Shown: positions 1-64,000 of the stretch, in pieces
Layout: each line of letters opens with the position of its first letter
Position numbering within the stretch: position 1 is the first letter of the stretch
Source of the DNA: Bacteroidales bacterium
GTDB lineage: Bacteria > Bacteroidota > Bacteroidia > Bacteroidales > JAAUTT01
NCBI GenBank assembly: GCA_038213375.1
Contig: JBBQTB010000011.1
Span: 54,340 to 118,339 of the forward strand
Reading direction: 5' to 3'
DNA: 64,000 nt
The notes under the pieces: model-generated
Told to the model about the DNA's origin: nothing
The model's database searches: none
Seen by the model: only the letters and a program-made list of their open reading frames with translations
Position numbers and translations under genes: made by a program

Positions 1-2
1 GG

Positions 3-320
3 CTGAAGGAATATCCTTTTTCGCTTGTAATCGGTAATCCGCCTTATGGGAAGTATCACAACAAATACAGTTCTTATTTTCCATCGCCTAAAATGCCGCA
101 GATTGAGCAGGTCTTCATGTATTATGGATTGAAACTGCTTAAGCCTGGTGGCTTGCTTATTTACCTGGTAAGCTCCAATTTCTTTAGAAATGGAATTACT
201 TACAATAAGGCAAAGGATGAAATTGGAAAATTGGCAGAGCTGGTCGATGCTTACCAGCTACCCCCAGTGTTTCGATTTTCGGATGTACCGGTGGATATTA
301 TTATTCTAAAACGAAAGTAA
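3..320 (+). CDS. N6-adenine DNA methyltransferase, C-terminal part (5' end outside window)
   Basis: The frame of listed ORF 93-320 stays open back to the window edge. My translation of 3-92 gives LKEYPFSLVIGNPPYGKYHNKYSSYFPSPK, which contains the NPPY catalytic motif IV (36-47) of amino-methyltransferases. Confidence 0.75.
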   Translation: MKEYPFSLVIGNPPYGKYHNKYSSYFPSPKMPQIEQVFMYYGLKLLKPGGLLIYLVSSNFFRNGITYNKAKDEIGKLAELVDAYQLPPVFRFSDVPVDIIILKRK

Positions 321-321
321 A

Positions 322-555
322 ATGGCCAAGAACGATTTGGAATACCAGCTTCGCATTGAGATCAAAGAGCAACTTAGCAAGGTTACCAGGGCAAACAGCC
401 CCCATATTTATGCTGCCATTTACAATCGCAATGGTAATCTAAACCCTGTCGGTTTTTCCCGGATTGAAAGAAAGCTGATTCAGATAATTATTGCGGGTCA
501 GTTAACTCCGGCAGCAGCCATTCCTCAGTTAGAACAGGAATTTGATTTACTCTGA
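322..555 (+). CDS. hypothetical small protein (77 aa)
   Basis: It starts 2 nt after the MTase stop, and its stop overlaps the next start (TGATGA at 553-557). No motif recognised. Confidence 0.5.
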   Translation: MAKNDLEYQLRIEIKEQLSKVTRANSPHIYAAIYNRNGNLNPVGFSRIERKLIQIIIAGQLTPAAAIPQLEQEFDLL

Positions 556-1016
556 TGAATGAACTCAATCCATCATATTACAGGGCAAGACTCGACACGT
601 TCCGGTATTTTATCAAAGATCAATTGCCTGGACATCCGGAATTTGATACTGGAAAGAAAAACAGTCCTTTGGAATTGCTCAAACATGGATTTGTGCATTC
701 AGCGATAAAAGAAAGGTTTGAAAGTCGACTTGAAAGTTTCCCAAGGCTAGGAATTAAGTTATCCAATGCTCCATTGACTTTTACTGAAGCATGTTCATTT
801 AACACCTGGTTTGCCATGCACCCGGAAAAGGTTGCCGGAACGGAAACTGTTACCACAAGCATCAACTTTCCTATTACCATAAAAGGCAATCAGGAGGATA
901 TTGAAAGGGTTATTTCAAAAGGTTTAGAGAATCAAAAAGATAAAAGAAATCGCATTGTGCAGGCAAAAGCAGCCGCAAAGCTTAAAATTTTGAACCTATT
1001 AAAACTGCATCCATGA
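555..1016 (+). CDS. hypothetical protein (153 aa) with basic amphipathic C-terminal tail
   Basis: Translationally coupled on both sides (ATGA overlap at 1013-1016). The C-terminus KRNRIVQAKAAAKLKILNLLKLHP matches the tail of the next protein. Confidence 0.55.
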   Translation: MNELNPSYYRARLDTFRYFIKDQLPGHPEFDTGKKNSPLELLKHGFVHSAIKERFESRLESFPRLGIKLSNAPLTFTEACSFNTWFAMHPEKVAGTETVTTSINFPITIKGNQEDIERVISKGLENQKDKRNRIVQAKAAAKLKILNLLKLHP

Positions 1017-4000
1017 AAGTAAATGCCTTATCAGGAATAGAGGGACTATCCGGTTTGGGTGAGCTTCGGCAAGACCTGCGTAAAGCTATTTATGAGAATA
1101 AAGCAGTAGTCGAAAAGGTTTTGAAACAATCGCAAAACCTCTCCGGGCTTGGGTTTTTAGAAGGTAAAAAGGTTGATTTTACAGATGTCGTTAAAATGTA
1201 TAACGAAGGCATCAGTGAAGCTGAAATTAAAGCCTGGATCTGGTATAAGCGGAAGCAAGGCATACCGATGACACTTTGGTCAAAGATGTACAATGTGGAT
1301 GATAAAGGTATTCCTGAATTGGTAAAAGCGGGTGCATTATTAGTTTGTGGTAAGGAGTTCATGCCGCTTCCAATTTATTCATTTGGGAATATGTATGAAC
1401 GAAGAGATCAACTTCTCCAGGATAAAGAATTTATTAGCACAACGTATGGCAAAGATATTTTTGAGAACCACCTGAAAGTTGTCACCGGTGCTATTTCCAA
1501 AGCTCTGAGTGTATCAGAACCTGATGCGAAAGAAAGGCCCATCATTATGGCTATTTCCGAGATAGCCCGAAATAAAGATACCTTCTCCATTCAATCGGTT
1601 CGTCCGGAATTTATGGATGCAGAAAATGCCGAGCAACTAACCAAGGTGAATGGTAAGATATCCGTTAAACGGGATTCATCCAGTGCCAAATACAAGGTTA
1701 TCCGTTTACGGTTTGATGGTGAAACAGAATACTCTCTGAGGGATGTATTCGTAAAGTGGCTATATACATTGCAACAGTCGGATTTCGACAAAAGCAATGC
1801 CATCGACATTGCCGAATACTACATATACAACAAGCCACTTAAGGATGATGAAATGACTTCTGACCAGAAAGCGGAGCTGAAAGTCAATGCTCGTAACGAA
1901 GGTGAAAAGCTATTCTCACGATTCCTGCATGAAGTCCTAACTACAATTGATCAGAAACGCCTCGATGAAACATGGAACCGGATGTTCAATGCCCAAAGTG
2001 ATATAAATCACAAAAGAGTACCTGTAGGATTTGAATGTTCTTCCCGGTTCAAATCAGGTTTGTTGCAGATAACTCCTATCCAAAGGGAGGGTGTCGCCTT
2101 CTTTGAAGCTCTGGGCAGTGGAATCTGTGCTTTCGATGTCGGCGTAGGAAAAACCATGACCGCTATCATCAACATAGCCACCAACATTTATTCTGGCAAA
2201 TGTAAACGTCCTTTGGTTGTTGTTCCGAAGCCAACTTACAAAAAATGGATTGGTGAAATTATCGGATATACGGATAAGTATACTAAAGAATTTGTACCAG
2301 GGGTATTGTCCTATACCGGTATAAAACTCAACGATTGGAGCAACCTGGGTACCGGCATCAAAGAGAAAATCAACTTTTCAAAACAGGTTCCTGAGAACAG
2401 CATTACCCTTGTTACTTACGAAGGTTTTAAGCAAATTGGTTTCTCTGGCAACGTATCGGAAACCCTCTTTACCGAGCTGGTGAATATTCTTGGTCAGAGT
2501 GCTGAAAAATCCGCCCGTGATACTGAAATTGATTACCAGAAATACCGTGAGAAAATCGGAATGGGTGAAAAGAACACCGTTTGCGATATTGATATACTCG
2601 GTTTCGATTACCTGGTGATAGATGAAGCCCATCGTTGCAAGAATGTCTTTGAACAGGTAAAGAGCGATGATGAAGGTAACAAGCGATACAATATCACTTC
2701 AGCAGTATCTGAAACGGGTATCAAAGCTTTCTTTCATGCCAACTACATTCAGCGCACGTATGGTAACAACATCATGCTCCTTACGGCAACACCTTTCACT
2801 AACAGTCCCCTGGAGATTTATTCCATGCTCTCCCTGGTGGCTTATGAGAGTATGCACCGGAATTCAATTTATAACATCAATGCTTTCTTTGATATGTTCG
2901 TACTCCCAACTGTGGAGTGGACGGCCAACTACAAAGACGAAATCGTGGAAAAGGAAGTTATCAAATCCTTTACCAACCGGCTCGTCCTTCAAAAGCTAAT
3001 CTATAACCATATTCTTTATAAAACGGGCGAAGAAGCTGGCGTAAAACGACCTGTTAAAGTCAATTTGCCAAAGATATACGACACATCTCCCGATGGCAAA
3101 ACTCTAAAGCTAAGTCCGGCCAAACAAATATTAACTTACATCGAGCCAACCGTAAAGCAACGACGCAACCAGCAAAACATTGTTGCACTGGCTCAAAAGG
3201 CAACTTCCGGGAAGCTCAATATGGGTGACTTATTCAGGGCACTGGCGTACAGCCTGGATAATGCTTTGTCTCCTTATCTGTATGTGGGCAACCAGGACAG
3301 ACCGGAAGATTATAAAGAGTTTGTAGAAGAAAGCCCTAAAATTCTTTTTGCTTGCGAATGCTGTCGGACAGTGAAGGAATACCATGAAAGACTGGCAAAG
3401 AGTGGTTCAGATAATATCCCTACGGTTTTAAAGGAAGTTTCCGGCCAGGTAATGTATATGAACCGGGGTAAAGGATTTTTCAGATACATTAAGGAGTATC
3501 TTGAAAAGGAAATAGGTTATAAGAAAAACGTCCTTTTCAACAATACACGTTTCGATGAAGTAGAAATCATAGATAGCTCCATTTCTGACATTAAAAAGGA
3601 AAACGTCAAGGAAGCTTTCCTGGAAGGCATTGTGAAAATTATTATTGGTACTGCCACCATCCGGGAAGGAATTGACCTGCAAAAACGTGGAACAGTTATT
3701 TACAATCTTTATCCCGATTGGAACCCGACGGACATAAGGCAACTGGAAGGGAGAATATGGAGGCAGGGAAATGAGTTTGCCTTTGTCCGTTCGGTGATGC
3801 CACTGGTTCAGGATTCTATGGATGTGTTCGTATTCCAGAAGCTGGAAGAAAAAACCGGACGTATCAACGACATTTGGTTCAAAGCCGACCGGGGTAATGT
3901 CCTGGATGTGGAATCGCTCGATCCACAGGAAGTTAAACTGGCACTTATTACCGACGTTGGACGGATTACCGCTTTATACTTCGATGAAGAACGGCGGGAG

Positions 4001-4855
4001 GTCGAGCGTGAACTAAGTCGTGCCAATTCCAATCTATCCCAAGTGAGCAAAGTGAAAGATGCCATCAATCACTACCTTACCGACAAGGATAAGCTGGTGC
4101 AATGGATTAATAAGTTTTACAACGATATGCTTGCCAAGTCCTGGGTGTTTGATAACGAAAAAGTAGAAAGGAGAATTTCTGAATACAAGAACGCTCCGGA
4201 TGAGAAAGAGCAAGTAAAGAAGATAAAGGATCTTCAGAAGAAAGGTGAAGCCCTGAAAGCTGATATTGAAAAGGTTCAGACCAGTTCTTCTGTTCCTGAT
4301 AATGATCTTTTGGAATGTGCCCGCAAAATACAACGGGAAAGCCAGTATTTCAGCAACTACTGGATTGTAAACGAATTCAGGGAATCCATGTCCAACGTTT
4401 ACAAAATAGAACGTACCATACTGAAGCCGAAGAAACTTAGCATTTTCGACGACATGAGCGGTTTGGAAAGCGAATTGAAGAAAGATGTAATGGCTGCTGA
4501 ATCGAAACTCGCCAACTACAAAGGCGGACAGCATGGAGAGACCTCCAAACGCTTTCTGGAACTTTACAAGGAGATTGAGACCAAGAAAGAAACCCTGTCG
4601 GTAAAAGGCAAATCACCACTGGAACGGGCTGAAGATTTTTCCAGGCTCAACTACCTGCTTCAGTACCTGAAAGATGATTACGATCCGGAAAGTTGCCCAT
4701 TCCCTGAGCCAACCGACAAACCAGGGTACTGCGATGTTGCCACCAAACAACCGGGAATACCCACTCAAAACAGCCCAGATAATGAAAAGCGTATTCGCGT
4801 TGCCCGGATTAAAGCACAAGCTAAACTTAAGATGCTCGAACTTTTAAAAATATAG
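1013..4855 (+). CDS. SNF2-family (DEAH) helicase, 1280 aa, polyvalent-protein type
   Basis: Helicase motifs read in the translation: GVGKTMTAI (I), LVIDEAHRCKN (II), LLTATPFTNSPLEIYSML (III), GTATIREGIDLQ (V), QLEGRIWRQGN (VI). The N-terminal region (~340 aa) and the C-terminal coiled-coil region are unassigned. Confidence 0.85.
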   Translation: MKVNALSGIEGLSGLGELRQDLRKAIYENKAVVEKVLKQSQNLSGLGFLEGKKVDFTDVVKMYNEGISEAEIKAWIWYKRKQGIPMTLWSKMYNVDDKGIPELVKAGALLVCGKEFMPLPIYSFGNMYERRDQLLQDKEFISTTYGKDIFENHLKVVTGAISKALSVSEPDAKERPIIMAISEIARNKDTFSIQSVRPEFMDAENAEQLTKVNGKISVKRDSSSAKYKVIRLRFDGETEYSLRDVFVKWLYTLQQSDFDKSNAIDIAEYYIYNKPLKDDEMTSDQKAELKVNARNEGEKLFSRFLHEVLTTIDQKRLDETWNRMFNAQSDINHKRVPVGFECSSRFKSGLLQITPIQREGVAFFEALGSGICAFDVGVGKTMTAIINIATNIYSGKCKRPLVVVPKPTYKKWIGEIIGYTDKYTKEFVPGVLSYTGIKLNDWSNLGTGIKEKINFSKQVPENSITLVTYEGFKQIGFSGNVSETLFTELVNILGQSAEKSARDTEIDYQKYREKIGMGEKNTVCDIDILGFDYLVIDEAHRCKNVFEQVKSDDEGNKRYNITSAVSETGIKAFFHANYIQRTYGNNIMLLTATPFTNSPLEIYSMLSLVAYESMHRNSIYNINAFFDMFVLPTVEWTANYKDEIVEKEVIKSFTNRLVLQKLIYNHILYKTGEEAGVKRPVKVNLPKIYDTSPDGKTLKLSPAKQILTYIEPTVKQRRNQQNIVALAQKATSGKLNMGDLFRALAYSLDNALSPYLYVGNQDRPEDYKEFVEESPKILFACECCRTVKEYHERLAKSGSDNIPTVLKEVSGQVMYMNRGKGFFRYIKEYLEKEIGYKKNVLFNNTRFDEVEIIDSSISDIKKENVKEAFLEGIVKIIIGTATIREGIDLQKRGTVIYNLYPDWNPTDIRQLEGRIWRQGNEFAFVRSVMPLVQDSMDVFVFQKLEEKTGRINDIWFKADRGNVLDVESLDPQEVKLALITDVGRITALYFDEERREVERELSRANSNLSQVSKVKDAINHYLTDKDKLVQWINKFYNDMLAKSWVFDNEKVERRISEYKNAPDEKEQVKKIKDLQKKGEALKADIEKVQTSSSVPDNDLLECARKIQRESQYFSNYWIVNEFRESMSNVYKIERTILKPKKLSIFDDMSGLESELKKDVMAAESKLANYKGGQHGETSKRFLELYKEIETKKETLSVKGKSPLERAEDFSRLNYLLQYLKDDYDPESCPFPEPTDKPGYCDVATKQPGIPTQNSPDNEKRIRVARIKAQAKLKMLELLKI

Positions 4856-4857
4856 CC

Positions 4858-7299
4858 ATGTACCAGGAGAAAAAAGAAGTCGTACTGTTTGGTGTTGATT
4901 CAAAACTTCTGAAGCCATTTGTTCCGGAGTTAAAGATCCGCATGAACAAGGGTAAAGCCTTCGATGTGGACAAAGTCTCTTCCTCCAGGGATGTCTATGG
5001 GATTCTAAAACGGATTTATGGCCGGAATCCTATCCAGGAAAATTTTGTGATGTTGCTGTTTAACCGGGCAAACAAACTGATTGGGTATTACAAACATACT
5101 ATTGGAACAACAACAGCTACAATGGTGGATATTCCGATGATTATTGGCTTTGCCACCAAAGCCCTGGCACAAGGTGTTGTTATTTCACATAATCACCCTT
5201 CCGGAACACTTGCACCATCAGAACAAGACAAGGAGATTACCAGAACTATCACACAGGCACTAAAAACAGTTAAAATTAATCTACTCGATCATGTCATCTT
5301 CACCAATGAGGGCTACTACTCCTTTGCGGATGAAGGGGCTTTAAGCGGACTTAACAACACAGCTATGATAACAGTTGAAAACATCATTTCGGAATACACG
5401 GGTATCGACCAGGCTATTCTTCCTGATGCACTAAAAAAGGATGAATTTGAATTCATCAGGGAAAACATCGACCTGTATAATGAAGATGACACTATCAAAA
5501 AGTACATTGATACGTTCGTTGAAAAGCTTAATGAATTTGTAAACAAAGGATCGTCCAAATTAAAGCCTTCGAAAGAAAGTGATGAACCTCAAAAGTTAAA
5601 AAGTTCGGACATTCCTTCCATCGTGAAGAAATTCATGCCTAAGTTTCAGCAACAGGCAATCATTGGAAGTGAGGAACACATCGAGATAGTTAAACGACTT
5701 GAAAACGAAATCAAAGCAATCCCAAAAGATACAAGACAGGCGGATTTAGCATACCAGAAAGCGAAGGAAACCGGCAAAGCCAATTACATGGACTTTTACA
5801 TGGTATTTGCCCATTTTTTTCATGGGGCATCCGATTGGTATGTACTTTCGTGGGATGGCGATGAGATATTGTTCTGCTACGTTATTCTCAATGGCGATAC
5901 CCAAATGAGTGAAATGGGCGATGTTTCTCTCTCGGAATTGCATGAAAATCGTATTGAAATGGACTTTTTCTGGACTGTTAAACCTTTGTCCGAAGTTTTG
6001 TATAAAGCTTATCCCGATGAGTTTCCTGAGCCTGGTATGAAATCGAATATATCCAAAGAAACTAAAAAGCCCGAACCCGACGAGCAACCAAGTAAGCAAG
6101 ATAATTCCTTGTCCGTTGAAAAACTTGATCTGGAAGTGTCGTTTATTAAACGATATGTGGGATTACATGGGAAAACTAAAGAAAAGGCTCAGATCCTGAA
6201 TCTGCTAAACTCACTTCAAAAAGCCATCATCGAAAAACGAATCCGGAAGACTTCAGCTTATGCCAGCGAAATCAAAAACATCCAGCAACAGCTAATCAAG
6301 TGTTACAATCAGATGGGAAATACCATCAAAGTCTCCCTGGATGAAAACACGCTGGAAAAATACAGCCAGATTGCCCATAGTCAAAAAACGATGCTCGCTG
6401 TAACTTACATCAAGCAGTACATTGGCATACATGGTAAAAAGGATGTTAAGGATAAAGCCAAATCATTGTTAAGCCGGATAAATAAAGCTATTGAAATCGG
6501 AAAAATCCCTGAAACTTGCCCTTACTGGAACGATATTCAAGAAATCAAATCATCCCTGGAAGGCTATGTTGGAAATAAATCAAAAACACCTATAATAAGC
6601 GAAACCACATTAAATGGCATCATGTCCTGGATGGCAAGGCGACATCAAAAAAAACAGGTTGCCAAATACCTGCAAAAGATTTATGAAGCGGAAAGAGGAT
6701 TGAGGGGTGTTGAAAAGGAAGAAGAATCTACTTTAAGTATTAATCCGGAACCGGTGGTAATAACGAGTACAGAACTAGCCGGAATGAACTTCGAAACCAT
6801 TGGTTTAAAAGGTAAATACCGGAACTTAATTGGAGATCCTTCCGTCGGCTTTTCTGCAATGGTGTTTGGTTTACCTAAAAGCGGTAAATCCACTCTTTGC
6901 ATTGATTTTGCCAAATACCTGGCCGAAAATCACGGAAAGGTTTTGTATGTTGCCATTGAGGAAGGTTTCGGATATACTCTTAAAGAAAAGTTCGAACGAC
7001 TTGGTGCTTTACATCCTAACCTGGAAATTGCTGAGAAAATTCCCGATGATCTAACTACTTACCAGTTTGTTTTTATTGATTCGGTAAGCAAAGCAAATCT
7101 GACAAGCCAGGATTTAACCAAGCTTCGAAAAGACAATCCCCAAACAGCATTTATCTTCATCTTCCATACCACAAAGGAAGGTAACTTCCGAGGTAAACAG
7201 GACTTTGCACATGATGTGGACGTGATAATTGAAGTGGAGAATGGAGTTGCTAAAGCGAATGGAAGGTTTGGGATTGGAGGAAAAATTAATATATTCTAA
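4858..7299 (+). CDS. multidomain protein: RadC-like JAB domain + DUF2958-like region + tandem repeat + RecA/KaiC-like P-loop ATPase
   Basis: JAMM motif VISHNHPSGTLAPSEQD. WYVLSWDGDEILF...GDVSLSELHENRIEMDFFW resembles DUF2958 as I remember it. Duplicated module FIKRYVGLHGK / YIKQYIGIHGK. Walker A GLPKSGKST and Walker-B-like FVFIDSV near the C-terminus. Confidence 0.75.
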   Translation: MYQEKKEVVLFGVDSKLLKPFVPELKIRMNKGKAFDVDKVSSSRDVYGILKRIYGRNPIQENFVMLLFNRANKLIGYYKHTIGTTTATMVDIPMIIGFATKALAQGVVISHNHPSGTLAPSEQDKEITRTITQALKTVKINLLDHVIFTNEGYYSFADEGALSGLNNTAMITVENIISEYTGIDQAILPDALKKDEFEFIRENIDLYNEDDTIKKYIDTFVEKLNEFVNKGSSKLKPSKESDEPQKLKSSDIPSIVKKFMPKFQQQAIIGSEEHIEIVKRLENEIKAIPKDTRQADLAYQKAKETGKANYMDFYMVFAHFFHGASDWYVLSWDGDEILFCYVILNGDTQMSEMGDVSLSELHENRIEMDFFWTVKPLSEVLYKAYPDEFPEPGMKSNISKETKKPEPDEQPSKQDNSLSVEKLDLEVSFIKRYVGLHGKTKEKAQILNLLNSLQKAIIEKRIRKTSAYASEIKNIQQQLIKCYNQMGNTIKVSLDENTLEKYSQIAHSQKTMLAVTYIKQYIGIHGKKDVKDKAKSLLSRINKAIEIGKIPETCPYWNDIQEIKSSLEGYVGNKSKTPIISETTLNGIMSWMARRHQKKQVAKYLQKIYEAERGLRGVEKEEESTLSINPEPVVITSTELAGMNFETIGLKGKYRNLIGDPSVGFSAMVFGLPKSGKSTLCIDFAKYLAENHGKVLYVAIEEGFGYTLKEKFERLGALHPNLEIAEKIPDDLTTYQFVFIDSVSKANLTSQDLTKLRKDNPQTAFIFIFHTTKEGNFRGKQDFAHDVDVIIEVENGVAKANGRFGIGGKINIF

Positions 7300-7325
7300 G
7301 CGGAAAGTAAAAGTCTACTTTCCGC
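7300..7325. terminator. bidirectional stem-loop between convergent genes
   Basis: GCGGAAAGTA (7300-7309) and TACTTTCCGC (7316-7325) form a perfect 10-bp stem with a 6-nt loop. It lies directly after the stop at 7297-7299 and before the convergent gene end at 7336. Confidence 0.55.
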
Positions 7326-7335
7326 CTTGGCGTTT

Positions 7336-9045
7336 CTATTGAAACATTTTTGCTTTATCTATGATAGTTTCCGCTTTCTTCAGTTGTTTTTCGATATCCT
7401 TACTATCCTTGTCAATCAGAAAGATCATTTTATTCTGAACTGCTATGAGAAGGTTGGATAAATCCACTCTGGTTCTTCGGTTATTACTGGAATTGAGTTG
7501 TTTTGAAAAATCCATGTAAATGTCATTGTAAAAACTAAAGAGATGGGATTTTTTGGAAGCCGTATATCCCGAATAACTATCGCCGGAAGCTTGGTACATC
7601 TCTAATATTTTAGAATGATTTGAAATTATACGTTCTTCATTCTCCCTTATTTGTTTCCATTCTTTTGAATCATTCTCCTGTTCATTAAGTTTGGTCTGAA
7701 TATTATCATGTTTTTTCCTAATCTCTGAGAGCTCATTTTCAGAGAATACATCAGGATATTTTAAAAGTAAGGTATCTAAATTTGCCAAGGCACGTTTATC
7801 AGACCCCCATTGCATTGTTTTATCAATGGATTCATATAAACTCCTTGCTATTGAAGCTCTGCGATCTTTTTCTATTCCCCGTTCACATACATTTATCTTT
7901 TCATGAATTACATTGATATCTTCCTGATTTAAGTTTTCTTCATATTGATTAAGAATATTTTCGAAATTTTCCTTAGCATCTTTAAAATCATTGTTAACTA
8001 GAGATTCATCAGCAGATTTATACTCTTTCAAATCGGAAAGTTTATAAGAAGGAGTCTGTGTGAAAATATAGAATATGCCTTCCTTCCGATTCTCTACCCA
8101 ACCTGATTCCTGAATGTACTCGTGTGTGACGTCATTAAAAATGGAGGGACGATAAAAATAGGATTCATCACCAGGAATATATTTAAATCTAAAATCCGAA
8201 GATTTAAATGATTGAGAAAAATCGTAATCTTCATTATTGGTGGCATATACAGTATCAATTTTAATTTTATTGCTAGCTAAATCAGCAAGGGATATTTTCC
8301 CAGCAATAAAATCGTTCTTTATTTTAGTCATTTCCTCGTTATCAATTTCTTTAGAGGTGATTTTACCTGAAGCGGTCTCACGTACAATGAAACTTACTAA
8401 TATACCATTTCTAAAAACAATGCTTTTCTCCTTGTCAGCACTTTTGTAAAGCCATGTACCAATCATCTGTCCATTTTGATCAAATTGCCCAGTAACAGTA
8501 TTGTATTCGCTAAAAGGAGGAGTATTTACAAATTTTATCGGACCTGTTAGTAGGCCTTCCCGAAATGTGGCACTTAATAGTTCGGAAGGTACCGGTGAAT
8601 AGGGAGTCCAGGTAAAACCAAGCGCACTATATCGCTTTTCTCGGATTCTAGCATCGTACTTATATATACATGACCCATTAGGTTTACCATTTGTGTAGAT
8701 TGTTGTTAATGTTTTAGTACCAGTAATAAATCCTTCTCCATTTGTTGGCCAATCGGTAAACGTAATTAAAAACGACCATACCCCGTCTCTTTTATTATTT
8801 TTGAAATTTCCTGAAATAATAACTTTTTGAGAACTGATATCGTCTTTGTCAGAGTTAGTGAACTTAAAGGCACCATGTTTTATATATTCCAGTGTGGATT
8901 TGTCCTCATAGTAGGTGTATGTTGCAAAGCCTTTATTGACCGTGCCGTCATCATATTCACCACTATAAGTTTTTAAATTCTGACAAAAAACAAGATTACA
9001 AAATAACAGGAATAGTGTTGCTAATGAGATAATTTTTGAGTTCAT
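7336..9045 (-). CDS. secreted MORN/YwqK-type repeat protein with C-terminal helical region
   Basis: N-terminal signal peptide MNSKIISLATLFLLFCNLVFCQ. Recurrent G-x-W / NGK-x-G repeat units (YSGEYDDGTVNKGFATY, KNNKRDGVWSF, YTNGKPNGSCIY, FDQNGQMIGTWLY). Confidence 0.6.
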   Translation of the reverse strand: MNSKIISLATLFLLFCNLVFCQNLKTYSGEYDDGTVNKGFATYTYYEDKSTLEYIKHGAFKFTNSDKDDISSQKVIISGNFKNNKRDGVWSFLITFTDWPTNGEGFITGTKTLTTIYTNGKPNGSCIYKYDARIREKRYSALGFTWTPYSPVPSELLSATFREGLLTGPIKFVNTPPFSEYNTVTGQFDQNGQMIGTWLYKSADKEKSIVFRNGILVSFIVRETASGKITSKEIDNEEMTKIKNDFIAGKISLADLASNKIKIDTVYATNNEDYDFSQSFKSSDFRFKYIPGDESYFYRPSIFNDVTHEYIQESGWVENRKEGIFYIFTQTPSYKLSDLKEYKSADESLVNNDFKDAKENFENILNQYEENLNQEDINVIHEKINVCERGIEKDRRASIARSLYESIDKTMQWGSDKRALANLDTLLLKYPDVFSENELSEIRKKHDNIQTKLNEQENDSKEWKQIRENEERIISNHSKILEMYQASGDSYSGYTASKKSHLFSFYNDIYMDFSKQLNSSNNRRTRVDLSNLLIAVQNKMIFLIDKDSKDIEKQLKKAETIIDKAKMFQ

Positions 9046-9150
9046 AATGTTTTATATAATAATTATGAATCAAAAGTATACTGGAGGTATGCCAAAGAAC
9101 GGCACGGAATACGACCAACAATATTTTTTTATGAAATTTATTTAAAAGGA

Positions 9151-10380
9151 CTATTGAATGTTTGAGTTACAACTCAGAATTTTTACGTTTTCGAATAAAT
9201 TTTCTGCTTCTACTAAAAGACTTGTAACAAAATCAATACATTTTTCATTGTTAACTAAAGTTACATAAAGATACAAGTCAATATCATGCAACTTTTTGTT
9301 TCCCTTAAACTCAGAAGGGTTATACCAACCTAAAGACCAATCCGAGCTTTTTGTACCTGGTATAGCTTTTTTAACGCAATGGGAACATCTTTCAAATAAT
9401 TCATTTGCATGAATTTTGGTTATCAGGTTTTTTGATAATTTTTGATTTGATTCTCTTGACCAACCACACCTTAATCTATTATCTTTTTTGACTAACCTGT
9501 ATGCAAGATAAACACCAGCACTATCTTCACCTGCCTGCAACTGCACTTTCAAATCAGTATCTTTAATTTCAAATTCGAAACCTCTTTCATTTAATTGCTT
9601 TTCAAGAATTTTAAAGAAATTATCTAAAATTTCATTTTTCAGTGCTTCATACCCGGAAATGATTGCTGGGATAGAACTTAAGTACTCAGGATTTTCACAT
9701 AAAAGTTTTTTTATTTCATTTCCCATGGCATTTATGATTGACTGATTAGTTAAATATTTGATCAAATTAATATATTGATGAATAGTTTCTCTGATCATTG
9801 GAAGTGTTACTGATTCTTTCAAACATTTTTCCAGCCAGGACAAGATATCGACTGAATAGGAAATCCTTTGATATTTATTTTCTTCAAGTTCTTTCCTGCT
9901 TGATTCGCTGGCGTCTTTCCCATCGAGGGTTAAGTAAAGCAATGAAGTGTGTTGATAATTTTTCGAACCATGATTATGATAACGAAATAATTGTGCGATT
10001 TGGTCATCAGCATAGATTTTATTTTCGATAACAATGCAGTTGTTGCTGTTATCAGTTATCAGAATATCTATATTTCCTCCTTCTCTTCCATCCTCCGATA
10101 TTCTTCCTGTGAAATATTCAACAAAGGCTTCTGAATTGTCCGGATCAAAATTTTCTAGTCCAAAATGATCAAGGAATAACTTTAAATACAATGCATTTTG
10201 ACCATGTGTCCCTTTCGAGTTTAATAGTTCAGCTATAAAGGCTGAATGAAGCCTTACCTCCTTTGACTGGATTCCTAACGTTCTGAAAATATTAAAATTC
10301 TCACCTGTGGTTCTGGCTATTTGCTCATAACGCTGAGTAATTGAGGCAATTTCTAAAAATAGGTTGTGGAATTCTGGCAT
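9151..10380 (-). CDS. PD-(D/E)xK nuclease-superfamily protein (409 aa)
   Basis: EVRLHSAFIAELLNSKGTHGQ ... GNIDILITDNSNNCIVIENKIYADDQIAQLFRY gives a D...(I/V)ENK core with a flanking QL-RY motif. Full-length paralogue of the C-terminal ~400 aa of the 868-aa protein at 15991-18597. Confidence 0.65.
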   Translation of the reverse strand: MPEFHNLFLEIASITQRYEQIARTTGENFNIFRTLGIQSKEVRLHSAFIAELLNSKGTHGQNALYLKLFLDHFGLENFDPDNSEAFVEYFTGRISEDGREGGNIDILITDNSNNCIVIENKIYADDQIAQLFRYHNHGSKNYQHTSLLYLTLDGKDASESSRKELEENKYQRISYSVDILSWLEKCLKESVTLPMIRETIHQYINLIKYLTNQSIINAMGNEIKKLLCENPEYLSSIPAIISGYEALKNEILDNFFKILEKQLNERGFEFEIKDTDLKVQLQAGEDSAGVYLAYRLVKKDNRLRCGWSRESNQKLSKNLITKIHANELFERCSHCVKKAIPGTKSSDWSLGWYNPSEFKGNKKLHDIDLYLYVTLVNNEKCIDFVTSLLVEAENLFENVKILSCNSNIQ

Positions 10381-10521
10381 AATTATTTTTTTTGAATATA
10401 AATAAAAATGCTGTATTCAATTCTGCCCATACATCATTTTTAAAAATCCAAAGTTGGAAAATCTGACTGCCACGAATTGGCAGAGCCATATCTTTTATTT
10501 GCCTCAATTAAAATTTAAAAA

Positions 10522-11952
10522 ATGGATTACTTAAAACTTGCTTTAAACAATATGATTGCCTTTGGAGATACAGACATCTTACCAAGTGCTTATGAGTATA
10601 CATATTTAAAGAAAAAAGAAAAGTCACTCAATGGAGTTTTGGCCTTAATTAAAGAAATTTATGCATTTGAATTTAGTAGTTTGCCTATTACGGTTGAAAG
10701 AGATTATGGAAATTCAAGAATAGTTATGTTAATTGACCCATTATTGCATTTAGACTATTTAGCAACGGCAATAAAAATAGCTGAAAAATCGGAAAACAAA
10801 AGAGTACCAATAAATGAGAACAGGGTCCACTCTTATCGTTTTTCACCCGATCTGTTAACAGGAAAACTTTTTGACATTAAGTACGGATTTCATTCCTTCA
10901 AAGAAGCCATAAGTTTTAAAGCGGAATCGTTTAATGGTTTAGTTGTAAAAATCGATATCCGGAGTTTTTACCCATCCATTTTGCCAGAAATTATTAAAAA
11001 TGTTTTAGAAAAAAATGGAATTTGTATTACGCTCATCGAAAAGATTACAAGCCTGATAAACACAATAAATTCAGGAGTAGCAAAGGGGTTACCCATTGGC
11101 GGAAATGCTTCTCGTATACTTGCAGAGCTGGTACTAAACGAAATTGATCAGTACTTGATTTATAAAGAGATTGACTTTATTCGATTCGTTGATGATTTTG
11201 TAATTTTTGTTCCTCATGGCAAGGAGATTAAAGTGATAGATTTATTAAACGAAAAATTAAAAGAATTAAAGTTGAATATAAATTATAGCAAATTAAATAT
11301 ATACGAGTCAAGTCATTTATATTTATGGTCCGATTCTTTTTTAAGTAATATACCTTTTTACAATGATACAGATACCTTCGTGGAACCTGAGCAGGCAGAA
11401 CTATTAATAAGAGGACAAATTGAAAATATTAAAGAAGATAATTTTTTAAATTGGGGATTACTTAAATCATTAAATAAAGAAATATCCATTAACCGTGTAG
11501 CATTGCAGGTTGCTGGGGTTTTGGGCTTTTTGCACAAAGGTTTTGGCATTTATATTCAATGGGTCTTAAACCATTTTGACATCATTGATGACGAGGTATT
11601 TGATAAAATATACAGTGCTATTTCCAATTTACTAATAAATAATCATAGTGTAATTAATAATGAAATTAATAAAGCATTTGCAATTCGATTCTTAGTTAAA
11701 CTTGAAAAACCTCAAACAGTTATATTACTTGATGAATTATATCAACAAAATGAAAACAATGAGTTAGTTAAGTTAAATATTATTCATGTATTTGCACGTT
11801 GGCAAAAAATGGATTGGCTCCAAAAGAACATAAAAGATATCAGGAATTTGAATCTGTGGCAAAGAAGAGCTTTATTGATGAATCTCAAAAACCGGAATTC
11901 AATTTTTCCTGAAACAGAATTAACTCCATTGGAAATACTCCTTTGGAGTTAA
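10522..11952 (+). CDS. reverse transcriptase, UG/Abi-like (defence-associated type), 476 aa
   Basis: RT motifs in order: VVKIDIRSFYPSI (motif A Asp), GLPIGGNASRILAELVLNEID (B), IRFVDDFVIFV (C, xxDD), LKLNINYSKLNI (D/E). N-terminal FGDTDILP. The C-terminal ~200 aa are helical-repeat-like. No maturase, endonuclease or RNase H module. Confidence 0.8.
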   Translation: MDYLKLALNNMIAFGDTDILPSAYEYTYLKKKEKSLNGVLALIKEIYAFEFSSLPITVERDYGNSRIVMLIDPLLHLDYLATAIKIAEKSENKRVPINENRVHSYRFSPDLLTGKLFDIKYGFHSFKEAISFKAESFNGLVVKIDIRSFYPSILPEIIKNVLEKNGICITLIEKITSLINTINSGVAKGLPIGGNASRILAELVLNEIDQYLIYKEIDFIRFVDDFVIFVPHGKEIKVIDLLNEKLKELKLNINYSKLNIYESSHLYLWSDSFLSNIPFYNDTDTFVEPEQAELLIRGQIENIKEDNFLNWGLLKSLNKEISINRVALQVAGVLGFLHKGFGIYIQWVLNHFDIIDDEVFDKIYSAISNLLINNHSVINNEINKAFAIRFLVKLEKPQTVILLDELYQQNENNELVKLNIIHVFARWQKMDWLQKNIKDIRNLNLWQRRALLMNLKNRNSIFPETELTPLEILLWS

Positions 11953-11967
11953 TTCTGATTTTAAATA

Positions 11968-12174
11968 TTAAACTTTTTTAGCTCCCTGTATTATAACATT
12001 TTTTGCAGAAGGGAACATCATTTTAGCCCAACTACTTAACTTATCTCGGCCATTCGGGCTTGAACAGGCAATGTAATCTTCCACTTGTAATTCTAATGTC
12101 TTTTTTTCGATATGGCCAGATCCGTTTTGACCGTAAACCATGAAAGTAACTTCAGCTTTAATTGGTGATGGCAT
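11968..12174 (-). CDS. hypothetical small protein (68 aa)
   Basis: ORF only. Convergent with the RT (15-bp gap) and last in the minus-strand gene string. No motif recognised. Confidence 0.3.
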   Translation of the reverse strand: MPSPIKAEVTFMVYGQNGSGHIEKKTLELQVEDYIACSSPNGRDKLSSWAKMMFPSAKNVIIQGAKKV

Positions 12175-12208
12175 AATCTTAATTTTTGAATTTGTAGTTT
12201 AAATATAT

Positions 12209-12394
12209 CTAAATATTTGAAAAGTTTTGTAATCTAATTTTTACTTCAATCCAGATCTCCTCAATATCAATAATGTCTTGCCAGCATAAATGGGTATGAT
12301 CGTATAAATCGTGGAAAAGTGCACAATGAAATTGGTAACTATTCACCAACCTGCCTTTGAATTCTGAAAATCCAGGTGTTATTAACATTTTCAC
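12209..12394 (-). CDS. hypothetical 61-aa ORF abutting the IS66 end (possibly the displaced 3' part of the gene at 13894-14811)
   Basis: The ORF has a GTG start exactly at the apparent IS boundary. It has the same orientation as the ORF that abuts the other IS end. Confidence 0.3.
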   Translation of the reverse strand: MKMLITPGFSEFKGRLVNSYQFHCALFHDLYDHTHLCWQDIIDIEEIWIEVKIRLQNFSNI

Positions 12395-13913
12395 TGTATA
12401 AGTCCTAATAACTATGGCGTATTAAATGATTGTAAATTAGTTTTATCACTCTATTTTTGGTAAAAATTAAATAGATGACCAGCGAACAAAAACAAATCAT
12501 AGAATTAACCGATAAAGTTGATAAACTTGAATTGCTTGTGCGTATTTTATTAAAAGAAAATGAGTCTATTAAAGTTCTTGAAGCAAAGGTTAAGTCCTTG
12601 GAATTTGAGGTAACGACCTTAAAAGAAGAAAATGAACTTTTAAGACATTCCAAAAACAGTACCAATAGCTCCATTCCACCCTCAAAGGACGAAAATCGTC
12701 CGTTCAAAACCAAAAGTCTGCGTACTTCTGACGGGAAGAAACCTGGCGGCCAAAAAGGTCACCCAGGGAGTACATTAAAAATGGTTGAAAACCCTGATGT
12801 TATCATTGAACATAAACCATCCTCATGTATAAATTGTGGGCTCAGTTTGGAAGGTTCAGCCAGCGAATTACTCGCTCGAAAACAAATCGTTGACATTCCA
12901 CCAATAGTACCTCAATATACAGAACATCGCATATTTAAAAGCATTTGCACCTGTGGGGCACATACAATGTCTTTCTTTCCGGCTGGAGTGAATGCTCCCA
13001 TCAGTTATGGTCCAAATGTAGAGGCTATCATTGCTTATTCTCATGCTTTTCAATATATTCCTGTGCAAAGAATGAGTGAACAATTTTCCAATATCTTTAA
13101 CCTTCCCATCAGTTGCGGTGCCATCTGCGATATTCTGGACCGGTTTGCCAAAAAAGCGAAACCTACCTATTTGCAGATTGCTAAAAACTTAGAAAATAGC
13201 ACGGTCGTTGGTGCAGATGAAACGGGTGCTAAAGTCAACGGTAAATTGGGTTGGTTCTGGACCTGGCAAAATCATTTGGCCACCTTTATTGCATTTTCAT
13301 CTAATCGGGGATTTGCGACCATCAAGGAAAACTTTGCCCAAGGATTTCATAAGGCTATCCTGGTTCATGATTGTTGGAAAAGCCATTTTGACACCAATGT
13401 TAAATCTCATCAAATCTGTATCGCCCATTTACTTCGTGAGCTCAACTATTTAGAAGAGATACATTATAATGATTGGCCCACCAAGTTTAAGCAGTTGTTA
13501 TATGATGCCCTCGACCTTAAAAGATCATTAACTCCGTTACAATACACGGATAAAGTAATTCAAAGAACTCAACTGGAAGAAAGACTGATCAAACTATTGG
13601 AATCAGATATTCCAGTAAAACTGAAGGATATTCGAACCTTCCAAAAACGACTTGTCAAGTATAAAAACTACATATTCCCCTTTCTTTATTATGCTGATGT
13701 TCCACCAGACAATAATGGTTCGGAAAGGGCTATACGTAATGTCAAAGTAAAGTTAAAGGTTTCCGGCCAATTTAAAACCAGCATCGGCGCTCAATCCTAT
13801 GCTATCATTCGATCGATAATTGATACGTGTATTAAAACCGATCAGAATATTTTACTTACCTTTCGTGATATTGCGCTGGCGCAACCTGAATAGTTACTGA
13901 AATTGATGTTTTA
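12395..13913 (+). mobile_element. IS66-family insertion sequence, single-ORF (ISBst12-like) type; ends approximate
   Basis: A transposase gene fills the element. Only weak terminal similarity was seen around a shared TAACTAT core. No target duplication was found, so the boundaries are uncertain by tens of bp. Confidence 0.45.
12475..13893 (+). CDS. IS66-family transposase
   Basis: N-terminal leucine-zipper/coiled coil followed by NSTNSSIPPSKDE; CINCG zinc-finger-like motif; VVGADETGAKVNG; CIAHLLRE; PPDNNGSERAIRNVK. These are the characteristic IS66 TnpC signatures. Confidence 0.9.
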   Translation: MTSEQKQIIELTDKVDKLELLVRILLKENESIKVLEAKVKSLEFEVTTLKEENELLRHSKNSTNSSIPPSKDENRPFKTKSLRTSDGKKPGGQKGHPGSTLKMVENPDVIIEHKPSSCINCGLSLEGSASELLARKQIVDIPPIVPQYTEHRIFKSICTCGAHTMSFFPAGVNAPISYGPNVEAIIAYSHAFQYIPVQRMSEQFSNIFNLPISCGAICDILDRFAKKAKPTYLQIAKNLENSTVVGADETGAKVNGKLGWFWTWQNHLATFIAFSSNRGFATIKENFAQGFHKAILVHDCWKSHFDTNVKSHQICIAHLLRELNYLEEIHYNDWPTKFKQLLYDALDLKRSLTPLQYTDKVIQRTQLEERLIKLLESDIPVKLKDIRTFQKRLVKYKNYIFPFLYYADVPPDNNGSERAIRNVKVKLKVSGQFKTSIGAQSYAIIRSIIDTCIKTDQNILLTFRDIALAQPE

Positions 13914-14811
13914 GAGGGTGATCTTCGAAATGTTGGTATTCATTATGATTGTCGTGTACTAACCCTTTTAAAACTACATCTATACTTTCTTTTTTACTAA
14001 AATGCCACAGAAGAGGAATAAAACTAAAAAAAGGATTCCCTAACATTTCCTCAATATCTCCATACTTTTTTTCGGAAAATAGGGATACTTCAAATTCAAT
14101 TTCATAATCGGATATAAAAGTATCAGCAGATTCAATTTCTTTCAGAACATACTTTTCGAACTTTTCAGCTTTTAAGTAGGCTAGGTGCGACTTTAGTGCT
14201 ACTATTTTATTGATGGCTTCAATACGATTAATATTTTGCTCATTGAAGATAAAATACTTATTTAAGCTGTGTTTCCGCTCACCTAATTGATAAGTCTTAT
14301 TATGGTGCCAGGAAACCCATGATTTAGATAATTCATTATCTAGAAATAATTTATTTAAATACGAAAGTTGATTATAGGAAGTTGCCAATTTCCAGATGGT
14401 ATAACAAGACTCTTTAACTTCGTGTTCTTCAATGTACCTGTAGGACTCCCGTAAATGAATTCGCAGTCCGCTCTCCCCGAAAGCATGGTTGTTATAGTTA
14501 CGATGTGCATTTGAAGCAGTATCGGTAATTATTGAAGCACCAGCCTGCAATACAAGATCAATTTCAGCCAATGTTTTATAAAAATTGATTCTTGTTCCGT
14601 ATCCTCCGCCATTTATTGAAACAAAAACTAAATCATCAGGTGCATAAATTCCACAATTTACCGGAATGTTCTGCTTAGAGGCGTCAATCCCATACTGTTC
14701 AGTTGCCCTTCCTTTCCCTGTTACTGAAAAACCAATAAATTTGGTAGCGATATATGCTTTACTTTGATCTTTTAGTGTATGCTTGTTTTTATAAGTCAGA
14801 AGAAATCCCAT
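13894..14811 (-). CDS. hypothetical protein (305 aa); N-terminal Rossmann-like region with LOG/SLOG-like glycine loops; 3' end runs into IS66
   Basis: GFSVTGKGRATEQYG ... DDLVFVSINGGGYGTRINFYKTLAE resembles the GGGxGT loop of LOG/SLOG domains. Its stop codon (13894-13896) directly abuts the IS66 transposase stop (13891-13893), so its last codons are probably IS-derived. Confidence 0.4.
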   Translation of the reverse strand: MGFLLTYKNKHTLKDQSKAYIATKFIGFSVTGKGRATEQYGIDASKQNIPVNCGIYAPDDLVFVSINGGGYGTRINFYKTLAEIDLVLQAGASIITDTASNAHRNYNNHAFGESGLRIHLRESYRYIEEHEVKESCYTIWKLATSYNQLSYLNKLFLDNELSKSWVSWHHNKTYQLGERKHSLNKYFIFNEQNINRIEAINKIVALKSHLAYLKAEKFEKYVLKEIESADTFISDYEIEFEVSLFSEKKYGDIEEMLGNPFFSFIPLLWHFSKKESIDVVLKGLVHDNHNEYQHFEDHPLKHQFQ

Positions 14812-14845
14812 TTTTTATTAAATTGATAAGATATACTAACCCACT

Positions 14846-15934
14846 TTAGATGTTTTCATCAACAAAATGATTGAACAATGTTTGAGCCCCTGCATAATCC
14901 GGCGGCTTAACAAATTCAGTTACCATTCGCTCTTGCATTACTTGACCGAGAGTTGTTCCGCAAATAGGAGCATCAAGAAAAGTATTATACCCTTTAATGT
15001 TTTTTTTATTTACATTTCTTCGGAATGTAATGGCTGTTTCCATATCTAGTCCGGTAGCAAGCCTGAAAATATTCTCGAGTTGATAGGGATAGGCAATCCA
15101 CCCACCTGATTCGGCAAGCAGTACATCCAACAATGGGTGCTTTTCACCCTTAAACCTTAAAATTGGAATTTTTAAATCCCGAAAATGAGTTACCAGAACA
15201 GTTAAAAGTGTAAAATCAGTCCTGGGAATGCCTGAAAGATGTTCCAAAAAAGAAACAGGTAGTGTAAACGCTCCGACGAAATTGGATACAAACGAAAACA
15301 AACACTTCGGATTTTCTCCAGTTGTATGGACCAGGTATACCCAGGTATCATCATCATTCAGCAATGAGTTTGATTCTTCAAATGAAGGTAGAAGTCTGGC
15401 AAGCTCCTTGTTGCTTTTAAGCATAAAAGATGTTTCTTCCAACTTCAAATGGTTTACAGTCTTTAAGTTATTAACCAAATCCAGTAATGCCAGTTTGAAT
15501 TTTCTGTAAGGGGTGTTGATAAAAAAATAAATGGATTGACCTTTACAGATCACACAATACTCCAAACGAAGCTTGATAATTTTTAAAACTAGTTCTGGAT
15601 TTGAAAGATCAAGGATATTATCATGCAAATAAGTCTCGAAAGTCCGTATATGTGCTGCGTACTCAAAATCCTGCAACTGCACGGAAGCTTTTTTTTCATC
15701 TGCTAACACCATGGCTACATCTATATGTTTATCAACAAACCATTTCTCAGGTAAGGAAACACTATTGATTTCATTAGCTTCAATATCACCCTTTAAAGTA
15801 TCAATAAAGCCAAACCGGAATCCTTTTTGATGCAATTCTTCCAGTTTGGATTTTAATTCGGGCAATTCAGGTTGTGCAAGAAAAACCTGAAAGCTATGAT
15901 GTAATAATTTTTCTAAAGCATTTTCGACATTCAT
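14846..15934 (-). CDS. hypothetical protein (362 aa)
   Basis: ORF in an operon (34- and 56-bp gaps). Ordered motif string NDDD ... RTDFTLLTVL ... AYPYQLENIFRLATGLDMETAITFRRNVNKKN is reminiscent of C-family polymerase palm/finger motifs (see findings). No confident family call. Confidence 0.5.
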   Translation of the reverse strand: MNVENALEKLLHHSFQVFLAQPELPELKSKLEELHQKGFRFGFIDTLKGDIEANEINSVSLPEKWFVDKHIDVAMVLADEKKASVQLQDFEYAAHIRTFETYLHDNILDLSNPELVLKIIKLRLEYCVICKGQSIYFFINTPYRKFKLALLDLVNNLKTVNHLKLEETSFMLKSNKELARLLPSFEESNSLLNDDDTWVYLVHTTGENPKCLFSFVSNFVGAFTLPVSFLEHLSGIPRTDFTLLTVLVTHFRDLKIPILRFKGEKHPLLDVLLAESGGWIAYPYQLENIFRLATGLDMETAITFRRNVNKKNIKGYNTFLDAPICGTTLGQVMQERMVTEFVKPPDYAGAQTLFNHFVDENI

Positions 15935-15990
15935 GACCTTTTTTATGCAATGTTAAAAAGCCGGAACGCCAAAATGAGTCGCACTTAATT

Positions 15991-18597
15991 TTATTTCAGG
16001 TAATCTGTGGGTAAATTTAAATAATTGCAAAAACCTTTTATCTTCTCTTTAGATTCGTTAAGAATAGAATCAATAATTTTTTCTAATTCATGGTCTCCCA
16101 CGATCTTAAAAACTAAATCGTTTTCAAAATTTAGTTCATTAAAAGCTATGTTTAATAATTTATTTGTTTCTGGAAATTCTTGAAATTGTGGTCGTTCCCA
16201 TCTAATCCAGTCTTTGGAGATTTTTGAAATTTTGGACTCTTGAGCAGCTTTGGTATACTTTGCTAAATCTTTATCCGTGCAATCATGAACACTCCCATTA
16301 ATGTATTTAAATCCAAAGTATATGTTATTAAAGGATTCAATTGCAAATACAACTTTTTCGTTTTCGTTAATTTTTTCTAATAGAATTTCTATTCGGGGAT
16401 ACTCATTTTTTCTTTCCCATTTATTTTGTGAAATATTATCCCATGTCACATTAAATTTTTCTTCGGCCTTTTTCTTAAGCACTACCCAAAAATTCTTCTG
16501 AATATTTCTTTTAAAAGATTCAAAATAAGTAGCTATTAGGGTAGCTGCTTTGAAGTTCTTTTCATCAGAGGCAACCAAAGATTGGATTTCATTTAAAAAT
16601 ACCGAACTCATACTTTTCCCTGTAATTTGTTTAATCGTTTTTGTATAATGTATTATAATCTGTTTTATCTGAGGATATTCATAGCAGGATACGGCACACT
16701 TTTCCAACCAATTAAGGATGTGAGTCACATATGAAATTTGATAATATTCAATATTCTTACATTTTTCGTCTCTTGATTCAGTACCAGTCAACGTAAGAAA
16801 TAGTAAGGTTTTTGACCTACACCCATTATAATTTGAATACCTTATTAATTGGTTCTCTCCTTCTTTTGCAAATACTTTGTTTTCAATAATAATTGAATGA
16901 TTATTACTATCTGTTATAATTATGTCTAAAAAGCCGCCTTTTGTTTCAGTTTTAATTCCAATAAATTTTTCAGTCTCTACACGGGCTGATGTGGTTATAA
17001 ATTTTAAAAGGTCAATTTCAGGAGGTAAACTGGAAATAAAATGCTTCAGGAAAACATCCTTCATTTGGTGTGTTCCATAAGGATTTAGTAGCTCGGCAAT
17101 GAAGCGCGAATGTAAATGAACTTCATCTGTGGTTAAATCTAATATTTCGAAAATATTAAAACCTTCTTTTTTTTCTTCTTTCTCTTTGTTATAGCTATCT
17201 AACTTAACTTCAATTTTTTCAAGAAAATCTACACTTGCCAATTTACTCGTTTTTTGTTCCAATACTTCTAATATTTTAACCATGGCCAAAGTATCCAATT
17301 TGCAATAGGCCAGTAAATCATTTCGTGTTTTTTTTATAATAGCTATATCTTTCTCGTACATTAGAGTGTAGTAGGTATTGCTGGCAATACCTCCATTGTT
17401 TATCTCAAGATCTTTGTAAGTTAACTCAGGACATAAAGAGGGCAATACTTTTTTAATAGAATAGCTTCCCTGCATATAGTCGCATGTATAATGCTTGCGT
17501 CTGAAAACAGGCATTAAATCTACAAGTCTGTCAATTATATCTTGAATTTCATTCTCATACTTAGGGAAATCACGCTTAATTTCCTTAAGCCGTGTTTTCT
17601 CGAAGGTAACATTGTACACTATAATCTGTCCGGGCAGTGGGGTATCTTTAATTAATTGTTGAATAAGTTCTTCACGAGGATCTTCTGTTGCATTTCCTAA
17701 ATACTCGAAGTGCTGTAAATCGGAATTCTTTGAAGATTTAAAGTGCAAGCTGTACTGGAAAGTAATTTGCTGATAGGGATGAGACTCGTTAAAGATCGGA
17801 ACACCTGGCATTATTGTTTCGAAATCCAGAAAGTATAAGGGATACGATAATGAATCTAAAAACTCTTTAACACCACTATGGTTGATTATTGGAGTGCGAC
17901 TCAGGGATTCAGGATCAAATTCTATTGAAGGAGGCTGAAGACTTAAGCAATAATTTCGGAAATCACATTCGTATGGCCTATTGCAGTGTTCGCCAATACT
18001 AATTTCCGGTTCAATATCAGAAGCAAGTATAACTAAAAATTCTTCAATCTTATCGCTGATACCAAGTTGCATGGGCAGAAAACGGTCAAGCACACTTTCT
18101 GTGCAAAAAAGCTCCTGAATGTTCAGGTCACCTTTTCGAACATATTGGTTGTTTAAAAACATCACTGATGCATCACTAAGATCAACACCACAGTTGGTTA
18201 CGATATAGTACTGAATAGCAGTATCAATAATATGAGCTTCTTTAACGTGGGTAGTACTCTTCATCTCAAAAAGCTGCCAGCGGCCATCCTTTCTGGAGAG
18301 AATATCAACAGCAACCAAAGTATTTTGGTAAATAAAAGTAGCTTCATAAATTGTTTCGATGCCACTTTCAATAAGATGGGCAGTGCGTTTGGCAGATTCA
18401 ATTCCGGGTATTTCGTTTTCACCAACAGCCAATATCCCATTTGGAAAATATTGCCTTGCCAATACACCAATATCCGTTCCTTGATTAAAAATTGACAATG
18501 AAGCATCATCAACAAACCTTTGATCACTTTTATGAGTATTTAGCCATAACGACTTTTGGCATTTTACACCTCTGACATATTTCGATTTTGATAGCAT
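15991..18597 (-). CDS. three-nuclease-domain fusion: DUF2779-like (Cas4-type PD-(D/E)xK + DEDD-like exonuclease) + C-terminal PD-(D/E)xK module
   Basis: N-terminal part: C13 plus CNRPYECDFRNYC (4-Cys Cas4-type cluster) and VAVDIL...LFEMKS. Middle part: YFLDFETIMPG, VYNVTFEKTRL and AYCKLDTLAM (exonuclease-like motifs I-III). C-terminal part: EVHLHSRFIAELLNPYGTHQ ... GFLDIIITDSNNHSIIIENKVFAKEGENQLIRY. Confidence 0.65.
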   Translation of the reverse strand: MLSKSKYVRGVKCQKSLWLNTHKSDQRFVDDASLSIFNQGTDIGVLARQYFPNGILAVGENEIPGIESAKRTAHLIESGIETIYEATFIYQNTLVAVDILSRKDGRWQLFEMKSTTHVKEAHIIDTAIQYYIVTNCGVDLSDASVMFLNNQYVRKGDLNIQELFCTESVLDRFLPMQLGISDKIEEFLVILASDIEPEISIGEHCNRPYECDFRNYCLSLQPPSIEFDPESLSRTPIINHSGVKEFLDSLSYPLYFLDFETIMPGVPIFNESHPYQQITFQYSLHFKSSKNSDLQHFEYLGNATEDPREELIQQLIKDTPLPGQIIVYNVTFEKTRLKEIKRDFPKYENEIQDIIDRLVDLMPVFRRKHYTCDYMQGSYSIKKVLPSLCPELTYKDLEINNGGIASNTYYTLMYEKDIAIIKKTRNDLLAYCKLDTLAMVKILEVLEQKTSKLASVDFLEKIEVKLDSYNKEKEEKKEGFNIFEILDLTTDEVHLHSRFIAELLNPYGTHQMKDVFLKHFISSLPPEIDLLKFITTSARVETEKFIGIKTETKGGFLDIIITDSNNHSIIIENKVFAKEGENQLIRYSNYNGCRSKTLLFLTLTGTESRDEKCKNIEYYQISYVTHILNWLEKCAVSCYEYPQIKQIIIHYTKTIKQITGKSMSSVFLNEIQSLVASDEKNFKAATLIATYFESFKRNIQKNFWVVLKKKAEEKFNVTWDNISQNKWERKNEYPRIEILLEKINENEKVVFAIESFNNIYFGFKYINGSVHDCTDKDLAKYTKAAQESKISKISKDWIRWERPQFQEFPETNKLLNIAFNELNFENDLVFKIVGDHELEKIIDSILNESKEKIKGFCNYLNLPTDYLK

Positions 18598-18653
18598 TCG
18601 AATCCTTCTTAAATTGATTTAACCTAATTTCCTTACAAAAGAGTCTATAATGT

Positions 18654-18983
18654 TCATTCGTATTTTAATTCGATATTTTCAAGAGCACTTAATGACTCCT
18701 TTTCTAACTGACTGATAGTGTCAAATTGCCTCTTAAGTTTCTCTATTTCAGATTGAGATACATTTTTCAAAAGCATAGCTACATCGACAGACTCAGCATA
18801 AGCAGTTATGAGCTTTCTTAATTTTTCAAAGTTTTTCACCAGCTTCTTTTGGTCCGCTTCATCAATGGTGTTCCGGGGATATAATAATTTTACCCTTTTA
18901 ATTAGTTCTGTCATCAGATTCGCTTCATCCTGAGTATAAATTAATTCATCCTTACCCTGAATGTGTTTTAAAATATTTTCCAT
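18654..18983 (-). CDS. hypothetical small coiled-coil protein (109 aa)
   Basis: Begins 8 bp after the WYL gene stop. Charged heptad-like sequence. No motif recognised. Confidence 0.5.
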   Translation of the reverse strand: MENILKHIQGKDELIYTQDEANLMTELIKRVKLLYPRNTIDEADQKKLVKNFEKLRKLITAYAESVDVAMLLKNVSQSEIEKLKRQFDTISQLEKESLSALENIELKYE

Positions 18984-18991
18984 TTCTAATA

Positions 18992-19894
18992 TTATTTATA
19001 TTGATTCAAAGTTGATTCAAGATTCTCGATAATAACCGTTCTTAAACTTTCAGGAGCAATAACTTTCAATTCATTTCCATGAGAAAGTAATTCCATCAGA
19101 AAATCATAAGTTATTTGCAGCTTTAGCTTAATCCGTAATTCATTTTCATTATCAACTATAATACTCTGAGAACGGTGTAGAGGTTGTGTTTTTATGAACT
19201 TTCCTTTTAAAGGCTGAAACGAGAGCTCTATATCTTCCGCCTTTTCATCAGATAATTTAAAAATGCCATATGAGTCTTTGAAGAAACTTTCCGGAGTTAG
19301 ATTCGGTGGTGTATCATAACTGGCCGATGCAGAAACAGGGACAGGGTCGTTAACGATTCGTTCCAATGCGTATATTTTAATCTGATTCTTCTCCTTACCA
19401 ATAACATACCATCTATTTTTATATTCCTTAACAAAATATGGTTCAATTATTCTTGTCAGAGGTGTTTCATTAACATACTTCTGATATGTAAACTCAATTC
19501 TTTTTCGGTTTTGGATAGCATCCAGCATTAATAATAAATGATTACTTCCACTTTTTCTGGGCTCTGACGCAATATAACTTTCAGCTTCTTTGAATATATG
19601 ATGTAAATTGATGTAGCGATAAGAGTCCATCAATAAGGTTGTATTTGAAGGAGTAAGCTCTTCGTCAATGAAGTAACCTTTGTGCTGGGTACTATACTTG
19701 ATTTCAACACCAAATAGATCGGTTATTTCACTTTTATCACGAATAAATGTTCGTTTTGAGAATCCGGCTTCAATGTCATCTCTAAATTCCGACTTAAAAA
19801 ATTTTTCCTCAATTTCATCATAGGAGATGTATGGCTTGTTTTTTATTAAGTCGTACAACCATAAGTAACGCTTGAAAAATGCTCGTTTTGACAT
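18992..19894 (-). CDS. WYL-domain transcriptional regulator (BrxR/CapW-like architecture)
   Basis: N-terminal wHTH-like region, then IEFTYQKY...IEPYFVKEYKNRWYVIGKEK (WYL core) and a C-terminal extension. I prefer the ATG at 19892-19894 (MSKRAFFKRY...) over the listed start at 19948. Confidence 0.75.
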   Translation of the reverse strand: MSKRAFFKRYLWLYDLIKNKPYISYDEIEEKFFKSEFRDDIEAGFSKRTFIRDKSEITDLFGVEIKYSTQHKGYFIDEELTPSNTTLLMDSYRYINLHHIFKEAESYIASEPRKSGSNHLLLMLDAIQNRKRIEFTYQKYVNETPLTRIIEPYFVKEYKNRWYVIGKEKNQIKIYALERIVNDPVPVSASASYDTPPNLTPESFFKDSYGIFKLSDEKAEDIELSFQPLKGKFIKTQPLHRSQSIIVDNENELRIKLKLQITYDFLMELLSHGNELKVIAPESLRTVIIENLESTLNQYK

Positions 19895-19916
19895 GTTCTT
19901 TATTTTTATTGCACAA

Positions 19917-19963
19917 AGTAAAACTTTGCCTACGCCAAAGAATGGCACAATTAAAGTTTTACT
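19917..19963. promoter_or_regulatory. inverted repeat upstream of the WYL1 gene (candidate operator)
   Basis: AGTAAAACTTT (19917-19927) and AAAGTTTTACT (19953-19963) are perfect 11-bp inverted repeats. They lie 23-69 bp upstream of the preferred start codon. Confidence 0.4.
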
Positions 19964-19980
19964 TCATTTTTCACAAATTA

Positions 19981-21033
19981 CTATTGCTTCAACTGGTTAT
20001 CCATCCAATTTTTAAACTTCTCTCTTTGGGTAGGGAACCAATGATTGCAAACAATATATTGGGTTCCATTTAATTCATAAAAAGTGTTGTTTTTGTAATA
20101 GCGTGTGTTCCCTGCGCTGTCGTAAAATATAGTTTCTCCAATTTCAGGAATATACTCTTTCAGTATAGGGAAACTCATTTCAAAAAGTTCAAGACAAGAA
20201 ACTTCATTTGTAAGAACTGGTGTTAGGTGAATATTTGAATTTGATAACATCCCGAGTTGAGATAATACAAAATCTTTGTTTTTAACTGGGCTTATAGTTT
20301 CTATTCTTGGCTGATCCTGAATCACTTCGTTGAAACTCTTTCGGCCCATAAATTTCACTATTCCTTTCTTTATAAATTCTTCCGCCCTGCTCTTGTAATT
20401 ATTTGTTTCCTCAAAACTATTTTTGTCTAGGAGTTCATTAGGGCCAAGTCTTCCTTGCATAAGTTGAATCGGATCGTACAATTTTAGGCAAACAGCTTTT
20501 ATAATGCCTTGGATATTGGCGTTAAGTTTATGTTGATCCTGGGGTTTGTCGAGTATAAAACCTAAATAGGTAGGTACAATAACAATATTCCAAAGGGAAG
20601 TAAAAAATAATGGATCGTCTGTTCTCGCCCAAACATGACCAATTGTGTAGTTAATTAGATTACTTGTTTTACCAGTACTAATTGAATAACCTGTGTATTC
20701 TTTAATACAGTCAACCACGTTTTTATTACCTGTTGCATCACATTCAACCCTTATTCCCCTTAAATCGTGAGTTAATTCATAATCCCTGCTGAATGTCATT
20801 GCATGTTTCCGGTTCTTGATAGCACCTACTTTACCTTGACTACAAGAAAAATTCTCCTTGATTTTCAAGGAATACCTTACAGGTAGTTGGTTATTACTTT
20901 CAATTTCTTCCAGCATTTTAACTGCACGCTCTTTGACATCCTGAGGTGTAAAGAATTTTGTACAACTTATAAAATGTTCAATAAACTTATCTTCATTCTC
21001 AAATAAGGCTACTAATGAGTTTGTTCCATTCAT
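19981..21033 (-). CDS. hypothetical protein (350 aa) with HNH-like (beta-beta-alpha-Me) signature
   Basis: NYTIGHVWARTDDPLFFTSLWNIVIVPTYLGFILD fits the H...N...(L)xxxD spacing of HNH_2-type nucleases. The rest is unassigned. Confidence 0.4.
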   Translation of the reverse strand: MNGTNSLVALFENEDKFIEHFISCTKFFTPQDVKERAVKMLEEIESNNQLPVRYSLKIKENFSCSQGKVGAIKNRKHAMTFSRDYELTHDLRGIRVECDATGNKNVVDCIKEYTGYSISTGKTSNLINYTIGHVWARTDDPLFFTSLWNIVIVPTYLGFILDKPQDQHKLNANIQGIIKAVCLKLYDPIQLMQGRLGPNELLDKNSFEETNNYKSRAEEFIKKGIVKFMGRKSFNEVIQDQPRIETISPVKNKDFVLSQLGMLSNSNIHLTPVLTNEVSCLELFEMSFPILKEYIPEIGETIFYDSAGNTRYYKNNTFYELNGTQYIVCNHWFPTQREKFKNWMDNQLKQ

Positions 21034-21072
21034 TGTGTTAAGTGTATATGGTTTAATTAAATGTAACTTTTT

Positions 21073-21687
21073 TTAAAGATTATCCAACACAAATTGAATA
21101 TCACGATTTTTGCGATTTCTTGAAACACTTATAATAGTGTCGTTGAAATATGAATATTTTTTAACATACATCACATCAACAAGTGTTTGCCAGGTATCTG
21201 GATATTTTTCGTCAATTTCCATTAGTTCCTTACTTTCTCCATTCATGATTAATAAAATCGACTTACAATTACCAAGTGCTGTGTGGATTAGTTGCTCAAC
21301 ATTATCGGAGCCGGTTTTTTCAACAACCTTTTTACGTAATGAGCTATCCAAAGTAATTGACGGAAGTAGATATTTTATTAAAAGTTTAGCCGTTGGAAAA
21401 TGGACTAATCTGAAGAGTTTAACTGTTTGTTGGAAGATTGTAAGAGCAGGCGTTGTGAATAAACTAACTTTCACCAATAAACAGTTGGGATTGATTGGAT
21501 CAGAAAAATCAAACACCAATCCGGTAGAATCTATTAAATTACGTTCCAAAGCCATGTTCTTGAACGGTATGGCTCTCTGACCAAAAATGCATTCGGCATT
21601 TTCAAAAATCAGGTTTTCAAATTCCTCAACCGATGAAAATTCTTTCGTATGATATAGCTTCTGATTATAAATTAATTCCTGGTGCAT
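21073..21687 (-). CDS. hypothetical protein (204 aa)
   Basis: ORF in the same string (39-bp gap downstream, 2-nt gap upstream). No confident motif. Confidence 0.45.
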   Translation of the reverse strand: MHQELIYNQKLYHTKEFSSVEEFENLIFENAECIFGQRAIPFKNMALERNLIDSTGLVFDFSDPINPNCLLVKVSLFTTPALTIFQQTVKLFRLVHFPTAKLLIKYLLPSITLDSSLRKKVVEKTGSDNVEQLIHTALGNCKSILLIMNGESKELMEIDEKYPDTWQTLVDVMYVKKYSYFNDTIISVSRNRKNRDIQFVLDNL

Positions 21688-21689
21688 AT

Positions 21690-21989
21690 TTAAGACATTA
21701 CAACTTTGGTTTGACGTATTGCAAGTGTTTCGGTAAGTTTATATTTAGGCATACTTCTGGAAATACTGTTTTCATTTTCAAAATCCTGGATAGTAAGAAA
21801 TTTCAGAATTGCAATTTTTTGTAATTTTTGATAAGCAATCCTTCTGTTGCTGCCATTTTCGTATATCAAACTAACCATTTGTTTTGCCTTTCCGGAAACA
21901 TCATTTATTTGATACGTTCGCCCCATACATATTTTATTTTCATGAATGCACTTTACCCATGCATCCGGAATAAAAGGATGTTTATTCAT
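21690..21989 (-). CDS. hypothetical protein (99 aa)
   Basis: First gene of the three-gene string. Divergent from WYL2 across a 65-bp gap. Confidence 0.4.
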   Translation of the reverse strand: MNKHPFIPDAWVKCIHENKICMGRTYQINDVSGKAKQMVSLIYENGSNRRIAYQKLQKIAILKFLTIQDFENENSISRSMPKYKLTETLAIRQTKVVMS

Positions 21990-22054
21990 ATACTTTATTA
22001 TTTATATTTACAATGCAATAATACATCACCGAGATGTAACCTATTTACCGGATT

Positions 22055-23089
22055 ATGCCAAGTAATAAAAATGCACTGCTTCGTTATAAAATTCTTGACA
22101 AATTATTCAGATTAGCAGCTAATAAAAATAATTTTAGAGGTTTTACTTTAAAGGAATTAAAGGGCGAAATAAGGGAATCATTAAGTTATGATATAAGTGA
22201 GGAATCCATTAAAAAGGATATACAATTCCTAAGAAATGAGGGTAAACTGCCCATAACAAAAAGAACAGGTTTTTATAAATATGAGGATTCTTCCTGTTCC
22301 TTCTTTTATCCGCCCTTAAATGAAAGGCACTTAAGAGCACTTGAGTTTGCCGGAAGTATGCTGAAACGTTATAAAAATGCAGAAATATTCAAGGATGTTT
22401 GTGAAGCTATTGATATAATCAACAAGTCTTATCATCGTGATAGCGAAAATAACACCCAGAATGTTGATTTCGAGCAAAGAATAATTGACAGAGGTATTAA
22501 GCATGTACTGACCATTAATGATGCGATTAGAGATTTAAAACAGATAAGGTTTACTTATTTCAAGCTTTACAGTAAAGAAGGAACAATAAGAACGCTAAAT
22601 CCTCTCTTATTGAAAGAATCTTCGGAAATGTGGTATGTTATAGGAAGAGAGCCAGGAAAAAAGATTGACAGGGTATTTGCTCTTGATAGAATTCAGGAGC
22701 TGGAAATTCTGGAACAGGACAGTACTTATGGAACACCTTTGCCCGTTGATTATTTTAATAATGTATTTGGAATATCTATACCTGAAAAACAAGCCTTACC
22801 TGAAGAAATAATACTTTCTTTTAAAAGTTCCGATGCGGAAATTGTTAAGACTAAACCAATACATCCCACACAGCAAGTTATTTACGATGATGGAAGTGAA
22901 ATCAGGGTAAAAATAATGGTGTATTATGAAAAGGAAATCTCAATAGAACTTAAGCGGGAATTGTTAAAGTGGGGCGATAGTGTTGAGATAATCCATCCCG
23001 AAAGATTAAGAAAAGACTTAGTGAAAGCCTGGAAAGCTGCAATTAAGAAAAATGAAAGTTTTAGTAAACCTGGAAAGGAAAATAACTAG
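22055..23089 (+). CDS. WYL-domain transcriptional regulator (second copy)
   Basis: IRFTYFKLYSKEGTIRTLNPLLLKESSEMWYVIGREPGKK aligns with the WYL core of the 18992-19894 protein. Has an N-terminal wHTH-like region. Confidence 0.75.
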   Translation: MPSNKNALLRYKILDKLFRLAANKNNFRGFTLKELKGEIRESLSYDISEESIKKDIQFLRNEGKLPITKRTGFYKYEDSSCSFFYPPLNERHLRALEFAGSMLKRYKNAEIFKDVCEAIDIINKSYHRDSENNTQNVDFEQRIIDRGIKHVLTINDAIRDLKQIRFTYFKLYSKEGTIRTLNPLLLKESSEMWYVIGREPGKKIDRVFALDRIQELEILEQDSTYGTPLPVDYFNNVFGISIPEKQALPEEIILSFKSSDAEIVKTKPIHPTQQVIYDDGSEIRVKIMVYYEKEISIELKRELLKWGDSVEIIHPERLRKDLVKAWKAAIKKNESFSKPGKENN

Positions 23090-23093
23090 TCAC

Positions 23094-23696
23094 ATGGGAA
23101 CATCGCTTTGCCCTATTGGTAACCACAAAATTGAGTTTAAGGATAAAATATATGAAGTCCTTGCCAATGAAATTAAAGAAAAGCTGGATGGGATAATATT
23201 TGAAAACGCAGCTTTCTTCAAAGAAGTGGCTTTGAAAGAAAATAGCCATCATCCGGATTCTATTTTCCGAATCAATGAAAAAAATGTATGGACATTTTTT
23301 CCGGAGGATGAATATTACAATTTTGCTGAGGACAAGTTCCTGACCTTCGATGGTCCTTTTGAGCTGCATTTATGGATGGATGCTTATACCCTGATGTTTT
23401 TTGACCCTTCCTCCAGGTATTGGGAGTGGTTGGAAATGACTGATGAAGATCGCTTTGAATGGCGGAAGTATTATTATCAGGTACTCCTAACTTTGGGCGG
23501 TGATAGGGTAATTTACCTGGCAGATAATTCTCATCCGCTTGATGGATTTAATTACCTGGAAATTCCTTTTGAGGAAATTGAGCTAAAATTGACCGAGGCG
23601 TTTGGTGAACCGAAGAAAACTTTTGAAGAAGTGGCCAGTAATTATAAAACAGCGTTTTATGTAGATCGGTTTGAAGATTTCAAAGAAGCTGATTGA
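23094..23696 (+). CDS. hypothetical acidic protein (~200 aa)
   Basis: The ATG at 23094 lies 4 nt after the WYL2 stop, and I prefer it over the listed overlapping start at 23052. No motif recognised. Confidence 0.45.
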   Translation: MGTSLCPIGNHKIEFKDKIYEVLANEIKEKLDGIIFENAAFFKEVALKENSHHPDSIFRINEKNVWTFFPEDEYYNFAEDKFLTFDGPFELHLWMDAYTLMFFDPSSRYWEWLEMTDEDRFEWRKYYYQVLLTLGGDRVIYLADNSHPLDGFNYLEIPFEEIELKLTEAFGEPKKTFEEVASNYKTAFYVDRFEDFKEAD

Positions 23697-23706
23697 AATA
23701 TTCGTA

Positions 23707-24177
23707 TTATTCTGCAATTTTATTCTTGGAATCTAGGAATCTGAACAAATAGTAAAACATAGCCTTTTCCAATTGCGATAACACATTACCTGAGGAAAGC
23801 AATCTTGTGAGTGAGGTCTTATCAATATTTAGCAATTTACCCAGGTTCTTAATACTCAGTTCAAGTTCTTCCATTTCAGTAAGTACTTTTTCGCTGGTGT
23901 AATCTTCAATTTTGTCTTTCACAAATGGAATTGGGTGAACATGAACGACTCTGGGAGCCAGTGTATCCATAAATAATCCCTTAACGAGTTCAATCAATTC
24001 CTTTTTTGTGAGATAATTATTATCAGGCTTTTCTTTTTGAACAACCCTGATGATTACTTCATTGTCTGCAACTTCCTTAATTGAAAAGTAAATTTGTTCG
24101 TTTTTATAAGGATCTACAAAAGAGGTTATCTTCTTTTTAAGATCTTCTGGAATTGGTAGGAGTTCAAATCCTTTCAT
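23707..24177 (-). CDS. hypothetical protein (156 aa) with C-terminal HTH-like segment
   Basis: LGKLLNIDKTSLTRLLSSGNVLSQLE looks like an HTH. Lies downstream of the truncated ORF at 24313-25104. Confidence 0.4.
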   Translation of the reverse strand: MKGFELLPIPEDLKKKITSFVDPYKNEQIYFSIKEVADNEVIIRVVQKEKPDNNYLTKKELIELVKGLFMDTLAPRVVHVHPIPFVKDKIEDYTSEKVLTEMEELELSIKNLGKLLNIDKTSLTRLLSSGNVLSQLEKAMFYYLFRFLDSKNKIAE

Positions 24178-24312
24178 TTTTATTATTTAAATTCCAATAG
24201 AGAATATTTAATTATAATTCACACTGGTACATTTCAGGATCTCTTATGAGATCAAATCTTACAACCCTCAGAACGAGAGAGTTTTTGCTACTATTATTTT
24301 AGCGAAAGGGGA

Positions 24313-25104
24313 TTATTTTTTCTTTATCAAATTATCGAAAATAATTTTAGCTTCATTCCAGAAAATAGACCTAAATTCCATATTTTGCTTGGGAGTAAGA
24401 GTATTAGGAACCTTTCCTATATGCGTATTTTTTTCAGAATTTACTACGCCAACTTCAAATACTTTTGGTCGTCCTTTGAACTCAGCCTTAATTTGAATAA
24501 ACAGGGATTCCTTTTTATGTTCATATTCGTAAGTCATTGCTGTAAAACGATAACCACTATTTTCTAATTGTTTAACAAATGGATTTTCTCTCAAATTTTT
24601 CCCTTCTAATATGGCTTGAGTAATGCCAGTATCTTCAATGTCTTCAATCGTTTCTTCCTCTTCCTCATTTTCAACTAATTCTCCTTTTTCTTTTTTGTCT
24701 TTTTTGAAAGTCAACTGTTTCACATCAACCAAACGCCAGGCTGCACCCAACCCCTTTTTTGCTAAATCATCAAAAAAATGAATTGTTTGCGGAGCTGATA
24801 GAATATCTTGTTCTAAAAGTTCAATTTTTACTAAATCGTGCTGAATATTATTGTCCAAAAGTTCTCTTAGTTCACGGCTGTCTGTTGATTTGTTGCAATC
24901 AACTTCAACTTGCCATATACCCTTTTCTTTCTCATATAAGAAAAAATCAAAAGAACCAGTTTCATCCTGTAGGAGTTCGATGCGACCAACTTTCTTTTTT
25001 GTATACTGAAGCGAGCCTTTATATTTGTTATCCTTTTTAATGAGTTGGCCTAATACTAAATCTTTGCTAAAATCGCCGTTAGTTCTTTTAAGCTCCCCCC
25101 ACTC
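24313..25104 (-). pseudogene. 5'-truncated gene of unknown function, cut by the IS3-family element
   Basis: The listed ORF starts at a TTG. My translation shows the frame stays open a further 82 codons upstream (24859-25104) with no ATG, GTG or TTG. It runs into the IS terminal sequence, with an in-frame stop at 25105-25107. Confidence 0.6.
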
Positions 25105-25147
25105 CTAGGACAGGTTAAAATAAATATAATATATGATGATGTAAACT

Positions 25148-25207
25148 GTTGTTAATAACCGGAAATAACTTTAAGCGAAGCGTAAAGTTATTCTGGTTAT
25201 TAACAAC
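25148..25207. repeat. long imperfect hairpin inside the IS3 end
   Basis: GTTGTTAATAACCGGAAATAACTTTA (25148-25173) pairs with TAAAGTTATTCTGGTTATTAACAAC (25183-25207), with 1 mismatch and 1 indel. The loop is AGCGAAGCG. It lies between the orfB stop and the IS terminus. Confidence 0.6.
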
Positions 25208-25267
25208 TTTTCTTTTTTGCCTACTTTTTTCTTTTGTTAGCATCTCCGTTTTTTGTTAATAACTGCC

Positions 25268-26110
25268 TCAAGCTGCATTATACAATTCAGAAGGAAACTT
25301 ATCCCCAATACGGCTGTGCCTTCTCTCCATGTTATAAAAGTTGAAATAGGTTTTAAGTCCCTGGAAGAGTTCAAGTCCATCTTCATAGGCTCTTGGATAA
25401 ATACCCTCGTACTTAAGGCTTCGCCAAAGCCGTTCCACGAAAATATTGTCCGTTGCCCTTCCTTTACCATCCATGCTGATGGTAATTCCATGGTTTTGTA
25501 GATTTTGAATGTATTGGTCACTTGTAAATTGACTGCCTTGATCGCTGTTAAATATTTCGGGTGTTCCATGCTTCTCGATAGCCCTGTTCACCGCAGCCAC
25601 ACACCATTCCGTATCCATCGTGTTCGACAGCGACCAGCCTACAACAAACCGGCTGTAGACGTCGATGATCGCAATTAAATACATGAATCCGCCCTTGATG
25701 GCAATGTACGTGATATCGACCTCCCAAACATGATTGGGATGGGTTACTGTTAAATTCCGCAGCAGATATGGATACTTTTTATGTAGTTTATTTCCTTTTG
25801 AAGTATGTGGTCCGGGAACCATGCCATAGATGCGCATCAGCTTGTAAAGCCGCTCTGTTCGCTTTTCATTAATGGAATACCCTTTATCTAAGTTCAACCA
25901 TTTGGTCATCGTGGGGACGCCCATAAAAGGGCATTCCGTATGCTTTTTATCAATCAGGTGCATCAGTTCCAAGTTCAACGGCTTTTCGGTTGCTGCCTTG
26001 TAATAATACCCCGAGCGATGAATGCTCAGTAACTGACATTGGCGATTAACGCTGATTTTCTTATTTGCCTTGTCCACGATGGAGCGACGCTCCAGGTAGG
26101 ATTGCTTCAT
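25268..26110 (-). CDS. IS3-family transposase OrfB (DDE integrase core)
   Basis: WEVDITYI, NSDQGSQFTS and VERLWRSLKYE give the D, D, E triad context typical of the IS3 family. Confidence 0.9.
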   Translation of the reverse strand: MKQSYLERRSIVDKANKKISVNRQCQLLSIHRSGYYYKAATEKPLNLELMHLIDKKHTECPFMGVPTMTKWLNLDKGYSINEKRTERLYKLMRIYGMVPGPHTSKGNKLHKKYPYLLRNLTVTHPNHVWEVDITYIAIKGGFMYLIAIIDVYSRFVVGWSLSNTMDTEWCVAAVNRAIEKHGTPEIFNSDQGSQFTSDQYIQNLQNHGITISMDGKGRATDNIFVERLWRSLKYEGIYPRAYEDGLELFQGLKTYFNFYNMERRHSRIGDKFPSELYNAA

Positions 26111-26385
26111 GACAAGGCTTTTCTTAAAAAATCGTTTTCTACTTTTAACTGGCCGATCACTTGAAAGAGTCGATCCTTTTCTTTATCCTCAACGGCGGTG
26201 GTACCAGGCTTGGTTTTATCAAAAACCGCAGCGGCTTTTTCTAAAAACTCTTTCTTCCAATCGTTGATCTGGTTCGGGTGCAGTTCGTACTTTAAAGCAA
26301 GTGCTGAGATGCTTTCTCTTTCTTTCAAAGCGTCAAGGACTACCTTGGATTTGAATTCCGGTGTGAATTTTCTTTTCGATCTCAT
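26107..26385 (-). CDS. IS3-family transposase OrfA (HTH)
   Basis: RSKRKFTPEFKSKVV... is typical of OrfA. ATGA overlap with orfB. Candidate -1 slippery heptamer TTTTTTA (minus strand, 26125-26131). Confidence 0.9.
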   Translation of the reverse strand: MRSKRKFTPEFKSKVVLDALKERESISALALKYELHPNQINDWKKEFLEKAAAVFDKTKPGTTAVEDKEKDRLFQVIGQLKVENDFLRKALS

Positions 26386-26762
26386 TTGACAACAAGTTAA
26401 GGATTAATTTCTACTTTAGTAATTAATTGTTAAATCTGTTGTCCTAAAATTTGGGGTAACTATAATAAAAATTATTAGTATGATAATATTTATTCTTAAA
26501 AGAATTAGTATTTTGTTTGATGGTTAAATCGAAAAGCCGATAGCTTGCATATTTAAACACTTTAAATATATATAATCAGGAAATGACTTCCAAATAAAAT
26601 ATGAAGCAATAAACTTGCTATTTGTATTGTTGCTTGTGTAATAATTAAATATTGTGGAAAATATTTTGACTCCACAGCTAAAATATTTCTCTTCCAAACA
26701 GTACGCTTCTATCCGGAAGCATAAACTTATTTTTCCTTTTTACTAGGAAGAGCTTATATAGT

Positions 26763-29700
26763 CTATATTTCAAAACCCCCACTAATAATAAATTTTTGAA
26801 GCAAGTTATGTACCCTTATATTTATTTTGAATAGCGGAATTGTTGAACCTTCCACTTTTTCAAAATACGCTTTTGCCTTGTCTTTATCAACAGTATTCTT
26901 AAGATCATCAAATCGTCCATATTCATTGATGTTTGATTCGGTAATACCGATATTCATCAAATTTTGTAGCCTTATTTGGTCTATTCCGAGAAGTTGGGAG
27001 ATGTGATGGATTTCTTCATTTTTAGCTTTAGATTGATACTCAGTAATGTAATCTCGGAAAGTTTTGCCACTTTCTATTGTTAAATTCCCACATTGGACAT
27101 CATGAAGAAAGATATTGGCATACTTTTGTTCTTCCTGGGTTAAAGATGCAAATGATTTATGCAATTCGTCTAAAGTCTGCTGAATTTGGCTGTTATCGAC
27201 ATCTTCTTTTTTCAGCGTTTTAAGAAATTTTTCAAAACGTGAATTCATATAATCTGTGTCAATAACTCCTGTATCTATTTCGGTTAAGTATCCATCAATT
27301 TCAAAAGGAATATCATCTAAGCCCATGCCTCCGCCACCACTAAATAATTCTTTGTAACGAAGAGCTAATATGAGGTAGATATTTTCATCAAATCTTAGTT
27401 CTATTACCTTCTTTTCCTTACCTTTCCCAAACTCATATTTTAATCGACTCCATTTAAAACCTTGAATTTTGGAGGCTTCTAAAAAGTTGTTTAAAGTTTT
27501 AAAGAGGGTGGCGAACCTGCCACGTTCGGTTAAATCGTCCGGCAACTTCTCGAAATTATTAATGCCTGCTCCTTTAAACAATTGGGAAATCTCCTCAAAT
27601 ATTAAATTCATTGTATTTAAGTTGGAATCTAAATGTTCCGCAAACAGACCTAAAGGTTTATCGCCAGAATATAATTTAACTGCTTTGGCAATATTCTGTT
27701 CCATTGTATGAGGCATTCGATAATAACGAATAGTTCCGAAAGGCTTATCGGGGCCGAAAAGTCTATTTGTACGGGAGAAGGCTTGAATGATATTTTCATA
27801 TTTAAGTACCTTATCTAAATAGAGGGTATTTATCCACTTGGAATCAAACCCCGTTAGCATTTGGTCAACCACAATCAACAAATCAATTTGTTTCTCAGGC
27901 ATTTTTTCTATCCTGATGTAGGGCTCTTTATGAGCAAGCCTGGAAGCAATATCTTTCTTGAATTTTGAATGGCTAGCAAGCGTAAAATCCATTTCGTAAC
28001 GATTATTGTAATCTTCTAATATTTCAACTAATCCATCTTCTTTAAATATCACACCACCATTGTTATCAATATTTGGGTCGAATAGCGCTGTGATTTTTAA
28101 TTCAGGTTTTAAATTTTTTATCAACCTGAAATATTCAATTGCTTCTGGTATACTGCTTGTTGCAAATATGGCATGAAATTTACCGTTTTGGCTTAGAACT
28201 AACCAGTTGTTCAAAATATCTTCAACTACCTTGGTTTGATGCTCCTCTCTCTCGTATTGAGATAATGACAAATAATCTTCAATTCCTTTTAAATAATTGC
28301 CCGTTGAGTCTATATACCCAGCCATTTTTACCTGCATCATGTACTTATTGAAGATTTTCTTTTTTTCCGGATTGGACAATGCGTCTTTTTCATCGATCGC
28401 GCGGGCTTTTTCAAGGGCAACTGCCGTTCTTAAATCCTTATCCCTGTATGTTAACACCTTATAAGGATCAAAGCCAAGTACATTTTTGTCACGAATTCCA
28501 TCGGCAATGCTATACCTGTGTAATTCATCGCCAAACACTGTTGTTGTAGTGTTCATTTTCTTTTGGTTTTCCTCGTGAATTGGAGTTCCGGTAAAACCAA
28601 AAAATATTGCGGTTGGAAATGTGCTTTTTATTGTGGGCAGCATATTTTCTCCAAACGTAGAGCGGTGGCATTCATCTACAATAAAGACAATCCTTTTGGC
28701 ATTCATAATCTCGATGTCATGCGCATTAAGCCCGTCAGCCTCATCTTTAATATTGCTCATCTTTTGAATAGATGTAACAATTAAGGTATTTGCCGGATCG
28801 GTACTTTTAAGTTTAGTAACCAAAACCGCTGTGTTTTCGGTAGCCTGCACATCTTCATTTTCATCGGCAAATCCTCGGTATTCCTTCAACGATTGTGTGC
28901 CAAGCTCAATTCTGTCCATTAAAAAAATAACTTTATCAGCATCTTTTGAATTGGCAATAAGTTGTGCCGACTTAAAACTGGTCATTGTTTTACCTGAGCC
29001 AGTAGTATGCCAAATAAAGCCACCAAGCAGATGCTTACTTTTCCAATCGGTTTTAGCAACCTTGTCGGATATTGCATTGGCTGCATAATACTGGTAGCTC
29101 CGCATTACTTTAAGCACCCCGTCGGTATTGTCGGCCACGGTATAGAAACCAATTAATTGGTGTGCCATAGGAATGGATAATAGCGATGAGGCAATATCTT
29201 TCCAATTGTTTATGGGTTCGTTGTTAAAGTCGGCCCAATGAAAATAAAAATCCTTATTAAATTTTCCGTCGAGCCCTGGGTTGGCAAAGTAAACTGTTTC
29301 GTCAGGCTCCATAGCAACAAAAATCTGAATCAGCGAAAACAGGCCAGTAAAGATTCCTTCATTCGAATATTTTTCAATTTGATGATATGCCTGACTTACT
29401 GATACTCCACTTTTTTTTAATTCTACATGAATAACAGGCATCCCATTGATTAAAAGCATTATATCACCCCGTCTATCGTTCAAGATTTTTGATTTACTCT
29501 TGTACCGGGGTTGTTGTGCGATTTGATAGCGACTTTGCCCTGCTGCAATCTCAAGACGGTCGTATATTTTGAGACTTATTTCTTTACCAAAATGTAAGGT
29601 GTCATCTGGATTATCTCTGGTAATAGAAACCGTTTTACCATTTATGAAACCGTTTAGTTTGAGTGGAGTTCTCAAATTGGTAATCTGCTCCATAACTTGT

Positions 29701-29891
29701 TGCATTTCGCCATCGGTTAAAGGAAAGTCGTTAAGACGGTCAACGCCCCGGTTGTTCTCGAAGAGAATGGCTGCCCAATTCTTAAGCAAATCCTCTTCCG
29801 TTGGATTCTTTAAGACCTCTTTTTCCCATCCTTTTTTTGAAAGGGCTTGTAGTAAGGCTTCTTCGAACTCGATTTCTTTAGTAAATGTCAT
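26763..29891 (-). CDS. hsdR: type I restriction enzyme R subunit
   Basis: N-terminal nuclease motif GDIMLLINGMPVIHVELKK. Helicase motifs HTTGSGKTMTSF, FIVDECHRS, GFTGTP, LTGFDS, QAFSRTNR. Confidence 0.9.
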   Translation of the reverse strand: MTFTKEIEFEEALLQALSKKGWEKEVLKNPTEEDLLKNWAAILFENNRGVDRLNDFPLTDGEMQQVMEQITNLRTPLKLNGFINGKTVSITRDNPDDTLHFGKEISLKIYDRLEIAAGQSRYQIAQQPRYKSKSKILNDRRGDIMLLINGMPVIHVELKKSGVSVSQAYHQIEKYSNEGIFTGLFSLIQIFVAMEPDETVYFANPGLDGKFNKDFYFHWADFNNEPINNWKDIASSLLSIPMAHQLIGFYTVADNTDGVLKVMRSYQYYAANAISDKVAKTDWKSKHLLGGFIWHTTGSGKTMTSFKSAQLIANSKDADKVIFLMDRIELGTQSLKEYRGFADENEDVQATENTAVLVTKLKSTDPANTLIVTSIQKMSNIKDEADGLNAHDIEIMNAKRIVFIVDECHRSTFGENMLPTIKSTFPTAIFFGFTGTPIHEENQKKMNTTTTVFGDELHRYSIADGIRDKNVLGFDPYKVLTYRDKDLRTAVALEKARAIDEKDALSNPEKKKIFNKYMMQVKMAGYIDSTGNYLKGIEDYLSLSQYEREEHQTKVVEDILNNWLVLSQNGKFHAIFATSSIPEAIEYFRLIKNLKPELKITALFDPNIDNNGGVIFKEDGLVEILEDYNNRYEMDFTLASHSKFKKDIASRLAHKEPYIRIEKMPEKQIDLLIVVDQMLTGFDSKWINTLYLDKVLKYENIIQAFSRTNRLFGPDKPFGTIRYYRMPHTMEQNIAKAVKLYSGDKPLGLFAEHLDSNLNTMNLIFEEISQLFKGAGINNFEKLPDDLTERGRFATLFKTLNNFLEASKIQGFKWSRLKYEFGKGKEKKVIELRFDENIYLILALRYKELFSGGGGMGLDDIPFEIDGYLTEIDTGVIDTDYMNSRFEKFLKTLKKEDVDNSQIQQTLDELHKSFASLTQEEQKYANIFLHDVQCGNLTIESGKTFRDYITEYQSKAKNEEIHHISQLLGIDQIRLQNLMNIGITESNINEYGRFDDLKNTVDKDKAKAYFEKVEGSTIPLFKINIRVHNLLQKFIISGGFEI

Positions 29892-29926
29892 TTTATCGGA
29901 ATGCTTTTATTTGTAAGGTTTGAAAT

Positions 29927-31156
29927 TTAGACAACCATTTTTTCAAAACAAGCTTTTTTAATATTTTTTAGTTTTACCAGTTCATGCTCATGAAGAGTGA
30001 TTAAGTTATCAAGGTTTTCAAAGTAATGTCCAATTAAACCCTGTTCTTCTTTACTTGGAAATAATAATTTAACTTGCTTTAAATCACTATTACGCAAGTG
30101 TACAACTGATTTTCCTTGAGCAAGCCTTGATAATTCTTTCTGTTGTTTGCCATTAGAGATAGCCAATGCTAAAAAAACAGAATTTATCTTACTGTTTGGA
30201 TATATAATATTAAGGTCTCCTCCTAATAAAATACCTGGTTTGACAACCGCAGAGGCTCTAGCTATATCCTCTGGTGTTTCTCCGGAAGCAGGGACAATAA
30301 CTTCGTTTCCAGTACTATAAATGGAATCCTTTTGATCCAAGACAAAAGTATTCACTTCAGAAATAATCGACTTATAATTTGTATATAATGAACCATATAG
30401 GATGATTGCTGTACCAGCTTCAACTAAATCATTCTTAGAATATCCCCGGCCTTTTGAAAAATTAGCAAGTTTATGTAAATCACACATTTCCCAGATGTCT
30501 CCAAATCCTTTAAACCGAATCTCTGGAACATCAGCATCGTTATTGGGAAACATCTTTTCTAGCATTGCTTTTCTTATTGTTCCCAATTTGTCACTCTTTC
30601 GTTGATGAAACGTGATAAGCCGGTCTAAATATTCAAAGTAAGCACCTATTTTTTTTTGTTCACCCAATGATGGTGAAATGTTTACACTAAGCGATAGCAG
30701 ATTTTCGGGCTTAACAGATTGGCGTTTTACAACAGTACCTTCTTCATATTGCAATGCTCGTAATTTAAATTTTTCGCTTTTTACAATCAATTCAATAAAC
30801 GAGGGTTCTTCTTCGGTAGTGAAGGTGACATATATTGGAGATATTACACCTCTTTTATGCTTATTACGGTCAATTGCGCCATATTTAAGATTTGAAGGAT
30901 TGTAAACTATATCGTTGTACTCCGTTAGTTTATAAATCTTATTCGTTGGGTCTAACGTTAAATGGTCACGATTATTCGATTTTCTTTCACTTCTGTCAAT
31001 TACACCCTGGCCAGCAGCAAATGCCAATATTGGAGCATCATCTGTTATTTTTTGAAAGATTTTCCGTTCAGTCAAAATTTTTCCCAGCTCCAACTGCTTC
31101 CAATTTTCTGTAAATCCAGTAAACCGAACCTCCGGGTTTTTTATTATCTCTGCCAT
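29927..31156 (-). CDS. hsdS: type I R-M specificity subunit
   Basis: Two target-recognition halves, each opened by a PE(V/I)RF(T/K)GF...W motif and closed by conserved helices (LDRLITFHQRK / LDNLITLHEHE). Confidence 0.85.
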   Translation of the reverse strand: MAEIIKNPEVRFTGFTENWKQLELGKILTERKIFQKITDDAPILAFAAGQGVIDRSERKSNNRDHLTLDPTNKIYKLTEYNDIVYNPSNLKYGAIDRNKHKRGVISPIYVTFTTEEEPSFIELIVKSEKFKLRALQYEEGTVVKRQSVKPENLLSLSVNISPSLGEQKKIGAYFEYLDRLITFHQRKSDKLGTIRKAMLEKMFPNNDADVPEIRFKGFGDIWEMCDLHKLANFSKGRGYSKNDLVEAGTAIILYGSLYTNYKSIISEVNTFVLDQKDSIYSTGNEVIVPASGETPEDIARASAVVKPGILLGGDLNIIYPNSKINSVFLALAISNGKQQKELSRLAQGKSVVHLRNSDLKQVKLLFPSKEEQGLIGHYFENLDNLITLHEHELVKLKNIKKACFEKMVV

Positions 31157-31157
31157 T

Positions 31158-33665
31158 CTATTCAGCCCTTAATAAATCTTTAAATTCTATAAGACCAGCC
31201 ATATCAAATTCATTACCTTCAAGCTCATCAATCAACGATGACAGGACTTTTTCACTTTCATGTATCTCTTCCATAACATGAGAATAAGTGGTAATATATT
31301 TTTCAGAAAGCGCCTGTACTTTAGTCGTCAATTCACTGATAACTACTTCGGGAAGCTGGTTCAATGATGTTACTAATGGGCTAATCCATTTGAGTTCGAG
31401 CAATTCGTATACTTGCTTTTCAGAAAGCTTTTCAATAGTATCTTTTGTTTTTAGATGCAGCTTTTCAGCTTCTGACTTCACCTGTTTCTTAAGTTCTTTT
31501 TCTTCCTCAATCAGTTCTGCTACCTTAAGAATTTTGGTCTCATAAGAATCTTCAGGATAAACACTGGTTTTCTTTGCGTCTATCTTTAACTGCTTGGCTT
31601 CTTTTGTAACTTCAGCATTCACAAAACTATCCTTTGCCTCACTCACGGTATCCGCATCCTTTTCTTCTTCCGAAAGTGATTCAAGGATTTGTTCATATTC
31701 AGATGTAATATCAGTAAGACGTTTTTCTTTTAATTTAAGCTTTTGTAAATCATTTTGCAGGTAAGTCTCCTGAACAAGTTCAAACGGCATAATACGACCA
31801 CTCCACCCCTCTTGAACTTCCTGCTCCTTTCCTTCTTTTTTCTTAATCACCATATTTGGATCAACTTTTCCGGTTGCCTCAAAACCTTCTGTCTGGATAA
31901 TTTCCAAATCAACTTTTATTTTATCCCAATCATCATCAAGAAGCTGATAAGCCTCGTATTTGTCTATCAGCGGAACAAATTCTAAACGTCTAAAAATATC
32001 ATCGCTCAAAACCGTTTCTTCTTTTGAAATCTTTACAGTCATCATATTGGTAAAGAGTTCATTCTTGAGAAAACTATCAAAATTGCCAAAAGATGTTTTA
32101 AAATTTTCCACAAACTCTTTAACATTGAGGTGTTCTTGAATTGTACTTCTAATATCTTCGACTTTTAAATCAGCATAAGCTGAGGATGATTTAGAAAATA
32201 AGAATTCTCGCAAACCCGGAAATGCTTCCCAATATCTTTCAAGTTCATCTATTTCTTTTTCTGGAATACCACCAAACATAGACGCATAAATATTCCAGCT
32301 TTCAGGGTTCTCTGAAGAATCAACATATCTTGGAATATTAAGGTTGTATTCATTTTTACGGATTTCATCCCTGCTTACCAACTTGGAGTATTTTGGGCGA
32401 ATTTCTCTACCAATCACAGTGTCAGCAATTCTTTTAATATCCGAAGCTCTAAGCTTGTTATTTTTACCTGCTTTAATAAAGCCTTTGGAAGCATCAACTA
32501 TTAGAACATCAGTATTATCTCGTTTTTGTTTCAAAACTATAACAATAGTAGGAATACCGGTGCCAAAGAAAATACTGGCTGGTAGCCCAATTATGGCATC
32601 AATATGATTGGCCTCAATCAGTTTTTCACGAATTACACCTTCTTCTCCACCACGAAACAGAACGCCATGAGGAAGTACAATTGTCATGATTCCGTTCGGC
32701 TTCAAATGGTACAAGTCATGAAGCAGAAAAGCATAGTCGGCTTTTGCTTTTGGAGCAAGGCCAAATCGTGCATAACGAGGGTCGGTTTCTTTGTTGCTAG
32801 AATCCCACTTCTGAGAATAAGGTGGATTAGAAACTACTGCATCAACGTAAAGCGGATTGTATGTGTGTATGGGGTCGTTTCATCAAAATATGGCCAATCT
32901 GTCTCTAGGGTATCTCCATTGCGAGTTACAATATTATTTGGAAGAATACCACGCATAACCAAATTCATTCGGGTAAGGTTATAAGTGTTCTGCTTTAATT
33001 CCTGAGCATAATATTTAATATTGTTTTCATCATCAATATGTTTCGCAATGCTACTACCAATATTAATCAGTAATGAGCCTGATCCACTTGTTGGGTCATA
33101 AATTTGGATTTCTTTTTTGTTTTTTGAATGATCCGCAACAATTTCAGACATTAAAAGGGAAACTTCGTGAGGAGTATAAAACTCACCAGCTTTTTTACCA
33201 GCATTGGCGGCGAACATACCAATCAAGTATTCATAAATGAAGCCAAGCACATCATAATCCTGCTTGCCATCCATAGGTATGTCTTTTATCAACTGAAGAA
33301 GCTCACTGATTGCCTTTGTTTGTGAAGCGGCACTATCTCCAAGTTTACTTAAGCCAGAATGCAAAATATCGAAAATGCCATCAAATAATTTTTTATGGGC
33401 AGGACTTATTAAACGGCTAAAAGCAGACAATGCGTCTCTGACATTGGAAACATCAAAGTCTTTACCCATTTTAATCCAGGTGGAAAACAAATCTTTATAG
33501 GCTATAAAATAGCCAATATTACTTTTTATATGTTCTACTGTTTCGGCATCATCTTCTGAAAGTGCTTTAATATCTTCATCAGAAAAATCACCCATTCGTG
33601 CAAATTGCATTTCTTTATCCGATAGATATTTATAAAAAATGAATCCCAAGATATAATCCTTGTAT
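31158..33665 (-). pseudogene. hsdM: type I R-M methyltransferase subunit, body: frameshifted and separated from its first 27 codons by IS21
   Basis: The 271-aa piece carries motif I YDPTSGSGSLL. The next frame reads NPLYVDAVVSNPPYSQKWD (motif IV) and continues into the 518-aa piece. The frame switch must occur within 32834-32880. At the 5' side the ORF reads DYILGFIFYKYLS right up to the IS21 junction. Confidence 0.85.
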
Positions 33666-33766
33666 TGTATATATTAATTGAAAAGTATACCACTGTATTA
33701 ATATGAAGGGTACCACTTATCGAAATAAACCACGTTGCTTTATGAGAAAAAAAGCAACTACAAACA

Positions 33767-35323
33767 ATGATAAGTATGGATACCAAACAAGAAATTATCC
33801 GCAGGTATTTCCGTGAGAATGACACAGAGCGTAAAATCGCACGGGATATGCAAATCAGCCGAAAGACTGTAAAGAAATACCTTCAGGAATATCTGAAGGC
33901 GGAAAAAGTCAGCCAGGACGAAAACGACCCAGAAAGACTTCAAGACTTTAGTCACAGCTTTCCCGTTTATCGTAGCGAAGGCAGATACCGAAGAAGGCTC
34001 ACCCCCGAAATGGAGACAATCATTAAAGAACAAGTAGCCGATAATGAACGAAAAAAGAAGGAAGGGCTCCGCAAGCAAATAAAACGAAAAATAGACATTC
34101 TTGAGCTATTGCATTCGAAAGGCTTTCGCATTGGCTATACCACCGTATGTAACTATATCCGAGAGGATAAAATAATAACCCAGGAAACTTATATCAAGCA
34201 GGTTCATTTACCTGGGGAAGAATGTGAATTTGACTGGGCCGAGGTAAAGCTTCAAATTGCAGGTGTACAAAAACGCTTATACCTGGCCGTATTTACAACA
34301 GCATATGGCAATTATCGTTACTGTGGGTTATACACACGTCAGGACACCCTTGCATTCATGGAATCTCACAATGATTTTTTTGAACACGTTGGAGGAGTAT
34401 ACCACGAAATGGTTTACGATAATATGCGAGTGGCTATAGCTGAGTTTGCAGGGCGCCACGAGAAAACACCTACCGAAGCGCTAACAGGTCTCTCGGGTTG
34501 GTACCATTTTCGCTGGCGGTTTTGTAACGTGCGACGGGGCAATGAAAAAGGGCACGTTGAACGAAGTGTGGAATACATCCGCCGTAAAGCATTTAGTCAT
34601 ATTGACACATTTGATACTCATGCACAGGCACAAGCACACTTGGAAGCTACCTGTCAAAGGCTCAACAGCTATCCATTAACCACTACCGGGAAAAAACCAA
34701 TGACGTCTCTGGAAGAAGAGAAATCAACTTTATGGAAATACCCGGGAGTGATGTGCTGTTATTTAACCCAAGCCTTAAGAGTAGACAAATATGCCACCAT
34801 TTGTTTTGGCACCAACCGGTACTCCGTTCCCGACCATCTTTGTGGCCGTATGGTAGAGGTGAAAATTTATTCCAATAAATTGAAAGTGTATTACCAGAAT
34901 GCCCTTGTATGCCAGCAGGAGCGAAATTATGGAATGCACCAATGGCAAATCAATATTGAACACTACCTTCGGACACTTTTATTAAAGCCGGGGGCATTGC
35001 ATGGTTCCTTAGCTTTAGAACAAGTGCCAACAGAGTTAAAGGAACTGTACCTACAATACTTTAAGAGTCAGCCGCGTGGGTTTATTGATATTCTGCACTA
35101 TTGTCAAGCCAAAGCAGTATCATCCAAAAAGCTAGTGGATACGGTCACTCAATTAACCCAATTATGCCCCAATGACGTATCGTGCGAAAAAGTAATTGCC
35201 CTACTGGGCAATCAAACGCCCCTTACGTTGATCACCACCAAGGTTATTGAAGGAGAAATAGAACACTTTTCGCATATGCAACTTCAGGAAATAGCTTCTA
35301 TAGTCAATAATATTAAAAACTAA
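33767..35323 (+). CDS. istA: IS21-family transposase IstA
   Basis: 518-aa ORF with an N-terminal HTH (ISRKTVKKYL) and a DDE-type core. Followed 5 nt later by istB. Confidence 0.9.
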   Translation: MISMDTKQEIIRRYFRENDTERKIARDMQISRKTVKKYLQEYLKAEKVSQDENDPERLQDFSHSFPVYRSEGRYRRRLTPEMETIIKEQVADNERKKKEGLRKQIKRKIDILELLHSKGFRIGYTTVCNYIREDKIITQETYIKQVHLPGEECEFDWAEVKLQIAGVQKRLYLAVFTTAYGNYRYCGLYTRQDTLAFMESHNDFFEHVGGVYHEMVYDNMRVAIAEFAGRHEKTPTEALTGLSGWYHFRWRFCNVRRGNEKGHVERSVEYIRRKAFSHIDTFDTHAQAQAHLEATCQRLNSYPLTTTGKKPMTSLEEEKSTLWKYPGVMCCYLTQALRVDKYATICFGTNRYSVPDHLCGRMVEVKIYSNKLKVYYQNALVCQQERNYGMHQWQINIEHYLRTLLLKPGALHGSLALEQVPTELKELYLQYFKSQPRGFIDILHYCQAKAVSSKKLVDTVTQLTQLCPNDVSCEKVIALLGNQTPLTLITTKVIEGEIEHFSHMQLQEIASIVNNIKN

Positions 35324-35328
35324 ACACG

Positions 35329-36093
35329 ATGATTAATAAAGATATAAAACAACAAATTGTACAGCTCAGTAAAGAATTACATCTACCGGCTTTTCGTCGC
35401 GAATTTGAAGAGCTTGCCAGTGAATCCGCCAAGGAAAGTCTCACGTACGAACAGTTCTTACTCAAACTTATGGAACGGGAATACATAACGCGCGATGAAA
35501 ACCGTCGAAAGGCACAAGTCCGCCAGGCTGGTTTTGCGCAATATAAATACCTTCATGAGCTTTCTCGCGAGGATCTGCCCTCTGATGCTAATACAAAACT
35601 AACTATGCTTGAACGGCTTGATTTTATCAAAACCGGGCAGAACATTATCCTCTCGGGGAATCCCGGAACCGGCAAAACACACCTGGCCACAGGATTAGGG
35701 TTAAAGGCATGTGCCGAAGGGTACAAGGTGCTGTTTACAACAGTATCGCGCCTGCTGACACAAATCCGGGAAAGTCATTCACAAAAAATACTCAGGGCAC
35801 TGGAAAATAAATTTGAAAAATACGATCTGGTTATATGCGATGAATTTGGATATATCTCTTTTGATAAAGAAGGTGCTGAGCTTCTATTTAGCCATCTTTC
35901 ACTGCGATGTGGACGAAAGTCGACCATCATTACCACAAATCTTTCATTTGAACGTTGGGGTGAGATTTTTGGAGATCCAGTATTAACGGCAGCCATGGTA
36001 GATAGGCTTACACACAAGGCACACATTATTAGCATGAATGGAAAGTCGTATAGGGTGAAAGAGACGAAGCAGATGACAGAGGGAAGTCACTAA
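35329..36093 (+). CDS. istB: IS21-family helper ATPase IstB
   Basis: Walker A GNPGTGKTHLA and Walker B LVICDEFGY. DnaC-like. Confidence 0.9.
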   Translation: MINKDIKQQIVQLSKELHLPAFRREFEELASESAKESLTYEQFLLKLMEREYITRDENRRKAQVRQAGFAQYKYLHELSREDLPSDANTKLTMLERLDFIKTGQNIILSGNPGTGKTHLATGLGLKACAEGYKVLFTTVSRLLTQIRESHSQKILRALENKFEKYDLVICDEFGYISFDKEGAELLFSHLSLRCGRKSTIITTNLSFERWGEIFGDPVLTAAMVDRLTHKAHIISMNGKSYRVKETKQMTEGSH

Positions 36094-36129
36094 AAAAATA
36101 AAAAATGATAGGCCACTATTGCAGAGCAC

Positions 36130-36181
36130 CTTAGCCGAGTTCCAAGCCTTGGCGCGCGCCAAGGCTTGGAACTCGGCTAAG
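36130..36181. repeat. perfect 52-nt GC-rich palindrome downstream of istB
   Basis: CTTAGCCGAGTTCCAAGCCTTGGCGC followed immediately by its exact reverse complement GCGCCAAGGCTTGGAACTCGGCTAAG. Confidence 0.9.
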
Positions 36182-36264
36182 AATTAAACATTATTTTAAT
36201 TAGTTTCGTGCAGTGGTATACTTTTGAATTGAAATAGTGGTATATAATTGAATTAATATTTACA

Positions 36265-36346
36265 CCTTGTATTCATTTGCTTCAATTTTAGAACGCATTT
36301 GGTTAGCCGATTCCCATATTTTAGCGGCTAATTGTTGTTTATTCAT
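36265..36346 (-). pseudogene. hsdM: hsdM 5' fragment (first 27 codons) displaced by IS21
   Basis: The reverse complement reads ATG AAT AAA ... = MNKQQLAAKIWESANQMRSKIEANEYK. Removing the IS and one TSD copy joins it in frame to DYILGFIFYKYLS. Confidence 0.85.
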
Positions 36347-36409
36347 ATATAAGTTACTTTTCTTATTCTCAGTTAAATGATGTTTTGTACAGTTAGGTTT
36401 CTTTTAATC

Positions 36410-37195
36410 TTATAAGTTTTCAAGAATCTCGACTTTTACCTTCTCATAAGCCACTTGAATATTAAATTCAACCCCTGGCTTAAGAAGTATCTCCATATCC
36501 CGCAGAAATTCATCATCATTCATTTTCTCGGCAATATTGGCAAGGTACATTTTTTTGGTTGGAGGTTGGGACAAATATTCCATAAATTTTCGATAGGCTT
36601 GTATTAGTCTCTCAATATCAATTTGCTTTTGTTCGAGGGCATACCAAAGGTCAAATAAGTCCCGTCCTTTCCGGCGTTGATATAAAGCCCGCATCTTTGA
36701 TCCTAATAATTCTTCCAGGGAATAAGTCAGGATTTCGGCACTTCCACTAAACCAGCTTGATTGTACAGAGCGATTGATCTTTTCAAAGCCATAAATGCAA
36801 AGATGTTCCCGACAATTAATCTCTACCTTTAATCGGATTGGATTTTTGGGAGGAGCCGTTGCTTCAAATTTAAAAATAATGGTATTGTTATTAAGCTTTT
36901 GTGCAACTGTTGACTTTCCAATAAAACCCAATTTTTTCTGAAGTTGCATGATGGTTGGTTTTATTGATTCAGAATTTACCTGGATCAGGTCAATGTCTTC
37001 CGAATATCTCGATGGGGGATTTAAATAAAGCTTATGCAAAGCTGTTCCACCTCTAAAAGCAAGCCTGCCTTTGAGAAACTCATCATTATAAATTTCTATA
37101 AGAGCACGTTCAATCACAAGGTCTTGTTCAACTTGCTCATTCAATGGCCAGGGAGCCTGATTGCTCCATTCGGTTATGTAGGCGTTTGGAATCAT
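36410..37195 (-). CDS. AbiEii/AbiGii-family nucleotidyltransferase toxin (type IV TA)
   Basis: LAFRGGTALHKLYL...RYSEDIDL is the hallmark of the AbiEii (DUF1814) NTase family. Confidence 0.8.
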   Translation of the reverse strand: MIPNAYITEWSNQAPWPLNEQVEQDLVIERALIEIYNDEFLKGRLAFRGGTALHKLYLNPPSRYSEDIDLIQVNSESIKPTIMQLQKKLGFIGKSTVAQKLNNNTIIFKFEATAPPKNPIRLKVEINCREHLCIYGFEKINRSVQSSWFSGSAEILTYSLEELLGSKMRALYQRRKGRDLFDLWYALEQKQIDIERLIQAYRKFMEYLSQPPTKKMYLANIAEKMNDDEFLRDMEILLKPGVEFNIQVAYEKVKVEILENL

Positions 37196-38007
37196 ATGTC
37201 GCTTTCTAATTCTAAATTTGGAATTACTTGCCAGTTGGTATTTACTTCAAAACCTTCAATGGGATGTTTTACTGAGAATGGGATTACTCTGGGATTACTT
37301 TCATCCACAAGCTTTTTAAGTGCATTAGAAATCTTTTCGTTACCAAGGTACTGATCTATCAAAAAGCCTAATCTTTGTACAGTAGGTAAGTTATTATAGC
37401 GTTTTGCGGTTTGGTAAAGCTTACCAGATTTGATAGATTCGATTAATTCTGATAAAATTGTTAAAACCATATTATTCCCGCCAGCTGAATAACTGTAAAG
37501 CACCAAGTCAAGAGCTGTAAGCTCTGGAGAAGAAACATTGATATATCCAGCTTCAGTTTGTTTTTGAATTATATCCTCACCCGACCAATCCTTCTTAACC
37601 ACAAATTTGAGTGCAATTTTACTATTCCGGATTTTACGCATCGGAGTTTTTTTTACCATCAGGCAATATTCCATTGGCTGTTGATGAGCTGCTCCCAATA
37701 ATTGCGCTGCGCTATGAAGCGCTATATAATAGTCTCTTTTTATAAACTTCATTAAATCATCCACAAACCAGGTCATAGGAATAACTCCACGAGCTTGGTA
37801 TTCCGGGGGAACAATCACCCAGAACTCCCGTCTGATTTGAAAAACTTTATTCTTTTTCTTTAATCGTTGAAGATATTTCCGTACGTTATCCTCTGTTACA
37901 TTCAATTTCTCTGGCAATTCAGTTGAAATGAATGTAAGCTTACCTTTCGCTTGTAAGCGCTCAAGGTAATCAATTAGCTTTATGGATGTTTGTGTTTTGT
38001 TTTCCAT
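37192..38007 (-). CDS. AbiEi-family antitoxin / transcriptional regulator
   Basis: 4-nt overlap with the AbiEii gene. N-terminal wHTH-like region (IDYLERLQAKGKLTF) and the size typical of AbiEi. I prefer the ATG at 38005-38007 (MENKTQ...). Confidence 0.65.
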   Translation of the reverse strand: MENKTQTSIKLIDYLERLQAKGKLTFISTELPEKLNVTEDNVRKYLQRLKKKNKVFQIRREFWVIVPPEYQARGVIPMTWFVDDLMKFIKRDYYIALHSAAQLLGAAHQQPMEYCLMVKKTPMRKIRNSKIALKFVVKKDWSGEDIIQKQTEAGYINVSSPELTALDLVLYSYSAGGNNMVLTILSELIESIKSGKLYQTAKRYNNLPTVQRLGFLIDQYLGNEKISNALKKLVDESNPRVIPFSVKHPIEGFEVNTNWQVIPNLELESDI

Positions 38008-38162
38008 ATTATTTGCAATAATAGGATATATTATTCCCTGTATCGCAAATACAAATATATAAAAATTTATCAACGAAAGAATGTTTGTTTCTGGTCAGGT
38101 GCTTTTTTGGGTTAACTAAAACTTTTATCACGTTGCATTTGCAATATGAGACAAATATATCC

Positions 38163-38546
38163 CTATAATGCAAATGTATTTAAAGTATAAACATATTTTA
38201 CAACCATCCTTACAAAGTACCCAATCTCAAATGGCTTTGCCACAAATTCATTAAATCCTGCCTCCATACACCTTTCCTTCATATTATCCAATACGCTTGC
38301 AGTTTGAGCAATTATTGGGATGTCAGGTTTGATCATCCGAATCTCGTGGAGGATAGTAAATCCATTTACGATAGGTAGTTTTATTTCAGTAATTACTAAG
38401 TCAAAAAGAGGATATTGCTTGAAGGACTTTATCGCAGTCAAACCATCTCTGCAATGGGTAATTTCAATATTCTGATCATTAAGGATTGCGGAAACCAGGA
38501 TATAACTTGCTATGTCGCTGTCAATATATAGAATTTGCTTTTTCAT
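38163..38546 (-). CDS. stand-alone receiver-domain protein with Glu at the phospho-acceptor position
   Basis: Receiver landmarks: YIDSD (acidic pocket), PIIAQTAS (T), FVAKPF (K). The usual DxxMP site reads DLVITEIKLP. Confidence 0.7.
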   Translation of the reverse strand: MKKQILYIDSDIASYILVSAILNDQNIEITHCRDGLTAIKSFKQYPLFDLVITEIKLPIVNGFTILHEIRMIKPDIPIIAQTASVLDNMKERCMEAGFNEFVAKPFEIGYFVRMVVKYVYTLNTFAL

Positions 38547-38642
38547 AATAATGTTGTTTCTAATTGATTAGCTATTGATTTCATCCGTTTTCACGGTACT
38601 TTCAATATGAAAGCCAGGGATTTTATCCGTATATCATTCGTA

Positions 38643-39938
38643 TTAACCCCCTATTTCAAATGTTTTGGGACTGTTTTTCCTCCACTCGGTAGTTTCCTGT
38701 AATGTATTTTTATAAATCTGTATAAGATTTTTCACCATAAAGGAGGATCGGAATTGCTTTCTTAATTTTGAATGAGCTCTGGTTACAAGAAAACTGGCCA
38801 TTGTCTTACTTTTGAGAAGCTTATTTATCCTGTGAGCCAATTCTTCAGGCACAATACTTCTTTCTCCGTTCGTATCAATGTCGACCTTCACCTTGATTCC
38901 GGTAATTCCATCATCAACAATCTCGTTTGGGCCTTCAATGTTGGTTGTAACAACAGGGATATGCCAGTTCATCATTTCCAGTAATACATACCCGAATGGT
39001 TCATAAATGGATGGAACCACTCCAATATCTGCAATCCTGTAAAAATGTTTTAGACCTTCATTGTCCAGTCGGCCTGTAAAAATGACTTTGCCCCAGATAC
39101 CTTCGCATTCTTTCAGACAACTTTCGTAATTTCCATTTCCAACGATTACAAGCCTTGCATTTTCATAAGACGAAAGAACAATCTTAAAAGCTCTGAGCAA
39201 ATACAGAATTCCCTTTTGGTCGCATAGCCTGCCTACAAACAAAATGATATTTTCATTTTTGGAAAAACCTAATTCTTGCTTAAACGAATCTTCTTTTCTG
39301 GGAATAACTCTTGAAGTTTCGATACCATTGTAAATTACGGATATTCTGTTATTGTCCTGTGCATAGGTTTCTACCACATCCTTTTTCATTTGGTAAGTGC
39401 GCACAATCAGGTGATCGGCCAAGTCGCAAAACTTCTTTTCATAAATTATTCCTGGCTTAATCAGGTTGCTACCGGAATTTCCAGGATCCTTCATCAAGGC
39501 TTGCCAGTAGGAAGCAAATTTCTCTTTATTGCCGTTCAAGGCAAATTGCCATTCCAGGCTATGTAAATCAAAAATGAAGGGGTTATCATATCGCTCTTTT
39601 AGTACCGATGCAATGAAAAACCCATTCCAGGATAGAAAGTGAAAAACTGTTTTATGATCTATCTTGAATTTTGCTTCCAAGGTGTTAACTATTCGACTTG
39701 CATTCTCAAGATGCTGGTATTCGAAGTTACCGCCAAGAACAGGAGGAAAACAGATCAGACGGAAGTTGGCAGTATCGGAAAGGATATTTGCATCTTTGAT
39801 GCCTTTTGACCCAAGAATAACCAGAATTAATCTTAAGCTCTTCATTTGGGAACACGCTTCTTTCAGGCAGGAAAGGTATTTTCCAATGCCATATTGATAG
39901 CTAATTCCGTCGTTAACAAAAATAAATGAGGTAATCAT
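38643..39938 (-). CDS. GT4-family (group 1) glycosyltransferase
   Basis: C-terminal EPFGYVLLEMMNWHIPVV (E-x7-E motif) and GRL..QKG context. I prefer the ATG at 39936-39938 (MITSFIFV...), which removes the overlap with the next gene. Confidence 0.75.
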   Translation of the reverse strand: MITSFIFVNDGISYQYGIGKYLSCLKEACSQMKSLRLILVILGSKGIKDANILSDTANFRLICFPPVLGGNFEYQHLENASRIVNTLEAKFKIDHKTVFHFLSWNGFFIASVLKERYDNPFIFDLHSLEWQFALNGNKEKFASYWQALMKDPGNSGSNLIKPGIIYEKKFCDLADHLIVRTYQMKKDVVETYAQDNNRISVIYNGIETSRVIPRKEDSFKQELGFSKNENIILFVGRLCDQKGILYLLRAFKIVLSSYENARLVIVGNGNYESCLKECEGIWGKVIFTGRLDNEGLKHFYRIADIGVVPSIYEPFGYVLLEMMNWHIPVVTTNIEGPNEIVDDGITGIKVKVDIDTNGERSIVPEELAHRINKLLKSKTMASFLVTRAHSKLRKQFRSSFMVKNLIQIYKNTLQETTEWRKNSPKTFEIGG

Positions 39939-39963
39939 GTCTTTTAATTTTAGTTGATTAAAC

Positions 39964-40590
39964 TTATTTGCTAGAGTGGTTTCGTTTATCCAAAGCAAGT
40001 TTGTCGAAGTATACCAGGTTGAACATTTCCTTCATTCTGCTTCTAACCCTGGTTCCATACAGAGATTCTATTTCGGAACTGGTGAGGTTTGTTGTAATGT
40101 GGGTGATCATCTGTCGGCTTACAAAATGATCGTACCTGGAGAGAAGTATCTCTGTCATTACATTGCACTCGTTTCCGAAGTATTTTAGATTGTTTTCAGT
40201 TCCAAGATCATCAAAGCAGTACATCTTGGGCTTATCCTGGATGAATGCCTGTCTGCTGTATTTCAGAAGTACTGAATATCCATCCTGAATGAACTCGAAA
40301 CTTATATCCCTGCAAGATTTCATGATGTATCGGTTATCTCCTGGTTGGAAAAGTCGTAGCAAAGTCATCAACGTTGTTTTACCACACCCTACCGGACCAG
40401 TCAGTAAGATTCCCTTTTTTAACGAAATACCGTTTCTGGTGCAGGCTTCTTCATCCTTCAGGATATAAGCCAGAAGCCTGCCTATGAGCACATGATCTTC
40501 CGGGTAAATCCTGAAATGGTCTCCGAATAGCTCGATACCTTTGCGTTCAATAATCCGTAGGCAGGTATCCAAATCATAAGGGTTCGCCAT
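39964..40590 (-). CDS. P-loop ATPase (DnaC/IstB-like AAA)
   Basis: Walker A GPVGCGKTTL and Walker B YCFDDLG. 17-bp overlap with the upstream gene. Confidence 0.65.
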   Translation of the reverse strand: MANPYDLDTCLRIIERKGIELFGDHFRIYPEDHVLIGRLLAYILKDEEACTRNGISLKKGILLTGPVGCGKTTLMTLLRLFQPGDNRYIMKSCRDISFEFIQDGYSVLLKYSRQAFIQDKPKMYCFDDLGTENNLKYFGNECNVMTEILLSRYDHFVSRQMITHITTNLTSSEIESLYGTRVRSRMKEMFNLVYFDKLALDKRNHSSK

Positions 40591-41416
40591 AATCTTTGCT
40601 ATTGTTAAGTTTTACAGATTTTGACTTGGATTCAGATTCGTACCTGGTAGCATTTAACATCCAGTGGTGAGCAGCGGCGTGCCAGTTTTTCATGGGCGTT
40701 TTCCCTCCAACTTTCCATCCGTTGGATTCGAAATGATAGAAGAATTTCCGGGCTTCCACTTCCGGATAATTTTCAGCCTTGAAGAATTCGACCGCTTCGT
40801 TTAACCCCGGCGCAACAAATACCTTTTCTTTTTTTGGCGCAACTTTTTTTCTTTTGGCTTTTTCGTCATCAACCGGTTCTGTATTTTCTGCTTTTTTTTC
40901 AGATTCAAAATTTTCAACTTGTAAATTTTGTGCTTGTGAATTTTCCTCTATAAATGTTTTATTGTTTATATGTTTTATATTGTTTATAGAAGGGTGCATT
41001 TTTGCACAAGTAGTTATGTCAAAATTGCACCGCAGTTGTGCTGAATTTGCACCGTCAGTTATGTCGTTTTTGCACTGCTGTTGTGTTGAATTTGCACAAC
41101 TGAAATCCGTATTTTCAGGTTCAGTTATGTCAAAACTGCACAAGTTTACAAAACTTCCTATAGTAGACGAATGCGATGGAAAATACTCAATATAACCCCA
41201 CTCATTCAGCTCACTCAAACATCCGTAAAAAGTGTGGTTCGAGCCAATTTTACAAAATAACAGGAGTTGCTTCCGGTTGATAGAAACAGGATTTTTAAAC
41301 CTGTTTCTATTCCAAACCTGGAATAAAGCATGATACAGACTTATGTGTGCAGGACTTAACCTGTCATCAGATTTTGCTTTCATATAAAATGCTGTAAGAT
41401 GACGGATGTAATTCAT
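40574..41416 (-). CDS. hypothetical replication-initiator-like protein (wHTH N-terminus) carrying internal DNA iterons
   Basis: The N-terminal ~95 aa look like a winged-helix DNA-binding domain. There is a low-complexity middle and a basic KRKKVAPKKEK stretch. It is coupled to the P-loop ATPase. The functional call is inference only. Confidence 0.4.
   Translation of the reverse strand: MNYIRHLTAFYMKAKSDDRLSPAHISLYHALFQVWNRNRFKNPVSINRKQLLLFCKIGSNHTFYGCLSELNEWGYIEYFPSHSSTIGSFVNLCSFDITEPENTDFSCANSTQQQCKNDITDGANSAQLRCNFDITTCAKMHPSINNIKHINNKTFIEENSQAQNLQVENFESEKKAENTEPVDDEKAKRKKVAPKKEKVFVAPGLNEAVEFFKAENYPEVEARKFFYHFESNGWKVGGKTPMKNWHAAAHHWMLNATRYESESKSKSVKLNNSKDYGEPL
41012..41141. repeat. iteron-like direct repeats inside the rep-like gene
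   Basis: AGTTATGTC-N5-TGCAC at 41012-41030, 41057-41075 and 41123-41141. Additional (A/T)TTTGCAC copies at about 41001, 41046 and 41091. Confidence 0.7.
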
Positions 41417-41444
41417 GCCGCGCTCGTTTTAAAGGGTGCGACAT

Positions 41445-41726
41445 TCAAAAGAGCTTATTTTGTTTCTTATTGGCCTGGAGAATTTTCTGAATATCTTCGT
41501 AATCGTAGTATAATGCACCTCCCATTCTAGTATAAGGAAGCGTACCGTTTACACGTAGATTTTGAAGTGTTCCTGGAGAGATGTTTAAAAGCTTTCGAAC
41601 TTCAGGAGATTTTAACCATTTCTTGGATGGTTGTCCACCATGTTCTTTTAACAATCGCTTAAAGTCTTCGAGCAGCTCCATCCTGAGTTCCCGAAGATCA
41701 TCTGTTGTTACAATCTGTGCTGGCAT
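41445..41726 (-). CDS. excisionase-type helix-turn-helix protein
   Basis: KWLKSPEVRKLLNISPGTLQNLRVNGTLPYTRMGGALYYDYEDI is the MerR-like HTH pattern typical of Bacteroidota element Xis/AlpA-like proteins. Confidence 0.7.
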   Translation of the reverse strand: MPAQIVTTDDLRELRMELLEDFKRLLKEHGGQPSKKWLKSPEVRKLLNISPGTLQNLRVNGTLPYTRMGGALYYDYEDIQKILQANKKQNKLF

Positions 41727-41790
41727 ACTGATAAAGTTTAAAATGATTCATTGCAAAGCAAATTAAATTACCCATGCGCAACCAGTCACA

Positions 41791-41806
41791 GGGGTCACAT
41801 GACCCC
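41791..41806. promoter_or_regulatory. GGGGTCA-CA-TGACCCC palindrome upstream of the xis-like gene
   Basis: 7-bp arms with a 2-bp spacer. Preceded by AGTCAC. Lies in the divergent intergenic region 41727-41997. Confidence 0.4.
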
Positions 41807-41997
41807 CTATCAACATATTAATTACCAGCTAAATAAATTTTGAAAATATTTTCGTTGGGAGAAAATAATAGATATAAACAAATTTACTTTTAACGCAATT
41901 TGTTATTTTTGAATGAAATTCAGTATGATTACAAAAAAGTTAAAATCATTGACTTGACCTTAAAAAACAGCTACCTTTGAAATTTGGATTTAAATTA

Positions 41998-42225
41998 ATG
42001 ATGGAAGAAACCCTTTCAATCTTAGATAAACCACTTGATGAGTTTGCGTTAAGTGCCGAATTTCTTGAAATGGTTAGAATTAACAATTTTAAAAATTTGG
42101 GGGAGATTACCAAAATTCCGGTACACGAATTGCTTAAGCTACCGTATTTCCGGTATCGGATCTTAGTTGAGCTAATGACTATTCTGAAGTTTTATAAATT
42201 GGAATCTGTTCTTATTGAGGACTAA
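41998..42225 (+). CDS. small protein resembling the RNA polymerase alpha C-terminal (HhH) domain
   Basis: LDEFALSAEFLEMVRINNFKNLGEITKIPVHELLKLPYFRYRILVEL fits the alpha-CTD pattern (L-S-R-N-L...I-T-G-L...L...G-K-S). I prefer the ATG at 41998 over the listed TTG at 41977. Confidence 0.45.
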   Translation: MMEETLSILDKPLDEFALSAEFLEMVRINNFKNLGEITKIPVHELLKLPYFRYRILVELMTILKFYKLESVLIED

Positions 42226-43407
42226 CTAAAAATCATCGTTAAGTTTATTAAGCATTTTAATAACCAAGGCTTTGACTTTATCTTTGGTGTTTTGCTCGTG
42301 TTTATAATATTTCTGCCTAATGCTTTCTTCAGCTATCTCATTCACATTTTTCGTTTTGGTATGTTTTGCCAGAAATCTTAAAGATTGGGCAAGCTGCTGT
42401 TTATCGTAAATTTCACATTCAAACATCAAATGAATTAAGCAACCGTAAACAGGAACAGAGAGATTGGTTGGTAATTTAAAGTTGGAATCTTGTCCTTCTA
42501 TGACTTTCCCATCATTGTCTTTTTTTATACTCTTCTCCAGAAAACAGATTTCTTCAACCACCCAATTGATTATTTTTTCTTTTATAGATTCCTGTTTTGG
42601 TTCAAATACTATGTCTGTGCGCATTTGTATTTGATTTACCTGCTTCATGTACCAGGAGAGTTTTTCCACTTTTTCGCTGTGAGTTTCCAGAGGTAGGATT
42701 ATTTGTTCAACCTCATTGGTCAGATACCATAGAAACTGATTGGAATTGAAATTCAGTTCAATGAGTGCAATTTTTATTGCTCTAAGTTCACAGTCAATAT
42801 CAATTATTGGTTCAAGAGCATTAATCATGAAGTCAAAATACATCAGTTTCCTAAATGTAATTGAACGAGATAACGGATTATGAGTAAATTCTTTAATAGG
42901 CGAAAGTGCTACTTCAAGAACAGTTGGGGGAGGAGTAGATGCTTTAGACTTTAACTTTACTATTTGGTCTTTGAAATGTGAGGATGCAGTTCTTTTAAAC
43001 GAAACAGTCGATTCAGCATCATAATTGAAATAATCTTTGAAGGTATCTGCTAGAAAACGCATTAATGCAACAATCTGGCTGATCATTTGGTCAATGACCA
43101 GTTGGTATTCGGTGGATTTTTTAACGATGTCATCATCCAGATATTTAAAGAGCATTTCAATCAGGTGACTTAGTCTTGCCTGGTGATTATGAATATAAGT
43201 TACCGTGTACTTTTCTTCTGAGAATGAATATGCGGTACCTACCATTTTTTTCTTAATGATTTCCTTTTGAGTTTTAGCAATATTTATGCACCCCATTAAC
43301 GAATCCATTTGATTTGTTGGGTTTCGCTCCGGGTTCATCTTTTCAAGTACAAGTTCATCAAGTACTTTTAGTTCGTATTGCAATAAAAGGCTCTTCCCAT
43401 CTGGCAT
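42226..43407 (-). CDS. hypothetical protein (393 aa)
   Basis: A long ORF with no motif recognised, lying between the integrase and the xis region. Confidence 0.5.
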   Translation of the reverse strand: MPDGKSLLLQYELKVLDELVLEKMNPERNPTNQMDSLMGCINIAKTQKEIIKKKMVGTAYSFSEEKYTVTYIHNHQARLSHLIEMLFKYLDDDIVKKSTEYQLVIDQMISQIVALMRFLADTFKDYFNYDAESTVSFKRTASSHFKDQIVKLKSKASTPPPTVLEVALSPIKEFTHNPLSRSITFRKLMYFDFMINALEPIIDIDCELRAIKIALIELNFNSNQFLWYLTNEVEQIILPLETHSEKVEKLSWYMKQVNQIQMRTDIVFEPKQESIKEKIINWVVEEICFLEKSIKKDNDGKVIEGQDSNFKLPTNLSVPVYGCLIHLMFECEIYDKQQLAQSLRFLAKHTKTKNVNEIAEESIRQKYYKHEQNTKDKVKALVIKMLNKLNDDF

Positions 43408-43547
43408 CGATGTATTTTGTAATGATTGCTAACTTAAGCATATGTACTCGCATTACATATACGTATTTCGATGGGTTGAGTTAGCTGTAACGCCCTAAAT
43501 ATCATTAACACGTTAATGATTTGGAAACGTTTCAATTAGCGACAAAA

Positions 43548-44813
43548 TTAATTTGTCGCTAACCCGTCTTTTGCTTGCGAACTATTGGATTTGTTAGTCA
43601 TTCTATTACGAAGGTCTCGCATATCCTCACTGACTTTTTTCTCAATCACTTTTGCATATATCTGAGTTGTTTTAATACTGGTATGGCCCAGCATTTTCGA
43701 AACAGTTTCGATAGGTACACCATTGGTGAGAGTTACAGTTGTTGCAAAGGTATGACGTGCAATATGAAAGCTTAATGGTTTTTCAATTCCGCAGAAATCA
43801 GCAATTTCTTTTAGGTAATTATTAAGAATCTGATTGGCATACACTGGCAATAACCGCCCAGTCTCTAAAACTTTGGGATTGTTTTTATATTTTTCAATAA
43901 TAGCCATTGCCTGGGGAAGAAGCGGAACCAGAACCGGAATATCAGTTTTGTGACGACAAGTATTTATCCAATATTCACCATCAATTCCGAGCGACATATT
44001 TTGTGGAGTAAGCTCGTAAACATCAATATAGGCTAGACCTGTGTAACAACTAAAGACAAACATATCCTTGGCATGCTGTAAACGGAGACTTTTGAATTCT
44101 TTTTGTTCAATGGCTGCAAGCTCATCAGCACTCAGATACTGCCGGTTAGTTTTTAGAAATGACGGCTGAAATTTTTGAAATGGATCTCTGTCAAGCCATT
44201 CGTTTTTAATAGCCAGGTTAACAACTTTCCTGAGCCGCTCGATATGCTTCATTACAGTATTTTGTCCGCAGGGTTTTTTAGGTTGCAAAGGTTTGTACTC
44301 TTTCATAAATTTTTCATAGCCTATAATGAATTTATAACTAAGCTGTGAAAGATAAATATCCGAGGTATGAAGAGCTTCCTTCAGATAAAGCTGGAAGTAG
44401 GTCTTTGTAGTATAGTAATTTTTCATCGTTCCCCATTCGAGAACATTTTTCATTTGCTCATTGTGGTAATCGAACAAACTCATTAAGGAATGCTCTTTTT
44501 CTTCTATACCCTGAAACTTGTTTTTTATAGCAACCGCAGTTATTAGTTGCTTTTTCAATTGTAATTGTTGATAGCATTCTACCATTCGGCTCCGGATTTG
44601 CTCCAGGTATGTGTTCAGAGCTTTTATTTCTTCGCCTTTGCCTTTGGCCATTCCCTTTCCTTTGCTCCAGTTCTCAACATCGATATCTTTTTTGATGGAG
44701 ACTTCTACTCGCTGTCCATCAACAGTAATTCTGGCATAGATGGGAGCTTTACCATTTTTCTCTTTTTGTCTCTTGATGTAAAAAACAATTCCGAAAGTGT
44801 TTGTTGTTGTCAT
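43548..44813 (-). CDS. tyrosine site-specific integrase (Bacteroidota element type)
   Basis: N-terminal Arm/SAM-like region. Catalytic-domain landmarks FHIARHTFAT and LGHTSIKTTQIYAKV. Confidence 0.9.
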   Translation of the reverse strand: MTTTNTFGIVFYIKRQKEKNGKAPIYARITVDGQRVEVSIKKDIDVENWSKGKGMAKGKGEEIKALNTYLEQIRSRMVECYQQLQLKKQLITAVAIKNKFQGIEEKEHSLMSLFDYHNEQMKNVLEWGTMKNYYTTKTYFQLYLKEALHTSDIYLSQLSYKFIIGYEKFMKEYKPLQPKKPCGQNTVMKHIERLRKVVNLAIKNEWLDRDPFQKFQPSFLKTNRQYLSADELAAIEQKEFKSLRLQHAKDMFVFSCYTGLAYIDVYELTPQNMSLGIDGEYWINTCRHKTDIPVLVPLLPQAMAIIEKYKNNPKVLETGRLLPVYANQILNNYLKEIADFCGIEKPLSFHIARHTFATTVTLTNGVPIETVSKMLGHTSIKTTQIYAKVIEKKVSEDMRDLRNRMTNKSNSSQAKDGLATN

Positions 44814-44947
44814 AAAAAATACGATTTAGTTGTTATTAATTCATTTTAATAATCTGGTCATCTCACACTTGAAAAATGACCACTTAAAACCTATCAAAAA
44901 CACCTAAATAATATTATTCAAACAATTGTAAATAAATTACTTATGTG

Positions 44948-44993
44948 CTATTCGGTGACCCAAAAGTAAAATAAAATTTTGGTCACCGAATAG
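44948..44993. repeat. inverted repeat between integrase and tRNA
   Basis: CTATTCGGTGACCCAAAA ... TTTTGGTCACCGAATAG (17-bp arms, one extra C). Followed by a further GGTCAC. Confidence 0.6.
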
Positions 44994-45032
44994 GTCACAT
45001 TTTGGTTGAAAATAATTGTTTCGATTTCGTAT

Positions 45033-45076
45033 CAGAAAAAACAAAAAGCCCGTAAATCATAAGATTTGCGAGCTTT
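45033..45076 (-). terminator. rho-independent terminator of tRNA-Pro
   Basis: On the minus strand: AAAGCTCGCAAATC-TTAT-GATTTACGGGCTTT, followed by TTGTTTTTTC. Confidence 0.65.
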
Positions 45077-45100
45077 TGTTTTGGGTTTAAACCCATTTTG

Positions 45101-45173
45101 TCGGGGTAGCGGGACTCGAACCCACGGCCTCGTCGTCCCGAACGACGCGCGCTACCAACTGCGCCATACCCCG
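45101..45173 (-). tRNA. tRNA-Pro (anticodon CGG)
   Basis: 73-nt cloverleaf folded by hand: acceptor CGGGGTA/TACCCCG; D arm GCGC-AGTTGGTA-GCGC; anticodon arm CGTCG-TTCGGGA-CGACG; variable AGGCC; T arm GTGGG-TTCGAGT-CCCGC; discriminator A; no encoded CCA. Confidence 0.9.
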
Positions 45174-45242
45174 TAATTTAATTTAATGGTGTCGCCATTT
45201 ATAAAATTTATCGAATTCTGCTGTCTACTATTTTTTGATTTG

Positions 45243-46235
45243 TTAGATTTTCAATGTTGCCGTTTCGGCTTTCAAAAGCTCTTTGTCGATTGGAACTACA
45301 CCCACTTTTTCACACACTAAACCACCAGCCATATTTGAAATGGCGGCTGTCTCAAATGGATCAAGGCCCGAAGCCAGACATAGACTGGCAACACTAATTA
45401 CCGTATCTCCGGCTCCCGAGACATCGGCAATGTCCCGGATATGAGCTGGTATTACCCGGTATCCCTTTCCTGTACTAATAAACACACCTGCTTCGGAAAG
45501 GGTTATCATGATGAGAGAGATATTATTTTTATCGTGAAGGATTTTGGCGGCTTCGAAAAGGGTTTCAGGGTTTGCTTTATTGGTTTCAACCTTAAGTCCT
45601 TCATTCAGTTCCTTGAAATTGGGTTTGAAAAGAGTTGTATTGTTGTATTCGCAAAAATTTCGTTTTTTTGGATCTACCAAAGTCGGAATACCGCGTTTAC
45701 ATGCTTCATCAACAATTTGTTGAATTACTTTAGGTGTAATCGATCCTTTATCATAATCTTCAAAAATGATGGAATCTATTTTATTATCATTCAGTACTTT
45801 AAAAATATGACTGATGAATTTTATTTCCATTTCCTGTGATAGCGGGTGATCAATCTCTCTGTCGATTCTTAGCAATTGCTGGTGGTTGCTGATGATACGG
45901 GTTTTAACGGTCGTAACCCTTTTTTTATCCTCAATGATGCCCTCAGCAGTTATATTTTTATTTTTCAGTAACTCATACAGAGTTTTTGAACGTAAGTCAT
46001 TGCCTATTACCGAACAGAGAATTGGAGTCGCGCCTAATGATTGAATGTTAAGTGCAACGTTCCCTGCTCCACCCAATCGGTTTTCTTCACTTGTTCTGGT
46101 TACTACAGGCACTGGAGCTTCGGGTGAAATTCGCTCTACTTTTCCCCATAAATAAGAATCGATCATTACGTCACCGATGATCATCACTTTATAATTTGAG
46201 AATGAGTCGATAACTTTGGCAAAATCAGTTTTCAA
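45243..46235 (-). CDS. rfaE: PfkB-family sugar kinase, RfaE domain-I-like (D-glycero-beta-D-manno-heptose-7-phosphate kinase)
   Basis: MIIGDVMIDSYLWGKVERISPEAPVPVV and GAGDTV are typical of RfaE/HldE kinase domains. Confidence 0.75.
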   Translation of the reverse strand: MKTDFAKVIDSFSNYKVMIIGDVMIDSYLWGKVERISPEAPVPVVTRTSEENRLGGAGNVALNIQSLGATPILCSVIGNDLRSKTLYELLKNKNITAEGIIEDKKRVTTVKTRIISNHQQLLRIDREIDHPLSQEMEIKFISHIFKVLNDNKIDSIIFEDYDKGSITPKVIQQIVDEACKRGIPTLVDPKKRNFCEYNNTTLFKPNFKELNEGLKVETNKANPETLFEAAKILHDKNNISLIMITLSEAGVFISTGKGYRVIPAHIRDIADVSGAGDTVISVASLCLASGLDPFETAAISNMAGGLVCEKVGVVPIDKELLKAETATLKI

Positions 46236-46338
46236 GATGATAAATTTAAAATGATAGCAAATATATAATAAAAGCAGGAGGTATTATAAAGGACAATAGA
46301 ACTAAGAACCAAGAGGTACTATCTTTCTTTCATGAATG

Positions 46339-48822
46339 TTACATTGGATCGACATCGGTCTGAACAATTACCGGGTAATATATTTCGTGTGCAGAGAGTT
46401 GATTAATACTTGTGCGCACAATTTCCTTGGCTTTCGCAAACGATGCCTGTCGTTCAATCTTTAGCAGGATATTCTTATGATACCAGTTACTAATTCTGCT
46501 TATTAAAGGATATTCGGGACCAAACACCCTGTTTGCAAATGATATCCTCAAACTATCTGCCAAATAAGCGGATGCTTCATCTAACATGGATTGATTTTTA
46601 TGTTTTAGAGTTAGCTGAATCAGTCGCGTGAAGGGTGGATAGCCAAAAGTGCTTCGTTCAGCCAATTGGGTTTTATACATGTGCAGGAAGTCGTTATTGA
46701 TTACATCGTGAATGATGTAGTTTTTGGGATCGGTTGTTTGAATGATTACTTTCCCTTGTTTGTGTTTTCGTCCTGCGCGTCCACTAACCTGCGACATCAA
46801 CTGAAAGCTTCGTTCAAAAGCCCTGAAATCCGGGAAATTAAGCAATTGATCCGCATCAAGTACGCCCACGAGATTCACATTGTCAAAGTCTAGTCCTTTT
46901 GAAATCATTTGTGTTCCAACTAATATATCAAGTTCCCTGTTTTCGAAATCGCTAATCATTTCTTCGTATGCTTTTCGCGACCGGGTGGAGTCCAGATCCA
47001 TTCTGGCTATTCTTTTCCCCGGAAAGAACAGAGCAAGCTCGTCTTCAATCTTTTCAGTTCCAAAGCCATGCATAACAAGCGAAGAAGAACCACACGCTTC
47101 GCAAATAATTATTTTAGAGGTGCTGTAACCACAATAATGACAAACTAAAAGGCTAAGATTTTTATGGTATGTGAGACTTACATCACAATGTTTACATTTA
47201 GGTATGGTATTACAAACGGAACATTGAAAATAAGGCGAATATCCCCTGCGGTTCTGAAACAGAATGATTTGTTCTCCCAGATCAAGCACTTCTTGCATCT
47301 TTTCGATTAATACAGGATGAAAATGGGATTTCATCTGTTTTAGCTGCCGGGCTTCTTCAATATTGACGACCATTATTTCGGGCAATTCAACATTTGCAAA
47401 CCTCTGAAAAAGTTGAACTATTCCATATTTACCATTTTCGGCATTGTAATACGATTCGATAGAAGGTGTTGCAGTGCCAAGCAGTGTTTTAGCTCCATGT
47501 AGTTGAGCCAGCACAATTGCCGAATCCCGGGCATGATAACGCGGAGCCGGATCGAATTGTTTATAGCTATTTTCGTGTTCCTCGTCGGCAATGATTAACC
47601 CGAGATTAGTGAATGGCAGGAAGATAGACGACCTAACACCAAGTATCACCTGGTATTGACTCATCTTATTCTCATCGATTAAGGCGTTCCATACCTTAAC
47701 CCTGTCACTGTCGGAGAATTTTGAATGATATATGCCCACTTTTTCACCAAATGCACCTTTCAAACGGTTTATGATTTGCGCAGTTAAAGCTATTTCTGGT
47801 AATAAATAAAGTACCTGCTTCCCGGCAATTAATTGCTCGTTAATTAATTCGATGTAGAGTTCTGTTTTTCCGCTGGCAGTATATCCGTGCAATAAAACTA
47901 CCTGGTGTTTTTCGAACGAAGTTCTTACACCATCCAACGCTTCCTGCTGGCCTTGCGAAAGAGGCTTTAGTTTGTGATCATTCCCAGGTTGTGTATGGTC
48001 GTCGTGTTCTTTTTTCTCATACGTTTGAAACACACCTTTTTTTATCAGGCTTTTCAATAGCTCATTTCCGGATGGGAAATCGGAAAGGAGTGATTTTTTG
48101 GATACTTCTTTGGGTTTGGGGGTATAAATTTCTGAAAGTTGAATGAACTTCATTAAAATTTGAAGCTGTTTATGAGCTTTTCCAAGAATATCGAACACTT
48201 GTTTAAGCTCAGCCTCGTCGTATAAATGAGGCATTAACTCCACAAAGGTAGCTGTTTTAATTTTAAATCGGTCTTTGAGTGATTCTTCCAATATTAATGC
48301 GCCATCATCAACCAGCTTTTTAATCACTTTTAGCAAGTCCTTCTTTTTATAGGATTTAGCAATTTCTTCAACCGACAGAATATTGCGCTGCGAAAGTAAA
48401 TTCAGGATTAGTTCCTCCGATTCCGAAATTTGTTGTTGAGCTTCAAATTCAGTATTAATATAGACTTTCGTTTCGCTTTCGAGTTTTAAGCCCGATGGCA
48501 ATGCGGCTTTCATCACATCTCCCAATGTGCACATGTAATAAGATGCTATCCAATCCCAAAATTTTAGCTGAATGGCATTAACCGCCGGTTTATCGTCGAG
48601 TAGTGAAATGATTTCTTTTACCTTATAACCTTCCGGCTGAGTAAAATGGATATGGTGCACAATGGCCGAATAGAACCGTTTTGCCCCAAACTGAACGATT
48701 ACTCGTTTGCCGGGAGCAATTTCCGACTGCAATTCGTCGGGAACCAGGTAAGTAAAAAGCCTGAGAATCGGAACCGGAAGAATTACATTGGCAAATACAG
48801 GATGATGGGAAGTTTCGTTCAT
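46339..48822 (-). CDS. priA: primosomal protein N' (replication restart helicase)
   Basis: GYTASGKTELY (Walker A), ADEEHENSYKQ (DEEH) and the Cys-rich zinc region CSVCNTIPKCKHCDVSLTYH...CHYCG. I prefer the start at MNETSHH (48822). Confidence 0.9.
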   Translation of the reverse strand: MNETSHHPVFANVILPVPILRLFTYLVPDELQSEIAPGKRVIVQFGAKRFYSAIVHHIHFTQPEGYKVKEIISLLDDKPAVNAIQLKFWDWIASYYMCTLGDVMKAALPSGLKLESETKVYINTEFEAQQQISESEELILNLLSQRNILSVEEIAKSYKKKDLLKVIKKLVDDGALILEESLKDRFKIKTATFVELMPHLYDEAELKQVFDILGKAHKQLQILMKFIQLSEIYTPKPKEVSKKSLLSDFPSGNELLKSLIKKGVFQTYEKKEHDDHTQPGNDHKLKPLSQGQQEALDGVRTSFEKHQVVLLHGYTASGKTELYIELINEQLIAGKQVLYLLPEIALTAQIINRLKGAFGEKVGIYHSKFSDSDRVKVWNALIDENKMSQYQVILGVRSSIFLPFTNLGLIIADEEHENSYKQFDPAPRYHARDSAIVLAQLHGAKTLLGTATPSIESYYNAENGKYGIVQLFQRFANVELPEIMVVNIEEARQLKQMKSHFHPVLIEKMQEVLDLGEQIILFQNRRGYSPYFQCSVCNTIPKCKHCDVSLTYHKNLSLLVCHYCGYSTSKIIICEACGSSSLVMHGFGTEKIEDELALFFPGKRIARMDLDSTRSRKAYEEMISDFENRELDILVGTQMISKGLDFDNVNLVGVLDADQLLNFPDFRAFERSFQLMSQVSGRAGRKHKQGKVIIQTTDPKNYIIHDVINNDFLHMYKTQLAERSTFGYPPFTRLIQLTLKHKNQSMLDEASAYLADSLRISFANRVFGPEYPLISRISNWYHKNILLKIERQASFAKAKEIVRTSINQLSAHEIYYPVIVQTDVDPM

Positions 48823-48910
48823 AAAAAATGCATGAATTTTCAATGCGAACGCTGCATGAACTAGTTTTTCAGACAATCGAATATGCAAACATATCCATTA
48901 TTAGATACTC

Positions 48911-49888
48911 CTAAATTGCCAGAATATGTGCTACATCCAGCAAGCTCTTAGGAACTCCTTTGTGCATTTTAACTGTTTTGTTCAGTGGTACATGCACAAT
49001 CTGGCCATTACTTAACCCAACCATAATGCTTTTTTGGTCGTCGAGCAATGCTTCCACTGCCGCAACACCCATGCGGCTTGCAGAAACTCGGTCGTAGCTT
49101 GATGGCGAGCCACCGCGCTGAATGTGTCCTAAAATGGTTACGCGTATGTCGAATTGAGGGAATTCAGATTCTACTTTTTTTGCAATTTCGTATGCATTAC
49201 CTTCATCGTCGCCTTCAGCGCATATGATAATGCTTGATTTGTTGGATTTTGCACGTTGCGAAAGAAATTCGCGTAATTCAACCATCTGATTTTTTACTTC
49301 AGGAATCATAATAACTTCTGCACCAGTGGCAATACCGCTTTCGAGGGCCACAAACCCAGCATCACGACCCATTACCTCAATAAAAAAAATACGATTATGG
49401 GAACTGGCAGTATCCCGTATCTTATCAACAGCTTCAATTACTGTATTTAAACAAGTGTCGTAACCTATGGTATAATCCGTTCCATACAAATCGTTATCAA
49501 TAGTTCCCGGAATACCAATTATCGGAATATTATATTCCTGTGAGAGAATACTGGCTCCCGTAAACGATCCGTCACCGCCAATTACCACAAGTGCGTCTAT
49601 GCCAAATTTTTCAAGGTTTTCATAGGCTTGCTTTCTACCTTCAGGAGTGCGAAAACGAGCAGAACGTGCCGTTTTAAGCATGGTACCACCTTTTTGGATG
49701 ATTCCGCTCACATCCTTTGATTCAAGTTTTTCTATATCTCCATCAATCATTCCTTCATATCCCCTGCGGATACCAAACACCTCAATATTATTGAAAATTG
49801 CAGCACGGGTTACGGCTCGAATTGCAGCGTTCATTCCCGGAGCATCGCCGCCGGAAGTTAATACACCCAGTTTCTTAATTTTTGCCAT
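48911..49888 (-). CDS. pfkA: ATP-dependent 6-phosphofructokinase
   Basis: KKLGVLTSGGDAPGMNAAIRAV, GIPGTIDND and MGR motifs. Confidence 0.9.
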   Translation of the reverse strand: MAKIKKLGVLTSGGDAPGMNAAIRAVTRAAIFNNIEVFGIRRGYEGMIDGDIEKLESKDVSGIIQKGGTMLKTARSARFRTPEGRKQAYENLEKFGIDALVVIGGDGSFTGASILSQEYNIPIIGIPGTIDNDLYGTDYTIGYDTCLNTVIEAVDKIRDTASSHNRIFFIEVMGRDAGFVALESGIATGAEVIMIPEVKNQMVELREFLSQRAKSNKSSIIICAEGDDEGNAYEIAKKVESEFPQFDIRVTILGHIQRGGSPSSYDRVSASRMGVAAVEALLDDQKSIMVGLSNGQIVHVPLNKTVKMHKGVPKSLLDVAHILAI

Positions 49889-49953
49889 ACAAACAAATTA
49901 TAAATTAAACGTTACTCTATAAATACTAACTATATGTTTCTCTAAAAATTACT

Positions 49954-50832
49954 TTAAAAATTTATATCTTTTATTTTTTGCAAAACATTTTTCATTAACC
50001 ATTGCGGGGTTGAGGTTGCTCCGCATATACCAACGGAATTGACGTTATTGAACCAATCGGAGTTCAGTTCTTCAGGTTTGGATATCAGGTAGGTATTTGA
50101 GTTATTTTTCCTGCAAATTTCCAAAAGAACTTTTCCGTTTGAACTATTGATGCCGCTAACAAAAATTACCACTTCGTAATTTTTGGAAAATTTTGCCAAA
50201 TGCTCCCCGCGTTTTGACACATAACCGCAAATAGAATTTATGACTTTTAGCGGCATATTGTCTACCGGAAAATAAGTCGTCATCTTCTGTCGAATTGCAT
50301 TGGCAATGTCCTCATAACCCGCTGGAGGTTGAGTGGTTTGTGCAAAAAGTGCAACGGGTTTCGAAAAATCAATTTGTTCCAAGTCACTGATGTTGTCAAC
50401 AACAATCGCATGTCCTTCAGTTTGTCCAACAAGACCTTTAACTTCGGCATGTCCCTCTTTTCCGTATATAATTACCTGACCTTGTTTTTCTTTGATCTCT
50501 TCCCAAACCGTATGTACTTTTTTCTGTAATTGAAGAACTATAGGACAGGTGCCGTCGGTAAGAAAATTGGTGTTATTTTCTATTGTCTGATAAGTGGCAG
50601 GTGGCTCGCCATGGGCGCGAATCAGAATTTTTGCATTATGAATATCCTGCAACTCCTCGTGATTGATAATTAAAAGTCCTTTGGATTTCAACCTCTCAAC
50701 TTCTTCTTCGTTATGCACAATATCTCCCAGACAATACACCGCCAACCCCTTGGCCAGCGCATCTTCGGCCAGTTTAATTGTTTTAACTACACCATAACAG
50801 AATCCAGATTTGTTGTCTATTTCAACCAGCAT
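49954..50832 (-). CDS. ispH: 4-hydroxy-3-methylbut-2-enyl diphosphate reductase
   Basis: GFCYGVVKTI near the N-terminus, HGEPP, and the conserved Cys positions of LytB/IspH. I prefer the start MLVEIDN. Confidence 0.85.
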   Translation of the reverse strand: MLVEIDNKSGFCYGVVKTIKLAEDALAKGLAVYCLGDIVHNEEEVERLKSKGLLIINHEELQDIHNAKILIRAHGEPPATYQTIENNTNFLTDGTCPIVLQLQKKVHTVWEEIKEKQGQVIIYGKEGHAEVKGLVGQTEGHAIVVDNISDLEQIDFSKPVALFAQTTQPPAGYEDIANAIRQKMTTYFPVDNMPLKVINSICGYVSKRGEHLAKFSKNYEVVIFVSGINSSNGKVLLEICRKNNSNTYLISKPEELNSDWFNNVNSVGICGATSTPQWLMKNVLQKIKDINF

Positions 50833-50868
50833 CGCACAAAGATATAAAAACTGTGTTTTCAAACAGTA

Positions 50869-51561
50869 TTATTGAAATTTTTCAAGTAAATTTTTAAACC
50901 ATTCCATTTGTTGGAGGGGGGTAAGGTTTGAATTATCTAATATTATAGCATCTTCAGCCATTTTTAATGGGCTTTCTAAGCGGTTCTCATCTATAAAATC
51001 CCGTTGAGCTAAATTGTCACGTACTTCGGATAACAAAACGGGAGTGCCTTTTTCCAGTAATTCAGTATATCTGCGTTGAGCTCTCACTTCAAGGTTGGCG
51101 GTCATAAAAAGTTTTAGTTCGGCGTTTGGAAATACTACGGTACCTATATCACGACCATCCATCACTATTTTCTTGCCTTCGCCCATTTTTTGCTGCAAAG
51201 CAACAAGCCTCGACCTAACTGATTTTATCTTACTTATTTCACTTACGTTTTCAGATACCAGCATAGTTCGAATTGTATTTTCTACATTTTCGCCATTCAG
51301 ATAAGTTTCATAAGCAGAATTATTGGTTTTTTTAAAATCAATGTTGATGTTCTGAAGGTATTTTTCCAACTCAATATCGTTAGCTTTTCCATTCATCAGA
51401 AATTCGAGGCGCATGGCGAATAAGGTAAAAGCGCGGTACATAGCACCGCTATCGATATAAAGATAGTTTAATTCACCGGCAATGTTTTTTGCAAAACTGC
51501 TTTTTCCACACGATGAATGCCCATCAATGGCAATTACAATTGGAGTTTTTAAATTAATCAT
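50869..51561 (-). CDS. cmk: cytidylate kinase
   Basis: IAIDGHSSCGKSS P-loop and a typical Cmk layout (DSGAMYR, GRDIGTVVFP). Confidence 0.85.
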   Translation of the reverse strand: MINLKTPIVIAIDGHSSCGKSSFAKNIAGELNYLYIDSGAMYRAFTLFAMRLEFLMNGKANDIELEKYLQNINIDFKKTNNSAYETYLNGENVENTIRTMLVSENVSEISKIKSVRSRLVALQQKMGEGKKIVMDGRDIGTVVFPNAELKLFMTANLEVRAQRRYTELLEKGTPVLLSEVRDNLAQRDFIDENRLESPLKMAEDAIILDNSNLTPLQQMEWFKNLLEKFQ

Positions 51562-51711
51562 GATAAAAATTCAAAATAACGGGCAAAGTTACAATAATCA
51601 TACAAAGGGAGAAGAAAAACAACGAAGCGGTACACGATTTTCTCTTATTATCTAAATTTAAATAGTACATTTAGTAATCTTAATTTGTTAATTGTAGCAT
51701 TAACAATAGCG

Positions 51712-54063
51712 ATGGTAGATAAATTCAAACTATTAGAGGCGCAGTTGCAGCTTTTGCAAACAGAGGTGGGTGAACTTCGGAAGGAAAACCAACTTCTCCG
51801 GGAAGCAATAAAATTTGACAATCTGAAAGAAAAAGAATATAACTTTCGATTGCTGGCTGAAAACTCAACGGACCTTATTTCAAGACATTCCTACGACGGC
51901 ACAATATTATACGCCACACCATCATTTGAATCAGTTCTTGGTTACAAACCTGAAGAGCTTATCGGAACTAATCCTTATGATTATTTTCATCCGGACGATG
52001 TGCAATACGTGAAAAATTCACATGCCATCATTGTCAAAAAGCCTGTTGAAGATATTTTAGAGTATAGGATGAGACACAAAAAAGGCCATTATGTATGGGT
52101 AGAAACCATCATTAAGAGTTTATTCGACAAAAAGGGACACATTATTGAGATCCATTCAACTTCCCGCGATATTACATTAAGGAAAAGAGCGCAGATTGAT
52201 TTAGATGAATCACAGCGAATGTTAGAAGCTGTTATTGATTGTATTCCGGTGCGGGTATTCTGGAAGGACAGAAATTCCATTCTATTAGGGGGCAATGCTT
52301 TATTTGTTAGTGATACTAACGTACATTCTACCAAGGAAGTTATGGGTATAAGCGCAATTGATGTCGGTTTTGACCCAGCTGAAGCCGAAACTTACCGGTT
52401 GGATGATTTAATGGTAATGACAACGGGAATACCCAAAATAAATTACGAAGAGCTTCAGACCAATCACAAAGGCCTACGCTGGATGAATGTCAGCAAAGTG
52501 CCCCTCAAAAACAGTAATGGCGAAATTATAGGCATACTTGGTGCTTATGATGATATCACCGAACGAAAAGAAACTGAACAGGCTCTTTTTGAAAGTGAAC
52601 AACGTATCAAAGCAATCATCCACAATGCTCAATTGGTTTTATTTATTATTAATAAAGAAGGTGTTTTTACTTTCTCGGATGGTAAAGGACTTGAAAAACT
52701 TGGGTTGCAGCCCGGTGAGGCTATTGGCCAGTCTTTCAGAGACATTTATAAGGATTATCCAAACATTATCCGAAATGTGGACTTGGCCCTTTCAGGAGTA
52801 TCTGCGCAACAAACCATTTACATGGGCGATACAGTGTTTGATACTCAATTTACTCCATTGTTTGACGGCATTGGAAATATCGAAAGTATAATTGGCGTTT
52901 CTACCGATATTTCGGAACGGGTAAAGGCAGATCGTGCACTTATCGAGAGTGAAGAAAAATTCAGGTTGTTGGCCGAGAATTTGCCAGGAGTGATTTACAT
53001 GTGTAAAAACGATAGAAATTGGACAACTATTTATTTGAACGAATCAATATATAAGTTGGTTGGCTATTCCAAAGAGCAGTTTTATAATGAAGAAATAAGT
53101 TTTGCCATTTTATATCATCCTGATGATAAAGAAAAGGTTTATGCAAATGTGAAAGAGGCCTTGTCGAATAATTTGCCATTTCATTTGACCTATCGCTTAA
53201 AACATGCCTCCGGTAATTATATTTGGATTGAAGAGGTTGGCGATGCTATCCGCAAGAATGGCAAGATTCAGTATTTGGAAGGATATTTGAGCGACATTAC
53301 TAATCTCAAAAATACCGAAGAGCAACTAAAAAATATAAATGTCGATCTGGAAAAAAAGGTGATCGAAAGAACTGTTAAGTTTGAATTGATAAATAAGGAA
53401 TTGTCGGAATTTGCTTATGTAGTATCGCACGATCTTAAGGCTCCTCTGCGGGGAATAAGTCAGCTTGCGGAATGGTTGATTATAGATTATGCCGAAGCAC
53501 TAGGCAAGGAAGGCTTCGCAATGATTGAGCTTATGAAAGGCAGGGTAAACCGGCTCGAAAACCTCATTAATGCTATTTTGCAATATTCCCGGATTGGAAG
53601 ACAGGCTGTAAAGGATGAAATTGTAGACATAAATAAAGTGGTAAAAGAAACTATTGACTTGCTTTCACCTCCAATGAATATTTCCATTGAGGTTGTTACC
53701 CAATTACCCGAAATGATGATCAATAAAATCCGGATTGGCCAGGTTTTTCAAAACCTTATTGGTAATGCCATAAAATTTATGGATAAGGGCATTGGATATA
53801 TACAAATCGGACATGAAGAGAATGGTGAGGAATTATTGTTTTATGTAAATGATAATGGATCGGGAATTGACAAAAAGTACTTCGATAAAATTTTTCAGAT
53901 ATTTCAAACACTATCCTCAAGAGATGAGAAAGAAAGTACAGGAGTGGGTCTTGCTTTGGTGAAAAAAATTGTTGAACTTTATGGAGGCACTATTTGGATT
54001 GAATCAGAGAAAGGTAAAGGAAGTACGTTTAAATTTAAACTCCCTAAAACAAAGAATACATGA
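51712..54063 (+). CDS. multi-PAS sensor histidine kinase
   Basis: Several PAS-like blocks, HisKA box VVSHDLKAPLRGI, and HATPase boxes NLIGNAIKF, DNGSGI and GVGLALVKK. Confidence 0.85.
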   Translation: MVDKFKLLEAQLQLLQTEVGELRKENQLLREAIKFDNLKEKEYNFRLLAENSTDLISRHSYDGTILYATPSFESVLGYKPEELIGTNPYDYFHPDDVQYVKNSHAIIVKKPVEDILEYRMRHKKGHYVWVETIIKSLFDKKGHIIEIHSTSRDITLRKRAQIDLDESQRMLEAVIDCIPVRVFWKDRNSILLGGNALFVSDTNVHSTKEVMGISAIDVGFDPAEAETYRLDDLMVMTTGIPKINYEELQTNHKGLRWMNVSKVPLKNSNGEIIGILGAYDDITERKETEQALFESEQRIKAIIHNAQLVLFIINKEGVFTFSDGKGLEKLGLQPGEAIGQSFRDIYKDYPNIIRNVDLALSGVSAQQTIYMGDTVFDTQFTPLFDGIGNIESIIGVSTDISERVKADRALIESEEKFRLLAENLPGVIYMCKNDRNWTTIYLNESIYKLVGYSKEQFYNEEISFAILYHPDDKEKVYANVKEALSNNLPFHLTYRLKHASGNYIWIEEVGDAIRKNGKIQYLEGYLSDITNLKNTEEQLKNINVDLEKKVIERTVKFELINKELSEFAYVVSHDLKAPLRGISQLAEWLIIDYAEALGKEGFAMIELMKGRVNRLENLINAILQYSRIGRQAVKDEIVDINKVVKETIDLLSPPMNISIEVVTQLPEMMINKIRIGQVFQNLIGNAIKFMDKGIGYIQIGHEENGEELLFYVNDNGSGIDKKYFDKIFQIFQTLSSRDEKESTGVGLALVKKIVELYGGTIWIESEKGKGSTFKFKLPKTKNT

Positions 54064-54479
54064 ACAGTAAAAAACCTATATTGCTCGTTGAGGACGATAA
54101 GATTGATGCTTTGACCATTCAACGGGCTTTAAAAGAATTAAGCATTAGTAACCAAATAATTGCAGTAACAAATGGCGAAGAGGCTTTGGATTATCTCAAC
54201 GTAAACCAGACTGACTTACCATGCATTATTCTTCTTGATCTGAATATGCCCAAAATGAATGGAATTGAGTTTTTGCAGGCACGTTACAAATTAGATCAAA
54301 TACGCTCTATTCCCGTTGTAGTTCTTACTACTTCGCTTGACGATCAGGATCGCCTTGAAACATTTAAGCTGGGCATTGCCGGGTATATGCTTAAACCTGT
54401 TGATTATAAGCAATTTGTTGAAGTAGTAAGAACCATCGATTTGTATTGGACACTTAGTGCTCTTCCTTTTAACGGGTAA
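54060..54479 (+). CDS. CheY-like response regulator (receiver only)
   Basis: LLVEDD, IILLDLNMPKMNG, VVVLTTS, LKPV. ATGA overlap with the kinase gene. Confidence 0.85.
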   Translation: MNSKKPILLVEDDKIDALTIQRALKELSISNQIIAVTNGEEALDYLNVNQTDLPCIILLDLNMPKMNGIEFLQARYKLDQIRSIPVVVLTTSLDDQDRLETFKLGIAGYMLKPVDYKQFVEVVRTIDLYWTLSALPFNG

Positions 54480-54483
54480 AAAA

Positions 54484-56118
54484 ATGGAATATAAAATTCT
54501 TTATATAGAAGACGATTACATCGACAGGATAGCCTTTGAAAGGTCAACAAAAAAGAGCATGTGCAATTTCGAATACAAGCTCGCCTGTTCCCTGAATGAA
54601 GGAATATCTATGACAAATGAAACCAAGTTTGATTGTATCGTTTCCGATTTCAATTTGGGCGATGGTAATGCCATGGAACTGATAGAAACTATAAAGGATG
54701 TTCCAATCATCGTTATTACTGGTATGGGAAGCGAAGAAACTGCTGTTATGGCCATGAAAGCCGGTGCTTACGACTATCTTACCAAGGATATTCAGGGCAG
54801 TTATCTGATGATGTTGCCTGTTACAGTTGAAAATGCAATATTCAGAAAAAGATCGAAAGATGAATTGAAAAAATACCGTTCCCAACTGGAGATTATGGTG
54901 AAGGAACGAACCTCAGAGTTGAGTGATACTAACGAGCGCCTTCAGCAGGAAATTAACGAACATAAAAAAACAGAAGTAGAACTCTTAAATGCAAAAATCA
55001 AAGCCGAAGAAAGCGATAAATTGAAAACTGCATTTCTGGCGAATATTTCCCATGAAATCAGAACTCCTATGAACGGAATCATTGGGTTTGCAAGTCTGCT
55101 GGTCGATAAGTCGGTTGGCGAGGATAGCCGGATGTCATATGTTGAAATTATAAACAATAGTTGCAACCAACTTTTGTCTATTATCAATGATATAGTAGAC
55201 ATTTCCCGCATCGAATCGGGTCAAATTTCTTTAAGTGAGACTGCATTCTCACTGAATAGTCTCATTGATGAATTGCAGATGTTCTTTCAGCCATTTGCCG
55301 AAAAAAAAGGACTGAAGTTATATTCCAACAAAACGCTTAATGACATAGATTGCGAAATTGTTTCCGACCATTCAAAACTCCGGCAGGTATTAAATAACCT
55401 ACTTATTAATGCAATAAAGTTTACCAAATATGGTGAAATTAAGTTTGGGTATAGGCTTATAAACAATTATGTTGAATTTTATGTTTCCGATACGGGTATT
55501 GGGATAAAACCTGAATTTCAGGAAATAATTTTCGAACGTTTCCGACAGGCCGAACAAAGTGATACAAATGTTTATGGAGGTACTGGTTTAGGATTGTCTA
55601 TTTCTAAGGCATTTGTGGAGTTGCACGGTGGCAAAATCTGGCTAAAATCACAGTCAGGAAAGGGATCCGATTTTTATTTTACAATTGTTTATAAACCCAA
55701 AGGTAATTCATACAATTTGGAAGGAAACGGCACTGTGGAGCTAACCAATTTAACAGGGAAAAAAATTCTTGTGGTTGATGACGAAGATTCCAATTTTCAA
55801 TATTTAAATGAACTACTTGTAAACTCCGGCGCTATTGTGATACATGCAGAAAATGGGCTTAAGGCAATCGAAGTCTGCAAAAAAACAGAGGATATTGATC
55901 TTATCCTTATGGATATTAAAATGCCGGAAATGAATGGATTAGAAGCAGCTCGCATTATTAAGCGGGATATTGACAACAAAATCCCCATTATTGTACAAAC
56001 AGCTTATGCTTATCCCGAGGACCGCAAAAAAGCTATGGAATATAAGTGCGACGATTATATTACCAAACCATTAAACCGTGATGAATTGTTTAAAATGATT
56101 AACAAACATATCCTTTGA
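54484..56118 (+). CDS. hybrid receiver-histidine kinase-receiver protein
   Basis: N-terminal receiver (ILYIEDD, VSDFNLGDGNAMEL), H-box ISHEIRTPMNGI, G-boxes DTGIGI and GTGLGLSISK, C-terminal receiver (ILVVDDE, LILMDIKMPEMNG). Confidence 0.85.
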   Translation: MEYKILYIEDDYIDRIAFERSTKKSMCNFEYKLACSLNEGISMTNETKFDCIVSDFNLGDGNAMELIETIKDVPIIVITGMGSEETAVMAMKAGAYDYLTKDIQGSYLMMLPVTVENAIFRKRSKDELKKYRSQLEIMVKERTSELSDTNERLQQEINEHKKTEVELLNAKIKAEESDKLKTAFLANISHEIRTPMNGIIGFASLLVDKSVGEDSRMSYVEIINNSCNQLLSIINDIVDISRIESGQISLSETAFSLNSLIDELQMFFQPFAEKKGLKLYSNKTLNDIDCEIVSDHSKLRQVLNNLLINAIKFTKYGEIKFGYRLINNYVEFYVSDTGIGIKPEFQEIIFERFRQAEQSDTNVYGGTGLGLSISKAFVELHGGKIWLKSQSGKGSDFYFTIVYKPKGNSYNLEGNGTVELTNLTGKKILVVDDEDSNFQYLNELLVNSGAIVIHAENGLKAIEVCKKTEDIDLILMDIKMPEMNGLEAARIIKRDIDNKIPIIVQTAYAYPEDRKKAMEYKCDDYITKPLNRDELFKMINKHIL

Positions 56119-56125
56119 AATTGTT

Positions 56126-56869
56126 TTAAAACTTCATAAGGCTTTTCAGCGATTTATAACCGCTATCGCTGACTTTGAGCTTTGCACCATTGGAAAGTAT
56201 AGCCAAGTATGAGTTTTTTTCATACAATTCCAACTGTTTGATAGTATCAATGTTAACAATATACGACCGATGAATGCGTAGAAATTTGCCAGGTTCGAGG
56301 TGTTGCTCGAAATACTTCATAGTTTGTTGTTTCAGGTATTTTCCTTCCACACTGTATATCATCACGTAATCATCCTGCGATTCAACATAAATAATCTGGT
56401 CCACGGGAATCACTTTTATTTTGCTGCCAGTCTTTACCACAACCCTATCGAGGATGTCCTGTTTCTCCAAAACATGCTCAGTAAGTTTGGTTATATTTTG
56501 AGAAAGTGGTTCCTTTTGAGTTCTTTCCGATACTTTTAAAATGGCTTGATTAAATCGATCCTGTGAATAAGGTTTCAACAAATAATCGACTGCATTAAGT
56601 TCAAAAGCACGTATGGCAAACTGATCATACGCAGTGGTAAAGATAATCCGGGGCGTTTCATCCATCAGTTCAAGCAGCTCGAAACCGGTAAGTTTAGGCA
56701 TCTGAACATCAAGAAATACCAGATCGGGTTTCAATTCCTGGATGGCCTTTAAACCAGAGAAACCGTCGGCAAATTCCCCCAAAAGAGTAATATTGGAATG
56801 TGCAGTTAAGTAATGTTTGATCAGATCGCGTGCAGGTTGCTCGTCTTCGATAATTATGGCTCTTATCAT
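56126..56869 (-). CDS. LytTR-family response regulator
   Basis: Receiver (AIIIEDE, LVFLDVQMPKLTG) plus a C-terminal LytTR DNA-binding domain (FLRIHRSYIVN). Confidence 0.85.
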   Translation of the reverse strand: MIRAIIIEDEQPARDLIKHYLTAHSNITLLGEFADGFSGLKAIQELKPDLVFLDVQMPKLTGFELLELMDETPRIIFTTAYDQFAIRAFELNAVDYLLKPYSQDRFNQAILKVSERTQKEPLSQNITKLTEHVLEKQDILDRVVVKTGSKIKVIPVDQIIYVESQDDYVMIYSVEGKYLKQQTMKYFEQHLEPGKFLRIHRSYIVNIDTIKQLELYEKNSYLAILSNGAKLKVSDSGYKSLKSLMKF

Positions 56870-57918
56870 GTCAGTTTTGGTAAAATCATTTCTACTTCAA
56901 AATTTGAATTGCTTTTGTTGGTTTTCAGCAGATCTTCACGCTGATAGATAAGTCGAAGGCGATTAACAATGTTTTTTATTCCCATTCGGTTTCCTTTGCG
57001 GGGCGCAGCTTCCAAATCGAAATTATTCGAAATTTTGAGCTTTATTCCATCCAAACATGGTTCGCAAACAAAGGAAATAGTAACCTCGTCGGATGACTCA
57101 TAAACGCCATGTTTAACGGCATTTTCAAAAAGTGGTTGTAAAATCATGTTTGGGACTTCGAAATTTTTACAACTTTCGCTTATATCTAAACGATAAACCA
57201 ACCGATCGCCAAAACGTACCTTTTCTATGTCGAGGTATAACAGGATATGATCCATTTCTTCAGACAGACTAATCATTTGCCTCTCTTTATGCCCAATAGA
57301 ATGTCTTAAAAATTCTGATAATTTTATAATCATTTCCTGCGCTTTGGCAGGATTTGTAATGGTTAGTGAACTAATTGAATTTAAACTATTAAATAGAAAA
57401 TGAGGATTAATTTGCGATTTTAACAAACTTAGCTCAGTTTCCTTTACAAGAGATTTAAGTTCTGCCTCATTTAAAATCTTTTCCTGAAGGTTTATGTACG
57501 AGATAACCAGATAATAAATAAGTATAATCAATAGATAAAGAAAAACACCGATTGTGAGTCTCCATGGAATGGAAACATTTAGAAAGTTTAAATATTCAGT
57601 GTTATCGGCAAAAATCTGCCGTAATAAAAAAGAACCAGTCAGATACCAGATAATAAGAGTAAGAGCAGCAGCTCCTCCGTGATTGAAAATAACGTCGGTT
57701 ATCTTTGCTTTATTAATATCACTATATTTTACCGTGTACCACAAACCGATAGCAATAATACCGAAAAGTGAATAAAACACAAAACTATCGGTAAAGGATA
57801 TCAAATGATTAAATCCATAGAAATGATTTAATACCGTTGCATGCACAGTTCCAATAAATGCCCATGTCAAAAGGTAATAAACCAAATACTTTTTCTTTTG
57901 AAGAATAGGATGCACCAT
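56866..57918 (-). CDS. LytS/YpdA-type sensor histidine kinase
   Basis: Multi-TM N-terminus, then LKSQINPHFLFNSLNSI (His_kinase box) and a HATPase region. 4-nt overlap with the regulator. Confidence 0.8.
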   Translation of the reverse strand: MVHPILQKKKYLVYYLLTWAFIGTVHATVLNHFYGFNHLISFTDSFVFYSLFGIIAIGLWYTVKYSDINKAKITDVIFNHGGAAALTLIIWYLTGSFLLRQIFADNTEYLNFLNVSIPWRLTIGVFLYLLIILIYYLVISYINLQEKILNEAELKSLVKETELSLLKSQINPHFLFNSLNSISSLTITNPAKAQEMIIKLSEFLRHSIGHKERQMISLSEEMDHILLYLDIEKVRFGDRLVYRLDISESCKNFEVPNMILQPLFENAVKHGVYESSDEVTISFVCEPCLDGIKLKISNNFDLEAAPRKGNRMGIKNIVNRLRLIYQREDLLKTNKSNSNFEVEMILPKLT

Positions 57919-57933
57919 TTGTGGGGAAGTTTA

Positions 57934-58740
57934 TTAAATGCTATTTATTTCGCCACCGCCAAAAATTGCTACACCTGTAATATATAACTCTTTTGAATTT
58001 TCGTCAAAAGAAATTGCAGGTCCCCGCCGTTTATCAACAAATCCACCAAATATTGATACCACCTCAACATGAACTTTCCAATTGGCAGGAATGATAAGTT
58101 TGGAACCGCCAAAAATATTCACCACATCGATCATGTTTTTACCGTCACCAAGCTCACAATTTAACAAATCGTAAGTTGAACCACCAAATATAGAAGTTAC
58201 TTTACCTCCGCGAAATGATTTAGAATAGATTTTTCGCTCGCTTCCGCCAAAAACATTTACCTCATCAAGATAATCGGATGTAGAATCTTTTGACTTATTC
58301 CAACCGCCATAATTATCCCCCAAGTCATTCGGGTTCTGATAATCCGTGTTTGAGTTTTTCCAGTAATCTTTATTTCTCCAGTCTTTGTGTGAATGCCAGT
58401 CGTGTCGACCTCGCCGTTTGTGAAATAAAATAACCACGCCAATAGTAACCAAAATAATAGGAAGGAAAAGTTTATCAGTATTATAGGAAATATTAAATAT
58501 TTCGGGTATAAGGAAAATAGTTCCCACAGCTATCAGAATTAAACCAAATGAACTATTCCTTTTGTGTGAAACATTTAAAATACCAATAAAAATGAGAAGC
58601 ATTTGCCATGAAAAAATGATGTTATGAAGAGAAAAGCCTAACCAGCCGGTTTCTTCCAACAAAAAAAGTCCTCCGAAAAAAATAAAAAGTGCGCCAAGTA
58701 GTATTCTTCTGTCCATATATTTTGAATTACGTGTTTCCAT
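57934..58740 (-). CDS. LiaF/YvqF-like membrane protein (cell-envelope stress module)
   Basis: N-terminal TM helices plus a C-terminal repeated (V/I)FGG(S/F) beta-strand motif (VFGGSERK, IFGGSTYD, IFGGSKLI, IFGGFVDK, IFGGGEI). Confidence 0.6.
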   Translation of the reverse strand: METRNSKYMDRRILLGALFIFFGGLFLLEETGWLGFSLHNIIFSWQMLLIFIGILNVSHKRNSSFGLILIAVGTIFLIPEIFNISYNTDKLFLPIILVTIGVVILFHKRRGRHDWHSHKDWRNKDYWKNSNTDYQNPNDLGDNYGGWNKSKDSTSDYLDEVNVFGGSERKIYSKSFRGGKVTSIFGGSTYDLLNCELGDGKNMIDVVNIFGGSKLIIPANWKVHVEVVSIFGGFVDKRRGPAISFDENSKELYITGVAIFGGGEINSI

Positions 58741-58952
58741 ATACTTAGTGTGTTAATTTAGTTCAAAATTATGGTTTGTTGTACATCCTGCGAATAAAAA
58801 ATCGGCAAAACCATCATTTTTGTCGGTAGGAGGACATCATAGTTGATAATTTGAGTTTACAAGAAAATCAAATTTATAACTAAAACCAACATGAAATCGA
58901 ATAAACAAATACCCATGAATGTATGAATAATTATTAGCACATTCCTGGCTAT

Positions 58953-59570
58953 TTATAGATTGTCTAACGTCTTGAACTCATATCCGCAACCCTGCAAAAA
59001 TGATAGAAGTTGAGGCAAAACCTTAAATAAACGATCCGACGCCTGATCAGTATCGTGAAAAACGATAATTGCTCCTGGAAATACATTATCAACTACATTT
59101 TTATAACATTTTTCGATGCTTATTTTTGAAGAAAAATCCATGCTCATAATACTCCACTGTACAATAGTAAATTTTGAATTAAGAAGTTTTATCTGCCATG
59201 GCATGATCATCCCGAATGGCGGTCGAAATAAATTGCTTTGAGTTACAAGTGCTCCTTTGCGTACATCTGCAATATACTCTGTAGTTTTAGTGCAAAAGCC
59301 GCTTTTATGATAATAGCCATGATTACCGATTACATGACCAGCCAACCTTATAGAGTTAACTATGGCGGGATGTTTTTCGGCTTTCCACCCGGTACAAAAA
59401 AAAGTAGCCTTTGCGTTGTATTGAAAAAGAAAGTCCAACACCAAGGGTGTTATTCCCGGTGTTGGACCATCATCAAAAGTAAAATATATCTTTTTTTCAG
59501 TTTCTGGTAATTTCCAAACTAATTGAGGAAACAGGTATTGAATCCAGTCTGGTATTTTTACCCAAAACAT
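58953..59570 (-). CDS. polysaccharide deacetylase (NodB homology domain)
   Basis: FTFDDGP, HGYYH and IVFHD motifs. Confidence 0.8.
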   Translation of the reverse strand: MFWVKIPDWIQYLFPQLVWKLPETEKKIYFTFDDGPTPGITPLVLDFLFQYNAKATFFCTGWKAEKHPAIVNSIRLAGHVIGNHGYYHKSGFCTKTTEYIADVRKGALVTQSNLFRPPFGMIMPWQIKLLNSKFTIVQWSIMSMDFSSKISIEKCYKNVVDNVFPGAIIVFHDTDQASDRLFKVLPQLLSFLQGCGYEFKTLDNL

Positions 59571-59573
59571 TGT

Positions 59574-62500
59574 TTATTGTTGTGTTGGTGCAAACGATCT
59601 CATATACCCTTGGAAAACTACATTTATTTTATCTTTTAAAGGTGTTTGACCATTAGCGTCGGTTATACGAACAAGCTCATTTAAAACCTGCATATTAACT
59701 CTTTTTTCATAATCAATTCCTTCTGCAAATTTTCCACGAAGCCTGAAATAATATTTCAGTTCTTCATCGGTGCTTGCTAAAAGTTTATCTACAAGAGTAT
59801 TAGCTTTATCTATCAATTTAACATTGTAAAATTGTTCCACCAATGGCAAAGCCCAATAGTTGAGAGGAATTCTATCGATAGGCATCACTTCGAGGCATTT
59901 ATTTAAAACCACCTTGGCCGAATCAATTTTATTTTCTTTTACAAGAGCTTCTGCTAAACGAGCGAAATTATTCCTGAAATTCGACAGCATACGCATGTTA
60001 TTCTCATCGAGGTAAACTTTCGGATTGGCTATTCCACCCCAAACGAATTTATTGATCAAATTATTGTAAAGAATTTCAGTATCAATGCTTCCATTTTGGA
60101 GATCATTTCGTTCCGTGGATTCGATTGGCACAATCTTATAAGCCAGTCCCTGTAACTGAAAATATTTTTCGAGACCCAGGTAGTTTTCGTCAGGAACTGT
60201 TGTAGCAAAATACATCGGCCTTTTCCAGTTGTTGTGAGCCATCATATCAAGCACCATCATATCGTTCTTATAAATTGACGTACGTTTTTTTAATTCCCAT
60301 TTCATTTCAGGAACGATCAATTTAGCCAGTTTAGGAGCCACCACATGGTTGGCCATCACAACCGACGAATCAATCTTAATGCTGAACTTTTTAGCTGGCA
60401 GGTATTCTATTCTTTCACGATAATTTGGTAATGTTTTAGTTATGATAGAATCGCTGGCAACAAAATCCATCACATCCTTCAGATCGGCGTAATTGTTAAC
60501 ACGATCCACAATATATAATACATCTCGCGTACCCGTCTGGTATTTTTCTTTTTTCATTGAAAGTGGCAAAGATTCCGATTCATATACTTTTCGCTGCATT
60601 TGCTCGATGTACCAATCAGCGCCCAGGTAACTAAGATTCACCACCCTTACATCGGTGCGGATATTTTCCACTTCCTGAGCATACCATAGAGGAAAAGTGT
60701 CATTATCGCCATTGGTAAACAAAATAGCGTTCGGTTCACAAGAGTTTAGATAATCGTAAGCAAAATCCCTGCAGGTATATCGATGCGACCGATCGTGGTC
60801 ATCCCAGTTTTGATTGGCCATTATACCTGGTACTAACCCAAGCGTGAATATGGTAATTAAAATTCCCGCAACAACCCCATTCATTCTTTTCTTTAGCATA
60901 TCAATGAGGGCCATTACCCCTAACCCAATCCAAATAGCGTAAGCATAAAATGAACCGGCATAAGCATAGTCGCGTTCACGAGGTTCCATTGGCTTTTGAT
61001 TCAGATAGAGTAGAATAGCGATGCCAGTCATAAAAAACAGTAGTGAAACAACCCAGAAATCCTTCTGGTTTTTTTGGTAGTGGAACATCAACCCAATTAA
61101 ACCAAGGATGAAAGGCAACATATAGTATTTATTCCGTGCCTGATTATCTTTTAATGAGGCAGGAAGCTTATCTTGCGGACCGAGTCTAAACTCATCAATA
61201 AAATTAATCCCGGTAATCCAGTTTCCTTTTAAAATACCTCCATGCCCTTGAATATCGTTTTGACGGCCTGAGAAATTCCACATAAAATATCTAAAATACA
61301 TATAACCTATCTGATATTTAAAGAAAAATGTCAGATTCTCAACGAAAGTTGGCTTAATTAATGTGGTTGGTTCTCCTTGTTCGTTTGTACTTTGAATTTT
61401 TGTTCCCTTGATATTTGCCCATTCCTGATAGTTTTTGGCATGCTCGCGGCTATACATACGAGGGAAAATGGTGCAAAATGCCGGATCGTAAACATATTCA
61501 GGTCGATGGTAAATTTCTTTATACTTTCCTGTTTTTACATCCTGAATATAAACAGGCGAGCCTTCTTTTACCTCCTTGATCGGTGCATTATAGTATGGAC
61601 CATACAACAAAGGCCTGTCGCCATATTGCTCACGGTTAAGGTATGAGAGGAGATTGAAAAGGTTCGAGGGGTTGTTTTCATTCAAAGGAGTATTGGCATA
61701 CGACCTGATCAGAATTGTGGCGTAAGATGAATATCCCAAAAGAATGACAGCCAAAGCAAGCAAAATGGTATTCCACATAACTTTTCCTTTTTTTGCAGTA
61801 TACCATAAACCAAATATTACTGCACTAATCAACAAAATCAGGTATATGGCAAATCCGGAAGAGAATGGAAAGCTCAACACATTCACAAAGAATAGCTCAA
61901 ACCAGGTTGCAACTGTAAAAGTACCCTGGATAACGCCATACATAATCACCCCCAGAATAAAAATTCCTGATAATAATGCAATTATCACTCCATTTCTGGT
62001 AACGGTATATTTCTTAAAATAATAGATCATTACAATGGCAGGTATAGCCAAAAGGTTTAATAAGTGAACACCTATTGACAAACCCATTAGATAAGCAATC
62101 AAAATAATCCAGCGGTTGGCGTATTTTTCATTTGCCTCATTCTCCCATTTTAATATTACCCAAAATACGATAGCGGTATAAAAAGATGATGATGCATACA
62201 CTTCGCCTTCCACAGCTGAGAACCAAAAGGAATCGGAGAATGTATATGCTAAGGCTCCTACAACACCGCTACCAATAATTGAGATAACTTCTGCCAGTGT
62301 ATATTCCGTTTTATTTCCAACTATTTTACGGGCAAGATGAGTAATACTCCAAAAGAGGAAAAGTATGGTAAAACCACTACAAAGTGCTGAATATACATTG
62401 ATGGTAATAGGAATGGCGGTAACATTGCTACCGGCAAACAAGGTTGCAATCCGTCCGAGAAGCATAAATAATGGCGCACCCGGGGGATGACCCACTTCAA

Positions 62501-62639
62501 GTTTCAACGCTGTGGCAATAAATTCACCACAATCCCAAAAACTAGCCGTCGGCTCAATGGTCAAAATGTATACCGCACTGGCTATTATTCCTATAATCCA
62601 TCCGGCAATAACATTAATTTTTTTGAAGTTGTTTATCAT
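59574..62639 (-). CDS. large polytopic membrane protein, DUF2723 / GT-C-like glycosyltransferase
   Basis: 1021 aa with many TM helices. N-terminal FWDCGEF...GHPPGAPLF is typical of the DUF2723 family as I remember it. Confidence 0.6.
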   Translation of the reverse strand: MINNFKKINVIAGWIIGIIASAVYILTIEPTASFWDCGEFIATALKLEVGHPPGAPLFMLLGRIATLFAGSNVTAIPITINVYSALCSGFTILFLFWSITHLARKIVGNKTEYTLAEVISIIGSGVVGALAYTFSDSFWFSAVEGEVYASSSFYTAIVFWVILKWENEANEKYANRWIILIAYLMGLSIGVHLLNLLAIPAIVMIYYFKKYTVTRNGVIIALLSGIFILGVIMYGVIQGTFTVATWFELFFVNVLSFPFSSGFAIYLILLISAVIFGLWYTAKKGKVMWNTILLALAVILLGYSSYATILIRSYANTPLNENNPSNLFNLLSYLNREQYGDRPLLYGPYYNAPIKEVKEGSPVYIQDVKTGKYKEIYHRPEYVYDPAFCTIFPRMYSREHAKNYQEWANIKGTKIQSTNEQGEPTTLIKPTFVENLTFFFKYQIGYMYFRYFMWNFSGRQNDIQGHGGILKGNWITGINFIDEFRLGPQDKLPASLKDNQARNKYYMLPFILGLIGLMFHYQKNQKDFWVVSLLFFMTGIAILLYLNQKPMEPRERDYAYAGSFYAYAIWIGLGVMALIDMLKKRMNGVVAGILITIFTLGLVPGIMANQNWDDHDRSHRYTCRDFAYDYLNSCEPNAILFTNGDNDTFPLWYAQEVENIRTDVRVVNLSYLGADWYIEQMQRKVYESESLPLSMKKEKYQTGTRDVLYIVDRVNNYADLKDVMDFVASDSIITKTLPNYRERIEYLPAKKFSIKIDSSVVMANHVVAPKLAKLIVPEMKWELKKRTSIYKNDMMVLDMMAHNNWKRPMYFATTVPDENYLGLEKYFQLQGLAYKIVPIESTERNDLQNGSIDTEILYNNLINKFVWGGIANPKVYLDENNMRMLSNFRNNFARLAEALVKENKIDSAKVVLNKCLEVMPIDRIPLNYWALPLVEQFYNVKLIDKANTLVDKLLASTDEELKYYFRLRGKFAEGIDYEKRVNMQVLNELVRITDANGQTPLKDKINVVFQGYMRSFAPTQQ

Positions 62640-62893
62640 ATAATGATTTGTTTTTTAATGTATGATGCAACCACAAATGAGTTTATTATCATTTTGTTAT
62701 GTTTTCGGTTTTCAAAACTTATGGGTTTCATCGGAAAATTTAAACGTGGTGATGCTTTTATTGGATTTTAAAAATTTATCAAAGAAAGGTAAAATTTGTT
62801 GATTTTAGAACGACCCTATTTTATTTTTGTAGAAGGGTTATTGAAATAGTTCTTATTTCCTTATGTTTGTATTGTCTTTTTTGTTAGAATGAT

Positions 62894-64000
62894 ATGCGCG
62901 TATTTTTCATTTTTCTGTTCCTTACAATTTTTTCTGTTTCTGTTAAATCTCAATTACCTATTGATTTTGCAGTTGAAAATTTTTTTTCGCCAGCTGATAG
63001 CCAGAAAATTTCGTTACATTTTACAAATCGAAGTTTCTTCAAGAACAACGAATATTTCAACACGTTATACGAAGGTGCAACATACCCGGGATTTCAGGTT
63101 GAACCTACGCTGGTATATAATCCGGGACCAACAACGCGAATTGAAGCTGGTGTCAGACTTTTAAAATATTTTGGACGGGATGGGATTTACCGGATTGAAC
63201 CTGTATTTCGATTTCAATATCAACCTGTCCCTTATTTCCAGACTATTCTTGGAACACTCTATGGTGGCAGTAATCATGGCCTGATAGAACCTTTGTACCG
63301 GTGGGAGAAAAACTATACCGATCCAACCGAGAATGGAGTTCAATTCCTTTTTAAAACAAAGCAGGTCAAAGCAGATATCTGGCTCGACTGGGAAAAATTT
63401 ATTCTACCCAATGACCCATTTCAGGAGGAGCTCACCTATGGTACTACTTTTATTTGGAATCTGTTGCCAGATGATCGAAAATTCAACATTTCCATACCAT
63501 TCCAAACTCTTATAAATCATCATGGAGGCCAAAGCCTTTCAGTGGATATTCCACTTCGGACTATTTTTGATTTTGCATCTGGTATCAAGACTTCGTTTTA
63601 TCCAAAAAGCGGAAAAATTAGGGAACTGAATTTTGAATTCTGGTATATGGGCTATAAAGATATGTCGCCCCAAAAATTGCAAGCATTCCGGGAAGGGTAT
63701 GCGATCTATCCCCGTGCTGAAATTTATGTGTCCAATTTTATCTTCCAAGCGGGGTATTTCCATGGAGATATGTTTATATCACCCAAAGGAGAAACGCTTT
63801 TTCATAGTGCATTAATTCCTTTTAACGACGAAAAACGACCCATTCGCGATTTGGCTACTTTTAAACTGGCTTTCCGTAAACAAATTGATAAAGGAATAGC
63901 TTTATCCACTTATTTTGAAACCTATAAGGATCTCTCTATTAGCCAAACTGATTATTGTTATGGACTGCAATTGACAATAGACAAAACGTTTTTTATCAGG
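62894..64000 (+). CDS. hypothetical secreted / outer-membrane-like protein, 3' end outside window (not in the supplied ORF track)
   Basis: My translation from the ATG at 62894 gives 369 codons with no stop up to the window edge: MRVFFIFLFLTIFSVSVKSQLPIDF... (signal peptide), then an aromatic-rich, alternating beta-like sequence. The listed ORFs 62889-63164, 63333-63515 and 63633-63815 are off-frame shadows. Confidence 0.7.
   Translation, partial: MRVFFIFLFLTIFSVSVKSQLPIDFAVENFFSPADSQKISLHFTNRSFFKNNEYFNTLYEGATYPGFQVEPTLVYNPGPTTRIEAGVRLLKYFGRDGIYRIEPVFRFQYQPVPYFQTILGTLYGGSNHGLIEPLYRWEKNYTDPTENGVQFLFKTKQVKADIWLDWEKFILPNDPFQEELTYGTTFIWNLLPDDRKFNISIPFQTLINHHGGQSLSVDIPLRTIFDFASGIKTSFYPKSGKIRELNFEFWYMGYKDMSPQKLQAFREGYAIYPRAEIYVSNFIFQAGYFHGDMFISPKGETLFHSALIPFNDEKRPIRDLATFKLAFRKQIDKGIALSTYFETYKDLSISQTDYCYGLQLTIDKTFFIR

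Follow-up and report, generated by a model that had tools for sequence, protein, structure and literature searches.

A short, divergent DRT8-like reverse transcriptase next to a variable gene slot in a Bacteroidales defence island

The locus described here raises the question of whether a UG/Abi-type reverse transcriptase (RT), encoded divergently from a gene for a PD-(D/E)xK nuclease, works on its own or together with that neighbour. Both genes lie in a stretch of 64,000 nucleotides from a Bacteroidales bacterium, which was analysed as a whole and is referred to as the window. The divergent arrangement of the two open reading frames around a short spacer, as well as the T8 run and the 6-bp hairpin inside it, were located exactly as given in a preliminary description of this DNA (Table 1). 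The window constitutes a defence island that encodes an SNF2 helicase, a RadC-AAA, type I R-M, IS elements and two regulators of the WYL/WCX type (18992-19948 and 22055-23089). The GC content of the studied DNA is approximately 35%.

Table 1. Position of the features discussed in the text (window coordinates).
Feature	Position	Strand	Remarks
RT gene, 476 aa	10522..11952	+	ATG start; ORF list, Pfam, PADLOC, AF2
PD-(D/E)xK nuclease gene, 409 aa	9151..10380	-	ATG start; PDDEXK_4, PADLOC PDC-S26
Divergent spacer, 141 bp	10381..10521	.	RT promoter region; no ncRNA detected
T8 run	10386-10393		Within spacer
Dyad CTGCCA-CGAAT-TGGCAG, 6-bp arms	10467-10483	.	39-55 nt upstream of RT start

The RT carries the complete motif series previously attributed to it. 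DIRSFYPSI (residues 145-153), GLPIGGNASRILAELVL (residues 189-205) and FVDDFVIF (residues 222-229) were read from the translation, and an alignment of 32 homologues showed that the catalytic residues D145, D224 and D225 were invariant, while Tyr105, within an invariant S-Y-R motif, was nearly so. Pfam RVT_1 matched the protein with 47.6 bits (cut-off 29.6, E 2.1e-12) and, like the PDDEXK_4 match of the nuclease, this was far above chance. The RT domain occupies approximately residues 50-265 and is followed by a helical-repeat (alphaRep) domain at residues 289-476, which was all helix in the AlphaFold2 (AF2) model (pLDDT 87.6, pTM 0.87). When this model was searched with Foldseek, the top full-length matches were UG15/DRT4, DRT6, Abi-P2, AbiA and AbiK, confirming the HEAT-like C-terminus that had been suspected. 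Profile matches to Abi-P2 and AbiK also reached into the C-terminal domain, and the designed alphaRep 6ft5 gave a weak profile match. Class 1 UG/Abi RTs bear alphaRep domains (PMC9226505), and the protein studied here is a class 1 UG/Abi enzyme of the defence type.

Other classes of retroelements, of which no module had been recognised in the locus, were ruled out by HMM scores, Rfam and a repeat search. The group II intron RT/maturase model TIGR04416 has a cut-off of 300 bits but reached just 53, Rfam returned no intron RNA, and the C-terminus is an alphaRep instead of the maturase found in group II introns. Similarly, the retron model NF038233 remained at 40.6 bits (cut-off 235) with no retron RNA in Rfam, and no TR/VR pair of a diversity-generating retroelement (DGR) was found, since the repeats seen in the region 7000-19000 were all short, 70-78% identical and attributable to chance. 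In contrast to these models, which stayed below their cut-offs, Drt8 was the best PADLOC model for the RT (270 bits, 1.1e-80; the next one, RT_UG36, reached 83 bits) and aligned almost end to end (positions 5-461 of 493). The assignment to the UG/Abi-type defence RTs was thus upheld, and the proposed classification against the DRT HMM sets pointed to Drt8 by a wide margin, although not to its canonical form. Canonical Drt8 RTs have approximately 535 aa and score 524-536 bits, about twice the score of the RT found here, which is therefore placed in a divergent sublineage; it is also around 60 aa shorter and only 25-30% identical to them. The subclade to which it belongs is discrete, with eight protein clusters at 685-796 bits and the next match at 271 bits. 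It is also rare: searching 5.8 billion clusters with a profile added no new member, a genome scan returned canonical RTs only, a viral scan gave just two matches, both canonical, and a metagenome scan provided a single new contig, nearly a duplicate of one already sampled (L006). No subclade RT was matched in a phage collection, and plasmids yielded only distant partial matches. Altogether, the RT is a short, rare and divergent offshoot of the UG7/DRT8 lineage.

This placement bears directly on the neighbouring nuclease. A UG/Abi RT together with a PD-(D/E)xK nuclease, a pairing not initially linked to any named DRT type, is what makes up DRT8, a named and experimentally validated system consisting of a UG7 RT and a 'cluster 17' PD-(D/E)xK nuclease (Mestre 2022, PMC9226505). 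Defence by canonical DRT8 depends on the active site of the nuclease; protection dependent on both the RT and the nuclease active sites has been demonstrated only for the canonical UG7 system, and a partner gene is absent from about half of the UG7 members (PMC9226505). Reviews from 2026 (PMC13213688, PMC13314766) count DRT8, along with DRT1 and DRT5, among the defence RT types whose mechanism awaits clarification, and there is no biochemistry on any DRT8. The translationally coupled effector of approximately 240 aa, RTasPDDEXK, was found directly downstream of the RT in 53 out of 75 canonical loci. Using an HMM built from 55 sequences, we scanned all 64 kb in six frames and detected RTasPDDEXK nowhere in the window; it was present in no subclade locus either. 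The locus therefore shares with DRT8 the class 1 RT plus alphaRep layout, the defence-island setting and an adjacent gene of the PD-(D/E)xK superfamily, but the co-directional, coupled RTasPDDEXK downstream of the RT (variant 1, the validated form) is absent and the nuclease that is present, a larger and non-conserved one encoded on the other strand upstream of the RT, belongs to an unrelated PD-(D/E)xK family. Canonical DRT8 membership was rejected on these grounds.

The 409-aa nuclease itself is a clear member of another family. Pfam PDDEXK_4 matched it with 128.4 bits (cut-off 22.3, E 3.9e-37), and three PADLOC models of PDC-S26, a computational single-gene candidate in that database, matched it full-length (E 1.3e-98 to 4e-90). 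Residues D105, E119, K121, Q130, R133 and Y134 were 100% conserved in 70 homologues, and the predicted catalytic residues (D-ExK-Q..RY) are intact. PADLOC gave no RTasPDDEXK match to this protein at E <= 0.01, and hhalign assigned a probability of 0.3% to the comparison of its family profile with that of the DRT8 effector. In Foldseek searches against the PDB, the AF2 model (pLDDT 90.8) matched NucS, Card1 or SduA weakly and through its core alone, and the C-terminal half (approximately residues 213-409) had no match. The four closest homologues (47-55% identity) were all located in WYL/WCX-headed cassettes without an RT, and the family of the nuclease outnumbers the RT subclade by a factor of 100 or more. 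The neighbour differs from the DRT8 effector in family, size, strand and side. Most likely, it belongs to the defence island in its own right, with no fixed tie to the RT.

Comparison of the subclade loci (eight, several of them on short contigs) revealed that the position upstream of the RT is a variable slot. Three syntenic loci each have another gene there, read from the opposite strand and starting 134-146 nt upstream of the RT, although the flanking genes are syntenic and 50-92% identical. The slot is occupied by the PDDEXK_4 gene in the window, by a 243-aa protein of unknown function in L004 and by an AAA ATPase in L005. The L004 protein matched nothing in Pfam or PADLOC and was discarded as a hidden relative of RTasPDDEXK or PDDEXK_4, since hmmsearch found nothing and the hhalign probability was <= 0.1%. 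In L006/L055, approximately 890 nt contained no ORF of at least 60 aa, in L091 the slot consisted of 298 nt without a gene, and in L007 it held a zinc peptidase, housekeeping by appearance. The consistent adjacency of RT and nuclease that was to be checked was thus not observed: the slot changes or is empty, and the closest relatives of the nuclease lack an RT. The outcome named beforehand as speaking against the pairing, an RT of an already characterised DRT clade that lacks a conserved neighbouring nuclease, largely describes the locus. Its description as stand-alone was retained as probable, given the absence of RTasPDDEXK and the variability of the slot.

The same comparison also offers arguments for a two-gene system similar to DRT8, in which the divergent PDDEXK_4 nuclease would have replaced RTasPDDEXK, the effectors of the slot would be interchangeable and the DNA product of the RT, or a state change induced by infection, would switch the effector on. 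An effector-less DRT8-like RT is not obviously sufficient, because defence by canonical DRT8 needs the nuclease active site. In addition, subclade RTs resembled the canonical RTs that have an effector (median 134-155 bits) more than those that lack one (100-124 bits), which fits effector replacement as well as loss, and Mestre et al. considered the effector domains of class 1 systems to be easily exchanged (PMC9226505). In one locus, L001, RT, RNase_T and PDDEXK_4 form a tight operon, and at the Pfam level a PDDEXK_4 gene was found within 1 kb of the RT in two out of eight subclade loci (the window and L001) compared to none out of 47 canonical genome loci. The intact catalytic residues and the changing divergent gene agree with this possibility. 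However, the enrichment corresponds to two events and is confounded by taxonomy, and the two nucleases are too divergent for tblastn or a strict family HMM to link them. The empty slots and the apparently housekeeping peptidase, the RT-free relatives of the nuclease and the single-gene status of its family in PADLOC also oppose a replaced effector, and unrelated adjacent genes are usual in defence islands. We consider such an exchange possible but rather unlikely.

Genes on the other side of the RT were considered as components of a larger system that would include the first gene downstream, a convergent 68-aa ORF, together with genes of approximately 347 aa, 362 aa and 868 aa (DUF2779-PDDEXK_4) and a WYL regulator. 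The genes of approximately 347 aa and 362 aa recur after the RT in the window, L004, L005, L006/L055 and L091, the 68-aa ORF is 82% identical in L006, and the minus-strand gene run downstream of the RT is headed by a WYL/WCX regulator. Nevertheless, these genomes are related and their flanks are 50-92% identical, so that the genes occur together through inherited synteny, which does not count as independent evidence. The downstream genes are convergent with the RT and not co-transcribed with it, they are missing from the more distant loci L001 and L007, and in the window an IS66 insertion interrupts the approximately 347-aa gene while the RT is intact. A multigene system of this kind appears improbable.

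The spacer was analysed with regard to the non-coding RNAs (ncRNAs) that act as scaffold or template in DRT2, DRT3 and DRT9, since such an RNA could lie within the 141 bp or just downstream. The spacer folded slightly better than shuffled sequences (z-score -1.88; 6 out of 200 shuffles folded as well) and contains the conserved dyad. Against an RNA, Rfam gave no match in the window or in five subclade loci, no terminator-like site was found in the spacer, and conservation across the subclade was limited to approximately 60 nt adjoining the RT start, with a promoter-like layout. The spacer length ranged from a 20-nt overlap of the RT with its upstream gene in the L001 operon to approximately 890 nt. 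The covariance sought upstream of the RT homologues was not seen either, as the dyad arms differed between loci with no compensatory changes. Scores were far below the NCBIfam cut-offs of ncRNA-dependent enzymes (Drt2, 27 against 390 bits; Drt3a, 63 against 200; Drt3b, 45 against 350), and the best structural relatives of the RT are ncRNA-free, protein-primed enzymes. On Rfam, conservation and HMM scores, the RT does not belong to the ncRNA-dependent DRTs (DRT2, DRT3 and DRT9; groups UG2, UG3/UG8 and UG28), and dependence on an ncRNA, of which no sign had been noticed from the start, is very improbable. As to the hairpin, it is present, and it proved to be a promoter-proximal dyad: the element CTGCCA-N5-TGGCAG recurs at an identical offset in seven out of eight subclade loci, with a T-rich TAnnTTTG-like box 3′ of it. 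A resembling site at 9090-9104, upstream of a 569-aa gene, is conserved in L004. The sequence suggests that the dyad is likely a promoter (-33 region) or operator element. A sigma-54 reading, judged by eye, was dropped because the GC element is absent at -12.

The full-length structural matches provide the closest parallels for the activity of the RT. DRT4 (UG15) and DRT6 (UG12) are single-gene, protein-primed, template-independent synthases of single-stranded DNA (ssDNA), DRT4 priming on Tyr125 and yielding random ssDNA (PMC12783706); AbiK and Abi-P2 are also protein-primed and template-independent (PMC9508834). The matched structures included 9l9s and 9vdo (TMq 0.60-0.63, the range of the UG15/DRT4 matches) and 9wy8. 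Like DRT4 and DRT6, the RT combines a single gene, helical repeats and a near-invariant tyrosine similarly spaced from the catalytic DD (119 residues from Tyr105, 115 in DRT4), but identity in the structural alignment is only 15-17%, and its Drt4 scores fall far short of the family cut-offs (NCBIfam, 62.7 against 450 bits; PADLOC, 71 bits). With AbiK, Abi-P2 and AbiA (7r08, 7r06, 8oz7; PMC9508834, PMC11077055) it shares the full-length fold, RT plus C-terminal helices, at 13-17% identity; the N-terminal priming regions are different and the HEPN domain of AbiA is absent.

By analogy with these enzymes, the RT is most likely a stand-alone, protein-primed, template-independent DNA polymerase of the defence island. 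The complete reading that we favour, with modest confidence, is that of an intact, autonomous class 1 UG/Abi polymerase, a DRT8-like offshoot that would have lost RTasPDDEXK and act through self-primed ssDNA and from which the nuclease would be separate. The RT would be transcribed from a Bacteroidota-type promoter, whose conserved dyad may serve as the binding site of a regulator, and would oligomerise through its C-terminal helical repeats, as DRT4, DRT6, Abi-P2, AbiA and AbiK suggest. Priming would occur on a tyrosine of the RT itself, Tyr105 being the candidate by its conservation and its spacing to the DD only, and ssDNA would be synthesised with no template. During infection, this ssDNA may build up or gain protection, thereby blocking phage replication or killing the cell (abortive infection). 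The PDDEXK_4/PDC-S26 nuclease would be a separate mobile gene of the island that occupies the variable slot and not an obligate subunit.

Earlier work has already described this family, including its modularity and its role in defence, and the present locus adds to that incrementally. If the RT alone were protective, the nuclease would be accessory in DRT8, whereas protection only in the presence of the gene in the variable slot would indicate effector modularity within the lineage; the contribution would be incremental under either outcome. It is also conceivable, though doubtful, that the 476-aa lineage forms a system of its own, which derives from DRT8, has shed RTasPDDEXK and uses interchangeable effectors in the divergent slot, including the L001 operon, under a shared promoter region controlled by the dyad. 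If so, it would show that effectors are swapped in nature around a single sensor that synthesises DNA and would give PDC-S26 its first functional context. A lineage that carries a DRT8-like RT minus the dedicated nuclease asks whether the DNA product is itself the effector, as in DRT4, or a signal to the nuclease.

Gene calling bore out two divergent ORFs separated by a 141-bp spacer, as the preliminary description of this DNA had it. The RT motif series, described there as complete, was located at residues 145-153, 189-205 and 222-229, and D145, D224 and D225 were invariant in an alignment of 32 homologues; the RT active site is intact. The RT and its 409-aa neighbour matched the Pfam families RVT_1 and PDDEXK_4, respectively, both well over the curated cut-offs. 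In PADLOC-DB the top model for the RT was Drt8 (1.1e-80, 270 bits), with residues 2-455 aligned to positions 5-461 of the 493-position profile; RT_UG36 came next (83 bits). The RT fell far under every NCBIfam cut-off for Drt2, Drt3a, Drt3b, Drt4, retron RTs and group II RTs/maturases. The AlphaFold2 model, built from 32 sequences, was confident (pLDDT 87.6, pTM 0.87) and wholly helical from residue 289 on. Its best full-length PDB matches were all of the UG/Abi lineage and included UG15/DRT4 (9l9s and 9vdo, TMq 0.60-0.63), DRT6 (9wy8), Abi-P2 (7r08), AbiA (8oz7) and AbiK (7r06); DRT8 has no solved structure. RTs of class 1 are by definition joined to HEAT-like alphaRep repeats (PMC9226505), and the predicted fold of this RT is of that class. 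Drt8 similarity and these matches support the earlier assignment to UG/Abi-type RTs, and the all-helical region and full-length alignment with alphaRep-type RTs the proposed HEAT-like C-terminal repeats.

The preliminary description named no DRT type pairing an RT with a PD-(D/E)xK nuclease. This was wrong as to the kind of system, because DRT8 had already been named. UG7, a class 1 group, comprises a variant with a remote PD-(D/E)xK nuclease, "cluster 17" (150 of 385 members), and another without a partner; a UG7 system protected E. coli against T5, mutation of either the RT or the PD-(D/E)xK active site abolished protection, and UG7 with its nuclease was designated DRT type 8 (PMC9226505). 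As a comparison set we assembled 75 canonical loci; a scan of species-representative genomes returned 47 loci, and a metagenome scan added more. Canonical RTs were mostly ~525-540 aa long and scored 524-536 bits on the Drt8 model. In 53 of the 75 loci a same-strand gene of ~230-265 aa lay 3' of the RT, usually with a 4-bp overlap, and matched the dedicated effector model RTasPDDEXK of PADLOC (3.9e-58, 9.3e-64). In contrast, the window RT was only 25-30% identical to canonical RTs, reached about half their Drt8 score, was ~60 aa shorter and was followed by a convergent 68-aa ORF with no coupled nuclease gene. RTasPDDEXK-like sequence was absent from all frames of the 64-kb window. The 409-aa neighbour matched only PDC-S26 models in PADLOC, and profile-profile comparison of its family with RTasPDDEXK gave a probability of 0.3%. 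RT divergence, the missing RTasPDDEXK and the different nuclease family rule out a canonical DRT8 locus; the RT represents a rare lineage of short DRT8-like enzymes that lack the canonical effector. Separately, a canonical-type DRT8-like RT (P0254) annotated to the ciliate Halteria grandinella is probably bacterial contamination or symbiont sequence.

Exactly eight clusters of this subclade emerged when 5.8 billion protein clusters were searched with single sequences and with profiles. They were 38-55% identical to the window RT and scored 685-796 bits on the subclade profile; the next match reached only 271 bits. The subclade is discrete and rare. Its members scored 250-270 bits on the Drt8 model and were closer to effector-bearing canonical RTs (median 134-155 bits) than to effector-less ones (100-124 bits). 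We surveyed all eight contexts, and five were syntenic with the window, with flanks 50-92% identical. Their common order was a 569-aa secreted protein, a variable position (slot X), the RT, (the 68-aa ORF), a ~347-aa gene and a 362-aa gene. The slot X proteins of L004 and L005 are candidate alternative partners, or unrelated island cargo. Pfam, PADLOC and NCBIfam assigned the 68-aa ORF to no family; it is probably a real small gene, because its counterpart at the same position in L006/L055 is 82% identical. The ~347-aa gene, split by an IS66-family transposase gene in the window, was unbroken in L055.

Coordinates of window features and contexts of the subclade RTs (percentages, identity to the window RT)
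Locus	Feature	Position	Strand
Window	SNF2-family helicase, 1280 aa; 2 nt on, 813-aa protein with N-terminal RadC-like JAB and C-terminal AAA_24-type ATPase	1013-7299	+
Window	Slot X: PD-(D/E)xK (PDDEXK_4) ORF, 409 aa, divergent	9151-10380	-
Window	Intergenic spacer, 141 bp	10381-10521	
Window (100%)	RT ORF, 476 aa	10522-11952	+
Window	68-aa ORF, convergent with RT	11968-12174	-
Window	~347-aa gene, residues 304-344	12212-12334	
Window	IS66-family transposase gene	12475-13893	
Window	~347-aa gene, residues 1-305	13900-14811	
Window	868-aa protein, N-terminal DUF2779 fused to PDDEXK_4/PDC-S26 domain	15991-18597	-
Window	WYL/WCX (BrxR/CapW-type) regulator, directly upstream of 868-aa gene	18992-19948	-
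Window	IS3-type integrase	25268-26110	
Window	Type I R-M operon: hsdR 1042 aa, hsdS 409 aa, hsdM 518 aa	26763-32714	-
L004 (52%)	Slot X: unrelated 243-aa protein, no family match	2015-2746	-
L005 (55%)	Slot X: AAA ATPase, 363 aa	542-1633	-
L006/L055 (51%)	Slot X: no ORF >=60 aa in ~890 nt		
L091 (53%)	Slot X: no gene in 298 nt; flank 92% identical to L005		
L007 (39%)	Upstream peptidase-like gene (HExxH read from sequence only); downstream WYL regulator		
L001-3 (42%)	Tight operon: DnaB_C-like ATPase, RT, 100-aa protein, RNase_T, PDDEXK_4		
L092 (38%)	Context not assessable (short contig)		

The 409-aa nuclease belongs to a family of at least 913 members (E <= 1e-20). Its catalytic residues are intact, D105, E119-x-K121, Q130, R133 and Y134 being invariant in 70 homologues. 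The core of its predicted structure weakly resembled NucS/EndoMS, Card1/Can2 and Shedu SduA. Since canonical DRT8 needs a nuclease, an effector swap is possible, with the PDDEXK_4 protein standing in for the canonical enzyme. At the Pfam level, PDDEXK_4 occurred near the RT in two of eight subclade loci versus none of 47 canonical genome loci, an excess that is suggestive but comes from two events and is confounded by taxonomy; neither tblastn nor a strict family HMM linked the L001 nuclease to that of the window. The four closest nuclease relatives on usable contigs (47-55% identity) all lay 3' of a WYL/WCX regulator, and their variable cassettes contained no RT gene. Consistent adjacency of RT and nuclease, raised as a question by the preliminary description, was thus not found, slot X being variable and nuclease relatives lacking an RT; the neighbour here comes from another nuclease family than the DRT8 effector, and its place beside the RT is not conserved. 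Most likely the 409-aa nuclease is an independent defence-island gene, and the RT, with no dedicated effector and no conserved slot X neighbour, probably does stand alone as first described.

The RT lies in a defence island with an SNF2 helicase, a RadC-AAA protein, two WYL regulators, IS3 and IS66 elements and a type I R-M system. The second PDDEXK_4 domain, in the 868-aa protein, shared 36% identity with the 409-aa nuclease across 244 aa; the order WYL then PDDEXK_4 also occurred in loci L086-L090. The SNF2 and RadC-like/AAA pair looks like a further defence or mobile-element module. The start codon or 5' end of hsdM may be mis-called or truncated, because its N6_Mtase match begins at residue 1 with profile position 170.

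In the spacer, the T8 run (10386-10393) and 6-bp hairpin (10467-10483) noted earlier were both present. Neither the window region nor five subclade loci gave an Rfam match, the spacer folded just marginally better than shuffles (z = -1.88), a scan of it found no terminator-like site, and conservation across subclade loci was limited to ~60 nt before the RT start codon, in agreement with the earlier view that no clear upstream ncRNA exists. The hairpin corresponds to a dyad with the approximate consensus GTGyCrCAGAATGGCAC, at a constant offset of -55 to -39 from the RT start in seven of eight subclade loci and followed by a T-rich TAnnTTTG-like box; its arms differ among loci without compensatory change. 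A like dyad at 9090-9104, upstream of the 569-aa gene, is kept in L004, with a TACTTTTG box after it. Both fit TGCCr-N5-TGGCA, ~40-60 nt 5' of the start codon. With 3 matches in the window against 1.4 expected, the pattern alone is not uncommon; its significance lies in conservation in register. Bacteroidota promoters have a -33/-7 layout, and we read the dyad region as a putative promoter of this type, possibly with an operator, and not as an RNA element. The two dyads may be sites of one regulator, perhaps an island WYL protein.

By analogy with AbiK, Abi-P2 and DRT4, the RT would oligomerise and, primed by protein, make ssDNA without a template. AbiK and Abi-P2 carry out protein-primed, template-free ssDNA synthesis (PMC9508834). 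In DRT4, Tyr125 primes synthesis of random ssDNA, which the phage protein ORF55 protects from host exonuclease (PMC12783706). Tyr105, in an invariant S104-Y105-R106 motif, is a candidate priming residue of the window RT, 119 residues before the catalytic DD versus 115 in DRT4. An RNase_T-type (DEDD) exonuclease gene lay upstream of the RT in five canonical DRT8 loci, translationally coupled in four (L011, L016, L018, L030) and with a 6-nt gap in L052; this is notable in view of the host exonuclease that keeps the ssDNA product of DRT4 in check. An RNase_T gene followed by PDDEXK_4 occurred both with an RT (L001, 6179-6667) and without one (L086, 3349-3831).

Altogether, the pairing of an RT with a PD-(D/E)xK nuclease was already known from DRT8; what is new, and of modest interest, is a short lineage of DRT8-like RTs without the canonical effector.

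What the first reader, a model, noticed from the sequence alone, without database searches (positions are those of the whole stretch)
15991..18597. 868-aa protein fuses three different nuclease-type modules
Reading the translation, three modules follow one another. (1) A Cas4/RecB-like PD-(D/E)xK module with a 4-Cys pattern: C13 plus CNRPYECDFRNYC. (2) A DEDD/RNase-H-fold-like exonuclease signature: YFLDFET, VYNVTFEKTRL, YCKLDTLAM. (3) After a lysine/glutamate linker, a second PD-(D/E)xK module: LDIIITD...IIIENKVF...QLIRY. The first two together resemble what I remember as DUF2779. The extra C-terminal nuclease module appears elsewhere in the window as a free-standing gene. Such a fusion is unusual and suggests a processive DNA-destroying effector.
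Basis: partly seen in the sequence, partly recalled or inferred. Interest (0 to 1): 0.6.

Follow-up and report, generated by a model that had tools for sequence, protein, structure and literature searches.

The report
Rare three-nuclease defence-island fusion protein
One 868-residue bacterial protein joins, end to end, two complete uncharacterised nucleases (a Cas4-like/DEDD-exonuclease "DUF2779" protein and a candidate anti-phage nuclease "PDC-S26") that elsewhere are separate neighbouring genes, which suggests the two work together, probably to cut and then degrade invading DNA.

Summary
ORF 15991-18597 (-) encodes 868 aa with three nuclease modules. Residues 1-451 are a complete DUF2779 protein: a Cas4-like PD-(D/E)xK domain with four conserved Cys, plus a DEDDy 3'-5' exonuclease. 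Residues 452-868 are a complete PDC-S26 protein: a PDDEXK_4 nuclease core plus a variable C-terminal domain. All catalytic residues are conserved.

The junction is exact, and the "K/E linker" belongs to PDC-S26. The fusion is very rare: 2 of 13,761 relatives among 1.84 billion representative proteins. The second is the sister lineage, carrying a different PDC-S26-type module.

The same two proteins occur as adjacent separate genes in a Bacteroidota metagenome contig and on Arcobacteraceae plasmids. There, 5 of 31 DUF2779 plasmids carry both genes, always adjacent (chance expectation 0.007), often with a WYL regulator.

In the window the gene lies in a defence island. It sits downstream of a WYL-WCX regulator that is orthologous to the one preceding the closest free-standing PDC-S26.

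Best reading (confidence about 0.5): a WYL-controlled "cut-and-chew" DNA-degrading defence effector. "Processive" is unsupported, since no motor domain is present. No activity was tested, and both families are uncharacterised. Verdict: a new variant of known kinds, of moderate interest.

The parts
15991..18597 (-). Whole fusion gene, 868 aa (DUF2779::PDC-S26)
   Evidence: ORF; Pfam; PADLOC; both HMMs hit this single ORF
17923..18597 (-). Module 1, aa ~1-225: Cas4/RecB-like PD-(D/E)xK nuclease with a four-Cys (Fe-S type) pattern. Residues: C13, C205, C211, C217; D98, E111, K113; Q129, Y130.
   Evidence: Invariant residues. Model pLDDT 96. Foldseek best hits are Cas4 4r5q (E 1.6e-4), Dna2, Cas4 8d3l, MGME1 and AddAB. 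Homologues carry PF01930 hits.
17245..17886 (-). Module 2, aa ~238-451: DEDDy-type RNase H-fold 3'-5' exonuclease (the Pfam DUF2779 region). Residues: D258, E260, N329/E333, Y431, D435.
   Evidence: Pfam PF11074 E 4e-41. Invariant residues. RNase H-like structural hits. Placed in the 3'-5' exonuclease clade in PMC3985635. Described as DEDD with tyrosine in PMC13621843.
17164..17244 (-). aa 452-478: start of the PDC-S26 part (its own N-terminal helix, including KEKEEKKE). The fusion junction is at aa ~451/452.
   Evidence: Junction alignment with P0122, P0121 and the C-termini of DUF2779 proteins
16639..17160 (-). Module 3, aa 480-653: PDDEXK_4 nuclease core with a RecB-type QxxxY motif. Residues: E543, D558, E572, K574, Q583, Y587, plus conserved H496 and H510.
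   Evidence: Pfam PF14281 E 1.7e-31. Invariant residues. Model pLDDT above 90 in this region. Only weak structural matches, all of them PD-(D/E)xK nucleases.
15994..16620 (-). aa 660-868: helical segment plus an alpha/beta C-terminal domain of PDC-S26. It is poorly conserved across the family and is a candidate specificity or sensor domain.
   Evidence: Top-residue frequency is 0.25-0.36 here against 0.57-0.64 in the nuclease core. Secondary structure. No structural match.
18992..19948 (-). WYL-WCX transcriptional regulator, two genes upstream and co-directional. The probable true start is the ATG at 19894.
   Evidence: Pfam WYL E 2.3e-13 and WCX E 2e-7. It is 60% identical to the WYL gene that directly precedes P0122 in L002. 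Closest solved chains are 7p5x_AY and 9fnd_X, 'Transcriptional regulator-like protein', E 2.4e-6.
18654..18983 (-). 109-aa ORF between the WYL gene and the fusion gene. Function unknown and membership uncertain.
   Evidence: ORF. No Pfam, PHROG or NCBIfam hit. No homologue in any fetched locus.
19916..19964 (-). Candidate operator. A perfect 12-bp inverted repeat (19916-19927 / 19953-19964) encloses GCCATTCTTTGGC (19934-19946), about 40 nt upstream of the WYL ATG.
   Evidence: The same motif, GCCATCCTTTGGC, lies upstream of the orthologous WYL gene in L002.
9151..10380 (-). Free-standing PDC-S26 paralogue (409 aa) in the same island
   Evidence: PDDEXK_4 E 3.9e-37 and PDC-S26 E 1.3e-98. 36% identity to the C-terminal half.
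14846..15934 (-). 362-aa ORF 56 bp downstream, co-directional. It is an orphan, and it is unknown whether it belongs to the system.
   Evidence: Only itself was found in 5.8 billion clusters. No family hit.

Best explanation
The gene encodes a single-chain multi-nuclease. It arose by exact end-to-end fusion of two adjacent, co-transcribed genes: a DUF2779 nuclease and a PDC-S26 nuclease. It is expressed under a WYL-WCX regulator as part of a defence island.

Proposed mechanism (inferred, not shown):
1. The WYL regulator keeps the operon repressed until infection or DNA damage produces its ligand. Characterised WYL regulators (PafBC, DriD) bind single-stranded DNA.
2. The PDC-S26 part, guided by its variable C-terminal domain, makes the first cut in foreign DNA.
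3. The tethered DUF2779 part resects the new ends with both polarities. By family analogy, the Cas4-like Fe-S domain acts on 5' ends or ssDNA and the DEDDy domain acts 3'-5'. The break then cannot be re-ligated or repaired ("cut and chew").

Shown here: the domain identities, conservation of the catalytic residues, the exact junction, the rarity of the fusion, recurrence of the split gene pair, the linkage to WYL, and the island context.

Inferred: all enzymatic activities, the substrate, the order of action, and the anti-phage role.
For: - Domain identities and intact active sites in all three modules.
- Exact junction of two complete proteins.
- Split versions exist. In L003, DUF2779 is followed 45 bp later by PDC-S26 (E 2.5e-78). 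On the A. butzleri plasmid the order is PDC-S26, then DUF2779 with one base between the genes, then WYL. The Arcobacter p82 plasmid has PDC-S26 then DUF2779.
- Among 72,556 plasmids, 31 carry DUF2779, 16 carry PDC-S26-like genes, and 5 carry both, always adjacent. The chance expectation is 0.007.
- The only other fusion, P0002, is sister to the query in the N-terminal half (95 of 100 bootstraps) but carries a divergent PDC-S26-type module. The linkage was therefore kept or re-made.
- The WYL gene is 60% identical to the one preceding the closest free-standing PDC-S26 (56% identical). WYL-like genes occur in 21 of 81 PDC-S26 loci and about 10 of 83 DUF2779 loci.
- The island holds DRT8, a second PDC-S26, an SNF2 helicase, RadC-AAA and type I R-M subunits.
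- Elsewhere DUF2779 sits next to other defence nucleases or systems: GmrSD, a NucC-like nuclease, PDC-S06 and Qat.
- Both families are rare in phage genomes.
Against: - No activity of DUF2779, PDDEXK_4 or PDC-S26 has been measured in the literature available to me. PDC-S26 is only a candidate defence family.
- The association is patchy. None of the 80 closest genome DUF2779 loci has PDC-S26 within 6 kb, and only 1 of 81 PDC-S26 loci has a DUF2779 gene, 5 kb away.
- Many DUF2779 genes lie in housekeeping or repair-like contexts: RNase III, a Y-family polymerase, a UvrA-like protein, and a quasi-essential gene in a minimal Mycoplasma.
- On Arcobacteraceae plasmids DUF2779 may be a fixed gene at a defence hotspot, so adjacency there could be positional rather than functional.
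- The QxxxY motif places PDDEXK_4 nearer to RecB-like exonucleases, so "PDC-S26 makes the first cut" is a guess.
- The operon structure is not established. The promoter and terminator scans were no better than shuffled sequence.
Confidence: 0.5

Rival explanations
1. DNA-damage or repair enzyme rather than immunity. A WYL (PafBC/DriD-like) regulator induces the nuclease after DNA damage, and the three modules process broken or aberrant host DNA ends, like a helicase-less AddAB/Dna2-type end processor.
For: - The closest structural relatives of module 1 include the repair nucleases Dna2, MGME1 and AddAB.
- DUF2779 relatives lie next to a Y-family polymerase, a UvrA-like ATPase and RmuC.
- DUF2779 is quasi-essential in JCVI-syn3.0.
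- The WYL-WCX regulator's closest solved relatives are 7p5x_AY and 9fnd_X. I recall 7p5x as a PafBC complex, and PafBC controls a DNA-damage regulon; both points are from my own knowledge, not tool results.
Against: - The location is a mobile, low-GC island with DRT8, R-M, IS elements and a second PDC-S26.
- PDC-S26 is catalogued as enriched in defence islands (PADLOC models).
- The split pairs lie on plasmids next to Gabija-like, R-M and Qat genes.
- The variable C-terminal domain of PDC-S26 is typical of arms-race proteins.
Confidence: 0.2
2. Fortuitous fusion. Two independent neighbouring island genes merged through a small deletion or indel. Each half works as it did before, and the fusion adds nothing.
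For: - It is extremely rare: 2 of 13,761 relatives.
- PDC-S26 also turns up fused in frame to unrelated pieces (a DnaB_C fragment, a UvrD fragment, UPF0227, a membrane segment). This suggests promiscuous recombination at its N-terminus.
- No conserved neighbour was found for DUF2779 in 80 genomes.
Against: - The same two families are adjacent in at least three further independent lineages and two phyla, in both gene orders.
- The sister lineage P0002 also carries a fusion, at only about 60% identity in the N-terminal half, so the fused state has persisted or recurred.
- All catalytic residues of all modules are retained.
Confidence: 0.22
3. Artefact. An assembly chimera or a sequencing error removed a stop codon between two genes.
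For: The protein is seen on a single contig only, with one cluster member. An exact look-up of its encoding contig returned nothing.
Against: - The junction is in frame, with no translated spacer, and maps precisely from the last DUF2779 residue to the first PDC-S26 residue.
- The sequence is held by two sources, NCBI and Logan.
- An independent sample (SRR14117738) has the sister fusion as a complete ORF.
- No composition break occurs at the junction.
Confidence: 0.03

Closest known systems
DUF2779 (Pfam PF11074) proteins, e.g. MMSYN1_0389 of JCVI-syn3.0; RNase H-like family F.17
   Same: Residues 1-451 are a full-length member, with a Cas4-like PD-(D/E)xK domain plus a DEDDy exonuclease domain. 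It is 43-56% identical to hundreds of free-standing ~450-490-aa proteins.
   Different: Typical members are stand-alone. This one lacks a ~40-aa insert between the two domains that most members have. It keeps all four Cys, whereas the Mycoplasma protein has only two. It carries a 417-aa C-terminal addition. The family itself has no measured activity.
PADLOC candidate defence system PDC-S26 (PDDEXK_4, Pfam PF14281)
   Same: Residues 452-868 match the whole model (E 5.5e-87). The closest relative, P0122, is 56% identical over 96% of the length, and the WYL gene upstream is orthologous.
   Different: PDC-S26 is defined as a single ~400-aa gene, but here it forms the C-terminal half of a larger protein. 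No published validation of PDC-S26 as a defence system was found.
CRISPR-associated Cas4 and other Cas4-family accessory nucleases (e.g. Argonaute-associated ACE1)
   Same: Same fold, PD-(D/E)xK motif and four-Cys pattern, with best structural hits to Cas4 4r5q and 8d3l. ACE1 is a precedent for a Cas4-family enzyme that acts together with a defence effector (abstract of PMC12094033).
   Different: No cas genes or CRISPR array are in the window. The domain is fused to a DEDDy exonuclease. Sequence similarity to Cas4 models is marginal, and the query itself gave no PF01930 hit.
WYL-regulated defence operons (BrxR-BREX, CapW-CBASS) and the PafBC/DriD damage regulons (from my own knowledge)
   Same: A WYL-WCX regulator lies directly upstream and co-directional, with a palindromic motif before its start that is conserved in the orthologous locus.
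   Different: The regulated cargo is a multi-nuclease, not BREX or CBASS. Neither the ligand nor the direction of regulation (repressor or activator) is known.
Shedu (SduA) and other stand-alone PD-(D/E)xK defence nucleases
   Same: A PD-(D/E)xK nuclease core with a divergent accessory domain, in a single-gene defence logic. There is a weak structural hit to SduA 8ps5.
   Different: The match is not significant (E 0.28). It belongs to a different Pfam family (DUF4263 against PDDEXK_4). No membership is claimed.

Membership tests
DUF2779 (PF11074) | Pfam model match above the gathering threshold | tested here: met
   140.6 bits against a cutoff of 23.3, E 4e-41, model positions 1-126 of 126
DUF2779 (PF11074) | N-terminal Cas4/DUF83-like PD-(D/E)xK domain preceding the RNase H-like domain | tested here: met
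   D98, E111 and K113 conserved. Foldseek hits to Cas4, Dna2 and MGME1. This architecture is described in PMC3985635 and PMC13621843.
DEDD (DEDDy) 3'-5' exonucleases | Four acidic residues in the ExoI-III motifs, plus Tyr (or His) four to five residues before the last Asp | tested here: met
   D258, E260, E333, D435 and Y431 are invariant in 79 sequences. The third acidic residue is Glu rather than Asp. Exonuclease activity itself was not testable.
Cas4 (CRISPR adaptation nuclease) | PD-(D/E)xK motif plus four Cys coordinating an Fe-S cluster | tested here: met
   C205, C211 and C217 are invariant and C13 is at 90% or more. Presence of the cluster itself is not testable here.
Cas4 (CRISPR adaptation nuclease) | Encoded with cas1/cas2 or next to a CRISPR array | tested here: not met
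   No CRISPR-like repeat array. No cas genes among the annotated neighbours. It is therefore a solo Cas4-family domain, not a Cas4.
PDDEXK_4 (PF14281) | Pfam model match above threshold, with the catalytic D...(D/E)xK | tested here: met
   110.1 bits against a cutoff of 22.3, model positions 1-183 of 183. D558, E572 and K574 are invariant.
PADLOC PDC-S26 | Full-length match to a PDC-S26 HMM | tested here: met
   PDLC04983 at E 5.5e-87, model positions 9-405 of 413
PADLOC PDC-S26 | Stand-alone single-gene system of about 400 aa | tested here: not met
   Here it is the C-terminal 417 aa of an 868-aa protein. Among 81 genes matching the PDC-S26 profile in the survey, 71 are 350-449 aa.
PADLOC PDC-S26 | Confers anti-phage defence | not testable with these tools
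   It is only a candidate family. No validation was found.
Helicase-nuclease end processors (AddAB, RecBCD, Dna2) | SF1/SF2 helicase motor coupled to a RecB-type nuclease | tested here: not met
   No helicase or ATPase domain was found by Pfam or in the models. Only the nuclease domains resemble these enzymes.
Shedu (SduA, DUF4263) | Significant sequence or structure match to SduA | tested here: not met
   Foldseek E 0.28 to 8ps5_A. No PADLOC Shedu hit.

The most novel reading that the evidence does not exclude
DUF2779 is a portable, Cas4-like end-resection accessory that plugs into many different defence nucleases (PDC-S26, NucC-like, GmrSD, Qat). Together with PDC-S26 and a WYL regulator it forms a so-far unrecognised multi-nuclease immune system. 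The ssDNA or oligonucleotides it releases might be the ligand that the WYL regulator senses, which would give a self-amplifying induction loop. If so, the 868-aa fusion is the link that reveals the function of a widespread orphan family, one that includes a quasi-essential gene of the minimal Mycoplasma genome.
Probability: 0.25. Interest if true: 0.7.

Novelty: new variant of a known kind. Interest (0 to 1): 0.52.

Why it matters
Both halves belong to large families with no measured function. DUF2779 has thousands of members, including a quasi-essential gene in JCVI-syn3.0, and PDC-S26 is a frequent but unvalidated candidate defence gene. A natural fusion, together with recurring split gene pairs in two phyla, is the classic sign that two proteins act in the same process. 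That turns two separate unknowns into one testable hypothesis: an endonuclease paired with a dual-polarity exonuclease under WYL control. The evidence also suggests that Cas4-family end processors serve immune systems beyond CRISPR and Argonaute. Finally, the work supplies precise catalytic residues, a clean split point (residue 451/452) and a candidate operator for experiments.

Tried and rejected
- **Sequence and profile searches against PDB:** nothing meaningful for either half.
- **Contig look-up:** an exact look-up for the query protein returned nothing, and the window's genome was not among the GTDB hits. The organism is therefore not identified. Relatives point to Bacteroidota or Ignavibacteriota.
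- **Locus search:** alignment A2 was too diverse for pattern-based searching, so the tighter A1 was used instead.
- **Transcription signals:** the sigma-70 promoter and terminator scan was no better than shuffled sequence, so the operon limits are unresolved.
- **Flanking ORFs (109, 362, 305, 350 and 204 aa):** no family hits and no homologues in any of the fetched loci. The 362-aa ORF is an orphan, so these could not be assigned to the system.
- **136-aa ORF after the sister fusion P0002:** it is not the missing C-terminal domain of PDC-S26.
- **Conserved DUF2779 neighbour:** rejected, since no neighbour cluster exceeds 7 of 82 loci.
- **Pairing confined to the short-form DUF2779 clade:** rejected, because the Arcobacteraceae partners are long-form.
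- **First bootstrap script:** it timed out and was redone with faster distances.
Full report
**1. Observation**

The ORF is real: 15991..18597 on the minus strand, ATG start, 868 aa.

Pfam assigns DUF2779 to residues 255-380 (E 4e-41) and PDDEXK_4 to 480-653 (E 1.7e-31). PADLOC matches residues 454-855 to the full length of its candidate defence family PDC-S26 (E 5.5e-87). A free-standing paralogue of the C-terminal part lies at 9151..10380 (-). It is a PDDEXK_4 / PDC-S26 protein (E 1e-98) that is 36% identical over 244 aa.

**2. Anatomy**

*N-terminal half (1-451).* In an alignment of 79 diverse relatives the invariant residues are D98, K113, D125, Q129, C205, C211, C217, D258, E260, E333, Y431 and D435. 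C13 and E111 are conserved at 90% or more. That gives a PD-(D/E)xK site with a Cas4-type four-cysteine pattern, followed by a DEDD site of the tyrosine subtype.

The AlphaFold model is very confident (pLDDT 96.4). Its best matches to solved structures are Cas4 (4r5q and 8d3l), Dna2, MGME1 and AddAB for the first domain, and RNase H-like folds for the second. This two-domain composition of DUF2779 has been described before, without any experimental function (PMC3985635; PMC13621843).

The query and its nearest relatives lack a ~40-residue insert between the two domains that most family members have.

*C-terminal half (452-868).* In 71 relatives the invariant residues are E492, H496, H510, E543, D558, E572, K574, Q583, R586 and Y587. 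This is a complete PD-(D/E)xK site followed by the QxxxY motif that I associate with RecB-like nucleases (my own knowledge).

The model (pLDDT 87) has three parts: the nuclease core, a helical segment, and an alpha/beta C-terminal domain. The core is well conserved, with a top-residue frequency of about 0.6. The last ~200 residues are not, at about 0.25, as expected for a specificity or sensor domain.

No solved structure matches significantly. The weak hits are all PD-(D/E)xK nucleases: Bax1, Shedu SduA, Card1, NucS and McrC. Profile searches against PDB sequences found nothing. The function of PDDEXK_4 was listed as unknown in the 2012 superfamily survey.

*Junction.* Free-standing DUF2779 proteins end at query residue ~450-453. 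Residue 1 of the closest free-standing PDC-S26 (P0122) aligns to ~452. Two complete proteins are therefore joined with no linker and no loss. The K/E-rich stretch at 471-478 is part of PDC-S26 itself.

**3. How rare is the fusion?**

An exhaustive HMMER scan of 1.84 billion representative proteins found 13,761 relatives. Only the query and one other protein, P0002, match on both halves. The word-indexed search of 5.8 billion clusters agrees. The best 120 relatives of the C-terminal half are all free-standing, ~400 aa.

P0002 (655 aa, a complete ORF in an independent sample) is the sister of the query in the N-terminal half (95 of 100 bootstraps). Its C-terminal module shares only the catalytic core with the query's and hits PDC-S26 models weakly, at E 1e-8. 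The linkage to a PDDEXK_4-type nuclease has therefore been kept or re-made while the module itself changed.

**4. Split versions**

- **L003 (metagenome contig).** A DUF2779 gene 50% identical to the N-terminal half is followed, after 45 bp on the same strand, by a 405-aa PDC-S26 gene (E 2.5e-78). The contig is a defence island with CBASS and type I R-M genes.
- **Aliarcobacter butzleri plasmid.** The order is a DnaB_C-domain gene, PDC-S26, DUF2779 (one base between the two genes), then a WYL gene, all next to an OLD-family endonuclease/UvrD pair.
- **A second Arcobacter plasmid lineage.** PDC-S26 is followed by DUF2779.
- **A third record.** It has the first arrangement, with PDC-S26 disrupted by a transposase.

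Across 72,556 plasmids, 31 carry DUF2779, 16 carry a PDC-S26-like gene and 5 carry both. The two genes are adjacent in every one of the 5, while independent placement would give 0.007 co-occurrences. These 5 records represent only two independent lineages.

The association is nevertheless patchy. None of the 80 closest DUF2779 loci from species-representative genomes has PDC-S26 within 6 kb. Only 1 of 81 PDC-S26 loci holds a DUF2779 gene, 5 kb away with a GmrSD nuclease between them.

**5. Context and regulation**

The fusion gene is the fifth of seven co-directional genes with short gaps. Upstream are a WYL-WCX regulator (18992-19948) and a 109-aa ORF. Downstream are two ORFs with no recognisable family, and one of them is an orphan in 5.8 billion clusters.

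The WYL protein is 60% identical to the WYL gene that directly precedes P0122 in L002, and P0122 is itself 56% identical to the C-terminal half. WYL followed by PDC-S26 therefore looks like the older module, with the DUF2779 part joined to the nuclease's N-terminus later.

WYL-like genes are present in 21 of 81 PDC-S26 loci, mostly immediately adjacent, and near DUF2779 in about 10 of 83 loci.

A perfect 12-bp inverted repeat enclosing GCCATTCTTTGGC lies about 40 nt before the probable WYL start. GCCATCCTTTGGC lies at the equivalent place in L002.

The surrounding ~32 kb is a defence island:
- SNF2 helicase and RadC-AAA
- the second PDC-S26, divergent from a DRT8 reverse transcriptase
- IS66 and IS3 transposases
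- a second WYL gene
- type I R-M subunits

No CRISPR array is present.

**6. Wider pattern for DUF2779**

In defence-rich regions DUF2779 sits directly beside other nucleases or systems:
- GmrSD
- a NucC-like PD-(D/E)xK nuclease plus PDC-S06
- QatABCD
- SbcC/AAA clusters and a dGTPase

Many other DUF2779 genes are in ordinary or repair-like neighbourhoods. PDC-S26 also occurs fused to unrelated N-terminal pieces: UPF0227 hydrolase, DnaB_C or UvrD fragments, and a membrane segment.

**7. Mechanism**

Best-supported reading, confidence about 0.5: a WYL-controlled defence effector. PDC-S26 supplies target engagement and the first cut. The tethered DUF2779 part then degrades the ends with both polarities, making the damage irreparable.

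The enzymology, the substrate and the order of events are inferred from family resemblance only. "Processive" is not supported, because no motor domain exists.

Rivals:
- a damage-inducible repair nuclease (0.2)
- a fortuitous, functionally neutral fusion (0.22)
- an assembly artefact (0.03)

**8. Novelty**

Both component families are catalogued but uncharacterised. In the literature I could search, I found no description of this fusion or of a DUF2779-PDC-S26-WYL association.

I rate it a new variant of known kinds. Interest is moderate, mainly because it provides a fusion-based link for two orphan nuclease families.

Noticed in passing
window 19916-19964 and 9091-9103; L002 1506-1518: A near-palindromic motif, GCCAT[T/C]CTTTGGC, lies upstream of the WYL gene in the window (inside a perfect 12-bp inverted repeat) and upstream of the orthologous WYL gene in L002. 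A copy with one mismatch lies between the free-standing PDC-S26 gene and the 569-aa ORF. There are 2 matches in the window against 0.12 expected by chance. It could be a WYL operator.
   Followed up: partly
window 14846-15934 (-): The 362-aa ORF directly downstream of the fusion gene has no relative other than itself in 5.8 billion protein clusters and no family hit. It is either a true orphan gene or not a gene at all.
   Followed up: partly
window 12475-13893 (+) and 13894-14811 (-): The IS66-family transposase ORF ends at 13893, the base before the stop codon of the convergent 305-aa ORF. The insertion sequence may have inserted into, and truncated, the last gene of the cluster.
   Followed up: no
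window 9151-11952: The free-standing PDC-S26 gene is divergently paired, with a 141-bp gap, with a DRT8-type defence reverse transcriptase (PADLOC Drt8, E 1e-80). No Rfam RNA was found nearby.
   Followed up: no
window 22055-23696 (+): A second WYL-WCX regulator gene lies about 0.4 kb upstream of the seven-gene cluster and is transcribed divergently from it. It overlaps a 214-aa ORF with a weak Npun_R2821/R2822-family hit and may control another small system.
   Followed up: no
L174-L177, L172 (Arcobacteraceae plasmids): DUF2779 is packed, with gaps of 1-14 bp or overlaps, at the end of very different defence clusters: QatABCD, PDC-S06 with a NucC-like nuclease, and SbcC/AAA clusters next to a dGTPase. 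It is either a general accessory gene or a fixed gene at a defence hotspot.
   Followed up: partly
L117 302-5002, L155 1493-3388, L164 1120-2721: Human-gut and other metagenome contigs encode PDC-S26 fused in frame to UPF0227 hydrolase, DnaB_C or UvrD-N fragments, or a membrane segment. A small DnaB_C gene also precedes PDC-S26 on the A. butzleri plasmid, and a UPF0227 gene follows DUF2779 in L005.
   Followed up: partly
window 1013-7299 (+): A 1280-aa SNF2/ResIII helicase gene is followed by an 813-aa protein with an N-terminal RadC-like JAB domain and a C-terminal AAA ATPase. This is an unusual pair at the edge of the island.
   Followed up: no
window 41001-41099: A short tandem repeat with a 22/45-nt period and 2-4 copies. 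It is unrelated to the finding.
   Followed up: no
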